From assembly GCA_038882655.1 (NCBI GenBank), contig JAVZNT010000001.1:1-64000 (forward strand): a stretch of 64,000 bases of DNA, read 5' to 3'. This DNA is from Candidatus Bathyarchaeia archaeon. Its GTDB lineage: Archaea > Thermoproteota > Bathyarchaeia > Bathyarchaeales > Bathycorpusculaceae. The notes beneath the pieces are model-generated. The model was not told the origin of the DNA, searched no databases, and worked only from the letters and a program-made list of their open reading frames with translations. Position 1 is the stretch's first letter; each line of letters begins with the position of its first letter. The position numbers and the translations under genes were made by a program. This document shows, piece after piece, positions 1 through 64,000 of the stretch.

Positions 1-708
1 CATCGCTTCCTTTCGTTGTAATCAGATACAGCAGATTATTTCCAATGCTCAGCGAATCAGCTATTGCCTTTTGCAAAAGTGCCGTGGCTACTCCTTTTCT
101 TCTATGTTCTGGGGCTGTTCCTACGGTGAAAATGCCTCCTACATTGTTGAATGACACGAGTCCGCAGACCCCTGCAGGCTTGCCTTGGAAACGTCCCAAA
201 TAAGCTTTAGTTCCCTTGTATTGAATCGCTTTTCCATACATATCTAGTAAAGCGTCACGCAAGACAACTGGAACTCCGAACGCCTTCATGTGAACATCTG
301 TCCAAACTCAAGCATACTCCCATCAACGACAACAACATTTACATCAGACCCAACTTCAAAACTCTTGCCCTCATCTCTGTAAACCATAGCAGTTTCCTCC
401 AATACAGGCTTAAACCCCGCTCGTTGAAGGTAATCTGTAAAGTTATGCGGGCGAGTCAATGGAGAAACCACAAAGCAGGGCTTAACCTCCATAGACTGGT
501 AATATCTAACAACATCTGCGATAAGCTTGTCTGCTTCGGACTCTGTAACGTTGACTCTAAAGGCATGATTGAAGTTTGCAGTAGGAATCCCTCTATGGGA
601 ACAGAGTGTTGCGTGACTAATGTCCTTCACATCGTTTACTAAACAATGAAGAGAATACAAATGCTCCTCTACTTGCCTACATATGTTTTCCATGTTTTCT
701 CCAGCCAT
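1..708 (-). pseudogene. GNAT acetyltransferase, frameshifted near 305-310, runs off the window start
   Basis: ORF 286..768 (likely start MAGENM at 708) stops early. The shifted frame continues WTDVHMKAFG...GGIFTVGTAPEHRRKGVATALLQKAI (GNAT acetyl-CoA motif A) to position 1. Could be a sequencing error. Confidence 0.7.
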
Positions 709-784
709 TGGCAGTTCTTTAGCGAGTGTGTAAATACTCTTATTTCGTTTCAGATATAGCTTTTTCACAAGATTGATGTAAAAG

Positions 785-897
785 TGCGGGGGGTGGGATT
801 TGAACCCACGAACCCCTATGGGACAGCCGTTCCGCGAAACTTTTGGAAATAGTTCCTCCTCAGGGCTGCGCCTTTGGCCAGGCTTGGCAACCCCCGC
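785..897 (-). tRNA. tRNA-Leu(GAG) with 28-nt intron (830-857) at position 37/38
   Basis: Acceptor GCGGGGG/CCCCCGC-A, D-arm GCCAAGCCTGGCCAAAGGC, anticodon stem CAGCC/GGCTG, CT-GAG-G, long variable arm, GTTCAAATC T-loop; intron forms a GGAACT/AGTTTC helix. Confidence 0.92.
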
Positions 898-991
898 TGC
901 GTCTCAGTTTATTTCTTAACTTTTAGGTGAAATTAAACCTTCCTTCTAGTGATTCTTATAATTGACTGTGAAAAAGATAGAGGTGAAAGTT

Positions 992-1504
992 TTAAACTAG
1001 TCTGAAATCCTCTTTTATTGTTGTTAGTACCACATGGGTGTTTGTTCTTTCCACATAGGGCATTGCTAACAAGCGTTTTGCAAATTTGCTTAGTTCCTCT
1101 CGGTTTTTGAATTTGGCGATTACTATGGCGTCTATTAGTCCAGTTACGTCGTAGACACAGCACACGTTTGGGAGCTTTGCGATTTCGCTTTCAACCTCTA
1201 ATAGTCTTCCTTTCGAAACTGTTATTTCGACCACAACGGTTAAAGCGTAGCCAAGTTTTTCGTGATCCACTAGGGCTGCATACCCCATTATTATGCCAGC
1301 CTCTTCCAGCTTCTTTACCCTTAATAGAGCTGTACTTGTGGATATGCCACACTGTTTAGCCAGTTGTCTTGAAGAAAGCCTTGCATCCAAAGTTAGAGCT
1401 TTTAAGATTTTCATGTCTACATCGTTTAATGCTTCCTCGTTTCTAGCACGTCTTTTCCCTGCCCTTTCTTTAGACTGTGACTTTCGAACATCCGTATCTT
1501 CCAT
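992..1504 (-). CDS. Lrp/AsnC family transcriptional regulator
   Basis: LNDVDMKIL...DARLSSRQLAK...RVKKLEEAGII HTH plus C-terminal RAM domain (YDVTGLIDAI); divergent from glnA. Confidence 0.93.
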   Translation of the reverse strand: MEDTDVRKSQSKERAGKRRARNEEALNDVDMKILKALTLDARLSSRQLAKQCGISTSTALLRVKKLEEAGIIMGYAALVDHEKLGYALTVVVEITVSKGRLLEVESEIAKLPNVCCVYDVTGLIDAIVIAKFKNREELSKFAKRLLAMPYVERTNTHVVLTTIKEDFRLV

Positions 1505-1645
1505 TACATATACGCTCCTTTATTTATGCTACATATGTACAACTTCTTCACTTTATATTTAACATTTGCCATCATCTTCTTTGAAAAGCCTTTTATATGT
1601 ATTGTCGAACTTTATTTTGCTGTAAAATTATCTAGAGGAAGCGTG

Positions 1646-3046
1646 ATGAGGAGTTCATTGCGGCGAATATTCCAGAATCAAAATGTTGAGTTGTGTTTCA
1701 AGCTTATGAAGAACGCTGACCATGTTCTGTTACATTTCACAGATTTGCTTGGCTTTTTTAAGGGCAGAACTATTCCCGTTGAAGAGGTGGAAAACGCCAT
1801 AGTTGAGGGCATTGGTTTTGATGGTTCCTCCTTGATTGGCGGAGTTGGCATAGAAGAAAGCGACATGCTTATGAAACCTGACATAACCACTTTCACGGTT
1901 TGCCCGTACTATTTTTACGACAAAAGCGTTGTAAGCTTCATTTGCAACTTATACACGCCGGAAGGCAAGTGCTTTGAAGGCGACCCAAGATACATCTGCC
2001 AAAGAACCTTTGGAAAATTAGAGGTCGAAGGATACGAGCCAACAGCAGCTGCGGAATTAGAATTTTACCTTGTGCAAAGAACCGCTGACGGTGGATTTCA
2101 ACCTGTTGAAAATCACCTCATAGATAAGCAACGCTATTTTGACATAGCCCCTGGGAGGGACGTCACTGAAGCCTTCCGAATGGAGTTAACCAACGCACTT
2201 TTCACCATGGGCATAGCTGTTGAAAGACAGCACCATGAAGTAGGCGCAGCCCAAAATGAAATTACCTTCAAGTACTCCGACCCTGTAACGACCGCAGATA
2301 ATATTATGCGCTATAAGTTTGCGGCTAAGGCTGTTGCTGATAGAAAATATGGTTGGATAGCCACCTTCATGCCCAAACCATGGTTTGGCAAGCCCGGAAA
2401 CGGCATGCACGTCCATCTAGGCCTCTTCGACTCGAAGACTAAAAGGAACATTTTCTATGATAAGAATGGTTATGCCCACCTATCCCAGAAGTGCCGCTAT
2501 TTCATAGGCGGAATCCTTGAGCACGCAAGGGCTTTATGCGCAGTTGCAGCGCCTACTGTCAACAGTTATAAGAGGCTTGTGCCCGGCTATGAGGCTCCAG
2601 TATACATCACTTGGAGTAGGAAAAACCGTTCAGCCTTGATCCGAGTACCAGAATACTTCCCAGGCAAGGAGAGTGAAGCCAGGATAGAATTCCGTTGTCC
2701 AGACCCACTTTGCAATCCCTATTTGGCTTATGCTGTGATTTTCGAGGCTGGTTTAGATGGCATTAAAAAGAAGATAGAGCCGGGCGACCCTGTTGACGTG
2801 AATGTCTACCATTTGAGTGAGGCAAAGCGGAGGGAACTTGGAATTAAGGTTCTGCCAGTCACACTTAAAGAAGCCTTGGAGGAGTTGAAGAGCGATGATG
2901 TTTGTATAAAAGCTTTGGGTAAAGAAAACTCTGAGAAATATTTGGAGCTTAAGATGCAAGAGTGGCGTGAATACGAGCCCCACATGCTTAAAGATAATAA
3001 GGACGCAGTTACGTTTTGGGAGTTGCAAAAGTACATCTACGCCTAA
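1646..3046 (+). CDS. glnA: Glutamine synthetase type I
   Basis: FDGSS, HHEVG, ATFMPKP..GNGMHVH, NRSALIRVP, RIEFRCPDP motifs. Start placed at ATG 1646 (ORF track gives 1526). Confidence 0.95.
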   Translation: MRSSLRRIFQNQNVELCFKLMKNADHVLLHFTDLLGFFKGRTIPVEEVENAIVEGIGFDGSSLIGGVGIEESDMLMKPDITTFTVCPYYFYDKSVVSFICNLYTPEGKCFEGDPRYICQRTFGKLEVEGYEPTAAAELEFYLVQRTADGGFQPVENHLIDKQRYFDIAPGRDVTEAFRMELTNALFTMGIAVERQHHEVGAAQNEITFKYSDPVTTADNIMRYKFAAKAVADRKYGWIATFMPKPWFGKPGNGMHVHLGLFDSKTKRNIFYDKNGYAHLSQKCRYFIGGILEHARALCAVAAPTVNSYKRLVPGYEAPVYITWSRKNRSALIRVPEYFPGKESEARIEFRCPDPLCNPYLAYAVIFEAGLDGIKKKIEPGDPVDVNVYHLSEAKRRELGIKVLPVTLKEALEELKSDDVCIKALGKENSEKYLELKMQEWREYEPHMLKDNKDAVTFWELQKYIYA

Positions 3047-3102
3047 CAAACTTTTAATAGTTATTTTCTTCCATGTTCAAAGCTATTTGAGCGTGTGTAT
3101 GC

Positions 3103-4647
3103 ATGAAATACGATACTATATTAGTATTGGATTTCGGCGGGCAGTATTGCCACCTCATCGGGAGACGTATCAGAGAGAATGGCGTATATTCAGAAATCGT
3201 TCTTCACGATATAAAAATTGAGGAAATAAGGCTTCTAGGCGAAAAGTTCAACGTTAAAGGGTTAATTCTGTCAGGCGGTCCTGCAAGTGTTTTTGATCCA
3301 AATGCACTAAAGCCCGACAAGCGCATTTTTGACTTAGGACTACCGATTCTAGGCTTGTGTTATGGGCATCAACTTATAGCCCATATTTTCGGCGGAAAAG
3401 TTGGACCAGCCAAGCGAAAAGAGTTCGGTTCAACCTATGCCACAATAAACAAGCCTGTTGGCGTTTTGAAGGGCCTAAACCGAAAAGAGCGGGTTTGGAT
3501 GAGCCACAGCGACACCGTTTTTGCGGTACCGCCGGAATTTGATGTTTTGGCCTACACACAAAATTGCCCGGTCGCCGCTTTCAAGCACAAAACTAAATCA
3601 ATTTACGGTTTACAGTGGCATCCAGAAGTGGTGCACACAGTAAATGGCGCCAAGATGCTGCGCAACTTTATCTTCGAAGTGTGTGGCTGCGCTGCCAACT
3701 GGAAAATGGGAAATGTTGTAGATCGAATGGTTAAAGAGGTTAAGAGAGAAGTTGGCAACGACAAAGCTATAATAGCCCTAAGTGGAGGCATAGACTCCAG
3801 CGTAGCCACGACCATAGCAGCCAAAGCGCTGGGCGAAAAACTAACAGCAGTTTTTGTTGACCACGGATTCATGAGAGAAAATGAGCCGGAATTTGTTAAA
3901 GGCACCTTCCAAAAACTAGAAATAAACCTAGTTATCGTAAATGCGCAAGAAAGATTTTTTGAAAGACTTAAAGACGTAACCGACCCAGAAATGAAGAGGA
4001 AGATTATAGGCGAAGAGTTCATCAAAGTTTTTGAAGAAGTTGCCGAGAAAGTCGGCGCAGAATACCTCATCCAAGGAACCATTTACCCAGACCGAATCGA
4101 ATCCGGCTTCAGAAGGTTCTCAGACAAAATCAAGACACATCATAACGTCGCCGGACTTCCAACAAAAATCAAGTTTAAGAAAATTGTCGAGCCTTTGAGG
4201 GACCTGTACAAGGACGAGGTTCGTAAAGTTGCCAAAATGATTGGATTACCAAAGGAAATAGTTTTTAGGCAGCCTTTCCCCGGTCCGGGATTGGCAGTGC
4301 GGGTTGTAGGCGAAGTAACCAGGGAAAAGGTTGAGATCGTTAGGAAGGCGGATAGGATTGTGAGGGAGGAGCTCGAGAAAAGCGGCTTAAAAGATCGGTT
4401 GTGGCAGTATTTTGCAGTTTTAACAAATACGAAAGCTACTGGTGTTAAGGGCGATGCCAGAGCATACGGTTATGTTGTAGCCATACGTGCTGTGGAAAGT
4501 CGCGAGGCTATGACAGCAAGTTTTGCAAGAATTCCATACAAGATCTTAGAGAAAATATCCACTAGGATAACCAGCGAAATACCAGAAGTTGTCAGAGTAG
4601 TTTATGACATTACCCATAAGCCGCCAGCAACCATAGAATGGGAATAG
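3103..4647 (+). CDS. guaA: GMP synthase (fused glutamine amidotransferase + synthetase)
   Basis: LDFGGQY, GLCYGHQ, QWHPEV, ALSGGIDS, IKTHHNV, PFPGPGLAVR, KPPATIEWE. Confidence 0.97.
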   Translation: MKYDTILVLDFGGQYCHLIGRRIRENGVYSEIVLHDIKIEEIRLLGEKFNVKGLILSGGPASVFDPNALKPDKRIFDLGLPILGLCYGHQLIAHIFGGKVGPAKRKEFGSTYATINKPVGVLKGLNRKERVWMSHSDTVFAVPPEFDVLAYTQNCPVAAFKHKTKSIYGLQWHPEVVHTVNGAKMLRNFIFEVCGCAANWKMGNVVDRMVKEVKREVGNDKAIIALSGGIDSSVATTIAAKALGEKLTAVFVDHGFMRENEPEFVKGTFQKLEINLVIVNAQERFFERLKDVTDPEMKRKIIGEEFIKVFEEVAEKVGAEYLIQGTIYPDRIESGFRRFSDKIKTHHNVAGLPTKIKFKKIVEPLRDLYKDEVRKVAKMIGLPKEIVFRQPFPGPGLAVRVVGEVTREKVEIVRKADRIVREELEKSGLKDRLWQYFAVLTNTKATGVKGDARAYGYVVAIRAVESREAMTASFARIPYKILEKISTRITSEIPEVVRVVYDITHKPPATIEWE

Positions 4648-4652
4648 CGTTT

Positions 4653-5411
4653 TTAAGCTATCGGCTTAGCCATCAAATCCTCAACTTTAGCCTTCTTCAA
4701 CAAATTGACGTGTTTGGCAAGCTCATTAACCACAACTTCGAAAACCCGCTTACCCTTATCTGTAGAGGCTGTTGTTGATTTCCCAAAAACTCCAGAACGT
4801 GTGCGGTCCACCGTGTCTAAGGGAAGAGTTATGCCTTCAATCTCTGCAACGTGCCTACGTACTTCCTCGTCTACAGCCCGATCCATGCTCACAAGATGTG
4901 GGTGTAAAGCCAAATTCACAGAAGTCTCTTCAGCGCCCGCATGTCCTCTCTCTTCTGGCTTGAATATGTCTGGCAGAAGTTTTCCAGCGGCAGGCCACCA
5001 TTGAAAAACTGAGACGAAAATTCCTTTTTCCCGAAGCTCTCTAGCCAGCTCAGTGAGGGCGTTTAAGTTTCCGCCATGCCCATTAACAATGACAATTTTC
5101 TTTATGCCGTAATAGTTTAGTGATAGGCAAACCTCCTTCACGTAAGCTTTTAGGGTTTTAGGCGAAACATAAATTGTGCCCCAAAACTGCCTATGGTGGT
5201 GGCTAACGCCAAAAGGAATAACTTGCAAACAAAGAACCTTTGTACGTCTGGCAGCTTCTTCTGCAATCGCCTTAGCTATAAAATGGTCTGTTCCGAGAGG
5301 ATTTTGTGGACCATGCTGTTCATTTGAGCCTACTGGAACGAGGGCTATATCATTTCTGTTAAAATATTCCTTTGCTTCCATCCAGCTCATTTCATGAAGT
5401 AAGACTTTCAT
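4653..5411 (-). CDS. Creatininase/ArfB-family amidohydrolase
   Basis: PVGSNEQHGPQNPLGTD, VNGHGGN, GHAGAEETS motifs. Confidence 0.9.
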   Translation of the reverse strand: MKVLLHEMSWMEAKEYFNRNDIALVPVGSNEQHGPQNPLGTDHFIAKAIAEEAARRTKVLCLQVIPFGVSHHHRQFWGTIYVSPKTLKAYVKEVCLSLNYYGIKKIVIVNGHGGNLNALTELARELREKGIFVSVFQWWPAAGKLLPDIFKPEERGHAGAEETSVNLALHPHLVSMDRAVDEEVRRHVAEIEGITLPLDTVDRTRSGVFGKSTTASTDKGKRVFEVVVNELAKHVNLLKKAKVEDLMAKPIA

Positions 5412-5490
5412 GAATCCCCCTCCATTTCACGAAACTGTTTTATTCGAAGGAATTTGAATATAAGCTTACGTACAAAACGGTGAAAATTCA

Positions 5491-6576
5491 TTGAAGGCGT
5501 TGATTCTGGCGGGAGGATTTGCAACTAGGCTTAGACCCTTGAGCTGCACAAGACCAAAAATTCTATTTCCAGTGCTCAACAAGCCACTTTTAGAATGGAC
5601 CCTTGAAAGCCTCTCAAAAAGCGGAATAAAAGAAGCGATATTGGCAGTTAATCATCAGACAGCTTTCCACATAAAGAATTCCAGATTTTCCAAGGGTAAA
5701 GTGAAAATCACCTACTCATACGACCCTCCAAAAAAGCCCCTTGGAACTGGCGGCGCAATAAAGCATGCTGAAGAGTTTATAAGAGATGATAATTTTCTGG
5801 TTGTGAATGGTGACATCTTCACCAGCATAAATTACGCCGAGGTAGTTAGGAAACATGAAGAAAGTGGAGCTGCTGCAACAATAGCCTTGTGTACTGTTAA
5901 AGATCCAAGCCGATACGGAGTTGCAGAACTCGATGATAACGGCAGAATAAAAAATTTCATTGAGAAACCTCCACCAGGATCATCTTCATCAAACCTTATA
6001 AACGCTGGAATATATGTTCTCAGCCATGAAATTTTCAAATATGTTCAGACTGGGAGAAAGGTTTCTCTTGAACGTGAAGTATTTCCAAGGCTTGTGGAGG
6101 AAGGCAAGCTTTTTGGCTACGTGTTTGCTGGCTTGTGGACTGATATTGGTAAGGCTGAAGACTACTTGGAGATAAACAAAACTCTATTGGATGGCCTTCG
6201 CGGAAAACTAAAAAGTGTGATGAAAGGACATTGGCGGATAAATGAGCCTGTATTCTGTGATGAAAGCGCCACGATTGAAGAGAACTCAATCATCGGACCT
6301 TACGCGGTTCTTGGGAAAAACGTCAATGTGAGAAGAAATGTTCATATAAAGAACTCCATCATCTTCCCAGGCGTCTTCGTTTCAGATAATTCTTTAATAA
6401 ATGGAGCGATAATTGGTGAAAATGTTGTTGTCGGTAAAGGAGTTAAAATTAGCGGGAACTGCGTTATAGGCGACTGCGCAATTATAGGAGATAATGTCTC
6501 GTTGACAGAGGGGGTTTCAATTTGCCCAGCAAAAGAAGTTTTCCAGGACGTTTCAGAGCCGAAGTGCATTGTTTAA
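5491..6576 (+). CDS. NDP-sugar synthase (sugar-1-phosphate nucleotidyltransferase with left-handed beta-helix)
   Basis: LAGGFATRLRPL..PK, PLGTGGA, NGD, EKP motifs; C-terminal hexapeptide repeats. Confidence 0.92.
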   Translation: MKALILAGGFATRLRPLSCTRPKILFPVLNKPLLEWTLESLSKSGIKEAILAVNHQTAFHIKNSRFSKGKVKITYSYDPPKKPLGTGGAIKHAEEFIRDDNFLVVNGDIFTSINYAEVVRKHEESGAAATIALCTVKDPSRYGVAELDDNGRIKNFIEKPPPGSSSSNLINAGIYVLSHEIFKYVQTGRKVSLEREVFPRLVEEGKLFGYVFAGLWTDIGKAEDYLEINKTLLDGLRGKLKSVMKGHWRINEPVFCDESATIEENSIIGPYAVLGKNVNVRRNVHIKNSIIFPGVFVSDNSLINGAIIGENVVVGKGVKISGNCVIGDCAIIGDNVSLTEGVSICPAKEVFQDVSEPKCIV

Positions 6577-6588
6577 TGAGGTGAGCGT

Positions 6589-7965
6589 ATGTTAAGCCAG
6601 AGGAGATTATTTGGAACCAATGGAATTCGCGGACTAGTCAACAAGGAGTTAACTCCAGAGCTTGCAATTACAATTGGAAGTGCAATAGGCACATACTTTC
6701 ATCATGGCGATTTGCTTGTTGGACATGACGCCAGAACAAGCAGCCCCATGCTCGCAAAAGCCATAATAGCGGGTTTAAATGCCGCTGGTTGCAATGTGCT
6801 GTTTGCCGGAATGGCGCCCACACCAACATTACAGTATGCTGTAAAAAATCACAGACTTGACGGCGGAATAATCATAACTGCTTCTCACAATCCACCGGAA
6901 TATAACGGGATAAAAGTTGTATGGAATGATGGAATAGAAATTGCTCGGGAACAGGAAATAGAAATTGAAGAAATATTCTTCAACGACAAGATTCGCTTTT
7001 CGAATTGGGACGAAATAGGAGACGTGCAAACCCTCACTGGAATTATTGAAAAATATGTGGAAGCCATAAAAAGGCATGTAAACACAGCTAAAATAGCAAG
7101 CAAGCACTACCATGTTGTAGTTGACGCTGCAAACAGCGTTGCTGCGCTTGCAGTTCCAAAACTTCTCAGAGAACTCGGCTGCCGCGTCACGACTATAAAC
7201 GCAAACATTGATGGAGCATTTCCGGCTAGACCACCTGAACCGCGACCAGAAAACCTTGGGGATTTAGCCTCAACCGTTAAGGCTGTGGGTGCAGACTTGG
7301 GGGTTGCCTTTGACGGGGATGCTGATCGCTCAATATTCGTTGACGAAAAGGGAGAAATCCACTGGGGCGACAAAACCTTCGCCCTTGTTGAAAAATACTT
7401 TCTAATGCGGAATCCACGTGAAAAAATTGTTTCACCCATAAGCTCATCAACCCTGATAAAGGATATCGTAGACGCTTATGGCGGAGAAATAGTTTGGACA
7501 AAAGTTGGAAGCGTCATAGTCTCCCATACAATGAAGAGGTTAAACGCAAAGCTAGGCGGGGAGGAAAACGGCGGAATTTTCTACGGACCACATCAACCAG
7601 TCCGGGATGGCGCAATGGCCACAGCCTTAATTTTGGGTATAATGGCTGAAACTGGCGAGAAACTTTCAAGCCTTCTCGCCGAGCTGCCTAAATATTTTAT
7701 TGAGAAGGGTAAGGTTGAATGCTCCGAGCAGCTAAAAGGAAAGGTTCTAGAAAAACTCATCGAACAGACAAAAGGGTTAAACATAAACACCATTGACGGA
7801 GTCAAGATTTGGTTTGAGAATAAAAGCTCCATCCTCGTTAGACCAAGCGGAACAGAACCATTATACAGACTTTATGCGGAAGCGAAAACAAGGAAGAAAG
7901 CCCTAAAGCTTATCCAAGATTTTAGTTTAAAACTTAAAAGGATAATCGACAGCTTAAAAGTCTAA
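6589..7965 (+). CDS. Phosphohexomutase (phosphoglucosamine mutase / PMM-PGM)
   Basis: FGTNGIRG, TASHNP, FDGDADR, GEENGG, RPSGTEP. Confidence 0.93.
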   Translation: MLSQRRLFGTNGIRGLVNKELTPELAITIGSAIGTYFHHGDLLVGHDARTSSPMLAKAIIAGLNAAGCNVLFAGMAPTPTLQYAVKNHRLDGGIIITASHNPPEYNGIKVVWNDGIEIAREQEIEIEEIFFNDKIRFSNWDEIGDVQTLTGIIEKYVEAIKRHVNTAKIASKHYHVVVDAANSVAALAVPKLLRELGCRVTTINANIDGAFPARPPEPRPENLGDLASTVKAVGADLGVAFDGDADRSIFVDEKGEIHWGDKTFALVEKYFLMRNPREKIVSPISSSTLIKDIVDAYGGEIVWTKVGSVIVSHTMKRLNAKLGGEENGGIFYGPHQPVRDGAMATALILGIMAETGEKLSSLLAELPKYFIEKGKVECSEQLKGKVLEKLIEQTKGLNINTIDGVKIWFENKSSILVRPSGTEPLYRLYAEAKTRKKALKLIQDFSLKLKRIIDSLKV

Positions 7966-8001
7966 ACCGTATAAGTATTTCTGCAACTCGGAGAAAACCA
8001 A

Positions 8002-9357
8002 ATGTTATCGACAAAACCCGCAGAAACTAAAACCTTGGAACACCATGATGAATGGGAAGTTAGCATAGTAGGTTGTGGGCGTTTAGGGCTTCTTCATGCT
8101 TGTCTTTTTGCAGAGGCCGGCTTTAGGGTTATATGCGTGGACAACGACCAAGCCACTGTAGAGCGTATACTAAAAGGCAAGGTTTCATTTCTAAAGTATG
8201 AAGTGGAACCAGTTCTTCAGAAAAGTTTGGCAAGTGGAAGGTTAAGAGCTACTAATGATTTGAAAGCCGCAGTAGCCCAAAGCAACGTCATAATAGTTAC
8301 GGCTCCCGTTATTGTGAATGATAAAGGTAAGGTGGAATACTCCCCTTTAGAAAAAGTTTTAAAATCGATAGGCCCATGTCTTCGCAGAGAAGCATTAATT
8401 ATTATCACTAGCGTTGTTGGGATAGGCGTAATAGAGGGACTTTTCAAAGAGATTCTTGAAAACTCCTCAGGATTTAAGGCTGGTTCGGATTTTTACTTAG
8501 CCTATAGTCCAATCCTATTTCCAGAAAGACAGACGCTAAAGGAGTTATCAAATTGTAGGCGGATTGTTGCTGCACCAGATAGGGATAGTTTAGAGATGGC
8601 GTTACACGTTATAAAGGCAATAACAAACGCAGATGTTATTCAAACTCAAGACGTTAAGATGGCTGAAGCTGCCACGCTCTTTGAAGCCGCTTTCCAAAAT
8701 GTTAGTTCCGCATTGGGTAACGAGTTTGCCTTTTTCTGCGAGAAACTTGGCATAGATTACTTAGCAACTCGCAACTTTTTAGGCTTTAATGCTGATGTGC
8801 ATGTACAATCACCATTAACAAATGAGGCACTTAAGATACTGCTGGAAGAAGCTGAAAACCTTAACGTAAAACTCCGAATTTCAGAAACAGCCAGTGGATT
8901 AGATGAAGAAATTCTAAGGCATAAAGTTGAGCTAATTCGAGATGCGCTCAAAAACTGCGGGAAACCATTACGAAGAGCAAAAATCGCGGTGCTCGGGCTT
9001 TCCCAAACACCCAATATAGCAGACATACCAAAGGATTCTGCAAAGAAAATTGTTAACATGCTTGAGAATAAAGGGGCAAAATTAACACTTTACGACCCTT
9101 ATATGTCAGGGAAAACCTTAACAGACCTGGAGCATGCACAACTTAAAAAGAGCTTAATGGAAGCTGTGGAAGGCGCAGACTGTATAGTGATACTTGCGGC
9201 ACACGAGCAGTTCAAACGGCTAAATTTAAGGAAGCTTAAGCTTTTGGCGAAAATGCCAGCGGCAATTGCGGACCTGGAGGGTATTTTAGACCCGACGAAA
9301 GTTGAGGCTGAAGGTTTTATATACCGTGGTTTTGGAAGGGGGACTTGGAAGAAATGA
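8002..9357 (+). CDS. UDP-glucose/GDP-mannose dehydrogenase family homolog, catalytic residues apparently degenerate
   Basis: Rossmann GCGRLG, three-domain layout, C-terminal KIAVLGL..YDP...YRGFG; no GGxC motif. Confidence 0.8.
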   Translation: MLSTKPAETKTLEHHDEWEVSIVGCGRLGLLHACLFAEAGFRVICVDNDQATVERILKGKVSFLKYEVEPVLQKSLASGRLRATNDLKAAVAQSNVIIVTAPVIVNDKGKVEYSPLEKVLKSIGPCLRREALIIITSVVGIGVIEGLFKEILENSSGFKAGSDFYLAYSPILFPERQTLKELSNCRRIVAAPDRDSLEMALHVIKAITNADVIQTQDVKMAEAATLFEAAFQNVSSALGNEFAFFCEKLGIDYLATRNFLGFNADVHVQSPLTNEALKILLEEAENLNVKLRISETASGLDEEILRHKVELIRDALKNCGKPLRRAKIAVLGLSQTPNIADIPKDSAKKIVNMLENKGAKLTLYDPYMSGKTLTDLEHAQLKKSLMEAVEGADCIVILAAHEQFKRLNLRKLKLLAKMPAAIADLEGILDPTKVEAEGFIYRGFGRGTWKK

Positions 9358-10304
9358 AAAAACTCGGAGTCGCCGTCATCGGAACCGGGTTCTGGGGTAG
9401 AAACCACGCGAGAGTTTTCACCGAACTGGACGAAACAGAGCTTTTGGCCGTTTGTGATATTGATGCTGAAAGAGCAAAGGGCGTCGCTAAACAATTTGGC
9501 GTTAAAGCTTACTCTAATGCAGCAAAAATGCTGAAAAGAAAAGATGTAGACGCTGTCAGCGTCTGCACGTGGTCGACAAGCCTTGCAAAAGAGGCATTAA
9601 AGGCATTAAAGGCTGGAAAGCATGTTTTGGTTGAGAAGCCTATGGCTGCCAGCTCGAAACAGGCGGAAACTTTGCTGAAAACAGCGGAAAAGGAAGGATT
9701 ACACCTTTCTGTCGGTTTTTTGATGCGTTTTATTCCCGGGCTTCAATACATCAGAAAAACTATTGAAAGCCAAGATATGGGTGAGCTTGTTTGCGCCACA
9801 GCTAAAAGGGTTTCAGAATGGCCTGAAAGAATAGGAGATGTTGGAGTAGTGAAAGACTTGGCAATTCATGACATAGACGTGATGCGCTGCCTGTTTAACG
9901 ACGACCCAATGGCGGTTTATGCAAAAACTGGGAATATGAAACATAGGAAGTTTGAGGATTACGCCCATATAATGCTAACTTTCGAGCATGGAAAAAACGC
10001 TTTTATCGAGGCAAATTGGCTAACCCCTTACAAGACAAGAGTGCTGGTGGTGACTGGAAGCAGAGCCATAGCAAAACTTGACTACATCACACAAGAGTTA
10101 ACAATAGAGACGGCGGAAAAAACCGTTCAGCCAAGAATTCCATGGCAAGAGCCTCTAAAGCTTGAGCTTCAGCACTTTGCAAGATGCGTTTTTGGGAAGG
10201 AAAAACCTTTAATAACTGGCTGGGATGGTTTAAGGGCTTTAAAAATTGCTGAAGCTGCGCTCAAATCATCTAAAACTGGCAGACTTGTTAAACTTAAGAA
10301 ATAG
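9354..10304 (+). CDS. Gfo/Idh/MocA oxidoreductase (probable nucleotide-sugar 3-dehydrogenase)
   Basis: GTGFWG, HVLVEKP, GVVKDLAIHDID; overlaps upstream stop (ATGA). Confidence 0.9.
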   Translation: MKKLGVAVIGTGFWGRNHARVFTELDETELLAVCDIDAERAKGVAKQFGVKAYSNAAKMLKRKDVDAVSVCTWSTSLAKEALKALKAGKHVLVEKPMAASSKQAETLLKTAEKEGLHLSVGFLMRFIPGLQYIRKTIESQDMGELVCATAKRVSEWPERIGDVGVVKDLAIHDIDVMRCLFNDDPMAVYAKTGNMKHRKFEDYAHIMLTFEHGKNAFIEANWLTPYKTRVLVVTGSRAIAKLDYITQELTIETAEKTVQPRIPWQEPLKLELQHFARCVFGKEKPLITGWDGLRALKIAEAALKSSKTGRLVKLKK

Positions 10305-10590
10305 GCTGCTTCCCTTTCAGGTTGAATGGCTTCCCTCCAGAGAGAATCTTTTCCGGGATTTTTTCCTTCCACTTTTTGAGGAATGGCAAATCTTCATTTT
10401 CTTTGCGCAGTTCGTCAGGAAGCATTTCTGGAATTTCATCGCGGATGGGATACCATCTTAGGCATTTTGGACAAACAATTAAGCCTTCAACAATCTCGTC
10501 TTTTTCCTCAAAGATGTAAAGCTCCAGCGGGTGGTGTTTATCGATGGGACACGCGAGTATCTCCATCAGTCTTCTTTTAATTTTTCGCAC
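10294..10590 (-). CDS. Trm112-family methyltransferase activator
   Basis: LMEILACPID...EGLIVCPKCLRWYPIRDEIPEML. Confidence 0.88.
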   Translation of the reverse strand: MRKIKRRLMEILACPIDKHHPLELYIFEEKDEIVEGLIVCPKCLRWYPIRDEIPEMLPDELRKENEDLPFLKKWKEKIPEKILSGGKPFNLKGKQPIS

Positions 10591-10636
10591 CTCCTTTAAA
10601 CTAAGACTTTACATAGCCATCAGTATATAAAAGCAT

Positions 10637-11524
10637 TCAATTTCCTTTAGGATTCTTGACAGACACATTGTGGTTTGAATGTGCCCTAATATCCAACACA
10701 ATCTGGTACCAGTTTGGACCAGTTGTGCGGACAACTCTGCCGAAGGGAATTTCAAATAGTGCTCCCAAAGCTTCAAGTCTTTTTGAAACCTTAACTCTAG
10801 CCTTTTCAACGGCATTTTCCCTCTTTATGGCATGTTCAAAATTGTAATAATGTATCCATCCTTCTCCATTTCTTAAGGCTGAGAGGGCGTAGGGCAAATA
10901 TTCAAAGGCTTTTTCTGGCAGTGGCATCAGCACTCTGTCGGCTACGTTATGTAATATTTTTTGGACTATTTCTTTGGCGTCTCCTTCTATTGGGATAACT
11001 TTTCCAAAGGCTTTGTTCAGCCTAATATTTTCCCTCATGTATTGAATGGCTATGGGGTTGATGTCTATCGAGTAGATTTTTGCAGCGTTTGAGTGTTTGG
11101 CAACCACTAAGGAGAAGCACCCTACCCCAGCAAACATGTTCACGATGGTTTCTCCATCCCCAACAAGTTTGGCAATCCGCATCCTCTCATAGAAAAGTCT
11201 AGGCGAAAAATAGCACTTATTCATGTCCACTGAAAATAGGCATCCAGACTCTTTATGGATGGTTATTGTTCTTTTTTCTCCGGCTATATGCTCCAGTTTC
11301 CTAAGCCTATAATCCCCGTAAACAGGGCTTGTCTGCGCCAAGACAGTTTTAACGTTTTTATGAACTTTCATGATGGTTTCAGCAATTATTTGGCTATACT
11401 TCGCGGATTTTTCAGTCAAACGTATGATGGCTATGTCCCCAACAATATCGTAAGAATTGTAGATGTTAGGTAATTCCTCTGGTGGAAGAATTTCCAACAA
11501 GAGTGTCTTTAAGCGCTTTTTCAT
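10637..11524 (-). CDS. Trm5/Met10+-family tRNA G37 methyltransferase
   Basis: YDIVGDIAII, YFSPRL..ER, NMFAGVG.F, DRVLMPLP. Confidence 0.88.
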   Translation of the reverse strand: MKKRLKTLLLEILPPEELPNIYNSYDIVGDIAIIRLTEKSAKYSQIIAETIMKVHKNVKTVLAQTSPVYGDYRLRKLEHIAGEKRTITIHKESGCLFSVDMNKCYFSPRLFYERMRIAKLVGDGETIVNMFAGVGCFSLVVAKHSNAAKIYSIDINPIAIQYMRENIRLNKAFGKVIPIEGDAKEIVQKILHNVADRVLMPLPEKAFEYLPYALSALRNGEGWIHYYNFEHAIKRENAVEKARVKVSKRLEALGALFEIPFGRVVRTTGPNWYQIVLDIRAHSNHNVSVKNPKGN

Positions 11525-11602
11525 TGCTGGGCCTCACTACGATATTAGTGGTATTGGAAATGCTTAAAAGCAAAAACCCCTCTGTAATGGGAGAGTGATA
11601 TC

Positions 11603-11770
11603 ATGGAAAAAATAACAACCGGAATCGTTTACGAGTGTCTGCGCTGTGGGGCAAGGGTTTCTACAGAAGAGCTTGAACTTCGTGGCGGGGAAATAAAATG
11701 CACCGTGTGCGGCTACCGGGTCTTGAAAAAAATAAGGCCGCCAGTTGTTAAACGTATCCAAGCAAAATAG
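11603..11770 (+). CDS. rpoP: DNA-directed RNA polymerase subunit P (Rpo12); absent from ORF track
   Basis: Manual translation MEKITTGIVYECLRCGARVSTEELELRGGEIKCTVCGYRVLKKIRPPVVKRIQAK: CxxC..CxxCG zinc ribbon. Confidence 0.92.
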   Translation: MEKITTGIVYECLRCGARVSTEELELRGGEIKCTVCGYRVLKKIRPPVVKRIQAK

Positions 11771-11828
11771 TGTCCAGTAAGTTAATTTTTGAGGCCCAGT
11801 GTTGAAAGCTTAAGCTTCAAAGGCTAGT

Positions 11829-12137
11829 TTAGAATAGTTCTCTTTCCCCTATTTTGCGTAGGGCTCTTCCTCTAAGCTTTATTGCCGGTCCAACAACTTC
11901 TTCTGGCTGTTTTTCAGTTGTCTTTCTCTTGACGGTTTCTCCACAGATTCCTCGTGGAAGGAGTCTTCTTTTTGTGCAAAGCGCGTATGAACAATTTGCC
12001 ACATTGCACATGTCTTCAGTCCAGCGGCACCAAACTCCGTTTCGGCGGTAAACAGCAGCATTTTTACCACACTTAAAGAGTTCACATGTGGGAGAACACA
12101 TCTTTACCTGCGCCAATGTGGATACAACCTTTCTCAA
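11829..12137 (-). CDS. Cys-rich hypothetical protein
   Basis: Eight Cys in about 55 aa (CSPTC..C..WC..C..C..C..C) and a basic tail. Confidence 0.65.
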   Translation of the reverse strand: MRKVVSTLAQVKMCSPTCELFKCGKNAAVYRRNGVWCRWTEDMCNVANCSYALCTKRRLLPRGICGETVKRKTTEKQPEEVVGPAIKLRGRALRKIGERELF

Positions 12138-12231
12138 TTATTCTAAAATCTTAGTTTCCACAGCTTTCTCTTGTAATATGTTCGCAACATTTTGATATAA
12201 AGTTTTTCCCATAAAACTCAATATTTAAACT

Positions 12232-14340
12232 CTAACTTGAAACTTTGCCCGATTTAAATCGTCTCCCCCTCACAATTTCTATTATTGCAACTAGCACTAT
12301 CGTGGCAAGGATTAAAAGGGTCATGGCAAACTTGCCTGTGTCAACCAGCAAACCTGCTAAAATAACATACTTTCCCAGTTTAACCAAAATCGGATTTGAA
12401 TAATCTCTTTTCTCGCCAATATACATTATAAGCGTAGCTTCCGGCAGGTTCTGATTTGCCAAATAAACTTTTATGGTTAATGTTCCGCCAATTTCTTTAA
12501 AAGTGGCTATGCCGTCGGCTCCCGTAACGTTTGAGCGGATTTTGACGCCGTTTCTTTCTAGGGTTACGTTTGCGTTTGGAATTGGTTGTCCAAAATAGTC
12601 AACAACTTTAACAGTAATTGGTAGATTGTAAAGGATGCAATAAAATGGTGATGTAGTGTTTTCGCCAAATAACACAACCGGCTCCTTTGTTTCATTCAAT
12701 AGTATTCCGTCAAAATAGACCTTGACATGATATTTTCCGAAAATACAGTTGAGGACAGCGTTTCCGTTGCGATCCGTGCGATTAATATACTTTGCGCCAA
12801 CCTCTAAATCAAATGCTTCAACGGTGGCACCATTTATAGGGTTGCCTTCGCCGTCGAAAACAGTTACATGCATGGGAAATACCGGGCAAGTTATGTTTAG
12901 GTCATTCCATGCGCGTGGCTCCATCTTGTAGACCGTTTGAATGAAATTTTTTCCGTAGCGCAAGGCAATAATTGTATGGTTTACATTCGGCAAAAGTGAG
13001 CGAAACTGTGCGGTTCCCGTTATGTCGGTTAGGATAAAATTAACATATTCGTCGTTTTTTCCATCCAAATCTCTGGTAAAATTGCAAGATAAGGTTACAT
13101 TTACAAATGGAATAGTTATTGCCGTATTTTGCGCGCTCACCACTCTTATTCTAAGGTTTGTAAGCTGGCACGCGATGTTAAACGTTTCTTCTCGATCTAT
13201 ACGATGCAAGGAAGTTTGGTTGACTTTAACTCCCTTATAATACGCGGTGAAGTTGTATTCGCCAACTTCTAGCGTTAGACTTGCAAAACCAGTTCCGTTG
13301 CTTACAACATCATTGTAGGTTTTGTTTGCCCACAGGTCATACGTCCTTAAGGTAACATTTGAAACAGTTTCACCGGCGAGGTTACGCGTATAAATTTCAA
13401 TTTTGAAGCCTGGAACGGTGAAGTTTTGAATGTCTGCGGGCGTTTTCCTTGTTATACTTGATATGGATGTTATGTTGACTTTGTATGCTCCTATCGTTGC
13501 GTTTTCTGGAATACGCCAGTCTGCGTAGTGAATTGTTCCGTTGTCATCCGCCATAAGGTCTATGGAGTGATGCAGGTCTTTTCCCACTATTGTTAGGGTA
13601 ACATTTTCACGAGGAGTATACACCGCTTTAATATCTACTATTTGACGTCTGTGGTACTCTGTTGAGTTTGTTAAACCTATAAAGAAGGTTGTTGTGGCAA
13701 GTGTTGCATTAAAGAATACCCGATATGTTCCAGTGATATTAGTGCGCGCATCAGAGAAGTTGCCCGGGTAAGAGATTGTTACGTTTCCGCTTCCAACATT
13801 TGAAGTTTGGACGTTAAATATGTCCGTGTATGTTTTGTTATTCGGTGCTTGGACCGTGATGTTTGCGCCATAAGCTTGGCTGGCTTGTCCCCCAGTTATG
13901 TTTATGAAAATTTTAACTTCGTCTCCTTCTTGAAGTTGGCGTTTTTCAAGCGGTTTTGGGGCGTCTGTGTCAAGCGAATATGAAGTTAAAACTGTAAATG
14001 TTGCTCTATGACGTTCTCCCGTGCTTAAATCAATTATTGTTATGTTATGGGCACCTTGCCTTGCAGGAGGAATCGTAATAGATACATTGACGAAATTTCC
14101 TTCAGCATTTCCGCTGGTTCTGTTTTCGTTGTCAAATTGTATCACGAATTCTCCATTTGGAGTTGTTACGTTAGCAACCACTTGAACGTTTGTTCCCACA
14201 AATCCGGAAGAGGGAGTTATGGAGATTATCTTTGTTTCAGCCTTCAAGTGGGGTGTAAACAAAATTGTTGTGAGAATGGAAATTAAAAGGGTAAGCATAA
14301 TTATCAGATGTTTAACTTTTTTGGGGGTGTTTTGTGGCAA
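12232..14340 (-). CDS. Secreted, membrane-anchored surface glycoprotein with Ig-like/carboxypeptidase-regulatory-like repeats
   Basis: N-terminal signal peptide, many N-x-S/T sequons, VxVxDxxGxPIxNAxV repeats, C-terminal TM followed by basic tail. Confidence 0.8.
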   Translation of the reverse strand: MPQNTPKKVKHLIIMLTLLISILTTILFTPHLKAETKIISITPSSGFVGTNVQVVANVTTPNGEFVIQFDNENRTSGNAEGNFVNVSITIPPARQGAHNITIIDLSTGERHRATFTVLTSYSLDTDAPKPLEKRQLQEGDEVKIFINITGGQASQAYGANITVQAPNNKTYTDIFNVQTSNVGSGNVTISYPGNFSDARTNITGTYRVFFNATLATTTFFIGLTNSTEYHRRQIVDIKAVYTPRENVTLTIVGKDLHHSIDLMADDNGTIHYADWRIPENATIGAYKVNITSISSITRKTPADIQNFTVPGFKIEIYTRNLAGETVSNVTLRTYDLWANKTYNDVVSNGTGFASLTLEVGEYNFTAYYKGVKVNQTSLHRIDREETFNIACQLTNLRIRVVSAQNTAITIPFVNVTLSCNFTRDLDGKNDEYVNFILTDITGTAQFRSLLPNVNHTIIALRYGKNFIQTVYKMEPRAWNDLNITCPVFPMHVTVFDGEGNPINGATVEAFDLEVGAKYINRTDRNGNAVLNCIFGKYHVKVYFDGILLNETKEPVVLFGENTTSPFYCILYNLPITVKVVDYFGQPIPNANVTLERNGVKIRSNVTGADGIATFKEIGGTLTIKVYLANQNLPEATLIMYIGEKRDYSNPILVKLGKYVILAGLLVDTGKFAMTLLILATIVLVAIIEIVRGRRFKSGKVSS

Positions 14341-14507
14341 GGTTCTCTCCTCATCGCATTCGAATTGTAAAACTTCTAATGCTCAGAATGTTTTAAACTT
14401 TACCTTTTTCTTTTCGATTTAAGATTTAAATTATGAATTTTTAAACTCTTATGGCGATTAATTTAAATCATTAACACGCGAGATTACACATACATAGGTG
14501 TCTTGCT

Positions 14508-15689
14508 ATGATCAACGAAATTCTAGCTTTGGTCGAGAAGCATGAACGTTGGCGTGGGAAAGAATGCCTAAATCTTATTCCGTCAGAGAATGTTATGAGC
14601 CCAGCTGTGCGTAGCCTCTTAAGCTCTGAGTTTGGTCACCGCTACACTGCCAAAGACCACTTTTATATGGGTACGAGGTTTATGGATGAGGTTGAGCAGT
14701 TTGGGGAAGAACTGGCGAAAGAAGTTTTTGGAGTTGAAACTGCTGATTTGCGTCCGCTTTCTGGACACGTTGCTGACATGATTTTTGTGGCTTGTTTCTC
14801 TAAGCCCGGCGATGCGCTCATGTGTGTCTCGCCAGAAGACGGTGGCTACCCCGGATTATGGCACGACGGATTGGCCGGACTTTTGGGTTTAAGGGTGGTC
14901 CCTTTTCCCTTTGTGAAGGACACTATGAACATTGATGTTGGAAAAACCGAAGAAACCATTAAGCGTGTAAAGCCTAAACTCATAATTTTTGGAGCAAGCC
15001 TCATAACCTTTCCCCACCCCGTTAAAGAGTTAGCCAACATTGCCCGTGAAAATTGTGCATGTGCGGGTTTTGATGGTTCCCATGTTTTGGGGCTTATTGC
15101 TGGAAAGCGCTTTCAAGACCCTTTAAGGGAGGGCGCATGTGCCCTATTTGGCTCTACACACAAGTCCTTCTTCGGACCGCAAGGCGGCATAATTCTCGCT
15201 GATAAAGAGCATGGCGAAGTAATGAAGGCTAAAATTTACCCCAGGTTTGTGGACAACGCCCATTGGAACCGCATTGCAGCATTAACTTTGGCTCTTGCCG
15301 AAATGAAGGAGTTTGGCAAAGAATATGCCGAACAAGTCATCCGTAACGCGAAGGCTTTGGCTAAAAGCCTGCACGAGTATGGCTTTCCAGTTAAATGCCC
15401 ACATTTAGGATTTACTCAGTCCCACCAAGCTATCCTAGATTTTGGAAATTACGAGCGGGGTAGAGAGATGGCTGAAAAACTTCAGCGAGCAAACATAATT
15501 GTTGACTGTGTTATAAGGCTTGGAACATGCGAGGTTACGAGGCGTGGAATGAAGGAGGAGGAGATGGCAAAAATAGCCGAGCTTGTTAAAAGGACAGTTT
15601 TAGATGACGAAAATCCAGAGACTATTAAGCATGAAGTTGCTAAGCTATGCTCAGAATTTCAGGACATTGAATACTGTTTTAAGCGGTGA
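14508..15689 (+). CDS. glyA: Serine hydroxymethyltransferase
   Basis: LNLIPSEN, DGSHVLGLIAG, STHKSFFGPQGG (PLP lysine), IRLGT.EVTRRG. Confidence 0.93.
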   Translation: MINEILALVEKHERWRGKECLNLIPSENVMSPAVRSLLSSEFGHRYTAKDHFYMGTRFMDEVEQFGEELAKEVFGVETADLRPLSGHVADMIFVACFSKPGDALMCVSPEDGGYPGLWHDGLAGLLGLRVVPFPFVKDTMNIDVGKTEETIKRVKPKLIIFGASLITFPHPVKELANIARENCACAGFDGSHVLGLIAGKRFQDPLREGACALFGSTHKSFFGPQGGIILADKEHGEVMKAKIYPRFVDNAHWNRIAALTLALAEMKEFGKEYAEQVIRNAKALAKSLHEYGFPVKCPHLGFTQSHQAILDFGNYERGREMAEKLQRANIIVDCVIRLGTCEVTRRGMKEEEMAKIAELVKRTVLDDENPETIKHEVAKLCSEFQDIEYCFKR

Positions 15690-15757
15690 TAAAGGGCACT
15701 TTTATAAAATCGTCTAAGTTTTTAATTGTGGAAAAGCTATTTCATGTGGCGTTAGCT

Positions 15758-16717
15758 ATGAGCCTTGTTCCGGAAACATTAATTGAAGCGTTGAAGAAGC
15801 ACAAATACCACATTGTGGGTAGGCATTCGGCTGTTAAAAGGTGTAGGTGGCTTTATGAAAGTCTTATCAATGATAGACCTTGCTACAAGCAGAAGTTTTA
15901 TGGGATAAAATCCCACCAATGCATTCAAATGACGCCAGTGCTTTTTTACTGCACGCAGAGATGCCTTTTCTGCTGGAGAGCCCAAAGCGGAGACCTCCAA
16001 ATCACATGGAAGGAGACTCAACTACCAAAATGGGATTTTCCAGAAGAAATTGTAGAGAGAAGCATCAAGGCTCAGCTTGAAATTTTAAGCGGATATAAAG
16101 GAAATTCAAAGGCAGACCCGCAGAAATTTAAGGAAGCCTTGAAGCCAAAACACGCGGCAATAAGCCTAACTGGCGAACCAACCCTCTACGAACCTATAAA
16201 CGAGCTTATAAACGCCTTTCACAGAAGGGGGTTTACCACTTTTCTTGTGTCTAACGGCACTGTTCCATCCGCGCTGGCTAAACTAAGTCACGAGCCAACC
16301 CAGCTTTACATTTCTGTATGTGCTCCAAATAAGGAAATTCACCGAAAAGTCTGTCGTCCAATATCCGCAAGCGCTTGGGAGAAGCTTAACGAAACACTGG
16401 AGCTTCTTCAAAGTTTTCGCTGTCCGACAGTGATTCGCATAACTGCTGTGCACGGTCTCAATATAGGAAATATTGAGGAATATGCCAAATTAATAGAGAA
16501 GGCTAACCCTACATATGTTGAGCCTAAAGCCTACATGCATGTTGGTTTTTCAAGACTGCGATTGGGTTACGAGAGCATGCCAAGCCATAAAGAAATACGT
16601 GAATTTGCGCTGCGACTCGCAAACGCCACCAGTTACAAAGTTGTTGACGAGTCGGAAGAGAGCCGTGTAGTATTGTTGAGTAGACTTGAAAAGCCCATAA
16701 AATTTTCATCAAGTTAA
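15758..16717 (+). CDS. taw1: 4-demethylwyosine synthase (radical SAM)
   Basis: HSAVKRCRW, CYKQKFYGI.SHQC, CTQRCLFCWR, ISLTGEP, KAYMHVG.SR. Confidence 0.93.
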   Translation: MSLVPETLIEALKKHKYHIVGRHSAVKRCRWLYESLINDRPCYKQKFYGIKSHQCIQMTPVLFYCTQRCLFCWRAQSGDLQITWKETQLPKWDFPEEIVERSIKAQLEILSGYKGNSKADPQKFKEALKPKHAAISLTGEPTLYEPINELINAFHRRGFTTFLVSNGTVPSALAKLSHEPTQLYISVCAPNKEIHRKVCRPISASAWEKLNETLELLQSFRCPTVIRITAVHGLNIGNIEEYAKLIEKANPTYVEPKAYMHVGFSRLRLGYESMPSHKEIREFALRLANATSYKVVDESEESRVVLLSRLEKPIKFSSS

Positions 16718-16809
16718 TGCTTTTCCTTACTTGGGATTGTCGGAGTAAAGGTTAAATAACTCGCTTTTTATTCATTGGTGTTCAAAATCGTTTCATCGAG
16801 GTGCAACCA

Positions 16810-17013
16810 ATGGTTAGTGAAGGGAAAGGCAGATTATTCAGGAGGAAAGACGGCAAATTCCTAATATACTTGCCGAAGGACTTGGCCGAAGACAGCATGT
16901 TCCCCTTTAAAGGCTCAGACTCGATATTCGTAAAAGTAAGCTTCAAAATCGGAGACGACAAATTACTTATTGAGCGTTGGCAAGAACAAGAAAAACAGCA
17001 GCAAAGCAGCTAA
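16810..17013 (+). CDS. Small protein, AbrB/MazE-like swapped-hairpin candidate
   Basis: RKDGKFLIYLPKDLAED...VKV...DKLLIE resembles the AbrB-type fold. Confidence 0.55.
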   Translation: MVSEGKGRLFRRKDGKFLIYLPKDLAEDSMFPFKGSDSIFVKVSFKIGDDKLLIERWQEQEKQQQSS

Positions 17014-17112
17014 AAGCCACAAAGCGCTCAAAATTTGCCGCCCTCTCCCTCAATTATTTTGGCAACGATAAAATAGCAGTTACCCTCTATTTTATAAGGA
17101 CACTAAGATAGA

Positions 17113-17781
17113 GTGTTAACGCCTATGATGTCTTTAAAGGCTGTTTTAAAGCAGATTAGAAGAGAGCTTAAGGGCAAGGAGAAGATTCGAGATAAAGCTC
17201 AAGTTGATATGAGAAAGTTGACCAGCATCTCTAAGCAGGCAATACTCTTTATTCACCAGAAAAGGTTCAAAGAGGCGAGGCGACTTCTTGAAAAGGCTAA
17301 GGAAATAATTTCTAGGCTTAATTCGGTTGAAAGGGAACATCCGGACATAACTCACAGCGGTTTGTACGACGTTGCCCTTCAAGAGTATGCTGAGGCAAAC
17401 ATATTTCTAACACTGATTAGGGAGGGGCGCTTTGTTACACCTATGGAAATTAATGTGCCTTCTGTAGATTATGTTCTTGGGCTTGCAGATGTTATTGGCG
17501 AGTATAGGCGTTTGGCTTTGGATGCTCTGCGTGAAGGTGACGCGAGGAGAAGCGAGCAATGCCTAATGGTGATGGATGAGATTTACACTGAGCTTATGGC
17601 TATGGATGAAGCTTACATGTTGGTTCCGGGGCTTCGAAGAAAATGCGATGTTGCGAGAAGAATTATTGAAACAACAAGGGGCGACGTGACCCACGAAGTG
17701 CGGAGGCAATCCCTTGAAAAGTACATGAAGCGTTTTGAAAAGCTAGAGAAGCGCTTTGAGACTCTTGAAAAAGGAAGATAA
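17113..17781 (+). CDS. Translin/TRAX family protein
   Basis: ALQEYAEA, YVLGLADVIGE.RR, GLRRKCDVAR. Confidence 0.88.
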   Translation: MLTPMMSLKAVLKQIRRELKGKEKIRDKAQVDMRKLTSISKQAILFIHQKRFKEARRLLEKAKEIISRLNSVEREHPDITHSGLYDVALQEYAEANIFLTLIREGRFVTPMEINVPSVDYVLGLADVIGEYRRLALDALREGDARRSEQCLMVMDEIYTELMAMDEAYMLVPGLRRKCDVARRIIETTRGDVTHEVRRQSLEKYMKRFEKLEKRFETLEKGR

Positions 17782-18471
17782 ATGAGCCTAGCTGATTTAA
17801 AGTCCCACTTTTCAATTGAGAAGGCGCATAAGACGCAGCTTCAACTTTCAAAGCACATCATTCTTGAGGACAAGTTACCAAATGAAATCCATTATGTTGC
17901 GGGCGTTGACGTTGCCTACTATGGAAACTTAGCCATAAGCGCTGTTGCCGTCCTAAACTATGATAGTTTAGAGCTTGTTGAGGCTCAAACAGCCACCAGT
18001 AAAGTTACCTTCCCGTATGTTCCAACACTTCTTTCATTTAGAGAGTTGCCGCCCACGCTCATGTGCATTAAGAAGTTGAAAACTCAGCCGGATCTTTTCT
18101 TAGTTGATGGGCAAGGCGTTGCGCATCCATATCGATGTGGTTTTGCAAGCCACTTGGGGGTCATTTTAAAGAAGCCTACCATAGGTGTTGCAAAAAGCAG
18201 ACTAGTTGGCGAAGTGACGCCTTTCGGCGATAGAGATTTCGCCTATCTCTGGCATGAGGACGAGATTGTTGGAGCTGCATTAAAGACTTCCACTGGAAAG
18301 GTTGTTTACGTTAGTGTTGGACACATGGTTTCGCTTGAAACAGCTATAAAAATTGTTAGGCATTGCACGCGTTACAGTGGTGTTCCAGAACCGTTAAGAA
18401 TGGCGCATGAAATAGCGACGGATAAGCGGAACAAGATTCGCCTTGGGTGTTCTTCTAGTTGTAAAATGTAA
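17782..18471 (+). CDS. nfi: Endonuclease V
   Basis: AGVDVAY, FPYVPTLLSFRE, VDGQG.AHP..G.ASH, IGVAKS, PEPLR.AH. Confidence 0.95.
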   Translation: MSLADLKSHFSIEKAHKTQLQLSKHIILEDKLPNEIHYVAGVDVAYYGNLAISAVAVLNYDSLELVEAQTATSKVTFPYVPTLLSFRELPPTLMCIKKLKTQPDLFLVDGQGVAHPYRCGFASHLGVILKKPTIGVAKSRLVGEVTPFGDRDFAYLWHEDEIVGAALKTSTGKVVYVSVGHMVSLETAIKIVRHCTRYSGVPEPLRMAHEIATDKRNKIRLGCSSSCKM

Positions 18472-18529
18472 TATTGTTGAAAGTGTAAAATAGGTGAATG
18501 CAATCAGCCACCTGGTGGATGTGTGAAAT

Positions 18530-19264
18530 TTGCTTCATCCAAAAATAAAGCCTTTAACGGAAAAAATTCGCGACAAGGAACTTCGTAAAAAGGTTATTGA
18601 GCTTCTTGAGAATCCTGTTTTTGAGATTGACGGAAAGGTTTACTCTGGTTTACCGTTAAATGTTGCGCCAGCCGGCTTGTCTCATCATCACTGTTATCCC
18701 GGCGGCTATGTGGAGCACATCGTTTCTGCAACTAATTTGGCTTTGGCATTGTGCAATTCTGTTGAGAAGGTTTATCATGGGAAGGTGAACCGCGACATTG
18801 TTGTGGCTGGCATGCTGCTTCACGACATCTTTAAACCAGTAACCTACACGGTGAATGAGAATGGGAGTTATGGCACAACTGGTTTGGCTGATTACATGGA
18901 CCACTTGTCCATCGTCATATCAGAGCTTGTTCGAAGGGGCTTCCCGCTGGAGCTTATTCATGTAGTTTCTGCTCATCACGGTGAATACGGTCCTATCAGA
19001 CCGCACACCATTGAAGCTTTAATTTGCCATCTGGCGGATTTGATGGATTCACGGTTAAACGGCGAAGTCTTGAACGCTGCTGCTTATTTGGTTAGGAAGG
19101 CTGTTGGCGAAGATTTGCGGGGCTTAACTTCAAAAGAAGCCTTCGAAATAATCCATTCGAAGGTTGCCGAAGGATGGGAGGGCGTGGCAAAAACCGTTAA
19201 AAAGCTAAAGAAGAGGAGGCTGCACACAAAACTTAAAAACGCCGCATATACGAATTTGAGGTGA
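18530..19264 (+). CDS. HD-domain phosphohydrolase (YhaM/MptB-like)
   Basis: APAG..HHH.YPGG..EH, LLHDIFK, SAHHG, HLADLMDS. Confidence 0.85.
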   Translation: MLHPKIKPLTEKIRDKELRKKVIELLENPVFEIDGKVYSGLPLNVAPAGLSHHHCYPGGYVEHIVSATNLALALCNSVEKVYHGKVNRDIVVAGMLLHDIFKPVTYTVNENGSYGTTGLADYMDHLSIVISELVRRGFPLELIHVVSAHHGEYGPIRPHTIEALICHLADLMDSRLNGEVLNAAAYLVRKAVGEDLRGLTSKEAFEIIHSKVAEGWEGVAKTVKKLKKRRLHTKLKNAAYTNLR

Positions 19265-19599
19265 TGCCTATGACGGAAATAACATTTGAAGAGTTTCAAA
19301 AACTTGACATGCGTGTTGGAAAAGTTTTGGAGGCAAACCAGATTCCGGGTTCACGGAACCTCATAAGGATGATTGTGGACTTCGGTACGGAAAAACGTCA
19401 AGCTGTCGCTGGACTTCTCCAATGGTATAAGCCAGAAGACCTTGTTGGCAAGAAATACGCCTTCATCCTAAATCTTCAACGGAGAAAGTTCATGGGTGTG
19501 GAATCTCAATGCATGATTTTGGCGGCTGAAGACGAAAAAGGCAACGTTGTAGCCCTACAACCAGAAAAGGATATAGCTGAAGGAAGCAAAATCCATTAG
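19264..19599 (+). CDS. tRNA-binding OB-fold protein (Trbp111/CsaA, MetRS C-terminal-like)
   Basis: FEEFQKLDMRVGKV, VDFG..RQ, NL..RKFMGVESQ.MILAA. Confidence 0.9.
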   Translation: MPMTEITFEEFQKLDMRVGKVLEANQIPGSRNLIRMIVDFGTEKRQAVAGLLQWYKPEDLVGKKYAFILNLQRRKFMGVESQCMILAAEDEKGNVVALQPEKDIAEGSKIH

Positions 19600-19685
19600 G
19601 TTTCAGACTTCGAACAAGATTTTGACTATAACTGTTAAATATTTCCAGCATTGAAATTATGGTCTGTACTTAGGATGGAATAAAT

Positions 19686-21786
19686 TTGAAAGGAAAATTG
19701 AGAAAACTTGTTGGATTTTTAATTGCAGCGGCAATGCTGATGGCATTTATGCCAAATTTAGCATATGCGTCAAGTGGACTTGAAATGGAGACAAGTCACG
19801 AATAGCTTACTGGAGATCGCAGTTATTCGATGGCGAGTGCCGTTGGTGGTGTTGATGGAGATGGTGCAACCGAGATTGTTACTGCTGGGTACTTTTACAA
19901 CTCCACATACGATATATTCGAAGGTGAAGTAAACATTTGGCACTGGAACGGTACAAGCCTGGTTGAGAAACATAAAAAAATTATCGACCCAACATATACA
20001 TTGTCATCTGACACACGATTTTATTCCGTGGCATTAGGAAATGTCGACAATGAACCAGATACAGAAATTGTGGTAGCCGGGTACGGAAACATCTTGGGCA
20101 TCATGGAACAAGGATTGTTAATTGTTTTAGGGTGGAATGGAACAAGTCTTGAAAATAAAACGAGAATCCCTGGGTACTGGCCCCTCGAGATTGAGAAAAC
20201 AGAATTTTTCGATGTTGCAATAGGTGATGTGGACAAAGACGACACGGTGGAGATAATTGCGGTGGGTTACAGAAACACCACTTCATCCTTTCATGGAGTG
20301 ATAACGATATGGAATATTACTGAAACAGAATTTACCCTTGAAACAAGTGCAGAGTTGCGTATCAGCGGCGACACTGAGTGGCATTCGGTGGCGGTAGACG
20401 ATGTGGACGGAGACGGGGACATGGAGATAGTTATTACGGGTTATTTCTTTGACAAAAACCTTGGACATGAGTGTGCTATGCTTAGGATTTGCACATGGGT
20501 CGGTTCAACCCTTAACTGGGAGGCGGAAAATCGATGGTACACATATCGGCACACTTACGCTTTTGACGTGGCAGTTAGTGACATAGATGCTGATGGAAAC
20601 AAAGAAATCGTTACAATTGGGCGTCAATTTAACGGCGAAACCTATTATGTCCAACTAAGGATGGTCTTGGGATGGCTACACATTAACTTTGAGACTAAGT
20701 GCAGAAAGCGGTTCTGTAGGAACGTCCCCATCTTATTCTGGCAAAAAATTAGCCATAAACGACATAGATGGTGACGGTAGAAATGAGATAGTCATTGGTG
20801 TTGATGTTTCAATATTTTTCTTCTCTTCTACGCCTATTATTAGAATTCTTTCTTGGGACGGAAGAACATTAGCCACAAGAGACTCCAAAGAGTGGACAAA
20901 CGCAACAAACATTGAAGATATATCCATAGGCGATGTAGACGCTGATGGAACCATCGAGATAGTAACCGTAGGCTATTCTTGGTCCATCATGATGCCGACA
21001 CCCACACAATCCGAATTGGCAATATGGAGCGTCAGCAAAGTTGCAAGCTCAATCACTGTAAGTGTTAGTTCACCGAGCATAGTGATAGGCAGCCAAGTGA
21101 TAATAAGAGGCAGAGTGACGGATGAAACAAGCGACAACCCAATACCAAACGTGGAAGTGACTATAGAATTTTCACGGGAACCCCTACCAGTTTTAACAAT
21201 AGGCAAAGTTGTAACAAACGAAAATGGAGAATACACGTTCACATGGATGCCGGAGAACATTGGAAACTATATGATTCGCGTAAGCTGGAAAGGTAACTAT
21301 GAGCACGGGGCTGCAGCCGCAACCACCACATTAACTGTCGAAAAGGCTTCAAGCATTATAGTCTTAGCGCTATCAAGCTACACAGTAAACGTTGGAGACA
21401 ACATAACCATAAACGGCATTTTATACCCGGCCAAAACAGCAACAATAATGCTACAATATACAAGTCCAAACGGCTCCATAAGCACAAAGACGGTTAACTC
21501 AAACAGTGCCGGAATGTTCAGCGATACGTTCACCGCAGACCAAGCTGGAGAGTGGCAGATAAAGGCTATGTGGAATGGTGACGAGAAGCATAAATCAGCC
21601 GAAAGTACTACAATAATGCTAACTGCACAACAGCCTGACACGACAACACCAATACTTACCATAGGCGGCCTAATACTTGGCATAATTGCACTCATACTAG
21701 CGGCAGTATCGCTTCTAAAGCGTTCAAAAAAGCCGGAGGCCGCTCCACCATCACAAACACAACCGCAACGAAAAGAAGTTTCTTAG
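19686..21786 (+). pseudogene. Secreted FG-GAP/VCBS-repeat + Ig-like surface protein disrupted by an in-frame TAG (19803) and a frameshift (about 20661)
   Basis: Signal peptide MKGKLRKLVGFLIAAAMLMAF is in frame with ORF 19830 across the TAG. DVDGDGxxEIV repeats continue in ORF 20689, and LR-[I]-WSWDG is restored by adding 2 nt. C-terminal TM. Confidence 0.75.
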
Positions 21787-21803
21787 CGTTCCCTTCTTTC
21801 TTT

Positions 21804-23063
21804 TTATCCTACAAGTTTGACAATAGCATCCGCTTTCATTTCATCTTCAGCCAAATATGCCACTATTTCTCTGTCTAGGTCAAGCCATTTCGCGATTCCA
21901 GCAGCCATTTCCACATTGTTTTTAAAGATTATCCGCAGGTATGGAAGAACCTCCTTTGAGGCTCTTGTGGCTGATATGTGGCACTTGCGCTTAATTTTTC
22001 GGCCTATCTCCAACTGCATTGCGCGTTCCTCCTTAGACCTTGATAATGCTTGTATCCGCTCTGGAAAGCGGAACGGCGTCCAACCAGAAGTTTTTGTGTT
22101 AACCCTTGCCATGGCAACGCCAGCAGTCATAAAGTCGATTACGTAGCGCACAAAACTCCAGTCTTGTGTGGTTCGTATTCTTCCACGGTAAACGTCAGCC
22201 ATTGAAAGGGCATCCATAGCGGCTGCCAAGTCATGAGGGTCTGTTAGGTGGGCTGGAACATTCTCGTATATCCATTCAAAAAGCATGTCGATGTCCACGT
22301 CAGCCATGTTAACGGCTCGTTTAGCTCCTTCGCACGTCTTCCCGTACAAAATCATTCGCAAAACTGTGAATATTGTTTCTTGTCTGTCTCGGAAGCCCAG
22401 CCATGCCACATCTTCATATGCGAGGCGTTTCTTGCCCTGCGCCAAAGCTTGGAGGTCTGTTACAGCGGAGCGGATGTCGCCTTCTGAGCGTTGAGCTATA
22501 AACTTTAAGGCGTTTTCTTCTGCGTCTATGCCCTCTTTTAGGCATATAACCTTCAAATGCTTTAAAACATCAGTTACTGGAGGCTTTTTAAACTCTATTA
22601 GGAGACAGTAGTTGCGAAGATTAGCGAACCGTGGGTCAAAAGCGTTGTTAGCAATAAGCACTATCGGGCATTGAGCCGTTTTTATTATGTCTGTTATGGC
22701 TTTAACTCCGCCCTTGTCCGCTGTTCCAGTCAAACCGTCCAACTCGTCGAATAAGATTATCCTTCTCGTGCCGAATAATGAGCCATATTGGGATGCGAGT
22801 CCAGCAAAGCGTTTAACGGCTTCCTCTGTTCTGTAGTCGCTGGCATTTTTCTCCACCAACTCCATTCTAAAATCATTTGCCAAAGACTCCACTGTAACTG
22901 TTTTTCCAACACCTGGCGGACCATAAAGAAAGGCTGCCCTCTTTTTCGGTATTCTCTCATCCCAAGATTTTACCCATTCAATAAACTTTTGTATAGCATC
23001 CCGATTTCCAACAACCTCTTTCAAACATTTCGGCTTGTACTTGACAGCCCACGGCTGGTACAC
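21804..23063 (-). CDS. rfcL: Replication factor C large subunit
   Basis: PWAVKYKP, GPPGVGKT, NASD, FDELD, GDIRSA; tandem with rfcS. Confidence 0.95.
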   Translation of the reverse strand: MYQPWAVKYKPKCLKEVVGNRDAIQKFIEWVKSWDERIPKKRAAFLYGPPGVGKTVTVESLANDFRMELVEKNASDYRTEEAVKRFAGLASQYGSLFGTRRIILFDELDGLTGTADKGGVKAITDIIKTAQCPIVLIANNAFDPRFANLRNYCLLIEFKKPPVTDVLKHLKVICLKEGIDAEENALKFIAQRSEGDIRSAVTDLQALAQGKKRLAYEDVAWLGFRDRQETIFTVLRMILYGKTCEGAKRAVNMADVDIDMLFEWIYENVPAHLTDPHDLAAAMDALSMADVYRGRIRTTQDWSFVRYVIDFMTAGVAMARVNTKTSGWTPFRFPERIQALSRSKEERAMQLEIGRKIKRKCHISATRASKEVLPYLRIIFKNNVEMAAGIAKWLDLDREIVAYLAEDEMKADAIVKLVG

Positions 23064-23066
23064 ATT

Positions 23067-24044
23067 TTACACCTTTCTAGCACCCTTAATTTCGTAGGCT
23101 GCCTCAACAAGTCTGGCTAGCAGTGCGCTTAATTGGACTTCTTCATCTGCACCCTCAACAAGTCTATAATCAATTTCTCCCACAATGTCTGCCAATTTTA
23201 TTCTCCATGGTTCTGGGATATCTGCTCTAAAAATTTCCGTGTGAATTTGGCGGATTATGTCGCTTCCAGCCACACCATATTTCTGAATCATTTCACGGAG
23301 CTGCTTTCGTGCCTCGAGGAAGTTGCCCTTCATGGCTGTTTCAATCATCCTTTGCACGTCTGCTGGGTTGGCTCTTCCAGCGATTGAATAAACAATTTTG
23401 GCGTCGACTGGTTTGCCCAGCGAGGCGGCAGCTTGCAACGTGTTAATTGCCTTTCGCAAGTCTCCACCACAAACCTCGTAGATGGCGTCCAAACCATCGT
23501 TTAGAAGCTTCACACTTTCGTTTTCGGCTATGTACCGCAAATACTTATCGTGTTCCTCTCGCGGTAGGTATGTGAAGCGGAAGGGTGCACAACGCGACTG
23601 TATGGGCTCTATTATTTTTCCGCTGTAGTTGGCGCACAATATGAAACGGCATGTTTCCGTATACCGCTCCATAGTCCGCCTTAAAGCCTGCTGGGCATCA
23701 GCAGTCATGTTGTCCGCCTCATCCAAAATCATTATTTTGAAGGGAACCTCACCAATGGAACGCACCCTCGCGAAAGTCTTGACGGTTTCCCGCACAACAT
23801 CTATGCCCCTCTCGTCGCTGGCGTTCAACTCCATAATATATTCGCGATAGGATTCGCCGTAAAGATCCATAGCTAAACAAAGAGCCGCCGTGGTTTTCCC
23901 AGTACCGGGCGGTCCAGCAAAGATGCAGTGGGGCACATTCTTGGCTTTAACAAAACTTTTAAGGCGTTCCACTATCTCCTTCTGGTTCACCATATCATCC
24001 AAGGTTTTTGGTCTGTACTTTTCAGCCCACATCTCAAAACTCAA
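23067..24044 (-). CDS. rfcS: Replication factor C small subunit
   Basis: WAEKYRP, GPPGTGKT, LNASDERG, LDEAD, IQSRC. Start probably TTG 24044 after GGAGG. Confidence 0.96.
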   Translation of the reverse strand: MSFEMWAEKYRPKTLDDMVNQKEIVERLKSFVKAKNVPHCIFAGPPGTGKTTAALCLAMDLYGESYREYIMELNASDERGIDVVRETVKTFARVRSIGEVPFKIMILDEADNMTADAQQALRRTMERYTETCRFILCANYSGKIIEPIQSRCAPFRFTYLPREEHDKYLRYIAENESVKLLNDGLDAIYEVCGGDLRKAINTLQAAASLGKPVDAKIVYSIAGRANPADVQRMIETAMKGNFLEARKQLREMIQKYGVAGSDIIRQIHTEIFRADIPEPWRIKLADIVGEIDYRLVEGADEEVQLSALLARLVEAAYEIKGARKV

Positions 24045-24125
24045 TTGGAGAGCCTCCTGCCATTTCATAAATAGGGAACAGTTAATAAATACTTGTTTGG
24101 TTTTTCCGAAAGCCTATTCTTGAGT

Positions 24126-26069
24126 TTAGGCTTTTTCTTCTCTCTCTAGGAATCCTGTTAAAAATATTGCGTACTCGCATGGATGCTCGTTTTGTAGAAG
24201 GGACTTTATGATTTTTATTTTCCCTTTCTTTCCATGGCTTACCCGTGAGATTATGTATTCGATTGTTTTTTTGCGGAGGCTGCAGAGCCACGTTTTTTGT
24301 CCTGTTTTTACAAGTTTGTAGTATGGGCAGCTTTTGTACTTGAGAGTGAAGCCTCCCTCAAAATACTCTATTTCAACTTCTACGCTAAGTTCTCTATACA
24401 TATCCGTAATTCTTTCACCCACCTCCCTTATCGTCCATGGATAGTCCTCTGGGAATAGCTCGTCAAGTTGTTCTTTTTCTACAGCGAATGCTTCCTCCAC
24501 AGAGTTGCATGACATGCCCTCGATCAATGTTTGCATAAGCTTTTTCCGTGGCAGCGGCTCAAGCATTGGCTTTTCTAACATCTTTAGTTTGAAGCTGAGG
24601 AGATTTTGGAAAGCTGTTGTCGTGATTTCATAGCCCAGTTCTCTGAACATGGATTCTATTAGAACTCTTTGACTGTTCATCACGAGAGGGTCTATACGCT
24701 TGAAAATTATGGTAAAGTGTTCATCATCTACAAAGCGAACCTCAGCGTCTGGCTGGGTTGCATTAATATTTTTGAGGATGAAATTCTTTGCAAGCCTCCT
24801 AATCTTTTCAGGGTCATTTCTTGCTAACATGCGGATGGCATTAGATATGCGCGTCCCAGTTGCACGATATATCTCCTCAAACTTCCGCTTATCACTTTCA
24901 TAGACTTTTAAAGCGAAAGAGTTGAAAAGGTCGCGCGGAATAGGAATAACATCCAAGAATTGTTTGCCTATAACTTGGAAAAGGCTTAACTCGGCTAACT
25001 GGTCTTGAAGACTTTGGTCTTCCGCCCCCACATATTGAATTGTCATGTTGACTGTTGCGTGTTCTGTTGAATAGTTTAGTGTCTTCCACCCTCGAGTTGC
25101 CAACATAACTGATAAGGCCGCCACAGACATTCGTGTTATTGAAGCTGATGCGGCTTGGAAAACAAGCTCCAAGACGTTTTCATCTTTCTCAATTATAACC
25201 TTTGCCTGCCTAAACCAGTTCATTTTAACAAATGCTGATAATAATGCCTTTACAAAATCTTTTGGTTCCTTTGGGAACTCGTCTATTCCTAAAACGATCC
25301 TTGCATCCTCTATGAGGGTGCCCAAGTCTGATATTGGCTCTTCTAAGTGTTTTTCCGCCCAGCTCATGAAAGCTGGTCCAACAAGCATTAGGGTGCTCTT
25401 GAAAAGCCCGGGAGTGACGTTTGCTAGTTCCTTCTCAATTTGTTGTTCAAGGAATTCTCCGAACTCTTTCCTCCTTAAGGGGTAGACTTCTGGACGCACC
25501 ATTTTTACGGCTATATCTTCACCCATGACACGAATATCGAAGTAGACTCCAATGCCTTCCAATATCGTGGCAACGTAAAAGGCGGTTATTATAGGTAAAT
25601 GCTTGAAAACTTTTGGTCTTAAAATCGCTATGTTGTCAATCTCGCTGTATGATGGTATTTCATACATGTTTGTGAGATTTCTAATTTCCTCTAGGACGAT
25701 GAGGAATTCTTTGAAGTTTGATGGAGGCTTCCAGCTGATGGAACTTTTAAGGATTTCTATTGTGTTTTTTGCTTCTGTTTTTTGCTCTTTAATGAAATCC
25801 TCGATTGTTTTGTTTCCTATAGCTATCTCTAAGAGGCTGTCTAGATTTCTTCTGCTAATTGAGGCTAGGTCAAGGGCTTCCCTAAGTTTAGTCTGCTCGT
25901 TTATTTTGGCCTTTATGGCGCAATCGTCGCATGAACCAACCTTATCCACCCTAAGTAGGGTTTCTAGGGCTTTTTCGAGGACGCGACTTTTTGTGCCATA
26001 TGTCTTTGCCAGTTCTTCAAGTATGTCGTTTGCCTTTCTTGTTATTGTGGTGTGTAAGTGAACTGACAT
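24126..26069 (-). CDS. Putative regulator: N-terminal ribbon-helix-helix plus about four V4R/MetOD-like domains
   Basis: VHLHTTI-TRKANDILEELAK-GTKSRVLEKALETLL (beta-alpha-alpha), CDDC, repeated units, C-terminal YKSCPY..LC..HPCEY. Confidence 0.6.
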   Translation of the reverse strand: MSVHLHTTITRKANDILEELAKTYGTKSRVLEKALETLLRVDKVGSCDDCAIKAKINEQTKLREALDLASISRRNLDSLLEIAIGNKTIEDFIKEQKTEAKNTIEILKSSISWKPPSNFKEFLIVLEEIRNLTNMYEIPSYSEIDNIAILRPKVFKHLPIITAFYVATILEGIGVYFDIRVMGEDIAVKMVRPEVYPLRRKEFGEFLEQQIEKELANVTPGLFKSTLMLVGPAFMSWAEKHLEEPISDLGTLIEDARIVLGIDEFPKEPKDFVKALLSAFVKMNWFRQAKVIIEKDENVLELVFQAASASITRMSVAALSVMLATRGWKTLNYSTEHATVNMTIQYVGAEDQSLQDQLAELSLFQVIGKQFLDVIPIPRDLFNSFALKVYESDKRKFEEIYRATGTRISNAIRMLARNDPEKIRRLAKNFILKNINATQPDAEVRFVDDEHFTIIFKRIDPLVMNSQRVLIESMFRELGYEITTTAFQNLLSFKLKMLEKPMLEPLPRKKLMQTLIEGMSCNSVEEAFAVEKEQLDELFPEDYPWTIREVGERITDMYRELSVEVEIEYFEGGFTLKYKSCPYYKLVKTGQKTWLCSLRKKTIEYIISRVSHGKKGKIKIIKSLLQNEHPCEYAIFLTGFLEREEKA

Positions 26070-26111
26070 TATGCTTCACGTGTCTTACTATTTTAAAGGC
26101 TGCTTTTAAAC

Positions 26112-26147
26112 ATGTTCACGTTTTTCTGAAAATGTACATATGAACAC
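26112..26147. promoter_or_regulatory. TGT(A/T)CA boxes upstream of the RHH/V4R gene
   Basis: ATGTTCA 26112, ATGTACAT 26132, TGAACA 26141. Confidence 0.45.
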
Positions 26148-26164
26148 ATAAAAAATGGAGGGAG

Positions 26165-27943
26165 CTATCTTCGTGCCAGCAAAGATTCAATCGGTGCAAG
26201 TCTTGTTCCCTTTCTTGTCGTAAGGGCGTCGGCGACTCTTTTAACAGCCAACATGTAGGCGGCTACGCGCATGTTTACATTATACTGTTTGGAAAGCTCT
26301 AGCACATCATGGAAAGCTTTTGTTACTGTTTCTTTTAGTTTGTTCCGCACTTCCTCCTCTGTCCAATAGTAGTTCATCTGGTTCTGCACCTGCTCAAAGT
26401 AACTGACAATAACGCCACCAGAATTCGCCAGAATGTCTGGTATGACAAAAACTCCTTTTTTGAAGAGAATTTCGTCGGCTTCTGGGGTTGTTGGTCCGTT
26501 AGCTCCTTCCGCCACAATTTTTGCCTTTATATTGTTGGCGTTTGTTTTTGTTATTTGGTTCTCTAATGCTGCCGGCACAAGAATGTCACACTCTAGTTCT
26601 AATAGTTGCTCGTTTGTTATGAATGTAGTTTCAGGATAATCAACCACCGAGCCTGTTCTGTTTTTGTGCTCCAGCACTTTTTCTGGGTCTAGTCCGTTGG
26701 GGTTGTATATTCCGCCTTTTGAGTCTGAAACTGCTACGATTTTGCATCCAACTTCATGTAGTAGGCGTGCTGCGTGATATCCAACATTTCCGTAGCCCTG
26801 CACAGCTACTGTTGCGCCTTTAAGGTTTATTCCTAGATATTTGGCTGCCTCTATCACCGTGTACATTAAGCCTCTTGAAGTTGCCTCGCTTCTTCCACGG
26901 GAACCACCAACACCGACGGGTTTGCCTGTTACGACTCCAAAGGCTGGATAGCCAACAATTTCGCTGTATTCATCCATTATCCAGGCCATTGTCTGCGCGT
27001 CTGTGTAGACGTCCGGCGCCGGCACATCGATGTATGGACCTATAAATTTCGCAATAGCCCTCACATATCCCCTTGTTAGGCGTTCCAATTCAGCCTTAGA
27101 CATTTCTTTAGGATTGCATCTGATTCCACCTTTTCCGCCTCCTAGCGGTAGTCCTACAACCGCTGTTTTCCACGTCATCCATGCCGCCAGCGCCGTAACC
27201 TCGTCTAATGTCAGCTCCGGGTGGTATCGGATGCCGCCCTTAGTTGGACCTAACACATCATTATACTGTACACGGTAACCCGTGAAAACTTGAATGCTTC
27301 CGTCGTCCATAACCACTGGAATATTAACTATTAGGGTGCGCATAGGACGCTTCAAAATTTCGTGGATGCCGTGGTCAAGTTTCAGTTTTTCAGCGGCGAT
27401 GTCCAACTGTTTAAGGGCGGCTTCATAAGGGTTTGGCGTAACAGCTAATGGTGCCAAAGTGTCTATTTTAACAAATACGGCTGTTTGGAGTTTCTCGACA
27501 AGATTTGTTAGGATTTGCCTTGCCACTTCGCCATTTCCCTCTTTGCTTCCGTAAAACCACATGTAGGTTTCAGCAACAGCATCTTCCTTCCTTGAAAACA
27601 TTGAACCGGCAGGCGCCATTTTCGGGTTTTCGGAGAAATAGTCCACGAGGATTCGCAGCATGTTTAACTCTTCGGCGGTTAACGGCAGAAGCTTTCTTAT
27701 GGGCTCTGGCGCCTTAACATGGACATATTCAGCTTCCGTGATCTTCTTTTGGAGTTCTTCAAAAACTTTTAGAGAGTCTTCGATCGGTATCCCAAAGTTT
27801 TCTGAATATGTCGTTAGAAGGGCATAGTGAGCGGTTGTATAACTTTCTATCTTTGCGGTTAGTTCAGGCTTTTCAGCGAAGAAGTCTACCATTAACTTAA
27901 GCATTCCCAACTCTCTAGCAGAGAATTCCACAGAGTTTAGCAT
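26165..27943 (-). CDS. Glutamate dehydrogenase with 170-aa N-terminal tandem-repeat extension
   Basis: [51 protein letters not shown]. Confidence 0.92.
26475..26572. repeat. 98-bp tract identical (inverted) to 31529-31626
   Basis: Base-by-base comparison of the two gdh genes. Confidence 0.9.
26973..27028. repeat. 56-bp tract identical (inverted) to 31073-31128
   Basis: GATGTGCCGGCGCC...TGGATAATGGA is present in both gdh genes. Confidence 0.9.
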
Positions 27944-27985
27944 TTATTTTTCACCTCTTCCTGTTCTAGAGCCTTAAATAAAACT

Positions 27986-28032
27986 ATGTTCAACTATAGA
28001 AACATTATGTTCATAATGTACAAAGCTGTACA
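27986..28032. promoter_or_regulatory. Array of four TGT(A/T)CA boxes in the divergent gdh/kaiC-like promoter
   Basis: ATGTTCA 27986, ATGTTCA 28007, ATGTACA 28016, CTGTACA 28026. Confidence 0.55.
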
Positions 28033-28104
28033 ACATTAAAACATCCGAAACAACGACACAACATTTTTAATGACGCATGTAAACCATACATTCGGTGTAC
28101 CTCA

Positions 28105-28857
28105 TTGTCAAACAACCTTAGCGAAAAGCAAGCCTTCTACTCAACAGGAGTTAAAGGACTTGACAAGCTCCTCGATGGCGGATTATTATTAGGTGAGAAT
28201 GTTTTATGGGAGGTCGAATCTGGAACATTTGCAAGGGAATTTTTATACTCCTTTATGCGACAAGGCATAAATGAAGGAAAACAGGTCATATATTTGGAAT
28301 TTATCTATCCTCCTCAAGCAATCATGCTCCAATTGGAACCCCTAACCAAAACCTTGCCAGACGGCTGGGAAAAGAAACTCCTAGTGTTAGATTGTTTTTC
28401 AGAAGCCGCAGGGCAAGGCGAGTTGATATTTAACGATTTTTATGATAAAGCCCCAAGCTGGATAAGAAAAGTTCCAAGCTCAAAAGACCCAGAACGTTTC
28501 CATCACTTCTTCGGAAGAATTGAAAGAGAATTTGTTATGCCTGGAACAAGACTTGTTTTCAACAGTTTATCAATAATGGAACACAATTGGGGAAGGGATG
28601 CTGCTAAAGTCTTCTTTGGACATGTTTGTCCAGCACTATATGCTTACCAAACTCTCGCCTACTGGACTATGGCTAAAAATGCTCATCCCAAAGAGTTCTG
28701 CGCCTTAATAGAACACATGACACAAGTGGTTATAGACCTCACTAGGCAGGAGAATAAGAACTTCTTATGGATTAAGAAGGCTGGCGGAAGATATAACCCC
28801 CAGACCTACACGCGGCGGGAATACTCCGTTGATGGACTGAATATAGAAATTCTCTAG
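28105..28857 (+). CDS. KaiC/RAD55-like RecA-fold protein with degenerate Walker A
   Basis: STGVKGLDKLLDGG start, G..VIY, LLVLDCF, LVFNSL, EHMTQVVIDL; P-loop reads VESGTFAREF. Confidence 0.8.
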   Translation: MSNNLSEKQAFYSTGVKGLDKLLDGGLLLGENVLWEVESGTFAREFLYSFMRQGINEGKQVIYLEFIYPPQAIMLQLEPLTKTLPDGWEKKLLVLDCFSEAAGQGELIFNDFYDKAPSWIRKVPSSKDPERFHHFFGRIEREFVMPGTRLVFNSLSIMEHNWGRDAAKVFFGHVCPALYAYQTLAYWTMAKNAHPKEFCALIEHMTQVVIDLTRQENKNFLWIKKAGGRYNPQTYTRREYSVDGLNIEIL

Positions 28858-28865
28858 GCTTTTCG

Positions 28866-28882
28866 ATGTACAAGAATGTTCA
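28866..28882. promoter_or_regulatory. Two TGT(A/T)CA boxes 10 bp apart upstream of the glutamate-synthase-like gene
   Basis: ATGTACA 28866, ATGTTCA 28876; TATA-like TTTAAA about 25 nt downstream. Confidence 0.5.
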
Positions 28883-28967
28883 TTTTTTGTTGTTTTTAGG
28901 ATAACCTTTAAATGCGGACAAAATTTTAACCATCCTACGCGGTTTACAAACGTAAAGGTGAAAGAAA

Positions 28968-30575
28968 ATGACGGAACGCGTTTTCAGAAACAGTTCCTAC
29001 CTAAATGGAAAATCAACAACTGGAACAACAACCCGCGTCAAAGACACAAGCCCCACAAGCGGCATGTGTCCCATATGCATCCGCGACTGCCCAATAATGT
29101 GTGAAATAGGCTTGTCAGCATTCAGAGGAAGGGAAGCCCTCTATCCAGAACCCGTGCAATTCGGTTTCAGCACCGCCGGAGCCCTAAAAGACTTCGGCTT
29201 GGACTGGTCCCACTTCAACATACAAGCAGGCCTCTTCGAAGCTCATGGGATAAAGGAAGACCCCGATTTGGCGTTGTTCCCAAACGTGAACATAGAAATT
29301 AAGGTCGGAGGCATACCGCTTAAAGTCCCCATATTGTGTGGCGCTTTCGGCTCCACCGATGTTGCGAGGCTGAACTGGGAAGGCTTAGCCATAGGCACAG
29401 CCCTTTCAGGGGCCATGATAATTGTTGGAGAAAACGTTTGCGGCATGGATCCAGAAGCCCAATTCACAAACGGCAAAGTAACCTACTCAAAAGAGCTAAA
29501 GCGCAGAGTCGACCTTTTCAGAAAATTCTGGGATGGAAAATATGGCGAAATAGCCGTCCAAACAAATGTTGAAGACCAGAGGCTTGGCGTCGACGTTTAC
29601 GCCATCTCAAAGCTAGAGGTCAATGTTATAGAGAGAAAGTGGGGACAAGGCGCGAAAGCCATAGGAGGCGAGGTCCGCGTAAGAGACCTTGAAAGGGCTA
29701 TAATGCTAAAGAAAAGGGGCTACATAGTAATCCCAGACCCAGAAGACCCGGCGGTACAGCAAGCCTTTAAAGACGGCGTATTCAAATCCTTTGAGAGGCA
29801 CAGCAGAGTTGGTATACCAAAGGAGAAAAACGTCGTAGAAGACATAGAATGGCTGAGGAAACAAGGGGCAAAACATGTAACCCTAAAAACGGGCGCTTAC
29901 AGGCCGTCGGCAGTGGCATACACTTTGAAAATAGCTTCAGAAGCAAAAATTAACGCCGTATACTTTGACGGGGCTGGCGGCGGCACAGGCATGAGCCCTG
30001 TTCCAATGATGGATGAGATGGGCATCCCAACAGTTTTCCTGGAAGCCATAGTGCTTAAATGTGCCCAAATATTGAATAGGAAAGGTCGCTACGTGCCGGA
30101 CATAATTATGGCTGGAGGCTTCATAAACGAAACTCAAATTTTCAAGGCTATAGCCATGAGCAACTTTGGGGACGGACCCCTCGTAAAAGCCGTTCTCATG
30201 GGTCGTTCTCCGCTCACCGCTGTTATGAAGGCAAGTTATTTCAAACAGTTGGCTGACGAAGGAAAACTTCCAAAGGCTTTTGCCGACAAATTTGGCGCAA
30301 CTCCGGAGAAGTTCTTCATAGCTGTTCCAGAGCTAAAAGAGAAGTATGGAGAACGCTTCAAAGAAATCCCATGGGAAGCCGTAGCCCTCTATACATACTT
30401 GACAGACCGCATAGGCGTTGGGCTAAAGCAGCTCTTAGCTGGTGCCAGGAAATGGCGGCTAGACCTAATCAACAGAAACGACCTAATGAGCCTCTCAGAA
30501 CTTGCAGCCAAAGTGACTGGTATATCGTTAGCCCACGAGGCAGAAGCAGACGCTATTGAAAGAATTTTAGACTAG
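28968..30575 (+). CDS. FMN-binding glutamate synthase family protein (stand-alone synthase domain)
   Basis: IERKWGQGAKAIGGE, DGAGGGTGMSP, MAGG, N-terminal CxxCxxxCxxxC. Confidence 0.85.
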   Translation: MTERVFRNSSYLNGKSTTGTTTRVKDTSPTSGMCPICIRDCPIMCEIGLSAFRGREALYPEPVQFGFSTAGALKDFGLDWSHFNIQAGLFEAHGIKEDPDLALFPNVNIEIKVGGIPLKVPILCGAFGSTDVARLNWEGLAIGTALSGAMIIVGENVCGMDPEAQFTNGKVTYSKELKRRVDLFRKFWDGKYGEIAVQTNVEDQRLGVDVYAISKLEVNVIERKWGQGAKAIGGEVRVRDLERAIMLKKRGYIVIPDPEDPAVQQAFKDGVFKSFERHSRVGIPKEKNVVEDIEWLRKQGAKHVTLKTGAYRPSAVAYTLKIASEAKINAVYFDGAGGGTGMSPVPMMDEMGIPTVFLEAIVLKCAQILNRKGRYVPDIIMAGGFINETQIFKAIAMSNFGDGPLVKAVLMGRSPLTAVMKASYFKQLADEGKLPKAFADKFGATPEKFFIAVPELKEKYGERFKEIPWEAVALYTYLTDRIGVGLKQLLAGARKWRLDLINRNDLMSLSELAAKVTGISLAHEAEADAIERILD

Positions 30576-30646
30576 CCCCCTCCCTTTTTCTTCCCGTATT
30601 ATAGCCAACCTTTTAAGGCTTCTCAGAATAATAGGTTTGGAGGTAA

Positions 30647-31903
30647 ATGCTTATGGAGAAAAGCTATTCTGCTCTAGATACTGCACTGGAACAGTTGAGA
30701 ATAGCCGCAGAAAAACTTGAGCTCGACCCCGGACTGCATGAAATGCTAAAATATCCTAAGAGGACGCTTATGGTTTCTGTAAACATTAGGATGGACGATG
30801 GAGCCATCAAGACCTTCTTGGGGTGCCGTGTTCAGCACAACGATGCAAGGGGACCTTTTAAAGGCGGCATAAGATACCATCCAAAAGTAACTTTGGACGA
30901 AGTTACCGCATTGGCCATGTGGATGACATGGAAATGCGCTGTTGTCGACATCCCATATGGAGGAGCCAAAGGCGGAGTTTGCTGCAACCCAAAAGAGATG
31001 TCAAAAGGTGAGCTTGAACGGGTGACAAGACGGTACACAAGCCTAATCTTGGACCTTATTGGGCCGTACCGGGATGTGCCGGCGCCGGACGTCTACACAG
31101 ACGCGCAGACAATGGCCTGGATAATGGACACTTACAGCCAATTTAAAGGTTACAGTGTCCCAGAATGTGTTACTGGAAAGCCTTTAAGTGTTGGCGGTTC
31201 TGAGGGAAGGGCTGAAGCCACATCTCTTGGCGTCATGTTTTGCGCAAGAGAAGCCGCAAAAATCCTCGGACTAAAAATAAAAGATGCGGGAGTTGTGGTT
31301 CAAGGGTTTGGGAGTGTGGGGTGGAACGCCGCAAAAATAGCCTACGATTGGGGATGCAAAATATTGGGCGTAAGTGACTCCAGCGGAGGGATTTATTGCA
31401 AAGAAGGATTAAACCCCTACAAAGTTTATGAGCATAAGGCGAAGACGGGTTCCGTCTTAAACTTTGAGGATTGCAAGAACATCACTAACGAAGAACTATT
31501 GGAGCTAGACTGCGATATTTTGGTGCCAGCAGCATTAGAGAACCAAATAACAAAAACAAACGCCAACAATATAAAGGCAAAAATTGTGGCGGAAGGAGCT
31601 AACGGACCAACAACCCCAGAAGCCGATAAAGTGCTTGATGAAAAAGGGGTGTTCCTAGTTCCAGATATATTGGCGAACTCCGGCGGCGTTACGGTGAGTT
31701 ATTTTGAATGGGTTCAAAACCTAACAAGGGAGCATTGGACTCTTGAAGAGGTAAACCAGAAGCTCGAAAGAAAAATGGTGAGAGCATTCAACGACATCTA
31801 CAAAACCTCGAGGGATGAGAAAGAACCTATGCGAACAGCCGCCCTAATGCTGGGAGTTGGACGGGTGGCTGAGGCAATAAAGACTTTAGGTTTATGGCCT
31901 TAA
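30647..31903 (+). CDS. gdhA: Glutamate dehydrogenase (canonical length)
   Basis: [40 protein letters not shown]. Confidence 0.93.
   Translation: MLMEKSYSALDTALEQLRIAAEKLELDPGLHEMLKYPKRTLMVSVNIRMDDGAIKTFLGCRVQHNDARGPFKGGIRYHPKVTLDEVTALAMWMTWKCAVVDIPYGGAKGGVCCNPKEMSKGELERVTRRYTSLILDLIGPYRDVPAPDVYTDAQTMAWIMDTYSQFKGYSVPECVTGKPLSVGGSEGRAEATSLGVMFCAREAAKILGLKIKDAGVVVQGFGSVGWNAAKIAYDWGCKILGVSDSSGGIYCKEGLNPYKVYEHKAKTGSVLNFEDCKNITNEELLELDCDILVPAALENQITKTNANNIKAKIVAEGANGPTTPEADKVLDEKGVFLVPDILANSGGVTVSYFEWVQNLTREHWTLEEVNQKLERKMVRAFNDIYKTSRDEKEPMRTAALMLGVGRVAEAIKTLGLWP
31073..31128. repeat. 56-bp tract identical (inverted) to 26973-27028
   Basis: Direct comparison. Confidence 0.9.
31529..31626. repeat. 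98-bp tract identical (inverted) to 26475-26572
   Basis: Direct comparison. Confidence 0.9.
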
Positions 31904-31996
31904 TAGCAGTCATAAACTTTGAAAATCCTAAACTCTCTTATCGCATTTTCTAGACTACACTTTTTATATCTTCGCTAAAGAGATTAGTAGAGCTGT

Positions 31997-32596
31997 TTGA
32001 AAGGAGAAAGTGCTTTGCAGGTGAGCATTTCCGGAAGGATTAAAGCCGTAGACTTCATGTTTGAGAACTCGCCAGTTAAGGTTATTGCCAACCGTAACTG
32101 CCCAGAAATCAAGCTGGCAGGATTAACCGTCGGCCCCTTCGAGGAAGGAAACGAGTATGAGGTTTTGTATTGGGTTGCACGGGAGCTTGAGAAGTTTGGC
32201 GTTGTCCGCTTTAGAAATGAAGAACTGCTTGACTCGGCTAAACTTTACAAGATTCACTGGAAAGAACGAGTGCAGACAGCTGGACAAGTTTCAGAGCTTC
32301 CAAGGGACTTTTATCCTAAACTCCGCAGGTACTTGAAGGGACTGAAAGAAGAGGCGACTAGGCATCCGGAGAAAATGCGGGAGTATGAGAAGGCGAAACA
32401 GTTGACGCTGGACATTTTGAATTTACGGTTAAAGAAAACTGTTTATTTGGCTTCTGCTCCAGCCCAAACTGAGCATGTTTTAAGAAACTTAACAGCAGAG
32501 GAAAGGCTCCTATACGAGCAAATTTATAGGTTTATTAATAAGTGGAAGGCTCAACTGCTTGAACGCGAAGACAAAGGAGGCGAGAAAGAAGAATGA
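31997..32596 (+). CDS. GINS subunit (Gins23/Psf2-like)
   Basis: N-terminal B-domain (GPFEEG.EYEV..WVA..L), LP.DFY, NLT.EE; directly upstream of and overlapping mcm. Confidence 0.82.
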   Translation: MKGESALQVSISGRIKAVDFMFENSPVKVIANRNCPEIKLAGLTVGPFEEGNEYEVLYWVARELEKFGVVRFRNEELLDSAKLYKIHWKERVQTAGQVSELPRDFYPKLRRYLKGLKEEATRHPEKMREYEKAKQLTLDILNLRLKKTVYLASAPAQTEHVLRNLTAEERLLYEQIYRFINKWKAQLLEREDKGGEKEE

Positions 32597-34626
32597 CTGA
32601 AGAGCTGGAAGTAATAGACCCGCAAGAACGCTTTCTAGAACTTTTCAAAACGGAAAAATACCGCCAAAAAATCTCCCAACTGGCGGTTTCTGGAAAAACG
32701 TCGCTAATTGTTGAATTTGAAGACGCCCTCACCTTTGATCAGAGACTTGCAGACCAGCTTCTTGAAAAGCCAGAAGAATACTTGAAGCACGCAGACAATG
32801 CAGCCCAAAACCAACTAGCCATAGAAGCCCCAGAATACGCGGAAAAACAAAAAGTCACCGTTCGAATTGTTAGGTTACTGGAGCCGACACCGCTGCGGAA
32901 ACTCGGTGCAGCCCACATAGGAAAACTTGTGATGATTGAAGGCATTGTGGTGCGTTCAACACCAGTCCGTCCGATGGTGATGCGGGCAGCCTTCAAATGC
33001 AGGGGATGCGGAAACATAACATATGTAGACCAAACTGGTCCATTTCTTAAGGCTCCATTTGCATGTGCTGACCCATCATGTAGGCGAAAGGGACCCTTCG
33101 ACTTCGTGCAAGAAGAATCAAATTTCATAGATTCGCAGGACCTTCGCATACAAGAGCGCCCAGAAGACCTCCCACCGGGACAGCTTCCCCGCACATTACA
33201 CGTTAAGCTTGTTGGAAGCGAAGTTGTTGACGTGGCAAGACCAGGCGACCACGTTTCAATTGTTGGCATTGTTCGCGCCGCAGCCCCAACCATGCCTAGA
33301 GTTGGAAAACTCCGCACATTTGTTTTACACCTAGATACAAACTCCATCGAAGTTTTAGGCAAAGAACCCGAAGTGACGCTTCCATCGCCAGAAGAGGAGA
33401 AGCAGATTCTAGAGCTTGCAAAGGACCCTTGGATACATAGGAAAATAATGAATTCCATTGCGCCTTCGATTTACGGCTACGAGCATGTTAAAGAGTCGAT
33501 AATGTACCTTCTCTTCGGCGGTGTTCCAAAGACGCTTCCAGACATATCGATTAGGGGTGAGCTTAACATTCTTTTGGTAGGTGACCCAGGAACAGCTAAA
33601 TCCCAACTATTGCAGTATGTGGCGAGAGTTGCGCCTAGAGGGCTCTACACTTCAGGAAGGGGGACAACCGCGGCTGGTTTAACCGCGGCGGTTATACGTG
33701 AAAAGGGCGGGGGAATGAGCCTTGAAGCTGGAGCCCTTGTGCTTGCAGATAAGGGAATAGCGTGCATAGACGAGATAGATAAAATGCGCCCAGAAGACCG
33801 AGTTGCAATACATGAAGCCATGGAACAGCACACTGTTTCTGTGGCGAAAGGCGGCATAGTAGCAACCCTTAATGCACGAACAGCGATACTTGCAGCTGCA
33901 AACCCCGCTTTGGGCAGATATGAATCCCGTCGGACGATAGCGGATAACATTTCGCTTCCGGTAACTATCCTTTCAAGGTTTGATCTAATATTTGTATTGA
34001 AGGATGTCCCAAACAAGGAAACAGACGGCAAGATGTCAGAGCACATCCTCGAAATTCACCGTAAGGGCTTAAGCCCCGTGGAGCCGCCCATACCCCTGGA
34101 ACTTTTGCGAAAATATGTTAGCTATGCGAAAGCGATAAAACCGGTCCTAACCAGTGAGGCACTGCAACGCCTAAAGGACTTCTATTTGGCTATGCGTTCA
34201 GCAAGCGAGTCAGAAGGCTCCCCAATCGCAATAACCGCCCGGCAGCTGGAATCGCTTATACGCCTAGCTGAAGCCAGAGCAAGGGCCGCCCTAAGAACAG
34301 AAGTTTTAGCAGAAGACGCTGAAGCAGCCATAAACATAATGAAACGCTCCTTGGAAGAGGTTGGAATAGATCTATCCTCATATAAATTCGACATAGACCT
34401 CATAATGACAGGAAAACCAAAAAGCCTCAGAGACAAGCTGCAAGTACTGCTTTCAGTGCTAACGGAAATGGAGAAAGAAATAGGAATGGTTGACAAAGCC
34501 GCTTTAATCAACAGACTTGAAAAAGAATACAAGATTCCAAGAATCGAGGCAGAACGCCTAATCAACCAACTTCTACGCGAGGGAACAATATATGAGCCTA
34601 GGGAAGGCTACCTTAAGAAAACGTGA
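32593..34626 (+). CDS. mcm: MCM replicative helicase
   Basis: Zinc finger, GDPGTAKSQ, IDEIDKM, SRFD, TARQLES, C-terminal winged helix; no intein seen. Confidence 0.98.
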   Translation: MTEELEVIDPQERFLELFKTEKYRQKISQLAVSGKTSLIVEFEDALTFDQRLADQLLEKPEEYLKHADNAAQNQLAIEAPEYAEKQKVTVRIVRLLEPTPLRKLGAAHIGKLVMIEGIVVRSTPVRPMVMRAAFKCRGCGNITYVDQTGPFLKAPFACADPSCRRKGPFDFVQEESNFIDSQDLRIQERPEDLPPGQLPRTLHVKLVGSEVVDVARPGDHVSIVGIVRAAAPTMPRVGKLRTFVLHLDTNSIEVLGKEPEVTLPSPEEEKQILELAKDPWIHRKIMNSIAPSIYGYEHVKESIMYLLFGGVPKTLPDISIRGELNILLVGDPGTAKSQLLQYVARVAPRGLYTSGRGTTAAGLTAAVIREKGGGMSLEAGALVLADKGIACIDEIDKMRPEDRVAIHEAMEQHTVSVAKGGIVATLNARTAILAAANPALGRYESRRTIADNISLPVTILSRFDLIFVLKDVPNKETDGKMSEHILEIHRKGLSPVEPPIPLELLRKYVSYAKAIKPVLTSEALQRLKDFYLAMRSASESEGSPIAITARQLESLIRLAEARARAALRTEVLAEDAEAAINIMKRSLEEVGIDLSSYKFDIDLIMTGKPKSLRDKLQVLLSVLTEMEKEIGMVDKAALINRLEKEYKIPRIEAERLINQLLREGTIYEPREGYLKKT

Positions 34627-34663
34627 ATTAAGTATATGATGCGGTAGATAAAAGAGGCTGCGG

Positions 34664-35221
34664 TTAACTAGCTGCTTTGATATTGGTTTCTTTGTGGTAT
34701 TGGGCGTTGGCGGTGAAGACTATCAAGCTTACTGTTACTCCAATGTCTGTGGTTGATATGTGGTCCAGTTGGAATACGTAGACAACCATGCGGGCTCCGG
34801 AAGGCAAAATCAGAGAGTTTGACCCAAGCTGGTTGAATGTTGAACCAGTATAGTTGCCTTCAAGATATGTTTCTGGGTTATCGCTGGCTATCCATTTCAA
34901 CTCGGATGGCAGAGTTTGGCTGGAATTAAGTTTCCAGTAATATATATAATTGGAGTCACATTTTCGTCCCCTCACTGTTATTTGTTCGACAACAACGTCG
35001 CGTCCACCAGTATTAGTTATTGTGAAGGCTGCTGAAGCATCCCCGTCGCTGGTACACCACACGTAGAGTTGTGTTATCTGTAGATATTCATCTTGGACTC
35101 GAGTTGTGACAACGTTTATAGCATAAAATGTTACGACAGTCGCTAAAAGCACCGAAACCACTAAGATTATTAGAGTTGTCACTACTACGCTTAAGCCTCT
35201 AACATTTTTTAATAGACGCAT
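34664..35221 (-). CDS. Archaeal type IV pilin-like protein
   Basis: Class III signal KNVRG/LS followed by a hydrophobic helix; ITNTGGRD. Confidence 0.75.
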   Translation of the reverse strand: MRLLKNVRGLSVVVTTLIILVVSVLLATVVTFYAINVVTTRVQDEYLQITQLYVWCTSDGDASAAFTITNTGGRDVVVEQITVRGRKCDSNYIYYWKLNSSQTLPSELKWIASDNPETYLEGNYTGSTFNQLGSNSLILPSGARMVVYVFQLDHISTTDIGVTVSLIVFTANAQYHKETNIKAAS

Positions 35222-35450
35222 ATATTCATCTCCAAGACTGATTTTGTTGACATTTAAAATGGAAGAGAAAAGTAATACGATTTGTACGTAGCAGAAGCCA
35301 ACGCAAGTTAGAGATTTTAATCAAAAGTTTTGACTTCATGAAAGTATTAGGATTAAATCTTGTTAATGCTCATTGCCAATTAGAAGCATTAAGAAATTTA
35401 AGGTTGCACCATGCAAAGTACTGATGAAAAATGTAAAATTTTCCTAAAAA

Positions 35451-36221
35451 CTAAGAAATATAAGTAATCTTTTTGTCCTCTTCTCTCCGCATCTCTTCGG
35501 CTTGCAATATTCTTTTCTCTTCGATTTTCCGCAGTCTCGCCATCATGCCCTCAGCTTTGGCAATTTCAGCATCTAGCCCAGTCAAGTCGACGTTTATTCC
35601 CAAAATTTTCAGTAAAACTTCTAAAACACTTTTAGCCGCCTTTGGGTCTGGCAGATACCCTCGTGTTTCGCCTAGAAGACACAAAGCGTCAATCTTTCTG
35701 AACGGCGCCAAACCAAGGATTAATCCAGCTGTGCCTACTATTGGACTTCCCATGGGGCTTATTACGGCGTTGGCTTGTAAAGCCTTATTGAGGAGAGCTT
35801 GGCTTGTTGCCGCCGCTACGACTCTAGGCTTGTCTGTTTCAACTCTGTAGCCGCCTATTGTTATAACAAGCTTCACGCCATGTCTTTGGGCGAAGTCAAG
35901 TATGCTATTGGAGATTTCATATTGCCCTTCAATGGTTTGGGCTTGGCTGTCTCCGGTGAAAAGGATCAGGTCGTTTTCTTCCCTGTCATTCTTCCGGAGA
36001 TAAAAAGTGCCTCGAAGAAGTCTGACGCTTCCCTTTTTGCTTACAAGCACAAAGTACGGAAAATGAGGTGAGTACAAATATGCAAGTTTTTGTGCTCCAA
36101 GCTGTTTAATCAGGTAGCGAGTGGCGATTTTTCCAACAAGCCCCAGTCCCGGAAGACCCTCAATCAATATTGGGTTTTTTAATTCAGCCTTTTTTAACTC
36201 TTTAATCATCGTCTCCTTCAC
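35451..36221 (-). CDS. PAC2-family proteasome assembly chaperone
   Basis: IEGLPGLGLVGKIA, GDSQ, IVG.AGL, LLGETRG..PDP.AA, C-terminal YIS; follows nop10. Confidence 0.9.
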   Translation of the reverse strand: MKETMIKELKKAELKNPILIEGLPGLGLVGKIATRYLIKQLGAQKLAYLYSPHFPYFVLVSKKGSVRLLRGTFYLRKNDREENDLILFTGDSQAQTIEGQYEISNSILDFAQRHGVKLVITIGGYRVETDKPRVVAAATSQALLNKALQANAVISPMGSPIVGTAGLILGLAPFRKIDALCLLGETRGYLPDPKAAKSVLEVLLKILGINVDLTGLDAEIAKAEGMMARLRKIEEKRILQAEEMRREEDKKITYIS

Positions 36222-36388
36222 TTGGTGTTAACCTCCTTTTTCAAAGCCATTCTGTATTTTAGGTATTTGTCCTCGGGCGAAAACTTAGGTGGATGGGGCA
36301 CTCGAACTGGTCCACCACAATAGGGGCACTTATCCTTTCTCAGAGTGTATTTTCTGCATTTTTCACATTTCCTCAGCAGCCAAGCCAC
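36218..36388 (-). CDS. nop10: H/ACA RNP protein Nop10; absent from ORF track
   Basis: Manual translation MAWLLRKCEKCRKYTLRKDKCPYCGGPVRVPHPPKFSPEDKYLKYR. Confidence 0.94.
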   Translation of the reverse strand: MAWLLRKCEKCRKYTLRKDKCPYCGGPVRVPHPPKFSPEDKYLKYRMALKKEVNTK

Positions 36389-37177
36389 CTACTTCTCCCT
36401 TCTGAAAGTTCCTTGTCCACCAGCCTTAATAACGTTTGAAATAATGTTTTCAGCAATCCTTTGCAGAACGGCTTCCGCATGCTTATAGTTTTCAGCTAAA
36501 ACCTCAATACAGTATTTTGGCGCCGCCATCACATAGAACCGAATATTTGCACCTCGTGTTTTCTCGGATTTTTTAGCGTTCAAAAAAGCCTCCTTAATAA
36601 CCTCTACTCCGTTGGGTTTTAGGCAACGGAGCTCCACAATCCCCTTAACTTTAACTGTTGGTAGGCGAATTCTTTCCTTTGCAACTTCAACAAAAACCTC
36701 AGCCAGCTCTTTCGGTACACTTATCTTTGTTAAAACTTCCGCGCCTTCTTTTGCGGCTTTTTCAAACCCTTCGTACAAGCCGTATTCCTTTTCGATGAAG
36801 GCTCCAGCTTTCTTATAAACCTCTTCAACAGATAAGCCAGTTTTCTCAGAAACGCTCCTAAGCAGTGCCTCAGCTTTTCGCTCTTTCTTCCATGAAAGCA
36901 TCTTCTCAATTTTCTCTCTTTTTGTTACCCTTCTGAGGGATAGGTCTATGTGACCCTTCTCCACGTCAACCCTTAAAACTTTCAAAACAACCTTCTGCCC
37001 TTCCCGAACAAAATCCCGTATATTCCTAATCCAAGAGGAGGCTACTTCTGAAATGTGCAGAAGGCCCCTCTTATCAAACTCGTCAAGCTTCACATAGGCC
37101 CCATAGTCAGTTACGGTTTCGACGGTAGCTATAACTAAGTCGCCAACTTCTGGCCACTCTTGCCTTCTCAAAGCCAT
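36389..37177 (-). CDS. eif2a: Translation initiation factor 2 subunit alpha
   Basis: S1 domain PEVGDLV..YGAYV.LDE, HISEV, GHIDLSLRRV, APKY. Confidence 0.95.
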   Translation of the reverse strand: MALRRQEWPEVGDLVIATVETVTDYGAYVKLDEFDKRGLLHISEVASSWIRNIRDFVREGQKVVLKVLRVDVEKGHIDLSLRRVTKREKIEKMLSWKKERKAEALLRSVSEKTGLSVEEVYKKAGAFIEKEYGLYEGFEKAAKEGAEVLTKISVPKELAEVFVEVAKERIRLPTVKVKGIVELRCLKPNGVEVIKEAFLNAKKSEKTRGANIRFYVMAAPKYCIEVLAENYKHAEAVLQRIAENIISNVIKAGGQGTFRREK

Positions 37178-37188
37178 TCGGCACCATC

Positions 37189-37404
37189 TCACTCAAAAAC
37201 CGCGACTATTTCACCTTTAATGGTCGCTTTGCCGCCGGAGGGCTCAGCTAACTCAACTCCGCAAACGTTGCATGTAACCCTATTCACTGCATGGCTGAAA
37301 ATTATCTGCTCGTTGCCGCACTTCAAACATTTAACCCTAACAAAAGCGCTCTTAGGTCTCGGAATGAGCTTCTCCCACTCAGCCATAAACTCTTCCTCCA
37401 TCAT
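37189..37404 (-). CDS. rps27e: 30S ribosomal protein S27e
   Basis: [20 protein letters not shown]...C..CG..L..P.GGKA. Confidence 0.96.
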
Positions 37405-37407
37405 GTT

Positions 37408-37683
37408 TTAGGCTATAACCAGCTTCCTTAACCTTATTCCTTCTTTATGTCGCGTGTAACCACAAACCTTACACTTCAACTTCAAAGTTTGCTTCTTTGT
37501 AGTCTTAGCAAACTTCCTTTGCAAGGGATATTTCTGCCCACCGTAACCTTTCTTCTCCCGCTCGTGGTGCCGCTCACCCTTAGCTAAGGCTCTACGCTTA
37601 CCAGCCTTATAAAGCGAAACTGTGTGAATCTGATGCGCTTTACACTTAGGACAGTAAGTTCTAATTTCCTTTGGTACATTCAT
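37408..37683 (-). CDS. rpl44e: 50S ribosomal protein L44e
   Basis: TYCPKCK.H..H.V, GYGGQ, KTTKK..L.LKC..CG. Confidence 0.96.
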   Translation of the reverse strand: MNVPKEIRTYCPKCKAHQIHTVSLYKAGKRRALAKGERHHEREKKGYGGQKYPLQRKFAKTTKKQTLKLKCKVCGYTRHKEGIRLRKLVIA

Positions 37684-37766
37684 CCATATCACAGCCCAAC
37701 CTCTGCATTAAAAGACACGCATGCTCATATACTTTTTCGCTAAACGTCGCGACGTATCACCACAAA

Positions 37767-37985
37767 CTAAGAGGGCTCTTTCAACTTCAACAGCTGAAGA
37801 GCAATCAGCACTAAAGCCACAGTTAAGGTTCCGGCAATGTAACCAAGCGAAAAAACCATGAATAGCGCCATAAACTCAATTTTTAATGGCACTAAACCAA
37901 TCGCCAAAATCCCCGCTAAAAAGCCAGCTATGAAAACCGCAAATCCTAAAACTAAAAACCCAGCTAAAAAGCGTTTGTCAAGCAT
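37767..37985 (-). CDS. Small two-TM membrane protein
   Basis: Two long hydrophobic segments; AGGTG upstream. Confidence 0.55.
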   Translation of the reverse strand: MLDKRFLAGFLVLGFAVFIAGFLAGILAIGLVPLKIEFMALFMVFSLGYIAGTLTVALVLIALQLLKLKEPS

Positions 37986-38141
37986 CTTGCTAACACCTTG
38001 TCCTCTTTCTTACATTGTCTCCTTTTTAACCCTTTCCAGCAATGCTACACCTAAAATTGTACAGTAAACCAAAACTTAATGGGGCTGCATTACAGAGAAA
38101 ACATTTTTCTATTTTATTCACTCAACTAAAAGGGAAGGCGC

Positions 38142-39128
38142 ATGAAGAACATCAAAAATTTGCTTATGAAGGTTGGGCATTTTCTTATAAAGGTTTCACC
38201 AATCATTTCGCTTATTATACCCATAGTTATCCTCTATTACTTGGAGCCAGCGTCTTTTGAGAAAGCGTGGAGAGGTAGAATCTTCCTCATTTTTTTTATC
38301 TGGATTGCCCTACTAGAAGCCATATTAGACTGGGAAAGACTCCAAGTAAAATTCATAAACAATAAATCTTTAAAGAGGACTTTTCTGTTCTTTTTATCTG
38401 CCTTAGTTCCAACAATTTTTGTAATTGTCTTCAACTATTACAAATACAATGAAAGAGTCGTCAGGATTGCCGCAGAGAATGGTGTTGCTTTATGGATTGC
38501 AAAAGAACTACCAGCATCCTTAGAATTTCTATTCCTCACAGTTTTATTTTGCCTAACAGTTCTCATAGCCTACGGAATTAAAAACTTACCTGTTTTTTCC
38601 GGCTCAATTTTCTTTTTAGGAATCATGGGCCTTTTGTTTACAATAGATGACTTGCATCCTGGTGGAAAGTTTGCACCCCTTCAAATGCTTGTCCCAGCGA
38701 CAGCCTTTTTTGCAGCAAGTTTTCTCGGGTTGGCCGGATATAAAGCTACACTGTCAGAATATAACGATCCGATCTACGGTTTTGTTTCAACACTTGAAGT
38801 TGACGGTCATAATTTTACTATAGGTTGGTTATGTGCTGGTGTGGAAAGCCTTGTAATTTATACAGTTGTCATATTTCTTTTCCTAAGGAAAAGTGAAATT
38901 GCTGCAAAACGTAAACTACTGTATTTTATATTCGGTGCTATAGTCACATACTTTATCAATATCATGAGAATTTTCACTTTAGTTATGATAGCTTTGAGCG
39001 GAAACATGAAATATTTTAACGAGTTCCACAATTTTTACGGGTCGTTTTATTCAATTACATGGATAACCATTTACCCAGTTATCATAATAGGAATCGAAAG
39101 TTTACTGAAGAGAAGAGCGAAAAAGTAG
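38142..39128 (+). CDS. Exosortase/archaeosortase family protein
   Basis: Polytopic membrane protein with IGWLCAGVESL (Cys), NIMRI (Arg), FHNFYG (His). Confidence 0.82.
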   Translation: MKNIKNLLMKVGHFLIKVSPIISLIIPIVILYYLEPASFEKAWRGRIFLIFFIWIALLEAILDWERLQVKFINNKSLKRTFLFFLSALVPTIFVIVFNYYKYNERVVRIAAENGVALWIAKELPASLEFLFLTVLFCLTVLIAYGIKNLPVFSGSIFFLGIMGLLFTIDDLHPGGKFAPLQMLVPATAFFAASFLGLAGYKATLSEYNDPIYGFVSTLEVDGHNFTIGWLCAGVESLVIYTVVIFLFLRKSEIAAKRKLLYFIFGAIVTYFINIMRIFTLVMIALSGNMKYFNEFHNFYGSFYSITWITIYPVIIIGIESLLKRRAKK

Positions 39129-39131
39129 AGT

Positions 39132-39680
39132 CTACCCTACGCTGATCTTTTCAGCCAAACCTTGCCTTATCAAAATTTTTGCGTTTTCAATTGGTAAGGA
39201 TGCGATATCCTCAGTATTGAAAGGCCCATAGGCTTTCATGTCTCTTCCCACGATGGCTGGAACTTCTTTCAGAAACCTTAAGACGATTCTTTTCTGCTCT
39301 TTTTCATCACGCATTGCTACGTGTTGTCCTTCTAAAAGTTGTTTTGTTAGGTCTTGAAGGTTTTCTAGAAGGGATGCAATTTTTTGAATGGCAACTTGCT
39401 CCTCTTTTGTTAATACGTTCGACTGGATTTTCTCACCCTTAAACGCCTTTTTGACCATTTTTTCACGGCGTATTTTTAGCAGTTGTTGTAGCATTTGTTT
39501 AACATTTTGCATTTCGGCTTGAAGAAGAGCCGCCCTAACAGTCTTTTTATCGATCATGCGGGTTTCTTCCTTAATCCTCCTTAAATAATCAGCCACTTTG
39601 ATGTAGAAGTCTTGGGGTAGTTCTTCTAACGTATCTTTCTCGCGTTCATTCTTCCAAATTCTGTATAATTCCTCATACAT
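39132..39680 (-). CDS. GINS subunit (Gins15/Gins51)
   Basis: LPQDFY, R.EK, C-terminal B-domain VPAIVG.DMK.YGPF..EDIASLP.ENA..L; adjacent to priS. Confidence 0.88.
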   Translation of the reverse strand: MYEELYRIWKNEREKDTLEELPQDFYIKVADYLRRIKEETRMIDKKTVRAALLQAEMQNVKQMLQQLLKIRREKMVKKAFKGEKIQSNVLTKEEQVAIQKIASLLENLQDLTKQLLEGQHVAMRDEKEQKRIVLRFLKEVPAIVGRDMKAYGPFNTEDIASLPIENAKILIRQGLAEKISVG

Positions 39681-39684
39681 TATT

Positions 39685-40887
39685 TCACACCTCTGCTTTG
39701 CCCTTACAAATTAACAAGATAGCCGCCGCCGTTGGAAGCTCAACCTTAACATTCTTGTACGGGCCGAAAATCTCATCGCCAATTCTAAACTGCGGGGAAT
39801 TATTGACTGACACTGTGACTGTTCCTTTTCTAAAGGCTACAGAATCCTTGAAAGGATCAAAGTCGTCTATCCTTGATATGGGCGTCTCAACTTTCTTAAA
39901 TCCCGTTTTGCCATGTAATGTGTTTGTCATTCTAACAAGACGGTGAACGTCTGTTGTGACAACAGTGTCAATTTCAATAAACTCTTTCTGAGCGCAGTAA
40001 TCAAATATTTTCTTCCAGGTCTCCGGTCCGACGCCTTTTATTGATTTCCAAGGTTCAGCCTCCTCTAAAATTTGTATAACCTTTTCCTTTCTTTCCAGCA
40101 GAGTTCTAGCGACTTTCTTATTTAGTCCCACTCTCTCGAAGTCTTCCAAACCAGCATTCAAAATAAAAACGCGTAATCCGTTATTGATTCTTCTATACCA
40201 ATTTGACGCATTCTTCACCTTTCCTCCGCCTAAGCTTTGAAAGTCCACTTCAAAACCTATGCCACACACATAGTCAACAATTTCTTTACGGGAGATGGCG
40301 TCTAGGTTTTGGACAACCTCGCTTTCTATGTAGATGTGGTAGCCTCTATGCCCTGAAAAGAAAACATGCAACTCATTATCAGAGAAGCCAAAATCGCTTT
40401 TTAGAATGTCTAAAAGCTTTATGGTTTCACTTTTTGCCGTATCCACGCAGTCTTGACAAAGCCACGTGTATGCTTCAAACCTTTCGTCACCGCATATCGG
40501 ACATCTTTCTGGTGTTATTCCCTTTCCGGAGAATCCGCAGCCACGGCAAGTCCATTCGTCATGGATCTTATTGCATGGTGTTGGAATGTGGTCGACATCT
40601 ATGTCAAAGATCAGGTCTGCTCCTAACCATCCCTTTCTCTCCATCTCAGCCGTTGGGTTTTCGTAGTAGGCACAAGAGTGGTAGGCGTCGCTAGGAACAA
40701 AATCTTGCATAAAATCCCTTACCTCTTCAATGCCTTTGAAACTTTTGTGGCGAACCATCTGATTCTCAAAAGATAAAAAGCCAAACTCTCGTCTATCAAG
40801 GCTTGAAATTACGGTGTCTAGAGGGAACTCTTCTTGATAATAGTAACGAAACCTGTCTCGAATAAAAACTGATGATGTCAACTTCAA
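39685..40887 (-). CDS. priS: DNA primase small (catalytic) subunit
   Basis: RREFGF, DLIFDIDVD, FSGHRGYH, IDTVVTTDVHRLVR...LHGKTG. Confidence 0.95.
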   Translation of the reverse strand: MKLTSSVFIRDRFRYYYQEEFPLDTVISSLDRREFGFLSFENQMVRHKSFKGIEEVRDFMQDFVPSDAYHSCAYYENPTAEMERKGWLGADLIFDIDVDHIPTPCNKIHDEWTCRGCGFSGKGITPERCPICGDERFEAYTWLCQDCVDTAKSETIKLLDILKSDFGFSDNELHVFFSGHRGYHIYIESEVVQNLDAISRKEIVDYVCGIGFEVDFQSLGGGKVKNASNWYRRINNGLRVFILNAGLEDFERVGLNKKVARTLLERKEKVIQILEEAEPWKSIKGVGPETWKKIFDYCAQKEFIEIDTVVTTDVHRLVRMTNTLHGKTGFKKVETPISRIDDFDPFKDSVAFRKGTVTVSVNNSPQFRIGDEIFGPYKNVKVELPTAAAILLICKGKAEV

Positions 40888-41000
40888 ATTCTTCGAATTC
40901 TCAAAAACAGCAAGAAAATAAAAAGTTTATGCTCACAAAATTGATGCATGTCATTTTTGGTTTTGATAACATTTTAATGTGTAAACGTAAAATTACTATC

Positions 41001-41867
41001 ATGGCTGCTAAGATGATTGATCCTTCAAGTTTGTTGACAAAACTTTCAAATTGGGTTTTGCGGTGCAAGGGAAACCTTGTTAAAATAAACTTTGAGGTCG
41101 ATGAGAAACAGTTCAAGGCGTTTGTGCCCGACGACCAGTTGTTTGGAGCAGTTAAAGATGTTCTCTTAAACAGAGTTTATGAGTATCTCCCTGATTTTGA
41201 GCTTACGAATTTTAATGATGAAGTTATAATTGATGCTGGTGCTCATGTAGGATTATTCAGCCTGATCGCTTCGATCTTTGCTGAAAAGGTTATCTCAATA
41301 GAACCTCACCCAATGAACTTTGGCCTTTTGAAAATTAACAAAATGATAAACGATGTTGAGAACATTATACTTTTGAAGAAGGCATTATGGTACAAGAAGG
41401 CGATGTTAAACCTCTATGAAGGCGACCACACTGGTTCGCATTCGGTTACCCAGAGAAAAGACCAGGTGAAAAGTTATTCTGTACACGCGGTGACGCTTGA
41501 AGAGGTAATTGACAAACTCGGTGAAGTAGGATTGTTAAAGATGGACATTGAAGGAGGAGAATTTGAGGTTTTTAAGCACGTAGAAAAAGACCTTCTAGAC
41601 GGTATAAAATGCATGAGCGTCGAAATTCATACAAAGGCTGGAGACCCAAACCAAATTATAAACGTCCTATCCTCTCGGAATTTTAAAGTGGAGTTTTTCT
41701 ATCCACCAATTGTTAAAGATTCGGCTAATTCTAGCTACCAGATAAAGATTAAAGACTTATTTAGCGTAAAAGCATGGAGAAAACTTGTTTATGGCTTGTG
41801 TTCGCTAGTTAGAGTAAAAGATAAATCGGCTATGATTTTGTTTGCAAAAAGAAAGGAAATAAAGTAA
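41001..41867 (+). CDS. FkbM family methyltransferase
   Basis: IIDAGAHVGLFS, IEP.P.N, LLKMDIEGGE, VEIH. Confidence 0.9.
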   Translation: MAAKMIDPSSLLTKLSNWVLRCKGNLVKINFEVDEKQFKAFVPDDQLFGAVKDVLLNRVYEYLPDFELTNFNDEVIIDAGAHVGLFSLIASIFAEKVISIEPHPMNFGLLKINKMINDVENIILLKKALWYKKAMLNLYEGDHTGSHSVTQRKDQVKSYSVHAVTLEEVIDKLGEVGLLKMDIEGGEFEVFKHVEKDLLDGIKCMSVEIHTKAGDPNQIINVLSSRNFKVEFFYPPIVKDSANSSYQIKIKDLFSVKAWRKLVYGLCSLVRVKDKSAMILFAKRKEIK

Positions 41868-42019
41868 TTTCTTGGGTCAGTAGTTCCTAAAATTTCTACG
41901 TTATTTTACCGGATCTTCGAAATCTCGGATTTATTTAATGGACAGCTAAGACACAAAACAGCGACGGGGAAATTAATAAATCTTAATTAATTCCTCTCAA
42001 ATACCTCTACAGAATTCAT

Positions 42020-43105
42020 ATGAAAGTTTTAATGGTTTCAGGCGGCAGAGGCGGCGTATATAGGTTCACATATGAAATAGTCAGCAGACTTTCTAAGAAA
42101 GGCTACAACTTTTTCGTGATCTTTCTCACCGGGAATGAAGATTTGATGGATCCTCCGCTTAAAAAGGTGCCGTTCACGTTTATTAACAACCCAAAACACT
42201 GGTGGGACACCCTAAAGTTTTTTAGGATAAGGGAGTTTGACATAATTCACTCAAACTTTGCAGCACCAATACCCTTCCTTTCAATCGCGAAAAAGCCGAT
42301 AATTTTCACGTGCCACGGATTGCCTCTACCGTGGCTGGCAGAAGGTTTCAATGAAAAGTTTCTTTACACCATTGAAAAATTGGCATTTTACATAGTCGAC
42401 AAAAAAGCAACGAAAATAGTGTCCGTCTCAAAAACCCTCCAAAAACAAATCGTAGCGACCTACAATATTCACTCGCAAGTAATATATCATGGAATAGAAC
42501 CTACAATATACCAAGGCGCAAAGGAAGATAAAGTTGAATGCAAGAGGCTTCTTGGGGCGAACCCTGAAGAAAAAATTATACTTTTTGTCGGTACACTCCA
42601 CCCCTTTAAGGACCCGTTGACGCTTATAAAATCTTTTAGCATAATAGCAAAGAAACAAAATAAAATTAGGCTAATTTTAGTCGGTGAAGGAAAATTACGC
42701 CCCAAAATACTTGAACTCGCTAAAAACTTCAAAGTTTTAGATAAAATCAGCATCCACAGCCGACTAAAATTTGATGAGCTTGTTCTTTTTTATCGTGCTG
42801 CTGACGTCTTTGTTCTTCCATCAATAAGTGAAGGTTTGGGCATTGTGACCTTAGAGGCCATGGCGTCTGGCACTCCATGCATTGTATCCAACGGTGGGGC
42901 ATGTCCGGAAATAGTGCAAGACTGTGGGCTCATTTTTAAGCAAGGAGATTATCGCGACCTAGCTGAAAAAATCCTTCAAGTTTTGGAGGACGACAACTTG
43001 GCACAAACATTAGCCTTAAAAGGATACGAAAGGGTTAAAAAAGTTTTTTCATGGGAAAAGGCGGTTGCCCAATACGAAAAGCTCTACTCTTGTCTTATAA
43101 AGTGA
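42020..43105 (+). CDS. Glycosyltransferase family 4
   Basis: ADVFVLPS..EGLGIVTLEAMASGTP, FSWE. Confidence 0.93.
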   Translation: MKVLMVSGGRGGVYRFTYEIVSRLSKKGYNFFVIFLTGNEDLMDPPLKKVPFTFINNPKHWWDTLKFFRIREFDIIHSNFAAPIPFLSIAKKPIIFTCHGLPLPWLAEGFNEKFLYTIEKLAFYIVDKKATKIVSVSKTLQKQIVATYNIHSQVIYHGIEPTIYQGAKEDKVECKRLLGANPEEKIILFVGTLHPFKDPLTLIKSFSIIAKKQNKIRLILVGEGKLRPKILELAKNFKVLDKISIHSRLKFDELVLFYRAADVFVLPSISEGLGIVTLEAMASGTPCIVSNGGACPEIVQDCGLIFKQGDYRDLAEKILQVLEDDNLAQTLALKGYERVKKVFSWEKAVAQYEKLYSCLIK

Positions 43106-43106
43106 G

Positions 43107-45005
43107 CTACGATACCTTGTAAACTTCTAAAATATCCAAACGTGCACGCAAATACTTGTCACCACTAGTAATTCTACTTAACTCCCTACTTAACAAAGCA
43201 ACCTTTAACAAATGCTCTCCTTCATCCAAAACGCTATTAAGCACAATTACTTTCTCCGGATTTCCAGTGCCATTAAATATTTGTGACTGATTCTCGTCAA
43301 CCTGAACTTTAAGAGATGTTGTTTCATTTGCCCAATAACTTAGATATACAACATAATTTCCCTTTTCTTTAATAGCAAATAGTACCTCTATGGCTGGCGT
43401 TTGGGCTATATTCCCTGTCATCCAGCATTCAAGCACTAGTGGATAATCTCCCCAGCTTTTATTAGATGGATACCAGTTGCCATATACAACCCTTGAATGC
43501 TGGAAAATTGGAATGATCAGTTTTCCCTCAGTTTCACGCAGCTTTGTCACGTTAACGATGTAGAGGTTATCTTCTCCTAACGGTTCCATAAATGCCTCAA
43601 AATCTCTCGGGATGGCTACAAGATCGGTGAACTCCAATCCATAGACGACCACAGCATCATCATGCGATTGGAAGTTTGCGCAGATTTCTTGGAATAACAT
43701 GTTTGAAGTTTGCCTGCTAGACCAGTAAAAGAAAGGCGTCGGCATCCAATCCCGAAGATAGTAAACACTGCCAACATATGTGTAAACGTTCCCAATAACA
43801 GCCCTACCCCAGTTATAAATACGTTGTCCAGCTTCGCCGGCATAACGGTCTGAATAGTCAGCAACTATTATTATTGGCTGGTTGTGAAACTTTTGCTTTA
43901 AAAATAGCATTTTCTCGTAGGTTTCTGGACGGATAGATATGTTATAGAAATTCATAAACAAGAGAGTTGATAAATTGAAGATAATCACGAAAACGGGTAT
44001 ACTAAACCTTAGCTTCACCCTCGAAGATTTTATTTTTTGAATAATTCTATAATTGACTTCTTCAATTTTATGAATTGCAAGAAAAGGCGTTGGAAAGAGG
44101 ATAACTGCTCTCTCAGAAAATATCATAAAGGAAGCTTCAAAATACTGGACTAATCCAAATATCACTGAAATGAAACCCCACACAACAAAAAGCTTTTTTA
44201 AAAAATCTCTTTCACCTCTAAACCGAACTTCACAGATTAACTGATAAATTCCAATCAATCCTGCGGGACCTAAATAAGCAAGCCACTGCCATATTTCCAT
44301 TACACTTCCTTTGAATGATCCACCAGAGTACACCAGTAACTTTCTGATGTGAATGTAATACATCGTAGCGGCAGGCAAAATAGAAATTAACAAGAAAAAT
44401 GTAAGGGCTGTTTTCTCAATTTTTCCCATGCTTTTTTCGGTGGACAATGATAAAACTAAAATGAACGTTAAGAACAATGTGCTTTCGATATGGGTAAAAG
44501 AAGATAAAACAAGCAGAAAAGTTGCGATTCCTAAGTAATGTTTTTTCGCGTTTCTTAAATATAAATGCAAGAAATATATAGTTGGTAGAAGCATATTGAG
44601 CGCTAATAGATTGTTATGAAGATCTGAAGCTATCCTAAATGCGCCGAACCATGAAAGGATTGTGGCTGTGTAAATTTTCCAATCTCCATTAGGGTACATT
44701 TTTGTCAAGAGAAAATAGGCTTCGATTAAAAGTATGAATAATAGGACTGGAGGAAGAAGTTTCTCCACAATAAAAGCATTCACACCTAGCCTTACAAATA
44801 AACTTCCAAAAGCTATGTAAACGAAGTTGTTAAAGTCCAATTTTGCAATGAAACTCAAATCTTCGGCAATAGTCCTTATTTGCCAGATGTATCTTGGAGT
44901 ATCCCAACCCACTGGCACAAGAAGCATACTAGCAGGATAAAAAATATAAAAAAACATAAACACAAATGCTGTGATAAAGGTAAAAACGAGCATCGCCTTT
45001 TTCAT
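43107..45005 (-). CDS. Polytopic membrane protein with C-terminal beta-sandwich; possible GT-C fold glycosyltransferase
   Basis: About 10 TM segments, GWDTPRY in the first loop, ERA motif; lies in the glycosylation cluster. Confidence 0.55.
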   Translation of the reverse strand: MKKAMLVFTFITAFVFMFFYIFYPASMLLVPVGWDTPRYIWQIRTIAEDLSFIAKLDFNNFVYIAFGSLFVRLGVNAFIVEKLLPPVLLFILLIEAYFLLTKMYPNGDWKIYTATILSWFGAFRIASDLHNNLLALNMLLPTIYFLHLYLRNAKKHYLGIATFLLVLSSFTHIESTLFLTFILVLSLSTEKSMGKIEKTALTFFLLISILPAATMYYIHIRKLLVYSGGSFKGSVMEIWQWLAYLGPAGLIGIYQLICEVRFRGERDFLKKLFVVWGFISVIFGLVQYFEASFMIFSERAVILFPTPFLAIHKIEEVNYRIIQKIKSSRVKLRFSIPVFVIIFNLSTLLFMNFYNISIRPETYEKMLFLKQKFHNQPIIIVADYSDRYAGEAGQRIYNWGRAVIGNVYTYVGSVYYLRDWMPTPFFYWSSRQTSNMLFQEICANFQSHDDAVVVYGLEFTDLVAIPRDFEAFMEPLGEDNLYIVNVTKLRETEGKLIIPIFQHSRVVYGNWYPSNKSWGDYPLVLECWMTGNIAQTPAIEVLFAIKEKGNYVVYLSYWANETTSLKVQVDENQSQIFNGTGNPEKVIVLNSVLDEGEHLLKVALLSRELSRITSGDKYLRARLDILEVYKVS

Positions 45006-45958
45006 TTTGTCTTCCAGCTTATAACACCTCTGAGCATTCCTAATGTGTAGCTAAAGTACATAGAAATCATTATGAATGGGGTGAAAAGGAAGTGTTCAAT
45101 TTTCTTAAACTTGTAATACGCATAAATCGAACAGAGAAGTGCGAATGCCACAAAGGATGCGACAATGAAAAGAAGCAACAGAGGTTCAAGAATGATTATT
45201 GGGACAATTATTAGCATTAATAGGAAAGCAATCAAGGGCGAAAGATTTGTTTTGCCAATATGTGGGTACTCCTTCATTGCGCGTCCTCGTCCCTTGCCGT
45301 AATTGTAAAAATGTCGCATGAAACTACGCCAATCCCATATCTTCCACATGTGTTCCACCTCAACTTTGGGATCGTAAACTATTTTGTATCCGAGGCTTCT
45401 AATTCTTGAGCAGACTTCAACATCCTCGCAATAGTTGGTATCCTTAAAACCTCCAACTTTTTTAAGGGCTTCTTTCTTAAAAAAGGCATTACATGTTGGC
45501 ACATAAGAAACTTCGCGCTTGTTTGGAAAATTAGAGAACGTAACCGACCACCCATTAATGAGAGGAATGGAAATGATGCTCAAAGAAATTTGAGAAAATT
45601 CTGGAAGAGCCCTATGAGGTTTTACGGTTCCTCCAACAACTCCTATTTTTTCATTTTCGCATGCCTTAACTCCGCTTATCAGCCACTTGTTATCGACAAC
45701 GCAATCATCGTCTACAAATGCAACAACCTCTCCAGAGGAGTTTTCCACCCCAATGTTTCTTGCTGCCCCTCTAGACGTGTTTGGCTGTTCAATAACCTTT
45801 ATTGGGACATCAGTTGTCGGAAACGTTTGTAATAAATTTTTATGACAAACAAGGACAATCTCGTAGTCTTCAAAATCTTGATTAATAAGCGATGTTAAAG
45901 TCTCATTTATTCGCGAATTCAATTCTTTTGTTATTATTACAACTGAAATTTTGGGCAT
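45002..45958 (-). CDS. Glycosyltransferase family 2
   Basis: ISVVI, AARNIG, AFVDDDC, GGF..CEDVE, C-terminal TMs. Confidence 0.92.
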   Translation of the reverse strand: MPKISVVIITKELNSRINETLTSLINQDFEDYEIVLVCHKNLLQTFPTTDVPIKVIEQPNTSRGAARNIGVENSSGEVVAFVDDDCVVDNKWLISGVKACENEKIGVVGGTVKPHRALPEFSQISLSIISIPLINGWSVTFSNFPNKREVSYVPTCNAFFKKEALKKVGGFKDTNYCEDVEVCSRIRSLGYKIVYDPKVEVEHMWKIWDWRSFMRHFYNYGKGRGRAMKEYPHIGKTNLSPLIAFLLMLIIVPIIILEPLLLLFIVASFVAFALLCSIYAYYKFKKIEHFLFTPFIMISMYFSYTLGMLRGVISWKTK

Positions 45959-46031
45959 AGCGCATTCCTTGCATCGCTGTGCAAAATTGTCATGACAAGC
46001 AACTCGGGTATGGGAAATTAGCTGGATGATT

Positions 46032-46826
46032 TCAGCACATGATTGTTCGTCTAAGGTCTAGGAACATTGGTGCTCGGCTGTTTTCCATAAAAGTTATTGG
46101 CATATAGAATGTTGGCCGCCATATAGGAGTTGATCCAACAAAGTACCATCTTAGGGTAAATAGATGTAGTGTGTTTTTCATCCCGTCTACTAACGCGTTG
46201 AGTTTTTGCTTTCCTACCCTCCTTCTATAAGGTACTGGTATCTCTGCAGACTTAAAGAATCTGAAGGCAAAAACTTTTATTTCCTCTGAAAATGCCATAC
46301 CATCAGCTAGAAAATCTATTTTATCCAGTATGCTTTTTCGGAAAACCCACATTCCTGATTGTGAATCGTTAATGTTTACTCTGAAAAGAAGTTTTGTAGT
46401 ATAGGTTAGTATCTTGTTTCCAATGAGGTGGAGCCATGGGAAGCTTTTATGTGTAAACTTTTTCATTCTATTTGTTGAGATGAAATCCAGCCTGTATGTG
46501 TCTAACATTTTAACTAGTTTTGGAATTAGAAAGGCGGGATATGAGTAATCTCCGTCTAGTGTTACTATTATATCTCCGCTTGCATGTGAAAAACCGGTTT
46601 TGTAGGCTCTTCCATATCCTCTTCGCGGTTCAACAATAACTTTTGCCCCATTTTTGCAAGCTATTTCCCTTGTACGGTCGGTAGACCCGCCATCTACTAC
46701 TATGATTTCACATTTGTAGCCTATTTTTTCAAGTTCTTTTTTAGGGAGTTCATTCAATACCTTTTGTAACCCTTCTTCTTCGTTTAGAACTGGAATAACT
46801 ATGCTCACTAACTTTGGGATGCTCAA
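46032..46826 (-). CDS. Glycosyltransferase family 2 (dolichol-phosphate glycosyltransferase-like)
   Basis: VIPVLNEE, VDGGSTD, GYG.A, LDGD, DSQSG, EIPVPY..R.G..K. Confidence 0.92.
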   Translation of the reverse strand: MSIPKLVSIVIPVLNEEEGLQKVLNELPKKELEKIGYKCEIIVVDGGSTDRTREIACKNGAKVIVEPRRGYGRAYKTGFSHASGDIIVTLDGDYSYPAFLIPKLVKMLDTYRLDFISTNRMKKFTHKSFPWLHLIGNKILTYTTKLLFRVNINDSQSGMWVFRKSILDKIDFLADGMAFSEEIKVFAFRFFKSAEIPVPYRRRVGKQKLNALVDGMKNTLHLFTLRWYFVGSTPIWRPTFYMPITFMENSRAPMFLDLRRTIMC

Positions 46827-46934
46827 CGCTTAACCTTACCTTGCTCATATTTTTTAAGGCGTTAACATTTAAGTTTATCGCACTAGTTACGAATCATGGC
46901 TTATAAAAGTAACTGTTTGTCCGCCTTATTTCTC

Positions 46935-47957
46935 TTATTTCCTTTTGTAATATGTTAGGGGATGGCTTACTTTTCTACATATTTCATCTGGCTCTATGCA
47001 TAGTCCATGCGTTTTGAGCGTGTCACAATTTGGAGGCTTGTATCGTGTTCTTGAACCCCGTTCACCAGCGATGTGTTCCACTTGGTAGCGGGTCATGCGT
47101 TCGTTGAAGTCTGAGGAGGTTCTAAATAGTTCAATTATGTTTTCGGTGGGCATTCTTATGTTCACAAGAAAGGATGTTAAAGTGAATCTTCCTATGTGGG
47201 ATATGTGGCGTCCCTTAGAAGCAGCGTCATAGAGGGCTTTTATGCATGGTGGAAAGGCATCTTTTTTAAGGGTTCTCGGGATGCCCTCTATTTCCGCTTT
47301 GCTGACTTTTTCAAGTGTTAAGCTCTTGATTCTCTCAACTATTTCTGTTATTTTTTGGGGAAATTCCGGCAGATCCTTTATTTCTATGCGTTTTTCTATG
47401 TGTTTTCTGATTTCTTCACTGAGTAGTCTTGCAGTTTCGTTTAGTGTTAGGTAAACGTTTCCGTCTTTTAGTAGGCGGTTTACTAGTTTCCATTTTTTCT
47501 CCCGGAGGTTCGATGTGTTTTTGAGGTAGTCAGTAAAATGAAGCTTAAATTGGTATGGGGTTTCTGTTTCCGGGTTTGTTGCGATTTTCCATTGGAAGCT
47601 GCTTGCTATTGCCAAAATTTTTTCTGGCGGCTCGTTTTTCATGGTGTTGTAGGCTTGTTTTGCCTCTGCTAGGGCGTATCTTCTCTTTATGAAGGAGGTT
47701 TGAGTGGCTGCTGCTAGCATTGTTGCTGTTGGGAATGATAGGATTTCTATTTCCTCGTTTTTGGTTTTTCTTGTTACTATTGCATATAATATTGCTTCTT
47801 CCACTCTTTCTTTGGCGCGTTCTAGAATTTGGACGAATTCTGGACTTGCTAGGTCTTCAATTTTTAGGTCTAGGGTTTTTACGTATTCTGCTGCTTCTTT
47901 TAGGAAGGGGTATTTGGCTAGGTCGTTTTTTGTGAATTTAACGGTTGTAACTTGCAT
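46935..47957 (-). CDS. priL: DNA primase large subunit
   Basis: AKYPFL, FPPCI, H..RF.L.SFL, DF.E..TRYQVEHI.G, Y.PP.C..L...GLC...C...HPL.YY. Confidence 0.95.
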   Translation of the reverse strand: MQVTTVKFTKNDLAKYPFLKEAAEYVKTLDLKIEDLASPEFVQILERAKERVEEAILYAIVTRKTKNEEIEILSFPTATMLAAATQTSFIKRRYALAEAKQAYNTMKNEPPEKILAIASSFQWKIATNPETETPYQFKLHFTDYLKNTSNLREKKWKLVNRLLKDGNVYLTLNETARLLSEEIRKHIEKRIEIKDLPEFPQKITEIVERIKSLTLEKVSKAEIEGIPRTLKKDAFPPCIKALYDAASKGRHISHIGRFTLTSFLVNIRMPTENIIELFRTSSDFNERMTRYQVEHIAGERGSRTRYKPPNCDTLKTHGLCIEPDEICRKVSHPLTYYKRK

Positions 47958-47967
47958 TTTTTCACTG

Positions 47968-48732
47968 TTAGGTTGTTTCTATTCTTGGTGCTAGGTAGAA
48001 GGTTAGTTTTCCTTCTTTTGCTTGTTGGAAGTCTATTTTTATTGGCATGTCTGTTGAGAATTCGAGGGTGGCTATGTCTGATGTGGCTGACGCCGCCTTA
48101 ATTATTTCTGAGAGGTAGCTTAGGCTGAAAGTAGCCTTTGAGGGTTCTTTTGCCTCTAGGTTTAGTAGTGCGTCGCTTCCCCTTTTCAGTTCTATTGTGG
48201 CGCCCATTAGGTCGCCTGTGGCTTGGAAAACTAGCTTTTCGTTGTCTGCCTCTATTCGGACATGGTCGCTTACGAGTTCGGCGTCTTCCACTGCTTGGCG
48301 TAAGCCGTCTGTTGTGGCTTTTGCTCTTACGTTAAATGTTATTTTTGGTGTCGGTACCTCTTCCTCTGATGCTTCGAGGGTTGGCATTGTAAAGTTTCGC
48401 GTATACTTTCCAGTTATCTTCAACTGTAGACGTCCAGTTTTTTCATCTAGAGCCAGCTCAATAACCTCGTCCTTCCCGGCTCTTTTCAGAAGTTTTAACA
48501 GTTCGCCTATGTTTATGCACATTTTTGTTGGTTCAGTGCAGACGTACTCCTCGAAAACTGTTTTCGGCCATTCGAAGTCCACCATGGCGACGCGGGATGG
48601 GTCCATCGCCCTAAGCGTTAGGGCTTCAGGCGTTATCTGGAAAGTAGCTTCGTCAACGAGGATGGATATAGCTGTCGCCATGTCCCTCAGAAGCTTAGCG
48701 TCTGAAACTTTAAGCTTAAACACTTGCTTCAC
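47968..48732 (-). CDS. pcn: DNA polymerase sliding clamp PCNA
   Basis: RAMDPSRVAM, FSLSYL, FYLAPR. Confidence 0.97.
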   Translation of the reverse strand: MKQVFKLKVSDAKLLRDMATAISILVDEATFQITPEALTLRAMDPSRVAMVDFEWPKTVFEEYVCTEPTKMCINIGELLKLLKRAGKDEVIELALDEKTGRLQLKITGKYTRNFTMPTLEASEEEVPTPKITFNVRAKATTDGLRQAVEDAELVSDHVRIEADNEKLVFQATGDLMGATIELKRGSDALLNLEAKEPSKATFSLSYLSEIIKAASATSDIATLEFSTDMPIKIDFQQAKEGKLTFYLAPRIETT

Positions 48733-49061
48733 CTTTTAACTTGGATATGGCTTGAGAGCTATAAAAGATTTGATGTTGCCTTTTGTTTAAGTGTAATAGA
48801 GAGCACTATGTTTCTGCTCTCCAGACTAAAATCACGTTGTCGTTTCCGGAAGGCGGTGGAATGGCGCATGTAACAATTAAGTGTGTGACGTTTGCGGTCA
48901 CATACTTGTTGCCCATAGCATCCGCAGATGCAGCTTCAACGCTCCAGCTTTTTGGGGCTCCAGCCAAGCCGTGTGAAAGCACTTTCACGGCTTGGACCTT
49001 ATCATTTACAGCAAATTTTTATTCGAAGAAAATCTGAGGTGCTTGACTTTTTAATTCTTTC

Positions 49062-49271
49062 TTAGTCTTCTATAAGTGTGAAGAACGTCTTAATTAAAGC
49101 GATAATCATTAGAATAGCTCCAATAAAAATAAATATGTAGCCAATCTGCCAATATGGGTGCTCAATATAACCTCTAATACTTCTTTCTTGAAAGAGAAGG
49201 ATGATGCCAGTTAAAATAATTGCTAAGCCCCAAGAAGCAATCAATAACCATACAACTACCTTCAATTTCAA
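49062..49271 (-). CDS. Small two-TM membrane protein
   Basis: Two hydrophobic helices; GAGGTGA Shine-Dalgarno just upstream. Confidence 0.6.
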   Translation of the reverse strand: MKLKVVVWLLIASWGLAIILTGIILLFQERSIRGYIEHPYWQIGYIFIFIGAILMIIALIKTFFTLIED

Positions 49272-49405
49272 ATATGATCACCTCAAATAACAAGTTGTTT
49301 TAAAAGTATTATGTTAACGATTTTAAAACTTTTTATTTTAAAACTGGCCAGTTTATTATGAAAGAAATTCTAATGGGTTAATAGTGCATCTTCTTTGAAA
49401 TATTT

Positions 49406-49759
49406 TTATGAGTATTCTCTGAATGTGTAGCCGCATTTTGTACAGCGCAAGAACTGAGTTGAGGATTCGTCTGCCCCTCGTGTTTGCACCTGCCAAACGT
49501 AAGCCGTGTTGTTTCCGCATTTTGGGCACTCGATTCTGACTGTTGGGAGGGTTCTGAGTTTTTGTTCTTCCTTGCCTATCACTGCAACTTGTTGTTGTGG
49601 ATTATGCTGAATAATTTTTGCAACTTTTGGTGCGGCTTTTTCGCTTACTATGCGCTTCTTGTAGCCGCATTTTGAACAAGTAAGCGTTAAGGATTCCTTT
49701 TTCTCAGATTTCGCCTTCTTTGGCACGAGGCGCGTTCCACATTTTGGGCAAAATTCCAT
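49406..49759 (-). CDS. tfs: Transcription factor S (TFS)
   Basis: FCPKCG...C..CGY and CPKCG....QTRGADE...C.KCG; acidic DE hairpin intact. Confidence 0.93.
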   Translation of the reverse strand: MEFCPKCGTRLVPKKAKSEKKESLTLTCSKCGYKKRIVSEKAAPKVAKIIQHNPQQQVAVIGKEEQKLRTLPTVRIECPKCGNNTAYVWQVQTRGADESSTQFLRCTKCGYTFREYS

Positions 49760-49839
49760 TGTTTTAAACTCCGATTTCCGTTTGTTTTCCCATGCTTCGG
49801 TGTCTTTTAAACTTTTTCTTTTAACAATTAGGATTGGTG

Positions 49840-50430
49840 CTAAATTGTGCTAAGCCCAGATGCAATTAAATGTGCAACTCGAAGTGCCTCAGGCATGTAG
49901 CTCCGCGTCGATGTCAACTGCAGAATCCTTCTAGCATCCTCCTCGGAAATTCCAGACATCTGCATGTAAATCTTGCTTTTTCCGCCGTTTAGGAGCACCT
50001 CGTAAAGTTCTCCGGCGTTAAGTATGGCTTTCCAGCGCTCTTCACTTTTTGGAAGCTTTTTTAGGGCTTCATGGATTTGGTAAAAGTTTGGTTTATTCCG
50101 TGTTACGGCTATCACCGGAAGCCCTGTGGCCACATTAAGTTTTTTTATGTCCACCACATTGAAGCCCGCAATAGTTACGCCGTTAAGCATTACGACCCTT
50201 AACTGTTTATGGTGGGGAGACTTCTGTATCATGGACGCGATTTTTCTTGTGGCTTCAAATCCGTCAACCCTAACCATTGTGTGCATAACCCCGTCAAGCC
50301 AATATCCGCCTCGGAAAACAACGCCAACAACGGGCACTAAACCTTTCGTATGAAGTTTAAATACTCCATCGTCAATCCCTAAAACGCGGATTTCCGGCTT
50401 TATTACACGAAACTTTTGTGTAACTGGCAA
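49840..50430 (-). CDS. DUF99/UPF0215 endonuclease V-fold protein
   Basis: RVLGIDDG, VDG.EAT, GFNVVD, PEALRVAHLIA. Confidence 0.88.
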   Translation of the reverse strand: MPVTQKFRVIKPEIRVLGIDDGVFKLHTKGLVPVVGVVFRGGYWLDGVMHTMVRVDGFEATRKIASMIQKSPHHKQLRVVMLNGVTIAGFNVVDIKKLNVATGLPVIAVTRNKPNFYQIHEALKKLPKSEERWKAILNAGELYEVLLNGGKSKIYMQMSGISEEDARRILQLTSTRSYMPEALRVAHLIASGLSTI

Positions 50431-50570
50431 AATTTTCCCTCAGTTGTCCAGCAGAAATAGAGGCTGCTACCATTATAAGTTTAGCGAAAAAGTTTGAGGT
50501 GAAATAGCGTAATATAAGGAAACTTAAAAATTCTTGGAAGTGCAAATTAAAACGTTAAGGCTGACATGTC

Positions 50571-50768
50571 ATGGCTAAAACAGAAACCATAGGCGCATTT
50601 TTGATAGCCATTGGGCTTCTGCTAATTATTCACCATATCATTTTCTGGCAGAGACCTTTTGACTTGGCTGACATGCTGCACCACGAGTTTTTCGAGGCAG
50701 TATTTTTCACGGCTGGGGTAACCCTCCTAATAGTGGCATGGTCAAATCGGCGGAGAGGATGCCGGTAA
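50571..50768 (+). CDS. Small membrane protein
   Basis: Two TM segments with HH pairs; stop overlaps the next start (TAATG). Confidence 0.6.
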   Translation: MAKTETIGAFLIAIGLLLIIHHIIFWQRPFDLADMLHHEFFEAVFFTAGVTLLIVAWSNRRRGCR

Positions 50769-52120
50769 TGAACCTTCTAATCTACGGCGGAACAGTAGTC
50801 ACAATGCGTGGAGACGAAATAATTCGTGATGGCGCCATAGCAATAGAAGGCAAAACCATAATTGATGTTGGAAAAGCCGGGCAGATGTTGAGGAAATACG
50901 CAAGCGGCTATGAGAAGATAAACGCAAAAGGAAAGGTTGTGATTCCAGGGCTAATAAACACTCATCAACACGCAGCCATGAGCCTACTGCGGGGTTATGC
51001 TGACGACTTACCCTTGCAAGAGTGGCTTGAAAAATGGATATGGCCCATAGAAGGGTTGATAACGGCTGAAGACATTTTTGTGGGTAGCTTGCTGACAGCC
51101 GTCGAATCCATAATGGGTGGTACAACAACCGTTAACACAATGTACCACTACATGCCCGGAGAAAACGAGGCGAAAGCTTTTGCGGAAGCCGGCATTAGAG
51201 GTGTTGTTGGTCACGTTTGCTTTTCATGGAGAAAAGATGAAGATAGGAGGGCGTTGAGGGATTTAGCCAGAAATTGGCATAATAAGGCTGACGGGCTTAT
51301 TCGCGTCAGCGTTGATCCCCACGCGCCTTATACTATTGACCCAGAATACATGAGAGAACTGAAGGTTTTACGCAAAGAACTCAATAGAAGGTATGGTTCA
51401 GAAAGGGCGCCTATCATATGGCACATTCATGTAGCCGAAACATTTGATGAAGCTGATAAGATACGGAAAGCCTTCAACGTTGATGTTAAAGACGGTGTGG
51501 TGGAGTATTTGGACTCTTTAGGCGTTTTAGACGAGCACGTTATTGCAGCACACTGTGTGGCACTGACAGATAAGGACATTGCAGCAATGAAAGCCAGAGA
51601 TGTCAAAGTTTCCCACAACCCAGTTTCGAATCTTAAGCTTGCCTCCGGCATAAGTCCTGTTCCAAAAATGTTGGAGCGTGGTATAACAGTTTCCCTCGGC
51701 ACAGATAGTCCCTGCTCCAATAATGCGGCGGACATGTTCGAAGCTATGAAAGTGGCAGCTTTACTCCATAAAGGTGTTAACAGAAATCCGACGGTGATGC
51801 CTGCGCAGCAAGTCCTTAAAATGGCAACTTTAGATGGAGCCAAGGCGCTATCTTGGGAAAATGAGATAGGCTCGATAGAGGTTGGAAAAAAGGCGGATTT
51901 AACCATTATAAACTTTGGAAAGCCGCACCTATCTCCATTATACAGCGAATTTAGCCATCTGGTTTACGCTACAAAATCATCGGATGTCGAAACCGTCATA
52001 ATCAATGGTAAAATAGTGATGGAAAACAGGCGGTTAACGACTTTGAACGTTAAGAAGGTTATGGAAATGGTTGAGAAAGCTAAAAACCGCCTTTTAGAAA
52101 AGCTTCAAGCGCAACGTTAA
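50768..52120 (+). CDS. mtaD: MTA/SAH (5'-deoxyadenosine) deaminase-type amidohydrolase
   Basis: PGLINTHQH, PHAPYT, HIHVAET, AAHCV, HNPVSNLKL, LGTD; adjacent to ahcY. Confidence 0.82.
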   Translation: MNLLIYGGTVVTMRGDEIIRDGAIAIEGKTIIDVGKAGQMLRKYASGYEKINAKGKVVIPGLINTHQHAAMSLLRGYADDLPLQEWLEKWIWPIEGLITAEDIFVGSLLTAVESIMGGTTTVNTMYHYMPGENEAKAFAEAGIRGVVGHVCFSWRKDEDRRALRDLARNWHNKADGLIRVSVDPHAPYTIDPEYMRELKVLRKELNRRYGSERAPIIWHIHVAETFDEADKIRKAFNVDVKDGVVEYLDSLGVLDEHVIAAHCVALTDKDIAAMKARDVKVSHNPVSNLKLASGISPVPKMLERGITVSLGTDSPCSNNAADMFEAMKVAALLHKGVNRNPTVMPAQQVLKMATLDGAKALSWENEIGSIEVGKKADLTIINFGKPHLSPLYSEFSHLVYATKSSDVETVIINGKIVMENRRLTTLNVKKVMEMVEKAKNRLLEKLQAQR

Positions 52121-52159
52121 ATAGTCATGCGGAAAAATGCATAGCGAGAAGGCGATTTA

Positions 52160-53416
52160 ATGGCAAGCTTCAAAGTTAAAGATGAAAGCCTAGCCCCGAA
52201 GGGAACGCTGCAAATAGAATGGGCCTCAAGACACATGCCTGTTCTAAACCAAATTAAGAAAAGATTCAGCGAAGAGAAACCCTTAAAGAATATTGTGCTA
52301 GGCGCATGTCTCCACGTCACAAAAGAAACAGCCGTGCTAGTTGACGCCTTTCTCGCTGGGGGCGCAAAAGTCGCCCTTTGCGGCTCCAACCCGCTTTCAA
52401 CGCAGGATGAGGTTGCAGCGGCACTGGCGGAGAAAGGCGTCTACGTCTACGCGTGGCGTGGTCAAACAACAGACGAATACTACTGGTGTATTGAAAGGGT
52501 CATAGACCAGAAGCCATCGATAACATTAGACGACGGAGCCGACCTAGTCAGCACAATCCACAGTAAAAGAACAGACGCACTGTCAAACGTTAAGGGAGGC
52601 ACGGAAGAGACAACAACCGGTGTTTTAAGGCTCAGAGCCATGGAAAGGTCTGGAACCTTGAAATACGCGATAATAGCCGTTAACGACGCTTACACAAAAT
52701 ATTTGTTTGACAATCGTTATGGAACTGGTCAGAGCACAATCGACGGCATTTTAAGAGCAACAAACATTCTTTTAGCTGGGAAAAACTTTGTTGTTTGCGG
52801 TTATGGATGGTGCGGCAGAGGAGTTGCGATTCGAGCAAGAGGAATGGGCGCCAACGTCATTGTCACAGAAGTAAACCCGTTAAGGGCTCTTGAAGCAGTT
52901 ATGGACGGCTTCCGCGTAATGCCAATAGGCAAGGCGGCCGAAATAGGCGACATCTTCCTAACAACTACGGGCGATATAAGCGTCATTAGAAAGGAGCATA
53001 TGAAGAAAATGCGGGACGGAACCATCCTCGCCAACAGCGGTCACTTCAACGTTGAAATAAGCTTAAAAGACCTTGAAGAACTGGCAGCTTCGAAGAGAAC
53101 TGTTAGACCGAACCTTGAAGAATACGTCTTAAAGGATGGCAGAAGGCTGTACTTGCTTGCTGAGGGACGGCTTGTAAACTTGGCGGCTGCTGAAGGACAC
53201 CCCTCCGAGGTTATGGACATGTCCTTTGCAAACCAAGCCCTAAGCGTCGAATACCTCGTTAAAAAAGAGAAAATGCCGCCAAAAGTATACCTTGTTCCAA
53301 AGGAAATAGACGAAACAGTGGCTAAGTTGAAACTTGAGGCAATTGACGTAAAAATAGATGAGCTGACAGAGGAGCAGAGAAGGTATTTGGCAGAGTGGGA
53401 GATGGGCACAACTTAA
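52160..53416 (+). CDS. ahcY: S-adenosylhomocysteine hydrolase
   Basis: [55 protein letters not shown]. Confidence 0.96.
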
Positions 53417-53494
53417 CATTTTGTCATTGATGTGATATGGTAAACTTTAAAAGGAAAGTAAACAATAAACATGGCTTTGTGTGGTGACGTGTAA

Positions 53495-53848
53495 ATGGTA
53501 AGCAAAGATCAATCAATAGGAGGAGCAATATTCCTCATATGCCTCATAATAGCAATATTCTATGTGATAACACTGTTCTATCCGGATTGGATTGTGAATT
53601 TAGGCTGGGCGAGTAAACCCGAGCATGTTCAGTTTTGGCTAATTGCGATACCGGTTTTCATAGCGTTCATAGCCATAATGGGAATTGGCGCTTGGATTGG
53701 TTGGACAATGGCTACGACACCTCCACCAAAGCCTATAGAAGAGATAACAAGTGAAATCGAAGAAGAGGAAAAGAAAGAGGAAACAGCTAAAGAGTCTAAA
53801 GAGACAGCAGAGACCAGAGAGAAGGAGAAGGGGAAAAGCCAAAAGTAA
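53495..53848 (+). CDS. Hypothetical two-TM protein with charged tail
   Basis: WIGWTMATTPPPKP followed by an E/K-rich tail. Confidence 0.75.
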   Translation: MVSKDQSIGGAIFLICLIIAIFYVITLFYPDWIVNLGWASKPEHVQFWLIAIPVFIAFIAIMGIGAWIGWTMATTPPPKPIEEITSEIEEEEKKEETAKESKETAETREKEKGKSQK

Positions 53849-53853
53849 GCGTT

Positions 53854-54225
53854 TCAAAGTCCAAGCATTTGAAAGGCAAAGTGTAACGCAACATTAACTG
53901 CTGTTGCTATGCCAAAAACTAAAATAACAATTTTCGGAGAAATTGAGGTTAGGGAACTTTCCTCGCTTTTTGGCTGAATTTCATATGCCGTAATCTCTTG
54001 AGTTTCAGCGTCCACGTGAATGATGGCTGTAAGTTTCTTCATTTCCACCTCAACAGTGTAGATTCCCTCTTCTAGAGAAACCCTCTTCGGCTTTATGCCT
54101 CCTTTATGCCCTATTCTTTTGAGAAAACCTGTAGCAATAGCTGTGACTGATTCAGCGTTAAGCTTCTTCATTTGTGCTGCTGGAGTTATGACGCCTGGAG
54201 CCTTTTTCTGCAGAACTGCCGCCAA
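53854..54225 (-). CDS. Hypothetical protein (PepSY-like domain, C-terminal TM)
   Basis: A..IA..FL...Y.VEV....IHVDAET.EI pattern and terminal hydrophobic helix. Confidence 0.6.
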   Translation of the reverse strand: MAAVLQKKAPGVITPAAQMKKLNAESVTAIATGFLKRIGHKGGIKPKRVSLEEGIYTVEVEMKKLTAIIHVDAETQEITAYEIQPKSEESSLTSISPKIVILVFGIATAVNVALHFAFQMLGL

Positions 54226-54296
54226 CTATGGTGTCCCCTATCATTTTAGGCATTTTGAATGTTTAAAAGAAGGTGTGTGTATCATTGGCAACCAAC

Positions 54297-54686
54297 CTAT
54301 TCAGTTATGGTTTTCAGCATGCACTGCACTATTTTTTCGCATACAATACACTCTTCCGGAACGCTCTCTTTTGATGAGCGTTTGCTCAAATATCCAAAAT
54401 AATGTTTGCATTCGGTTTTCTCTGGAACGGTCTGAATTTCACGTTTTTCGTTTACCAATGGTTTTTCTTTAGTTTCGCTTTCTTCCTCTGGAATTTTTTG
54501 TTCTGTAGCAGATATGAAGACAGGTTTTTCAACCATTATTTCTGCAAGGCAGTATGGGCATGCCTCATAAACGACGTCATTTCTAACGTCTTCAACTTTT
54601 ATCGGGGTTGCGAAGTTTTTCCCGCATAGAGGGTTTGGGCACGTGTGGCTTTTGTTTTCTGCGGGGTCTTCCCTCTTCTTTTTCGT
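54297..54686 (-). CDS. Double zinc-finger protein (paralog of 61404..61784); probable ACG start
   Basis: Frame is open upstream of ATG 54536 and encodes CPNPLCG..F..P...ACPYCL; C-terminal CKHYFGYL...PEEC..C..C. Confidence 0.7.
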   Translation of the reverse strand, partial: TKKKREDPAENKSHTCPNPLCGKNFATPIKVEDVRNDVVYEACPYCLAEIMVEKPVFISATEQKIPEEESETKEKPLVNEKREIQTVPEKTECKHYFGYLSKRSSKESVPEECIVCEKIVQCMLKTITE

Positions 54687-54779
54687 AGCTATTCCTCCTT
54701 TAAATTAGAATTGGACTCCGAGTTTATAGTGTTGATGAATCCAGAATACTTATCCTAACTAATCTTTGCAAAAATGATG

Positions 54780-55358
54780 TTATGGGGATGCCAGTTTTTT
54801 TAGGTCCTCCTCCCCCTCAGCGTAGCCGGAAGCGATTAGGATGTCGCCCACTTGGATTCGCGAGTCTGGTTTTGGGCGTATACATTTTTCTCCCCTTTTT
54901 ATAGCTAGAATCCACATGCCCGTTTCCTCTGGGATTTTTGCTTCCCGCAAAGTCTTGTTTGCTAAAGGTGAGTTTTCTGCTACCTTTGTGTACGTGATTG
55001 TTTCTTCTGCCTCTTCTATGGCTAGTGCGAGCACCGGGTGGGGTTCTATGCCTCTTAAAACGACTTCGGCTATTTGTGCAGCTGCATCAGCTATCTTTTC
55101 TGTTACAACGCCAAGTCTTATCAGTCCTAGGAAGCCTTTGGCTTCCTCTTTTTTGAATTTGCTTGATAGGACCAGTAGTTCAAATTCGGTGTGCAGTTTA
55201 TCCATGTATTCTTCGAGTTTTTGAACCTCTTCAGCTAGCTCCTTGCTGCTTAGGAGCAGCGATGAATAAGCCAAATCAATCATCAGTTCGGATGTGTCTT
55301 TAAGCTCTACGAAGCGTTCGACGATTTCCTCAAATTTTTTCTGGTTTTTCTCCGCCAT
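54780..55358 (-). CDS. PhoU + TrkA-C (RCK_C) domain protein
   Basis: LKDTSELMIDLAYS, EKIADAA, TGMWILAIKRG..P. Confidence 0.88.
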   Translation of the reverse strand: MAEKNQKKFEEIVERFVELKDTSELMIDLAYSSLLLSSKELAEEVQKLEEYMDKLHTEFELLVLSSKFKKEEAKGFLGLIRLGVVTEKIADAAAQIAEVVLRGIEPHPVLALAIEEAEETITYTKVAENSPLANKTLREAKIPEETGMWILAIKRGEKCIRPKPDSRIQVGDILIASGYAEGEEDLKKLASP

Positions 55359-55361
55359 AAA

Positions 55362-55970
55362 CTAGTCCTCCAGCTTGTCTGGTTTTCCCTCGCAGAGTTC
55401 CTTCAGCTCTTTTAATCCTTCGTGGGTGCCGCGGGCGATGAGGATGTCGCTAGCCTTGACTTTCTCTTTTTCTTTTGGGTTTATTATCCAGTCGTTTTCT
55501 CTGAATATGGCGATTATGTCTATGCCCATTCTTGGGGCTAGTTCGAGCTCGCCTATATCCTTTCCAACTAGAACCGATTTTTCGTTTACTTTGGCTTTTG
55601 CTAACCGTTCTTCAACTCTTTCGAAGATTTCGCCCACAATGGGATGTACCCCTATATTCTGCGTTACTATTGCAGCTATGTCTGCTGCAGCGTCTGAAAT
55701 TTTGTCTGTAGCGGCGGCCACCTTTGAAACACCAACCAGCACTTCTGCGTCTTTTGCGTCTCTTGCCGCCACCATAGTGACCATTTCAAGATGGTAAGCC
55801 AACGTGTCTATGCGTTTTTCCAGCTCCAAAACGTCTTCCGCCAAGTCTTTGTCGTTGAAGAGGGCAGCCGAATAAGCCAAGTCAATCATTAGTTCGGAGA
55901 GGTTTTTCATTTCGCGGAGAACTTCCCTCACTGTTACGGGCTTATATTCAATTTTTTCAAAGGGAGGCAT
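55362..55970 (-). CDS. PhoU + TrkA-C (RCK_C) domain protein
   Basis: MKNLSELMIDLAYSA, KISDAA, GIDIIAI.R...INP, LIARG. Confidence 0.88.
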   Translation of the reverse strand: MPPFEKIEYKPVTVREVLREMKNLSELMIDLAYSAALFNDKDLAEDVLELEKRIDTLAYHLEMVTMVAARDAKDAEVLVGVSKVAAATDKISDAAADIAAIVTQNIGVHPIVGEIFERVEERLAKAKVNEKSVLVGKDIGELELAPRMGIDIIAIFRENDWIINPKEKEKVKASDILIARGTHEGLKELKELCEGKPDKLED

Positions 55971-56053
55971 AGCGTTTTAGGCTCTCCGACCAGAATATTT
56001 AGCAGCGAACATTTTAACTCTTATCCCCTTAAGGCTGGCTTTTGGAGTAGTTT

Positions 56054-57256
56054 TCAAGCTAATATTCCAGTCCATAAGACAAGCGCCACAAGAAGCGAAA
56101 TAGTTGTTATACTGTCGGCAAGGGAACTCTCGATGGGAATTTCAAAATTGTCCGGGTCTAAACCCCTCTGATAGGTTAAGATGGCAACGGAATAGGAAAC
56201 CAAAATTATTAGAGAAGCGGCGAAAATGTTGACTGTGAAGAGGAAAAACGTAAATGTTACAAGGCTTACTGGCGCAAACGTTCCAGTTATTAGCAAGGCT
56301 AAAACTGAATAGGCAAAATACATTATTAGGGATGCAACCCACGCGCCTGAAATCTCCATCAAATGGCTTTTCATGGATGAAAATGACGCCTTAAGGGTTC
56401 CGAGAGCAAGTTTTGTTGTGGCTGTTGAGCCGACAACAGCGCCTACATCGCCTATAGTGTCAATTAACGCTGGATAAACAACATATACCTGGCTAAGTTC
56501 CTTTCCACGTATGAGTCCCTCCACCTTCCCCAAGGTTGCCCCCGCAACGTTAACTACAAAAGATACTAAAACAAGCGTTAACAGTGTTTCTTTCAAAGTT
56601 TTGATGAACTCTGGCTCCCTTGCATTTTTAACCAAAAAGAATGCAGAGGTTAATAGCAATGCCAAACTTATAAGAGTGAAGATATAGCTCCAGAGAAGGC
56701 TGTTGGCAAGGAAGAGACTAAGCACTGTGATGTATATTGAGGTTATTAGGAGGTCTGCCACGGTGGACTCTATTGGATATAAGATTATGTCTGGATCAAG
56801 TCCATGCTTAAAGGAGACGAAGGAAGCAGTCAACGTCAGCGGTGAAATGACAATTAACGCCAGAGTCATCGTCGCCATAAAAACGCTTATCAGACCCAAA
56901 AATTCTCCAAAGCCGCTTAAAAAGGCTGCAATTAGGCTCATCATGAGGCTTGCTTCGAAAGTCATAATCACAATTGCTTGGAAGAGTAAATAGAAACTCT
57001 TCGTGTTTCCGAAAAGGCGTGGTTGAACTGTTCCAAGGTGCAGAGCAGTGCTTAAACGTCCACAAAATAAGCCTCCTATAACCCCACGGGCACTGAGGAT
57101 AGGTGGATAGATCACGACTGCCCATGGTGCTTTTGCAAAAAGTCCAGAATTGAAAGCGATTATTGCTCCTGCAGCTATTCCGAAAATGTTGAAGGCGTAA
57201 GCCATCACTGACTGCTTTAGGGTTTCGGCGAATCGCGGTTTAGCCTTCAAAGCCAT
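56054..57256 (-). CDS. MgtE/SLC41-type divalent cation transporter (duplicated membrane domain)
   Basis: RLSTALHLG, GLDPD...P..ST.AD, TTKLALG, GLDPDN..IP..SSLAD. Confidence 0.9.
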   Translation of the reverse strand: MALKAKPRFAETLKQSVMAYAFNIFGIAAGAIIAFNSGLFAKAPWAVVIYPPILSARGVIGGLFCGRLSTALHLGTVQPRLFGNTKSFYLLFQAIVIMTFEASLMMSLIAAFLSGFGEFLGLISVFMATMTLALIVISPLTLTASFVSFKHGLDPDIILYPIESTVADLLITSIYITVLSLFLANSLLWSYIFTLISLALLLTSAFFLVKNAREPEFIKTLKETLLTLVLVSFVVNVAGATLGKVEGLIRGKELSQVYVVYPALIDTIGDVGAVVGSTATTKLALGTLKASFSSMKSHLMEISGAWVASLIMYFAYSVLALLITGTFAPVSLVTFTFFLFTVNIFAASLIILVSYSVAILTYQRGLDPDNFEIPIESSLADSITTISLLVALVLWTGILA

Positions 57257-57658
57257 AAATTAACCTCCAGAAGCTCTTGCAGACCACGGTAAGAAGAGTG
57301 CATAGTAGGCAAAGGGTTAGAAGGCTGAGTTTATGATTGGATTGTTTTAAGTGGAAGTCTTGATGGGCACGACTGAGCAAATAGAGATTCACGTTTTGTT
57401 CTTTTCGCGTGCTTTTGGCTAGCCTCATCATTTTCGCCTTCTTGACTTTCCCCGTCGTTTTCCATCCATAGGCACTCCTTCAAAGCGGCTTTTTTCAGCG
57501 TGCCCTCAAACTCCACCGTTTATATCGCTCCCAAACCTCTTACAATTGAGATGGCAACCCCTTTAATTATTTTTCCGACAAATCCAAAATCCATATCCAA
57601 AATTCATAACCGTTTTAATTAGCTAACCTCTAAATTCGCAGTGCAGCGGTGAAAACTG

Positions 57659-57841
57659 TTGTATGCCATTTGGGTAAAGATTGATGAAACAATGCCATGG
57701 ATTGAACTCAGCGGAACATACCAGACAAGAGAAGAGGCTAAAAGGATGGCAAGAGAACTTTTAAGTAAAACAAGAGTAAGAATTGTTAAGGTTGAGAGAG
57801 AGCGAAGGCAAATGAAGGCTGTGATGACTGTAAAACGGTAA
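57659..57841 (+). CDS. Small hypothetical protein
   Basis: GGTGA Shine-Dalgarno upstream, coherent 60-aa ORF in an intergenic gap. Confidence 0.55.
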   Translation: MYAIWVKIDETMPWIELSGTYQTREEAKRMARELLSKTRVRIVKVERERRQMKAVMTVKR

Positions 57842-57881
57842 ACTAGGCTTAAACTTTAGAACCCCCTCACTTCTTTCAGTT

Positions 57882-58289
57882 TTAGGTTTCTGGCGAAGGA
57901 TAGCATGTGACGCACTTGCATTCCTTGAGGGTTGGCAGGTCTTCTTGATGAAGCTTGCAAATAACTTTTTCATATCTTATGGCAACGCATATTTCGCAAA
58001 GTTTCTCTATGACACTTTCCGGCGTTGCGTCTTCCCTGGCGAGGGCTTCAGCCAGTCTTGATATCATTTTCATGGCTTCTTCAGACCGGGCTATTTCCTT
58101 TGTAAGTGCCATTCCCCTTTCACCTTTAAAATATTGAGTTATGGCTGCAGGGGTTAGCTCCATCTTTTCAGAAGCCTCGATTTTTCTCATGTTGTACTTT
58201 TCTATGAGCTCTTTTGTTACTAGTACTCTTATTGCTGGGAGAAGGTATTTCACTACAATTACGCATGGGGGTTTCAAGGGTTTTCCCAT
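57882..58289 (-). CDS. HTH transcriptional regulator with Cys-rich ends (archaeal COG2522-like)
   Basis: KPPC.IVV..LLPAIR..., A..M.LT.AAITQY..G.RG, C..C...C..H...C.C; start ATG 58289. Confidence 0.82.
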   Translation of the reverse strand: MGKPLKPPCVIVVKYLLPAIRVLVTKELIEKYNMRKIEASEKMELTPAAITQYFKGERGMALTKEIARSEEAMKMISRLAEALAREDATPESVIEKLCEICVAIRYEKVICKLHQEDLPTLKECKCVTCYPSPET

Positions 58290-58317
58290 GTTATTTTTGG
58301 CGGTAGGTTTATATATT

Positions 58318-58352
58318 TTTAACGGCGTTAAATAATTTTTAACGGTGTTAAA
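58318..58352. promoter_or_regulatory. Twin palindromic operators TTTAAC-GG(C/T)-GTTAAA
   Basis: 58318-58332 and 58338-58352, 20 bp apart, between TATA-like TTTATATA (58308) and ATG 58353. Confidence 0.75.
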
Positions 58353-60077
58353 ATGACCGAAATCCACCTAACCACACTAGAAAAACTCCGCGAACACGAA
58401 GAAACAGACCCAACACACCTAAAAGAACTAACACAACAAATAGCCACGGACAAAATCCTAAAACAACCAATAGTTGTCGACGAAAAAACAAACACAATAT
58501 TGGACGGAGAACACCGCTTCAACGCCCTTAAAAGCCTCGGATGCAAAAGAATCCCAGTAATCTACGTGGATTACAACTCGCCAAACATCGTGGTCCAAAC
58601 ATGGAGAAACAGCTATAGCCTAACAAAAAGGGATGTTGTGGAAGCCGCTTTGTCTGGTAAGCGTTTTCCGCCTAAAACAACATGCCACATGATAAAAAAC
58701 AGTGAAACTCTGTCGCATCTATCGTCTATTGAGAAGAGGGTTGACATTCCTCTTGAAGTGCTGAAAAGCGAACTTACGCTTACCTCCATAAAAAATGTGA
58801 AAGTCGCCATGAATGTTGAACTCACAGATGTTCTGCCGGTATACGCTAGCTTCCTTAAAACAAAAGTTATTGATGTTCCCCTGATAATAGATAAGCGGAC
58901 AGGCGTTTTACTACATGGTTATGAAGCCTTCCAAGCGCTCGACCTACTCTCAGTAGAGAAAGCACCAACGTTTAAGGTGAACTTGAAAAAAGTGGAAATC
59001 AAGGTACCAAACATGGAAAACTTGTCTAAAGAAAGGATAATCGAAGCTGGGATTAATGGACCAAAACTCCCGCCAAAAAGTTTTACCCTCCTCACGGAGC
59101 CGGTCAAAATTAGTGTTCCTCTGGAGCGGTTAGTGGCTGAAAAGAGGCAAAGCAGCAAACTGCTTAAAGTTTACAATGGTACTTTAGAATTGCTTTATGA
59201 GGGGTGGCCAACCCCTCTTGTAAAGCTAAATTCCTTGTCTTCTGCTTTTCGCAGCGTTTGGGCTAAGCTTGAATGCTACAATCCCTTTAGCAACAGCATA
59301 AAGGACAGAATAGGCTGGGCAATGATTAAAGAAGCTATGGAAAATGGAGAACTTAAAACGCTTTTGTATGAAGCTACATCCACAAATACGGGGATAGCCC
59401 TAACCTCCATAGCCAACACCCTCGGCGTGAAAACAAGGCTTTACATACCAAAAACCATACAAAAAGCAAGCGACATCTACCTTGAAGTTCTCGGAGCAGA
59501 GGTCGTGCGGCTTCCAGTAGGCTTAACTGTTGAGGCAATAAGCCAAGTGGAAAAGGAGGCAAAAGCCGACAAGGCTGCACACCTAAACCAATTTGAAAAC
59601 GATGCCAACTTCAAAGTTCACCTAAAAAATACAGCTAGAGAAATAGACGAGCAGCTAAATAGCCTTGGCTTAAAGCCCACATGCATAATCGGCGGACTTG
59701 GAACATCAGGCCATATAAGCGCCATATCCTACTACTTCAAATCCAAATACGAAGACGATGTAAAAATCGTAGGTGTCCAACCAGCCCAAAACGAGATTAT
59801 CCCGGGCATTAGGAGGATAGAAACAGGCATGAAATGGTACCATAACGTATGCTTCGACGAAGTAGTGGACGTGAAGCAGACAGAAGCCATAGAAGGTGCA
59901 ATAAAAATAGCGAGAAAAGAAGGTCTACTTGTAGGGTTAAGCTCCGGAGCCGTTGTTTACGCCTTCCAGAAAATTGCCGAAGAAAAAGGCATATACGTTC
60001 TCGTTTTCCCAGACAGCGGATACAAGTATGTAGAACAGTTTGAAAAATATTTGGCAAGCGTTTCGCCGAAAAACTAG
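58353..60077 (+). CDS. Fusion of two SerK/ParB-like domains and a PLP-dependent cysteine synthase (O-phosphoserine sulfhydrylase type)
   Basis: LREHEE, ILDGEHR, TW, TK..V, PPKTT.H; degenerate second copy; WPTPLV, KLE.YNPFS.SIKDR, GLGTSGH, IPGIRR, PDSG.KY. Confidence 0.85.
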   Translation: MTEIHLTTLEKLREHEETDPTHLKELTQQIATDKILKQPIVVDEKTNTILDGEHRFNALKSLGCKRIPVIYVDYNSPNIVVQTWRNSYSLTKRDVVEAALSGKRFPPKTTCHMIKNSETLSHLSSIEKRVDIPLEVLKSELTLTSIKNVKVAMNVELTDVLPVYASFLKTKVIDVPLIIDKRTGVLLHGYEAFQALDLLSVEKAPTFKVNLKKVEIKVPNMENLSKERIIEAGINGPKLPPKSFTLLTEPVKISVPLERLVAEKRQSSKLLKVYNGTLELLYEGWPTPLVKLNSLSSAFRSVWAKLECYNPFSNSIKDRIGWAMIKEAMENGELKTLLYEATSTNTGIALTSIANTLGVKTRLYIPKTIQKASDIYLEVLGAEVVRLPVGLTVEAISQVEKEAKADKAAHLNQFENDANFKVHLKNTAREIDEQLNSLGLKPTCIIGGLGTSGHISAISYYFKSKYEDDVKIVGVQPAQNEIIPGIRRIETGMKWYHNVCFDEVVDVKQTEAIEGAIKIARKEGLLVGLSSGAVVYAFQKIAEEKGIYVLVFPDSGYKYVEQFEKYLASVSPKN

Positions 60078-60221
60078 AGAGGGGCTATCCAATTTAACAA
60101 TTATTTAGACAGCTAATAATTGACGTTGAAGAGGTGGAACGAGAAATTTTGCTTTTAGCCTTTCATCAACAAGAATAGGTTTTTAAGCACCTTTCGTTCT
60201 TTTAGAAAGGCTTGGATTACG

Positions 60222-60629
60222 ATGAAAAATTTAGCCACACTTAAAGTAAAAGTTAGCAGAATTATGACAAGAAACCTCATCACGGTTTCAGTTGGCAGCA
60301 CAGTGGAAGATGCTGTGAAAAAAATGATTGAATACGATGTGGAATGTCTACCCGTCATCGACTTGAAAGGCATTTTACAAGGCTTACTAACCTTCAGAGA
60401 CATAATAACAAAAGCCGTTTATTCACAGGCTAATGTAAGAAAGCTAAAAGTTGAAGACATAATGACAAAGGACCTTGTAACATGCCGACCCAACAACACC
60501 GTTCTCGACGTTGCTAAAACAATGAAAAATAGGCATCTCAGAAGAATCCCAGTAGTAAACGCCAAAAACAAACTTGTTGGTCTAATAACAGACTTTGACT
60601 TGGCGTTGTTCGGATGTGACTTCAAATAG
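60222..60629 (+). CDS. CBS domain pair protein
   Basis: VSRIMT..LITV, LPVID, VEDIMT..LVT, RRIPVV..LVGLIT. Confidence 0.92.
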   Translation: MKNLATLKVKVSRIMTRNLITVSVGSTVEDAVKKMIEYDVECLPVIDLKGILQGLLTFRDIITKAVYSQANVRKLKVEDIMTKDLVTCRPNNTVLDVAKTMKNRHLRRIPVVNAKNKLVGLITDFDLALFGCDFK

Positions 60630-60639
60630 CCCTAAGCCA

Positions 60640-61011
60640 TCAACGAGAAACGCGTTCCCCATAAATCTTTTCCAAAAGCCTTTTGAGGATTCTCGCCTTA
60701 CGTTTAAACTCTTCCTTGGAAACTGTGTGCCTCATGGGGCACAACTTATCTAAGGCTACGCCTTCGCCGTCCACATAAATAACTGTGTAAAGGCGGCACC
60801 CTAAAGGTCTTATCTTATAAACTCGACACCTCTTTTCAGTTGGGCTGTAGAAGTAGCACCAACTATCAACATTTCTAAGACGTGGCACATCATCACGTAC
60901 AACCATAAAATCCTCTGGACGATAGCCAGCATACACCAACCGCTCTACGTCATCACTTGAAAGCTCCATCTCAGTTTCATGACAGCATTCCCCACAGCCA
61001 GAACAATGCAT
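60640..61011 (-). CDS. YkgJ-family cysteine-cluster protein
   Basis: C..CG.CC, CYF, C.VY..RP.GCR.Y. Confidence 0.88.
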   Translation of the reverse strand: MHCSGCGECCHETEMELSSDDVERLVYAGYRPEDFMVVRDDVPRLRNVDSWCYFYSPTEKRCRVYKIRPLGCRLYTVIYVDGEGVALDKLCPMRHTVSKEEFKRKARILKRLLEKIYGERVSR

Positions 61012-61045
61012 AACTGCCGTTTAAGGCGTTTAGGGTGATTTCTTT

Positions 61046-61133
61046 TGGCGCCGGGAGTGGGATTCGAACCCACGCGGCCCAAAAGGGCCACAGGCTCTCA
61101 AGGCCTGCGCGTTATCCACTCCGCCATCCCGGC
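61046..61133 (-). tRNA. tRNA-Ser(TGA), CCA encoded
   Basis: GCCGGGA/TCCCGGC-G-CCA, CAGGC-CTTGAGA-GCCTG, long variable arm GGCCC-TTTT-GGGCC, GTTCGAATC. Confidence 0.96.
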
Positions 61134-61249
61134 AACAACTGCCACTCTCCTAAAACCATTCTAAACTTTAAATCTTTATCCAAACCCTTCAATAAGCTAA
61201 GAGACGAATCAGCTATATATCAGAAATGCGAGAAACTATTCCCGGAAAG

Positions 61250-61324
61250 GGGCCGGTAGTCTAGCTCGGTTAGGACATCCGCTTGACGTGCGGAAGGTCA
61301 CCGGTTCAAATCCGGTCCGGCCCA
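61250..61324 (+). tRNA. tRNA-Val(GAC)
   Basis: GGGCCGG/CCGGCCC-A, TCCGC-TTGACGT-GCGGA, GTTCAAATC. Confidence 0.96.
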
Positions 61325-61403
61325 CTAATGTGTTTTTTGTTGCACGCTTGTGCAAAAAGGTTTATTAAATATTAATATTCTGCATACTAATGAGGCGTTT
61401 AAC

Positions 61404-61784
61404 ATGCCTGAAAATATAACAACATTGGCAAGGTATGGTGGCGGATATTATCTTCTGAAGCGTGATGGCGCAACCTGCGATGGTTGTGGCGAAAACTTTG
61501 AAAGACCAATTTTGGCAACCATTGTTTCTGGCAGTTCTTCTAGAACCTATTATGCTTGTCCACGCTGCCTAACAAAGGTTGGAGATGTAAAACCCGCGAG
61601 GCATGACAGAAGCGAGGAAGAGGGAAAAGCCTCCACTGTTGTTGTGCGCAAAAAAGGGGAAAGCGAATCAGAAGGGGCGAAGTGTGAGCATTTTCTCGGT
61701 TATTTGAAGAAGCGTCCAAAGAATACGCCGATACCGGACGAGTGTTTAACTTGTAGCAGAATGATTGAGTGTCTAGCCTATTAA
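61404..61784 (+). CDS. Double zinc-finger protein (paralog of 54297..54686); start uncertain
   Basis: CDGCGENFERP...YYACPRCL and CEHFLGYL...PDECLTC...EC. Confidence 0.72.
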   Translation: MPENITTLARYGGGYYLLKRDGATCDGCGENFERPILATIVSGSSSRTYYACPRCLTKVGDVKPARHDRSEEEGKASTVVVRKKGESESEGAKCEHFLGYLKKRPKNTPIPDECLTCSRMIECLAY

Positions 61785-61845
61785 TGTAAACGGGTAAACT
61801 TTAAAGCATTGCCATGAGCCATAGTGAGTTTAGCGAGGCTGCTCT

Positions 61846-62541
61846 TTGCTCCCATTGAAAGATTTAAACCGTCCGTTTAGCACTCCCCACGTTAACCATA
61901 TGCTGTTAATTGTAAACGTTGTCATATTCGTGGTTTACTGGCTTTCCGACATAGGAATTTACTTTCCACCTGCGGTTGCAGAGAAAATCGGGTCTGATTT
62001 TGTCATGTATCCAAGCGAGGTTGTCCATGGGCAGAGGCTTTACACTTTAGTGACGTCCATGTTTATGCATGCTGATTGGCTACACTTGCTTGGAAACATG
62101 CTCTTTCTCTACATTTTCGGAGACAATGTTGAAGACATTTTTGGGCATCTAGGCTATCTAGTATTCTATATATTTTGCGGCTTAGCAGCAGCCTTCACCC
62201 ACATTTTAAGCATATACCTCGTTCCAGCCTACCAAAACCCAGAACTTCTTACCGCCGGGGTTGTGGGAGCTTCCGGGGCAATTTCCGGGGTTCTAGGAGC
62301 CTATCTCGTGCTTTTTCCAAAGGCTAGAATTCTAGCTCTGGTCATCTATTTTATATTGCCAATTCCTGCTGTAATTTTTCTAGGCGTCTGGTTTCTCATT
62401 CAATGGCTTTACGTAATATTTAAAGTCTACAGCGAAGTTGCCTACTGGGCGCATATAGGCGGCTTCATAGCCGGAATGATTTTGGCACTAGCCTTCGGGC
62501 TTAAGCGGAAAAGGGAGAAAATGGCTAGGCTTCTTCGTTAG
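61846..62541 (+). CDS. Rhomboid intramembrane serine protease
   Basis: TSMFMH..WLHLLGNM, GASGA, AHIGG. Confidence 0.95.
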   Translation: MLPLKDLNRPFSTPHVNHMLLIVNVVIFVVYWLSDIGIYFPPAVAEKIGSDFVMYPSEVVHGQRLYTLVTSMFMHADWLHLLGNMLFLYIFGDNVEDIFGHLGYLVFYIFCGLAAAFTHILSIYLVPAYQNPELLTAGVVGASGAISGVLGAYLVLFPKARILALVIYFILPIPAVIFLGVWFLIQWLYVIFKVYSEVAYWAHIGGFIAGMILALAFGLKRKREKMARLLR

Positions 62542-62563
62542 TTTTCCAGCTTTGACGATTTGC

Positions 62564-62626
62564 GGGGTCTGGCCGTCATGAGTTCCTCATGTGCATCTAT
62601 CAGACTGGGACGGCGTCATCATCCCC
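62564..62626 (-). ncRNA. C/D-box methylation guide sRNA
   Basis: GGGG-ATGATGA(C)-12 nt-CTGA(D')-9 nt-ATGAGGA(C')-12 nt-CAGA(D variant)-CCCC; TTTATCA about 25-30 nt upstream. Confidence 0.8.
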
Positions 62627-62697
62627 CAGTAAATTGACAGCGTCCCCCATTGATAAAGTCTTTGCCCATAGCAGCCTTGATGAGTGTAGTGGAGCAT

Positions 62698-63348
62698 TTA
62701 CGATATGTACTCGTATTCTAATACGACGCCCATCACGTATAAGCTATAACTATTTTCAGAGAGGTATATGTGGACGCCATAGGCGCAATTTTTGTTATCG
62801 ATTACGTGGTAAACTGCATCATCAATTAGCCATACTCGCCCAGAGGTATCTGCAGTAGATGTACTGACCTCTGCTATTATACCATAAACACCGCTAGTCA
62901 AGTTGTGCTCGCTTAGAGAAACATAAACATACCCCGTATTTGATGCGTCTGTTACGAGAACACTTATTTTTGTTATGTTAATCCCGTCAGGCAATTGAAC
63001 AGTTGCGAAGAAAATACCCAAGCCCTTTAGATAGCCAGCTCCTTTATCATAGGTTTGTGTGTTAGTTAAAGGTAAGAATGCCTCTGAGGGAATGGAGGCG
63101 TAGTTTTTCTTAGATATTCTTGATTCTAACGTTTCAACTTGGTTTTCTAATTCGAGGATTTTCAATTGAAGCTGATAAAGGGTAACATTCATATCATTTA
63201 TATTCATTTCAAGCGTAGTTGCATCAGCTTATAATGTGGAGAGGTTAGAACGTAAGTTGGTAAGTTCTCCATTCACAAAGGCAAAAGCCACAGCTAATAT
63301 TATAATGCCGGTAAGAGTAACCGCAATCAAATAATTTTTCCAGTCCAA
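62698..63348 (-). pseudogene. Membrane-anchored coiled-coil protein interrupted by an in-frame TAA (63229-63231)
   Basis: GGAGGTGA + TTG start, TM MDWKNYLIAVTLTGIIILAVAFAF, then stop, then the same frame continues into ORF 62698..63207. Confidence 0.65.
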
Positions 63349-63389
63349 ACAATCACCTCCTTTTTAAACTACAATGATTCAGCAATTAG

Positions 63390-63728
63390 TTAGAAGGCTG
63401 AATTAATGCTTTGCGAAAATTTTCTAGAAAGCGCCTTTAAAGTACCCGAAACCATTAAAACATGAACCGCTGCAGGCTTACCCATTATTTCTGTTATTGA
63501 CGCAATTGCAGCTCTAAGCTTTTCAACCTCTGTATGAGCCGTGCGAATTACGGCGAGTCTTTTTTCCACGTCGCAGTCTATCAATTTTAAGCCTATCTTG
63601 CTTGCGCCGTATTCGCCATAAAGCCTTAAAATTGCACTCCATAAAGCGTCGAGAAGATCCCTTGCTTCAAACGCTCCCGTAGAATCTATTTTTAGGGCCA
63701 GGTAACGGCGCCTCATTTTTATTGGCAA
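63390..63728 (-). CDS. rnp2: Ribonuclease P protein component 2 (Pop5/Rpp14)
   Basis: RRRYL, L.GE.G, VIR, VSGTLKAL. Confidence 0.9.
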   Translation of the reverse strand: MPIKMRRRYLALKIDSTGAFEARDLLDALWSAILRLYGEYGASKIGLKLIDCDVEKRLAVIRTAHTEVEKLRAAIASITEIMGKPAAVHVLMVSGTLKALSRKFSQSINSAF

Positions 63729-64000
63729 TCTTTTCCCATCCTTATTAGGCGTATTCCCGGAGCAACAAAGCGAGAACTAAGCTTTTCGCGGTTCCTCTTA
63801 ACAATCGCAAAAGGATTTTTTGAAACAGTGTCTAAGGCTGAGGGTTTGTCTAAATCAAAAAGGGTTGTTAACGCTGCCATTTCAAGAGGTTTTCTCAACA
63901 GTAGCTCACTTGTTGCGCTACTTGAAACTACAATTGGCACGTGAAAGTCTTTAGCTATGGCTGCCTCCCTCCGCAAAGTTGACAGAAGCCTTATTCTGGC
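63719..64000 (-). CDS. rnp3: Ribonuclease P protein component 3 (Rpp30), 3' part only
   Basis: PIVVSSSA....LR.P.E...L, NP..I, FVAPGIR; adjacent to rnp2. Confidence 0.85.
   Translation of the reverse strand, partial: ARIRLLSTLRREAAIAKDFHVPIVVSSSATSELLLRKPLEMAALTTLFDLDKPSALDTVSKNPFAIVKRNREKLSSRFVAPGIRLIRMGKDCQ

Follow-up and report, generated by a model that had tools for sequence, protein, structure and literature searches.

A candidate autoregulated locus in Bathyarchaeia combining a large regulator, an extended glutamate dehydrogenase and an inactivated KaiC-like protein

Gene content of the locus

The window, a 64,000-nucleotide stretch of DNA from a Candidatus Bathyarchaeia archaeon (GCA_038882655.1), was found to carry, between RFC-S and GINS-MCM, five genes arranged as two divergent arms; the left flank is RFC-L/RFC-S and the right is GINS/MCM. 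The host lineage is a small group of hot-spring archaea among the Bathyarchaeia. On the minus strand lie P0001 (24126-26069; 647 aa), a regulator candidate without a Pfam family at threshold and with a weak match to MetOD1, and P0002 (26165-27943; 592 aa), a glutamate dehydrogenase (GDH) with approximately 168 extra N-terminal residues. The plus strand carries P0003 (28105-28857; 250 aa), a PAXNEB/KaiC-like protein with an inactivated KaiC/RecA fold, P0004 (28968-30575; 535 aa), an FMN-type glutamate-synthase-related protein with a partial Glu_synthase (PF01645) match, and P0005 (30647-31903; 418 aa), a plain GDH of ordinary length. The two GDHs of the cluster are 64% identical. Gene calls and flanks agree with the gene content and divergent layout given in the original prediction.

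P0001 is a large, previously unclassified regulator whose relatives are rare (42 matches at E ≤ 0.001 among 1.84 billion representative proteins), and no NCBIfam family matched it. Its architecture comprises a basic beta-alpha-alpha N-terminus, a GSCxDC motif (C47/C50) which is kept even in distant homologues, and approximately four alpha-beta-beta-alpha-beta-beta modules (V4R/Bet3/H-NOX-like). Residues 1-45 (25935-26069, minus strand; pI 9.3) form a putative ribbon-helix-helix (RHH)-like DNA-binding head, in which the pattern hLHTTI...YG-T/S-K...E is conserved across the family and a monomer model places helices at residues 11-24 and 27-43 after an unassigned N-terminal stretch. Residues 1-60 matched no Pfam family at E ≤ 10, RHH_1 included; a six-frame search of the genome with PF01402 at E ≤ 10 returned four other places, the P0001 N-terminus not being among them, and the distant homologue P0284 reached E 0.0021 and 18.4 bits against RHH_1, below the 20.5 cut-off. 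As RHH_1 is silent on this N-terminus, the assignment of a DNA-binding fold is drawn from the pattern and the model.

In a predicted model of mediocre quality (pLDDT 69, pTM 0.33), residues 362-498 of P0001 gave fold matches in the middling Z range to Bet3 (Z 8.5, rmsd 4.0, 125 residues aligned), to H-NOX (Z 7.6) and to the phenol-sensor domains of DmpR (Z 8.2), PoxR (Z 7.4) and MopR (Z 7.3), as did residues 64-191 to archaeal TRAPPC3 (Z 7.8). Foldseek returned E 0.02-0.1 for V4R/Bet3/H-NOX-type folds. The C-terminal module (residues 508-647; 24129-24548, minus strand) had no row in the fold comparison and is MetOD1/V4R-like, matching MetOD1 at E 0.0015 and 17-19 bits, below the Pfam cut-off of 23.8; the V4R profile (PF02830) gave no match to P0001. 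The module bears C581, C596 and C631, conserved in all seven sequences spanning the region, and three conserved cysteines are described for MetOD1/V4R in PMC5847659, the equivalence standing at the level of description. Modules distantly related to the N-terminal one occur in fusion with receiver domains, and on the modelled folds P0001 looks like a sensor. The metabolic theme does not extend across the family, since neither GDH nor nitrogen genes adjoin the distant homologues of P0001.

In P0002, the ELFV_dehydrog_N and ELFV_dehydrog domains cover residues 200-575 (197.5 and 298 bits), and NCBIfam GdhA_Arch scored 643.8 bits, below its cut-off of 750. The N-extension (residues 1-168; 27440-27943, minus strand) consists of a helical module of approximately 80 aa, duplicated in tandem (internal repeat E 5e-8), and is acidic, with a net charge of -7 and a pI of 5.0. 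It matches 257 database clusters and, among the 120 listed, all are GDHs of 576-631 aa. Its predicted model (pLDDT 84, pTM 0.83) found no counterpart in the PDB, with a best Foldseek E of 0.2 and none of 48,161 chains at Z ≥ 5, and no similarity of this domain to P0001 or P0003 was detectable.

P0003 scored 33.7 bits against PAXNEB (cut-off 28) over residues 9-77 only, 26.4 bits against KaiC PF06745 (cut-off 26.6) and far under the cut-offs of TIGR03880/03881. Its PDB matches fell between E 1e-4 and 1e-2 overall, including SSO2452 (E 1.3e-4) and KaiC (E 3e-3). At the Walker A position (residues 37-44, 28213-28236) the sequence is VESGTFAR, aligned with GPPGTGKT in the genome's own KaiC paralogue, and the Walker A lysine is absent at that position in all 34 orthologous matches examined; a Walker-B-like LLVLDCFSE is kept. 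Judging from these residues, the P-loop of P0003 is inactivated, and the loss in P0003 and 34 orthologues bears out the earlier description of a dead KaiC-like protein.

P0004 scored 40.3 bits against PF01645 (cut-off 20.4), covering profile positions 185-296 of 369 only. Its invariant columns include an N-terminal C34-x2-C37-x3-C41-x3-C45 and a DGAGGGTGMSP motif. NCBIfam gave no family for it, and neither sequence nor family profile retrieved a GltB from the PDB. No amidotransferase domain was found in P0004, nor GATase_2 in its genome (84% complete), where one weak GXGXG match and a GltD-like 481-aa ORF on contig C11 were detected. Genes of this type are widespread by themselves (74 of 301 phylum genomes), and P0004 alone occupies the RFC/GINS site in relatives without the core described below. 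Elsewhere its homologues adjoin GlnA, NrpR, aminotransferase and GltD/PyrK-like genes; in genomes G200 and G167 the homologue shares an operon with genes for GltD-like and PyrK-like proteins, and AOR genes are close by in two distant loci. P0005 has ELFV Pfam domains at 192.3 and 280.9 bits and a GdhA_Arch score of 563.5 bits, below the 750 cut-off.

The domain assignments first proposed therefore stand in part. The extended GDH, the KaiC-like protein lacking the Walker A lysine and the MetOD1/V4R-like C-terminus of the regulator hold, but the RHH was not confirmed by Pfam RHH_1, and a 647-aa protein with approximately four V4R/Bet3-like modules is not a simple RHH-V4R regulator.

Operator boxes in the intergenic regions

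TGT(A/T)CA boxes had been noted as common to three intergenic regions, and they were indeed found clustered in three of the four spacers. The first, IG1 (26070-26164), is the promoter region of P0001 and contains TGTTCA (26113-26118), TGTACA (26133-26138) and TGAACA (26141-26146), with a conserved TTTAAAAG (plus-strand positions 26103-26110, on the minus strand) lying 2 nt from the box at 26113-26118. The conserved pattern is TGTACA-N~17-TGAACA-N2-TTTAAAAG; 33 sequences were compared, and every one had 2-4 boxes. The divergent promoter region IG2 (27944-28104) has four boxes (27987-27992, 28008-28013, 28017-28022 and 28027-28032). A conserved TTTCTATA (plus-strand positions 27995-28002, on the minus strand) is situated between the boxes at 27987 and 28008, and a conserved TTTTTAA (28064-28070) faces the KaiC-like gene; both are putative TATA elements by our own assignment. 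The IG2 consensus is TGTaCA-N4-TGTACA-N3-TGNACA-N15(TTTCTATA)-TGAACA, with 3-4 boxes in each of 36 sequences. In IG3 (28858-28967), the promoter region of P0004, tandem boxes at 28867-28872 and 28877-28882 are 10 bp apart centre to centre, with TTTAAAT (28907-28913) 24 nt downstream of them, and at least two boxes were present in 27 of 28 sequences. IG4 (30576-30646), upstream of P0005, has none, and none were found in 23 of 24 sequences.

Over the whole window the enrichment of ATGTWCA is mild (23 found against 14.75 ± 3.85 expected, with 23 reached in 6 of 100 shuffles), and eight of the 23 matches fall within the 366 bp of IG1-IG3. The 1.02 Mb genome contains 217 matches, and these three spacers are the only three clusters, defined as at least two matches within 40 bp. 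Hexamer pairs with spacers of 2-5 nt number seven genome-wide, four of them in this locus, with approximately 1.3 pairs expected. Across 35 related loci, hexamer density falls from 22.1 per kb within these spacers to 1.04 per kb beyond them, and the boxes keep their positions while the neighbouring sequence drifts. This conservation reaches a locus whose P0001 is 51% identical, and the boxes accompany the relocated cores of loci L077 and L081 into new neighbourhoods.

Of 13 genomes that lack full-length P0001, 12 have no box pair upstream of P0004; the exception is G053, whose KaiC-like gene has only recently become a pseudogene. P0004 bears the pair only where P0001 is present or recently lost. 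Two metagenome loci encoding P0001 homologues of approximately 519 aa (P0249/P0250 type, 24-27% identical) have three TGAACA/TGTTCA boxes before their own gene, two of which flank a TATA-like run at a spacing of 22-23 bp. The operator is unique genome-wide and co-varies with P0001, and the TGT(A/T)CA-type motif appears from these comparisons to be a trait of the P0001 family.

Joint inheritance of a three-gene core

Distribution was followed in 41 relatives, in 301 genomes of the phylum and in 35 species loci. Thirteen of the 41 relatives have the N-extension, and exactly those 13 have P0003; P0001 is found in the same 13 and as three further pieces at contig ends. Only four of the phylum genomes contain full-length P0001, and the N-extension and orthologues of P0003 are confined to those four as well. 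The KaiC-like gene adjoins the extended GDH in 35/35 species loci and P0001 lies downstream of that GDH in 32, the remaining three contigs ending inside the GDH. The core block behaves as a unit and in G029 is inverted relative to its flanks. The three core components are inherited and lost together, with identical distribution across genomes. Because the carriers are related and the cluster passes down as one block, their matching distributions make the observations look more independent than they are, and independent weight comes only from the decay cases (G053 and G261) and the relocated cores (L077 and L081).

In the decay cases the core is lost and the second GDH stays, and this GDH is missing from both relocated cores. 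In L077 the KaiC arm runs on into a gene for an ammonium transporter, and in L081 it bears a PyrK-like flavoprotein, each in place of the genes that follow here. The transporter in that one locus, together with GlnA, NrpR and aminotransferase near P0004 homologues, is the nitrogen-metabolism context cited for the proposed regulon. The functional core is three genes (P0001, extended GDH and P0003), not five. The proposed five-gene module is thus reduced: co-occurrence in related genomes extends to the regulator, the extended GDH and the dead KaiC, but not to the full set, the glutamate-synthase-like gene and the second GDH both being separable.

A candidate regulon and its alternatives

As far as sequence comparison can indicate, the locus is probably a local, autoregulated regulon that is confined to one lineage and serves the glutamate/2-oxoglutarate/ammonium node in some Bathyarchaeia. 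That P0001 would bind the boxes is considered highly likely; whether its signal is nitrogen or glutamate status is judged an even question.

Bathyarchaeia are thought to ferment peptides, and the regulon could instead concern amino-acid catabolism and redox, with the two GDHs deaminating glutamate, P0004 and Nfn/GltD-like partners handling electrons, and the P0001 cysteines (C47/C50, C581/C596/C631) sensing redox or metal, not glutamate/2-oxoglutarate. The retention of GSCxDC in distant homologues and the three conserved C-terminal cysteines are consistent with this, as are the invariant four-Cys motif of P0004, its operons with PyrK-like and GltD-like electron-transfer proteins, the flavoprotein in the KaiC arm of L081 and the AOR genes near P0004 in two distant loci. 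However, the ammonium transporter encoded on the L077 KaiC arm and the GlnA, NrpR and aminotransferase genes adjoining P0004 homologues argue against this account, which shares its regulatory architecture with the preferred regulon, differs from it only in the signal, and is rated unlikely. Both GDHs might also form mixed hexamers, as an allosteric enzyme like that of Thermus thermophilus GdhA/GdhB, with the N-domain and dead KaiC as regulatory subunits and P0001 setting expression only. There is a precedent in GdhA4GdhB2, with its regulatory, catalytically inactive subunit and AMP-sensory partner (PMC9570180), the cluster does hold two such similar GDH genes, and the acidic N-domain fits protein contact better than DNA contact. 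This is nevertheless improbable, given a second GDH that lies outside the co-inherited core in both the decayed and the relocated cases, and given full catalytic Pfam domains in both GDHs (catalytic residues judged by eye), so that neither looks inactive.

It is very improbable that a different transcription factor uses the boxes, or that they are a generic promoter feature, with P0001 not a DNA binder and the cluster kept only by descent. The failure of RHH_1 to detect P0001 and the relatedness of all carriers, most of which share the RFC and GINS-MCM flanks, would suit such a reading, but there are no box clusters elsewhere in the genome, the boxes upstream of P0004 vanish where P0001 is absent, and boxes both travel with the core to the L077 and L081 neighbourhoods and recur before distant P0001 homologues in unrelated contexts.

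Enzymes that inform a regulator of metabolite state have their model in the action of RocG/GudB on the LysR-type activator GltC. The RocG/GudB-GltC-gltAB system of Bacillus subtilis (PMC6794564) is similar to the present locus in that a single transcription factor at the glutamate/2-oxoglutarate node is linked with GDH and a glutamate-synthase gene. Here, in contrast, the regulator is unrelated and has no LysR HTH, the GDH has a dedicated extra domain, an ATPase-dead KaiC-like third protein co-occurs, and all genes are in one locus with its own operator. Thermus GdhA/GdhB with its AMP-sensing partner likewise has two adjacent GDH paralogues and a non-GDH sensory partner; there, regulation falls to a catalytically inactive GDH subunit that has no additional domain, whereas here both GDHs look complete and the additions are the N-domain and a dead KaiC. 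Archaeal signalling proteins contain inactivated KaiC-like (iKaiC) domains, named in a table footnote of PMC5847659 citing Makarova et al. 2017, which resemble P0003 in a RecA/KaiC fold with destroyed P-loop and a signalling context, but P0003 stands alone as a protein of 250 aa and is linked to GDH and a V4R-type regulator. DmpR, PoxR, MopR and the methanogen MetOD1 output domains are similar to P0001 in the V4R/H-NOX/Bet3-type fold predicted for it, at alignments in the middling range (Z 7.3-8.2 to 6iy8, 5frw and 7vqf), and in the three cysteines already cited. They join one sensor domain to an AAA+ sigma-54 activator or REC, whereas P0001 has approximately four tandem modules behind a small beta-alpha-alpha head and no ATPase. 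Archaea encode individual GltS domains as separate ORFs (PMC8097209). P0004 resembles such split glutamate synthases and GltD/Nfn-type modules through the FMN-site part of PF01645 and its operons in two genomes, and differs in that no PDB GltB was found, one third of the Pfam model was matched, an N-terminal Fe-S motif (CxxCxxxCxxxC) is present and its genome yielded no amidotransferase.

RHH repressors (omega of pSM19035, MetJ, Arc, CopG) bind arrays of short (pseudo)palindromic repeats, direct or inverted and in helical phase, which overlap the core promoter and provide autoregulation, and in PutA an RHH domain is linked to an amino-acid dehydrogenase. The repeat arrays and proposed autoregulation of the present locus are alike, whereas RHH membership of P0001 is putative, the promoters are of the archaeal TATA/BRE type and the sensor part is far larger. 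In the regulon favoured here, P0001 would be a one-component transcription factor whose head dimers would each occupy one (pseudo)palindromic TGT(A/T)CA hexamer, the spacing of 9-10 or approximately 21 bp putting the hexamers on one DNA face. Dimer assembly may be governed by the four V4R/Bet3-like modules through binding of a small molecule, of a partner protein or of the two together. As to the sign of regulation at each promoter, which we infer, two boxes flank the putative TATA of the extended GDH, so that binding should shut that promoter, and a box abuts the TATA/BRE of the P0001 promoter, for which autoregulation is proposed; at the P0004 and KaiC-like promoters, with boxes 24-30 bp upstream of TATA, the effect may be opposite or weaker.

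P0001, the extended GDH and P0003 may touch each other, a proposal held tentatively. The acidic, duplicated GDH N-domain and the ATPase-dead P0003 would then be obligate partners of P0001. As in trigger-enzyme systems, they would most likely contact P0001 directly and so pass on to it the state of the enzyme or of a metabolite.

Gene content and operator boxes

The region between 24126 and 31903 of the window was found to contain five genes arranged as two divergent arms, and gene calls across this stretch bear out that part of the original prediction. One arm consists of P0001 (24126–26069, minus strand, 647 aa), which has no Pfam or NCBIfam family except a sub-threshold C-terminal match to MetOD1, and P0002 (26165–27943, minus strand, 592 aa), a complete glutamate dehydrogenase (GDH) behind approximately 168 additional residues. 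The other arm encodes P0003 (28105–28857, plus strand, 250 aa), with weak matches to PAXNEB and KaiC, P0004 (28968–30575, plus strand, 535 aa), whose match to Glu_synthase (PF01645) is confined to the third around the FMN site, and P0005 (30647–31903, plus strand, 418 aa), an ordinary GDH. The locus is flanked by RFC-L and RFC-S on the left and by GINS and MCM on the right. Close homologues bear source names by which the organism falls within Bathyarchaeia. The sequencing runs containing it are hot-spring metagenomes; two carry a metatranscriptomic label and are probably DNA, with contigs of mixed strains in which depth cannot rank the genes.

Hexamers of the form TGT(A/T)CA (boxes), mostly with an A immediately 5′, had been noted in three intergenic regions, and this was confirmed: three occur upstream of P0001, four in the divergent P0002–P0003 spacer and two upstream of P0004, with none in the P0005 upstream spacer of the window. 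The motif ATGTWCA is barely enriched over the window as a whole (23 matches against 14.75 expected; 23 was reached in 6 of 100 shuffles). Across the 1.02 Mb genome, 217 matches form only three clusters, which are exactly the three spacers of the locus. Four of the seven close hexamer pairs in the genome lie here (about 1.3 pairs expected), and hexamers occur at 22.1 per kb in the spacers of 35 related loci vs. 1.04 per kb elsewhere.

Box conservation was assessed in the window and 35 species-level loci. The divergent spacer has the consensus TGTaCA-N4-TGTACA-N3-TGNACA-N15-TGAACA, with an invariant TTTCTATA inside the N15, and holds three or four boxes in all 36 sequences; centre-to-centre spacings of 10, 9, and 21 bp place the boxes on one helix face. 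The P0001 spacer reads TGTACA-N~17-TGAACA-N2-TTTAAAAG in 33 sequences, with two to four boxes apiece. At least two boxes, ~24 nt upstream of TTTAAAT, are present in 27 of 28 P0004 spacers, and 23 of 24 P0005 spacers have none. By position and conservation, TTTCTATA, TTTAAAAG, TTTAAAT, and TTTTTAA are the putative TATA boxes of four promoters. The hexamers form a private operator shared by four promoters.

Immediately before the P0004 start (window 28941–28961) is a conserved leader, GGTTTACAAACGTAAAGGTGA, which contains the inverted repeat TTTAC-aaac-GTAAA, adjoining the Shine-Dalgarno sequence. It is also retained in four relatives without P0001 (G030, G025, G053, and G261) and may serve P0004 as an additional control element of older origin.

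Inheritance of the three-gene core

The five genes had been proposed to form a single module. P0001, the extended GDH and P0003 do co-occur, in the same 13 of 41 relatives, but P0004 is separable, with homologues in 74 of 301 phylum genomes (47–89% identity). The GDH N-terminal domain (N-domain) and P0003 were each found in 13 of the 41 relatives, the genomes being identical, and P0001 in 16, the additional matches (G003, G005, and G010) being pieces at contig ends. Among the 301 phylum genomes, full-length P0001, N-domain and P0003 orthologues occur in the same four (G000, G029, G249, and G296), a true P0003 orthologue being defined by E < 1e-100. Of the remaining 139 P0003 matches, that of G053 consists of stop-containing pseudogene fragments (E 2e-41), and those of 138 further genomes are weak hits on KaiC paralogues (E 5e-9 or worse).

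When 35 species loci were collected via the N-domain, the KaiC-like gene was divergently adjacent to the extended GDH in all 35, P0001 followed the extended GDH in 32 (the other three contigs stop within the GDH) and P0004 with the second GDH followed the KaiC-like gene in 30 (contig ends cut three more); these and the preceding counts overstate independence because all carriers are related and the cluster is inherited as a block. The independent events are two decayed loci, two relocated loci and an inversion. The regulator, the N-domain and the inactivated KaiC-like protein are jointly present, and are jointly decayed in two loci. In the two relocated loci the place of P0004 and the second GDH in the KaiC arm is taken by an ammonium transporter (L077) or a PyrK-like flavoprotein (L081), and in G029 all five genes are inverted en bloc with respect to the flanking genes.

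Locus L081 lies in a 214-kb contig from a genome labelled Promethearchaeota archaeon (Asgard), and its core (8146–12816) has boxes and 41–66% identity. This could represent inter-phylum transfer, or a binning or labelling error. A 974-aa Pat-like acyl-CoA synthetase/GNAT acetyltransferase (12806–15730) overlaps the 3′ end of its regulator gene. In G053 the RFC-S and MCM matches (L027, 11113–13377 and 2383–5988) are each split by ~1.3–1.4 kb of unmatched sequence in frame-compatible order, and these interruptions look like inteins; the KaiC-like pseudogene of G053 belongs to this locus too. In G016 (L014, 3447–6834) an insertion of ~3.4 kb separates the P0004 homologue from the KaiC-like gene, and the box pair remains with the P0004 promoter. 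All genes of locus L079 appear as several frame-shifted pieces, with four stops in the N-domain translation, probably reflecting long-read assembly indel errors rather than decay.

P0001 as the candidate box binder

Four lines of evidence point to P0001 as the protein which binds the boxes. Its N-terminus, plausibly the sole DNA-binding part of the protein, is basic (pI 9.3) and carries the pattern hLHTTI..(helix)..YG-T-K-S..(helix), kept in homologues down to 20% identity; in the predicted model a free N-terminal stretch is followed by two helices, as in ribbon-helix-helix (RHH) proteins. The RHH fold of this head is unconfirmed because Pfam RHH_1 gives no match to it. A PDB profile search with an N-terminus-weighted family alignment returned receiver domains only, brought in by two fused homologues, and has no bearing on RHH. 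Fusions to receiver domains occur in some relatives of residues 1–190.

The boxes follow P0001 through loss and relocation. When 200 nt upstream of P0004 were compared in 13 genomes without full-length P0001, the box pair was gone in 12. The sole exception is G053, where the adjacent KaiC-like gene has become a pseudogene interrupted by stops, which points to a recent loss. The promoter of G261 downstream of the box position is near-identical to that of G029, with the boxes gone and P0001 reduced to its C-terminal 120 residues. In L077 and L081 the core lies in new neighbourhoods and the boxes have relocated along with it, the L081 regulator being 51% identical to P0001.

A metagenome scan for P0249, a distant P0001 homologue, gave no loci at first, and an alignment-based second scan gave two. 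Both encode ~519-aa homologues of the P0249/P0250 type, 24–27% identical to P0001 and without its last module, in genomic contexts unrelated to the window locus. Each has three TGAACA/TGTTCA boxes before the homologue gene, two of which flank a TATA-like run at 22–23 bp spacing. These lines argue that recognition of the boxes is characteristic of the family, whose ancestral arrangement appears to have been autoregulation via a TATA-flanking box pair. Chance or synteny alone was rejected as the origin of the boxes, given that their clusters are confined to the three spacers and that they are lost with P0001, move with the core and recur at distant homologues.

The P0001 family is rare (42 matches among 1.84 billion representatives), and a PDB sequence search with P0001 gave nothing meaningful. 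In its AlphaFold model, which is mediocre (pLDDT 69, pTM 0.33), a helix-strand-strand-helix-strand-strand unit is repeated four times (residues ~119–190, 269–346, 420–497, and 547–637). Residues 362–498 matched Bet3/TRAPP subunits (Z 8.5), the phenol-sensor domains of DmpR, PoxR, and MopR (Z 7.3–8.2) and H-NOX (Z 7.6), and residues 64–191 matched archaeal TRAPPC3 (Z 7.8), all in the tool's middling range. With this moderate fold support, the modules appear to resemble the V4R/H-NOX/Bet3 fold class. MetOD1 is linked to the same fold class, three conserved cysteines included (PMC5847659). P0001 carries C581, C596, and C631; its RHH and MetOD1/V4R memberships are unproven.

Two observations concern the cysteines and the C-terminal module. 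A GSCxDC motif at residues 45–50 (window ~25920–25937, minus strand), immediately after the putative DNA-binding head, persists in homologues of just 20–27% identity, and the two CxxC pairs of a P0001 dimer could be a metal or redox site. In G261 (L046, 7082–7444) residues 527–647 remain at 83% identity, the remaining core being gone; this Cys-bearing C-terminal module lies inside an open 202-aa frame adjoining GINS, and represents a remnant or else a module put to independent use.

Candidate partner proteins and possible control logic

An internal duplication (E 5e-8) makes up the GDH N-domain, which is acidic (net −7) and highly conserved, with 24 columns invariant across 26 sequences. Its model is confident (pLDDT 84, pTM 0.83). 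Foldseek returned no known fold (top match E 0.2) and a wide VIA search gave a top Z of 4.7, with Z ≥ 5 in none of 48,161 chains. The highest of these weak VIA rows are HTH/winged-helix domains; DNA binding by the N-domain is disfavoured because of the net charge. Profile-profile comparison with the P0001 and P0003 families gave a probability of 0.2% for both. In P0003, VESGTFAR aligns with GPPGTGKT of the genome's own canonical KaiC paralogue, and the Walker A lysine is absent from all 34 orthologous matches. P0003 would be a KaiC member by fold but not by its P-loop.

P0004 has an invariant CxxCxxxCxxxC near its N-terminus and a DGAGGGTGMSP motif; its family profile matched no GltB among solved structures. 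It stands alone at the same RFC/GINS site in the core-less relatives G184, G314, G099, and G025, and distant genomes with P0004 have no GDH within 8 kb. Homologues elsewhere adjoin GlnA, GMP synthase, NrpR, an aminotransferase or an AsnC-type ligand domain, and in G200 and G167 the homologue shares an operon with electron-transfer proteins of PyrK-like and GltD-like type. This four-gene operon is conserved (G200, L036 5111–9607; G167, L037 7928–12418) and consists of the P0004 homologue, an unannotated 212–217-aa protein, a PyrK/NfnA-like and a GltD/NfnB-like protein, and could encode an amidotransferase-free synthase complex linked to NAD(P)H or ferredoxin. Single GltS domains as separate ORFs are described for archaea (PMC8097209). 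GlnA (window 1979–2983), a GltD-like ORF and one weak match to GXGXG are present in this genome, in which GATase_2 was not found at 84% completeness. The catalytic domain of the glutamine synthetase (PF00120, E 4.5e-120) is situated 22 kb upstream of the locus and has no box clusters nearby.

In the proposed mechanism, P0001 dimers would bind single hexamers and assemble along one DNA face. At the extended-GDH promoter the boxes would bracket the TATA box and should therefore repress; at the P0001 promoter one box would abut the TATA/BRE. The boxes of the P0004 and KaiC promoters would lie upstream, the usual position of archaeal activators, and the same bound state could therefore affect GDH and P0004 oppositely, which would be the switch envisaged in the original prediction. 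Whether by ligand, by contact or by both, the bound state would be set by the V4R-like modules together with the inactivated KaiC and the acidic domain of the GDH. The case for nitrogen draws on the enzymes themselves, the L077 ammonium transporter and the genes found beside P0004 in other genomes. A redox or amino-acid-catabolic signal would agree equally well with the Cys motifs and the electron-transfer neighbours.

The logic would be similar to B. subtilis RocG/GudB-GltC trigger-enzyme control and, for the box arrays, to RHH repressors on repeat arrays; on the enzyme side, the Thermus GdhA/GdhB complex with a sensory partner offers a resemblance. No part of this locus belongs to the families of these three systems, and a literature search, supplementary material aside, found no description of the gene cluster; V4R together with RHH or with archaeal KaiC-like proteins came up in a census of two-component systems only. 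The locus is probably a one-component regulator with a local regulon, perhaps of trigger-enzyme type. Rather doubtfully, the extended GDH, ATPase-dead KaiC-like protein and multi-V4R regulator may form one metabolite-gated machine, in which the N-domain would dock on the dead KaiC ring or the regulator according to substrate or cofactor state and switch the TATA-flanking operator array, as an archaeal trigger-enzyme circuit in a three-gene cassette. Given the copy in the Promethearchaeota-labelled genome, the cassette would possibly have moved between phyla. If true, the machine would be a circuit of parts not previously seen together.

The building blocks of the locus are an uncurated regulator family, a GDH domain without a solved structural match and a stand-alone dead KaiC. 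In archaea, the control of nitrogen and amino-acid metabolism has been described for a few systems (NrpR, Lrp-type regulators, and GlnK). Bathyarchaeia are abundant and uncultured, and to our knowledge almost nothing has been established of their gene regulation. As a compact and complete test case, the locus combines an operator defined by a 6-bp box with fixed spacing at four promoters, a regulator candidate whose family is uncurated and, in the GDH N-domain and the dead KaiC, two putative partners inherited along with it. All components are amenable to recombinant in vitro work without culturing the organism. Should the N-domain and the dead KaiC pass enzyme state on to the regulator, archaea would be added to the organisms with trigger-enzyme control, and a concrete function would be assigned to inactivated KaiC proteins.

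Follow-up and report, generated by a model that had tools for sequence, protein, structure and literature searches.

Architecture of the locus

The window, by which we mean the whole 64,000-nucleotide stretch of DNA that was analyzed, carries on its forward strand a long ORF in which three parts can be recognized, and a small gene of the opposite orientation lies directly ahead of it. The features discussed here are the following:

57882..58289, reverse strand: small divergent gene, 135 amino acids from an internal ATG, with an HTH-like core and Cys9/Cys98/Cys101
58353..60077, forward strand: the whole ORF, 574 amino acids, ATG start, uninterrupted
58353..58766, forward strand: D1, residues 1-138, a short SerK/SbnI-type kinase module with a ParB/sulfiredoxin-like core
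58395..58400, forward strand: His15-Glu16 codons, Glu16 aligned with Glu30 of T. kodakarensis SerK
58773..59168, forward strand: D2, residues 141-272, a ParB/SerK-like pseudo-domain in degenerate form, which corresponds to the N-terminal domain of the O-phosphoserine sulfhydrylase (OPSS) of A. pernix
59169..60077, forward strand: PLP domain, residues 273-574 plus the stop codon, fold-type II beta-replacement enzyme of the Aeropyrum OPSS type
59301..59303, forward strand: codon of Lys317, the counterpart in the alignment of Lys127, which forms the PLP Schiff base in A. pernix OPSS
59811..59816, forward strand: Arg487-Arg488 codons, Arg487 aligned with Arg297 of A. pernix OPSS

Just 7 more open codons precede the ATG of ORF 58353..60077. 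The initial annotation had described this gene as two serine-kinase-like domains fused to an OPSS, and all of the motifs on which it drew are present: HE at residue 15, DGEHR at 51, TW at 83, TKRDV at 91, and PKTTCH at 107 in D1; HGYEAF at 188, SKERI at 225, and LPPKSF at 239 in D2; and YNPFSNSIKDR at 309, GLGTSGH at 448, QPAQ at 476, and IPGIRRIETGM at 483 in the PLP domain. The sequence similarities of D1, D2, and the PLP part are far beyond chance. The fusion is no assembly artifact, since query coverage is at least 95% in 101 of the 120 best-matching protein clusters and, among 80 loci taken from species-representative genomes, 34 have the same continuous three-part ORF. The two AlphaFold models have high confidence (pTM 0.89), which fits one rigid three-part unit. 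Homologs in public databases are named “pyridoxal-phosphate dependent enzyme” or [quoted passage not shown], and Pfam assigns PF02195 and PF00291, close to the combination of ParB and cysteine synthase that had been anticipated from automated pipelines. We found no description in the literature of a serine-kinase module fused to OPSS.

The N-terminal kinase-like module

In family searches, D1 matched SerK (E 1.6e-19), SbnI (E 1.4e-12), and ParB_N (5e-7) among the NCBIfam and Pfam models, and a profile of partner-linked D1 homologs gave 7.4e-23 for SerK, 1.6e-13 for SbnI, and 3e-4 or worse for ParB/Noc. The SerK chain 5x0b_A was the top structural match among 48,161 representative chains and also came first in Foldseek, with VIA-align placing residues 1..138 of the D1 model on 15..242 of SerK (Z 14.5, rmsd 1.4 Å, 127 residues, 30% identity), followed by SbnI (Z 13.6; 5ujd, 5uje, 6nr6) and then sulfiredoxin (Z 8.5; 6ky4). 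SerK and SbnI outrank every ParB, Noc, and KorB structure by structure and profile comparison alike. The HMM and structural comparisons that the initial annotation had proposed thus placed D1 where it had expected, nearest to SerK and SbnI in sequence and fold, and no grouping with DNA-binding ParB was seen.

If the N-terminal domains were instead a ParB-type DNA-binding or CTPase clamp, the protein would have a DNA-related role, and Pfam ParB_N does pass its cut-off marginally (27–30 bits vs 26.3). TIGR00180 (ParB), however, reaches 28–32 bits, under its cut-off of 58.45, and matches the N-terminal fold alone; a profile search of the protein found neither the HTH nor the C-terminal dimerization domain of ParB clamps. 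The TIGR00180 result, the structure ranking, and the fusion to a metabolic PLP enzyme all contradict ParB-type DNA binding, which we reject as exceedingly improbable.

Glu16 aligns with Glu30 of SerK, and DGEHR and PKTTCH align with SerK DGHHR and PKTTRH. Glu30 is reportedly the catalytic glutamate of Tk-SerK (Nagata 2017). Glu30 is the residue changed in the E30A and E30Q crystal structures, as their PDB entry titles state. All 39 fused proteins keep H15, E16, G52, H54, R55, Y74, K92, P106, and H112, with D51 and K108 (37/39 each) and T109 (35/39) less strict, and the Glu16 equivalent is also invariant in 19/19 partner-linked stand-alone proteins.

SerK of T. kodakarensis (TK0378, ADP-dependent; 5x0b; Pyrococcus ortholog 1vk1) therefore has in common with D1 a core fold and the HE, DGxHR, TK, and PKTTxH motifs, the Glu30 equivalent included, but it is 242 residues long, whereas D1 has about 138. 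What is missing corresponds to SerK residues ~106-203 (about 98 residues): one alignment jumps from 116 to 203, the profile alignment from 105 to 204, and the parts flanking the missing segment use up the whole of D1 in the superposition. Both alignments thus bear out the earlier remark that D1 is without the central insertion of SerK. The SerK equivalog model NF053625 has a cut-off of 380 bits, which neither the whole protein (64.2 bits) nor D1 alone (70 bits) reaches, and its match is restricted to profile positions 16-102 of 244.

Two other systems offer instructive comparisons. [quoted passage not shown] The logic is like that of the fusion, a ParB-like serine kinase feeding Sep to a PLP beta-replacement enzyme, although SbnI is a separate bacterial polypeptide of 254 amino acids and SbnA produces a precursor of a siderophore instead of cysteine. 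Sulfiredoxin, a minimal version of the D1 fold, carries out ATP-dependent phosphotransfer on protein cysteine sulfinic acid rather than on free serine, and it is without the TK...PKTTxH C-terminal element common to D1 and SerK.

These features bear on a rival explanation in which D1 is a nucleotide-sensing regulator, or a kinase acting on something other than serine, that tunes cysteine synthesis to the energy or nucleotide state instead of supplying substrate, while the OPSS gets its Sep from a SerA/SerC route. The ~98 missing residues and the score far under the SerK cut-off speak for it, as does the fact that ParB-type folds are general NTP-binding modules; in a survey of ParB folds, the sole SerK-like archaeal protein tested is reported to have bound CTP, not ATP (PMC12704722). 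On the other hand, the Glu, DGxHR, and PKT(S/T)xH residues are kept in 35–39 of 39 proteins while the pseudo-domain D2 lost them, and sulfiredoxin (ATP complexes in the PDB) shows that the bare fold can do phosphotransfer.

A complete Aeropyrum-type sulfhydrylase behind the module

D1 and D2 are 26% identical by BLASTP (E 7e-13), and across the 39 fused proteins the catalytic positions of D1 (Glu16 and the DGxHR and PKT(S/T)xH residues) are replaced in D2. Searched alone, D2 has no significant family match in Pfam or NCBIfam, and its identity rests on the internal BLAST, profile comparison, and fold. Residues 142-568, which is to say D2 together with the PLP part, superpose on residues 2-383 of 1wkv_A with Z 38.5, rmsd 2.4 Å, and 36% identity, aligning 373 residues of the 382-residue chain, whereas ordinary CysK, CysM, and CBS structures align to the model only from about residue 265-275. 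Because D2 plus PLP superposes on the complete A. pernix OPSS, D2 is the OPSS's own N-terminal domain, and because this domain belongs to all Aeropyrum-type OPSS, the architecture is that of a short kinase ahead of a whole OPSS, not of two kinase domains ahead of a PLP core. The testable parts of the initial annotation all held, its description of D2 as a degenerate copy included, with the refinement that D2 did not arise with the fusion.

Comparison by hhalign of short-OPSS N-termini with short kinases (96.5%, E 7.5e-10) shows the N-terminal domain of Aeropyrum-type OPSS to be a decayed ParB/SerK fold, which supplies an origin for an unexplained domain of a well-studied enzyme. A. pernix OPSS (CysO/ApOPSS; 1wkv, 3vsc, 6l0q) and the window's protein have this extra N-terminal domain in common, as well as the PLP lysine and the arginine at position 297 of ApOPSS, but D2 is ~45 residues longer than its ApOPSS counterpart, and ApOPSS is a stand-alone protein of 389 amino acids where the window's protein has a kinase module ahead of D2.

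The PLP part matches PF00291 (E 3.7e-48, 164.8 bits vs a cut-off of 35) and misses the cut-offs of the canonical cysteine synthase models TIGR01136/01138/01139 (cysKM 192 vs 344; cysM 174 vs 394; cysK 168 vs 351). Against A. pernix OPSS 1wkv it gives E 3.6e-61, the next family following at 6e-35. Lys317, Ser343, Gln413, and Arg487 are invariant in 76/76 sequences, while Thr342 is absent from the conserved columns listed for the same 76. In the alignment with A. pernix OPSS, of which PDB 3vsc is the K127A mutant, Thr342, Ser343, and Gln413 are identical to Thr152, Ser153, and Gln224, which we take to be further Sep contacts. Arg297 of that enzyme recognizes Sep according to Makino 2016, and with its equivalent Arg487 in place and 1wkv as best match, the assignment to OPSS made in the initial annotation stands.

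In a second rival explanation, D1 supplies Sep to a PLP domain that uses a protein thiocarboxylate, on a carrier of the MoaD/ThiS/SAMP type, or some other nucleophile in place of free sulfide, in which case the released product would not directly be free cysteine. Protein thiocarboxylate is the sulfur source in the CysM-CysO system of M. tuberculosis, and the PLP domain has structures of CysM from M. tuberculosis among its close neighbors in fold (Z 34). In relatives that are 65–68% identical over D2-PLP, a MoaD-family N-terminal domain replaces D1; this domain ends in ...SGG or ...SG, PF02597 is found in 6 of the 120 best clusters, and the relative P0112 scores 64 bits against TIGR01687 (cut-off 49.5). 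With MoaD/ThiS standing where D1 would be, such relatives may rely on a different sulfur donor. The window's protein, however, is without a MoaD domain, and A. pernix OPSS, the nearest relative with a solved structure, is described in PDB titles and in Makino 2016 as a sulfhydrylase whose substrate is Sep, so we regard a thiocarboxylate or other nucleophile in place of sulfide as quite improbable here.

Linkage to Sep-using enzymes and a proposed route from serine to cysteine

The initial annotation had asked how widespread the fusion is. Of 80 related loci, 34 have the kinase module fused, 1 has a partial fusion, and 18 have the module in a gene of its own next door. In 11 of these 18 the kinase gene precedes, by 0–85 nt and in the same orientation, a gene for an OPSS of 389–402 amino acids, and in 7 it is a divergent neighbor. 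The fetched flanks contained no kinase gene at 19/80 loci encoding D2-PLP proteins and 5/80 encoding short OPSS. Split kinase and OPSS genes are found in MAGs labeled Pyrodictium, Thermodiscus, Desulfurococcales, Thermofilaceae, Wolframiiraptor, and Geocrenenecus; in the first three, the short kinase is encoded separately, upstream of OPSS proteins similar to ApOPSS in size. The tree was a quick one, midpoint-rooted and with SH-aLRT branch support, and no direction of fusion or fission is read from it. A complex prediction for the unfused Pyrodictium pair (L068 OPSS 1-100 with L068 short kinase 38-172) scored 0.01 (mark 0.32), which counts neither for nor against docking.

The minimal serine-kinase-like module of ~130–140 residues has hundreds of cluster representatives, and it is repeatedly coupled to other enzymes that use or may use Sep. 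Both in the genome to which the window belongs and at 7/7 evaluable ortholog loci, a gene for a TrpB-like enzyme lies directly upstream of the short homolog, TrpB2 enzymes having been reported as O-phosphoserine-dependent (Busch 2014, as cited in PMC11917138). CysM-like enzymes of 303–305 amino acids lie downstream of the short homolog in 3 loci, a SepCysS over its cut-off adjoins it in 1 locus, and one protein fuses the module to a phosphoglycerate-dehydrogenase-like segment. Other fusion partners of the module are a methyltransferase, nucleotidyltransferases, and a cytidylyltransferase, and BacA or LysRS genes adjoin it at 7 loci, so the module family overall is not tied to serine.

These unrelated fusions would suit a regulator or a kinase of another substrate, as would the SerA-like dehydrogenase gene of the window's genome, because 3-phosphoglycerate could then be a second source of Sep and there would be no strict need for the kinase. 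Against this, the module is coupled to four Sep-using or Sep-dependent systems (OPSS, TrpB-like, CysM-like, and SepCysS), for which supply of a shared substrate is simpler than regulation of four unrelated proteins. We therefore consider it unlikely that D1 serves regulation or phosphorylates something other than serine.

The 574-amino-acid protein is, in our judgment, probably a bifunctional enzyme converting serine to Sep and Sep to cysteine. D1 would act as a minimal free-serine kinase in which Glu16, the putative base, assists the transfer of a nucleotide phosphate onto the L-serine hydroxyl. The PLP domain, with Lys317 as internal aldimine, would bind the resulting Sep through Arg487, Thr342/Ser343, and Gln413, eliminate its phosphate to give the aminoacrylate, and add what is presumably sulfide to yield L-cysteine, while D2, a catalytically dead ancestral OPSS N-terminal domain, may fix the position of the kinase on the sulfhydrylase; Sep could then be channeled between the active sites.

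Several lines of evidence argue for this bifunctional route. D1 is nearest to two characterized free-serine kinases and keeps the catalytic motif residues of SerK that D2 is without; D2 and the PLP part make up a whole A. pernix OPSS with its Sep-site residues; the fused and adjacent arrangements over 80 loci form a Rosetta-stone pattern; and short homologs are coupled to other Sep-related enzymes. In the window's genome, which is 84% complete, CysE, SepRS, SepCysS, and SerB were not found over cut-off, and the fused gene is the sole cysteine-synthase-type gene. There is also precedent, since in T. kodakarensis SerK and CysK together convert serine to cysteine by way of Sep (Makino 2016). The role proposed for SerK there, to provide a cysteine synthase with Sep, is the one proposed here for D1, the difference being that D1 and its partner enzyme form one polypeptide, while serK of T. 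kodakarensis, according to the same paper, is not even in an operon. Weighing against a serine-to-cysteine bifunctional enzyme are the size and SerK score of D1, the fusions and neighbors of the module that have no link to serine, the SerA-like gene, the relatives with MoaD/ThiS in place of D1, and the 19 loci with D2-PLP proteins and 5 with short OPSS that have no kinase gene in the fetched flank, and in view of the CTP binding described above the phosphate donor of D1 need not be ADP or ATP.

A broader and distinctly more tentative possibility is that the short SerK-like module constitutes a general Sep supply kinase of many archaea, repeatedly recruited to OPSS, CysM-like, TrpB2, and SepRS-SepCysS systems. 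If so, the OPSS N-terminal domain may be a fossil kinase serving as docking site for an active one, and the resulting metabolon for Ser -> Sep -> Cys would have become covalent in the bathyarchaeal fusion.

Cysteine routes are still unassigned in many archaea, and a serine-kinase/OPSS fusion would give direct genomic evidence for the path through Sep in uncultured hot-spring Bathyarchaeia. This route has so far been shown in Thermococcus, and the split genes would extend it to MAGs of the Pyrodictium, Thermofilaceae, and Wolframiiraptor types, among others. The linkage to TrpB2 ties a minimal serine-kinase-like module to an enzyme whose Sep source and cellular role are open questions, and a compact one-polypeptide catalyst from serine to cysteine or to Sep would serve enzyme cascades and phosphoserine supply in engineered strains.

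As to the neighboring genes, the downstream CBS-domain gene is conserved in just 8/32 fused loci, and we reject it as a functional partner for that reason. The 135-amino-acid protein encoded by the divergent gene has no Pfam match at 1e-3 and nothing meaningful in NCBIfam, its match to HTH_3 being weak (E 0.0038). Its homologs occur in 45/80 loci, including 32/34 fused loci, with Cys9, Cys98, and Cys101 invariant in 46/46 sequences, and from these sequence features it is a candidate regulator.

Domain make-up of the fusion protein

The initial annotation had read this gene as two domains resembling ParB and SerK (the serine kinase of Thermococcus kodakarensis) joined to an O-phosphoserine sulfhydrylase (OPSS) in one polypeptide, and every motif it listed is present where it had been placed. 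The ORF is uninterrupted and starts with ATG.

58353..60077, + strand: fusion gene, 574 aa (D1, residues 1-138; D2, 141-272; PLP part, 273-574)

The closest relatives come from MAGs labelled Bathyarchaeia, and 101 of the 120 best protein clusters share 61-86% identity with the fusion protein over at least 95% of its length. Pfam recognizes PALP (residues 283-544, E 3.7e-48) and, just over the cut-off, ParB_N (13-75, 27.2 bits versus 26.3).

D1 is a SerK-type core without the insertion, a shorter relative of SerK. It matches the NCBIfam SerK model at E 1.6e-19 and 70 bits, the model of SbnI (a Staphylococcus serine kinase) at 1.4e-12, and ParB models more weakly; since it misses the SerK equivalog cut-off of 380 bits, we do not class it as a SerK orthologue. 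The best PDB sequences are T. kodakarensis SerK (5x0b, 2.2e-9), its Pyrococcus orthologue 1vk1 and SbnI, with ParB and Noc at 0.04 or worse. For a highly confident AlphaFold2 model of residues 1-275 (75 sequences, pLDDT 94.6, pTM 0.89), Foldseek ranks SerK and SbnI on top (E about 1e-8 to 1e-7) and Noc, ParB and sulfiredoxin from 4e-4. An exhaustive VIA-align comparison of the model with 48,161 representative chains puts 5x0b_A first (Z 14.5; 127 residues at rmsd 1.4 Å and 30% identity, with model 1..138 on chain 15..242), ahead of SbnI (Z 13.6) and sulfiredoxin (Z 8.5). The affinity to SerK and SbnI first read from motifs thus holds by HMM and structure comparison alike, both outscoring ParB and Noc. 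The central part of SerK is absent from D1, as had been suspected: the alignment falls into two pieces (query 8-98 with SerK 22-116, query 90-115 with SerK 203-228) that skip from SerK 116 to 203. Glu16 aligns with SerK Glu30, the residue changed in the E30A and E30Q crystal structures, and all 39 fused proteins keep each of His15, Glu16, Gly52, His54, Arg55, Tyr74, Lys92, Pro106 and His112. His-Glu, Asp-Gly-x-His-Arg and Thr..His are invariant in 19/19 aligned kinase modules, stand-alone or fused.

The proposed likeness of the PLP part to Aeropyrum-type OPSS also stood: searched against all PDB sequences, its top match is Aeropyrum pernix OPSS (1wkv, E 3.6e-61, fusion residues 273-565 with chain 83-380), and ordinary cysteine synthases follow from 6e-35. 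Canonical CysK or CysM identity is ruled out because the NCBIfam cysKM, cysM and cysK models score 168-192 bits on the fusion protein, far under their cut-offs of 344-394. Lys317 aligns with the Schiff-base Lys127 of 1wkv (mutated in 3vsc, K127A) and Arg487 with Arg297, which according to Makino et al. 2016 (PMC5120207) takes part in recognition of O-phosphoserine (Sep); Lys317, Ser343, Gln413 and Arg487/Arg488 are invariant among 76 aligned family members.

D2 is a pseudo-domain. No family model in Pfam or NCBIfam matches it, yet BLASTP aligns residues 141-270 with D1 (26% identity, E 7e-13), and in 71 sequences Ala/Pro stands in place of His15, Met/Val of Glu16, Glu of His54 and Ala/Val of Arg55, so that "degenerate copy" was an apt description; its conserved positions are for the most part hydrophobic. 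In the full-length model (pLDDT 92.6, pTM 0.89), residues 142-568 superpose as a single body on residues 2-383 of 1wkv_A (Z 38.5, rmsd 2.4 Å, 36% identity, with 373 of the chain's 382 residues aligned), whereas alignments with CysK, CysM, CBS and SbnA structures begin only at about residue 265-275 (Z 33-34). Even with the two-domain 1-275 model, the match to 1wkv_A had begun at chain residue 2 (Z 6.8). When 14 OPSS proteins of 389-424 aa were compared by profile with 19 short homologues of D1, which we call short kinases, OPSS residues 1-66 corresponded to the ParB-like core of the kinases (96.5% probability, E 7.5e-10). From this match and the superposition it follows that the characteristic N-terminal domain of Aeropyrum-type OPSS is a ParB/SerK-like domain that has decayed, and that D2 is its longer version. 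The fusion protein is therefore best described as a short kinase plus a complete Aeropyrum-type OPSS. One cluster representative, P0122 (269 aa, 53% identity to residues 3-245), has D1 and D2 without a PLP domain, being a fragment or else a free-standing protein of two domains.

Short kinases and their partners across genomes

Residues 1-272, used as query in an exhaustive HMMER search, returned 1659 cluster representatives at E <= 1e-3 (711 at <= 1e-10), of which the best 150 are mostly 120-190-aa proteins with 35-50% identity to D1. A profile of the partner-linked short kinases matches SerK at 7.4e-23 over residues 14-105 and 204-241, so by alignment SerK itself looks like the short module with about 98 residues inserted. 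Makino 2016 (PMC5120207) reports that only four genera have clear homologues of SerK.

How widespread the fusion is, a question left by the initial annotation, was surveyed in 80 loci of species-representative genomes, classed by ORF-level phmmer searches. D1, D2 and the PLP part are fused in 34 loci, and one more has a partial D1. A separate 145-173-aa kinase gene lies 0-85 nt upstream of a 389-402-aa OPSS gene, on the same strand, in 11 (MAGs labelled Pyrodictium, Pyrodictiaceae, Thermodiscus, Desulfurococcales, Thermofilaceae, Geocrenenecus, Caldarchaeales, Nitrososphaerales and Nitrososphaeria). Seven loci, from Wolframiiraptor, Nitrososphaeria and one "uncultured archaeon" MAG, have a divergently transcribed kinase gene beside a D2-PLP gene, which at one of them (L061) is two ORFs. 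D2-PLP occurs without a kinase gene within the flank in 19 loci and short OPSS without one in 5; contig ends cut 3. The fused gene is uncommon, found in 3/201 genomes of an even sample of the class, all of one family and including the window's own. The module itself, searched with a 210-aa protein from the window's genome, was found in 75 of the 201.

That 210-aa protein, whose C-terminal extension has many charged residues, is encoded 21 nt downstream of a TrpB-like gene on contig C2 (locus L002) of the window's genome:

1132..1764, - strand: second short SerK-like gene, 210 aa
1786..3147, - strand: TrpB-like PLP enzyme gene, 453 aa

The TrpB-like enzyme scores 695 bits with NF009057 and 682 bits with TIGR01415, and the pair is kept in all 7 evaluable orthologue loci from other genomes of the class (L088-L094); an eighth locus runs into a contig end. 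TrpB2 enzymes reportedly use Sep (Busch 2014, as cited in PMC11917138), and the gene pair suggests a route from Ser through Sep to Trp with the kinase as phosphoserine source for TrpB2. Elsewhere, in 3 loci, a short kinase gene directly precedes the gene of a CysM-like enzyme of 303-305 aa (cysKM 325-336 bits in the two that were scanned, versus a cut-off of 344), and in one locus (L109) such a gene directly follows that of a true SepCysS (409 bits versus 365):

250..1428, + strand: SepCysS gene
1465..1902, + strand: short SerK-like gene
2180..2608, + strand: tRNA-Thr-ED gene

This locus ties the kinase to tRNA-dependent cysteine formation, a route that depends on free phosphoserine. Short kinases also sit beside BacA, of the undecaprenyl-diphosphatase family (5 loci, four from one genus: L099, L102, L103, L107, L112), and class I LysRS (L096, L098), which may be mere synteny, and the module is fused to a SAM methyltransferase, an NTP_transferase, a cytidylyltransferase-like domain and a phosphoglycerate-dehydrogenase-like segment (P0245, P0268, P0264, P0174). 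The family is probably not limited to one substrate. A quick, unrooted tree of kinase modules groups fused D1 with three CysM-linked copies (SH-aLRT 99), places OPSS-adjacent copies of other lineages in a separate group (84) and unites the TrpB-linked copies in a clade (99).

Gene context and a proposed route to cysteine

The genes flanking the fusion in the window are the following:

54780..57256, - strand: two PhoU + TrkA_C proteins and an MgtE-type divalent cation transporter, upstream
57882..58289, - strand: HTH-like 135-aa protein, divergently transcribed
60222..60629, + strand: CBS-domain pair protein, directly downstream

The 135-aa protein gene is conserved beside the OPSS gene in 45 of the 80 loci, including 32 of the 34 fused ones. 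No family was assigned to the protein, which has an HTH-like core with Cys9, Cys98 and Cys101 invariant (46/46), and we consider it a candidate redox-, sulfide- or metal-sensing regulator. Its listed GTG ORF (161 aa) overlaps the fusion gene start, and homologous sequences suggest the shorter ATG start. In 20-22 of the 32 fused loci examined, synteny extends from the fusion gene to the PhoU/TrkA_C/MgtE block; the CBS-domain protein is probably no dedicated partner, since it is kept in only 8/32.

In the window's genome (27 contigs, 1.02 Mb, 84% complete), the fusion is the only cysteine-synthase-type gene found; CysE has no match, and the SepRS, SepCysS and SerB models have only weak, sub-cut-off ones, though at 84% completeness such genes may still be present. 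The architecture, folds, residue conservation and gene coupling of the fusion are established here. Its most likely mechanism is a two-step conversion of Ser through Sep to Cys, for which we infer substrate, donor, sulfur source and channelling. D1 would phosphorylate free serine with Glu16 as base, the PLP domain would turn Sep into cysteine with sulfide, and D2 would serve as a rigid scaffold between them. This would be the T. kodakarensis route of SerK and CysK (Makino 2016) on one polypeptide, with a parallel in SbnI and SbnA. Weighing against it are the sub-cut-off score of D1 and its missing insertion, the non-serine contexts of the short kinases, and CTP binding reported for the sole SerK-like protein tested in a ParB-fold survey (PMC12704722). 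In addition, SerA may supply Sep independently of D1; the window's genome encodes a SerA-like dehydrogenase (344 aa, 293 bits, under the full-length cut-off). The CysM-like and TrpB-like partners of short kinases lack the pseudo-domain, which argues against a need for D2 in kinase activity.

Both activities and the pathway are already known; what is new is the fusion, the kinase in its minimal form and the origin of D2. In the full-text literature searched, which included PMC5120207, PMC12704722, PMC13759103 and PMC5424206 and had most subscription journals and all supplements outside it, neither a fusion of SerK with OPSS nor an operon of TrpB2 and a kinase is mentioned, and nowhere is the N-terminal domain of OPSS described as ParB-like.

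In a further set of relatives (P0112, P0113, P0115, P0116, P0118, P0121; 536-545 aa), and probably also at L086 (3696..5312), a MoaD/ThiS/SAMP-like domain stands in place of D1 before D2-PLP. This domain matches PF02597 (and TIGR01687 at 64 bits in P0112) and ends in ...SGG or ...SG. The arrangement hints that a protein thiocarboxylate donates the sulfur or that the protein is a precursor which is cleaved.
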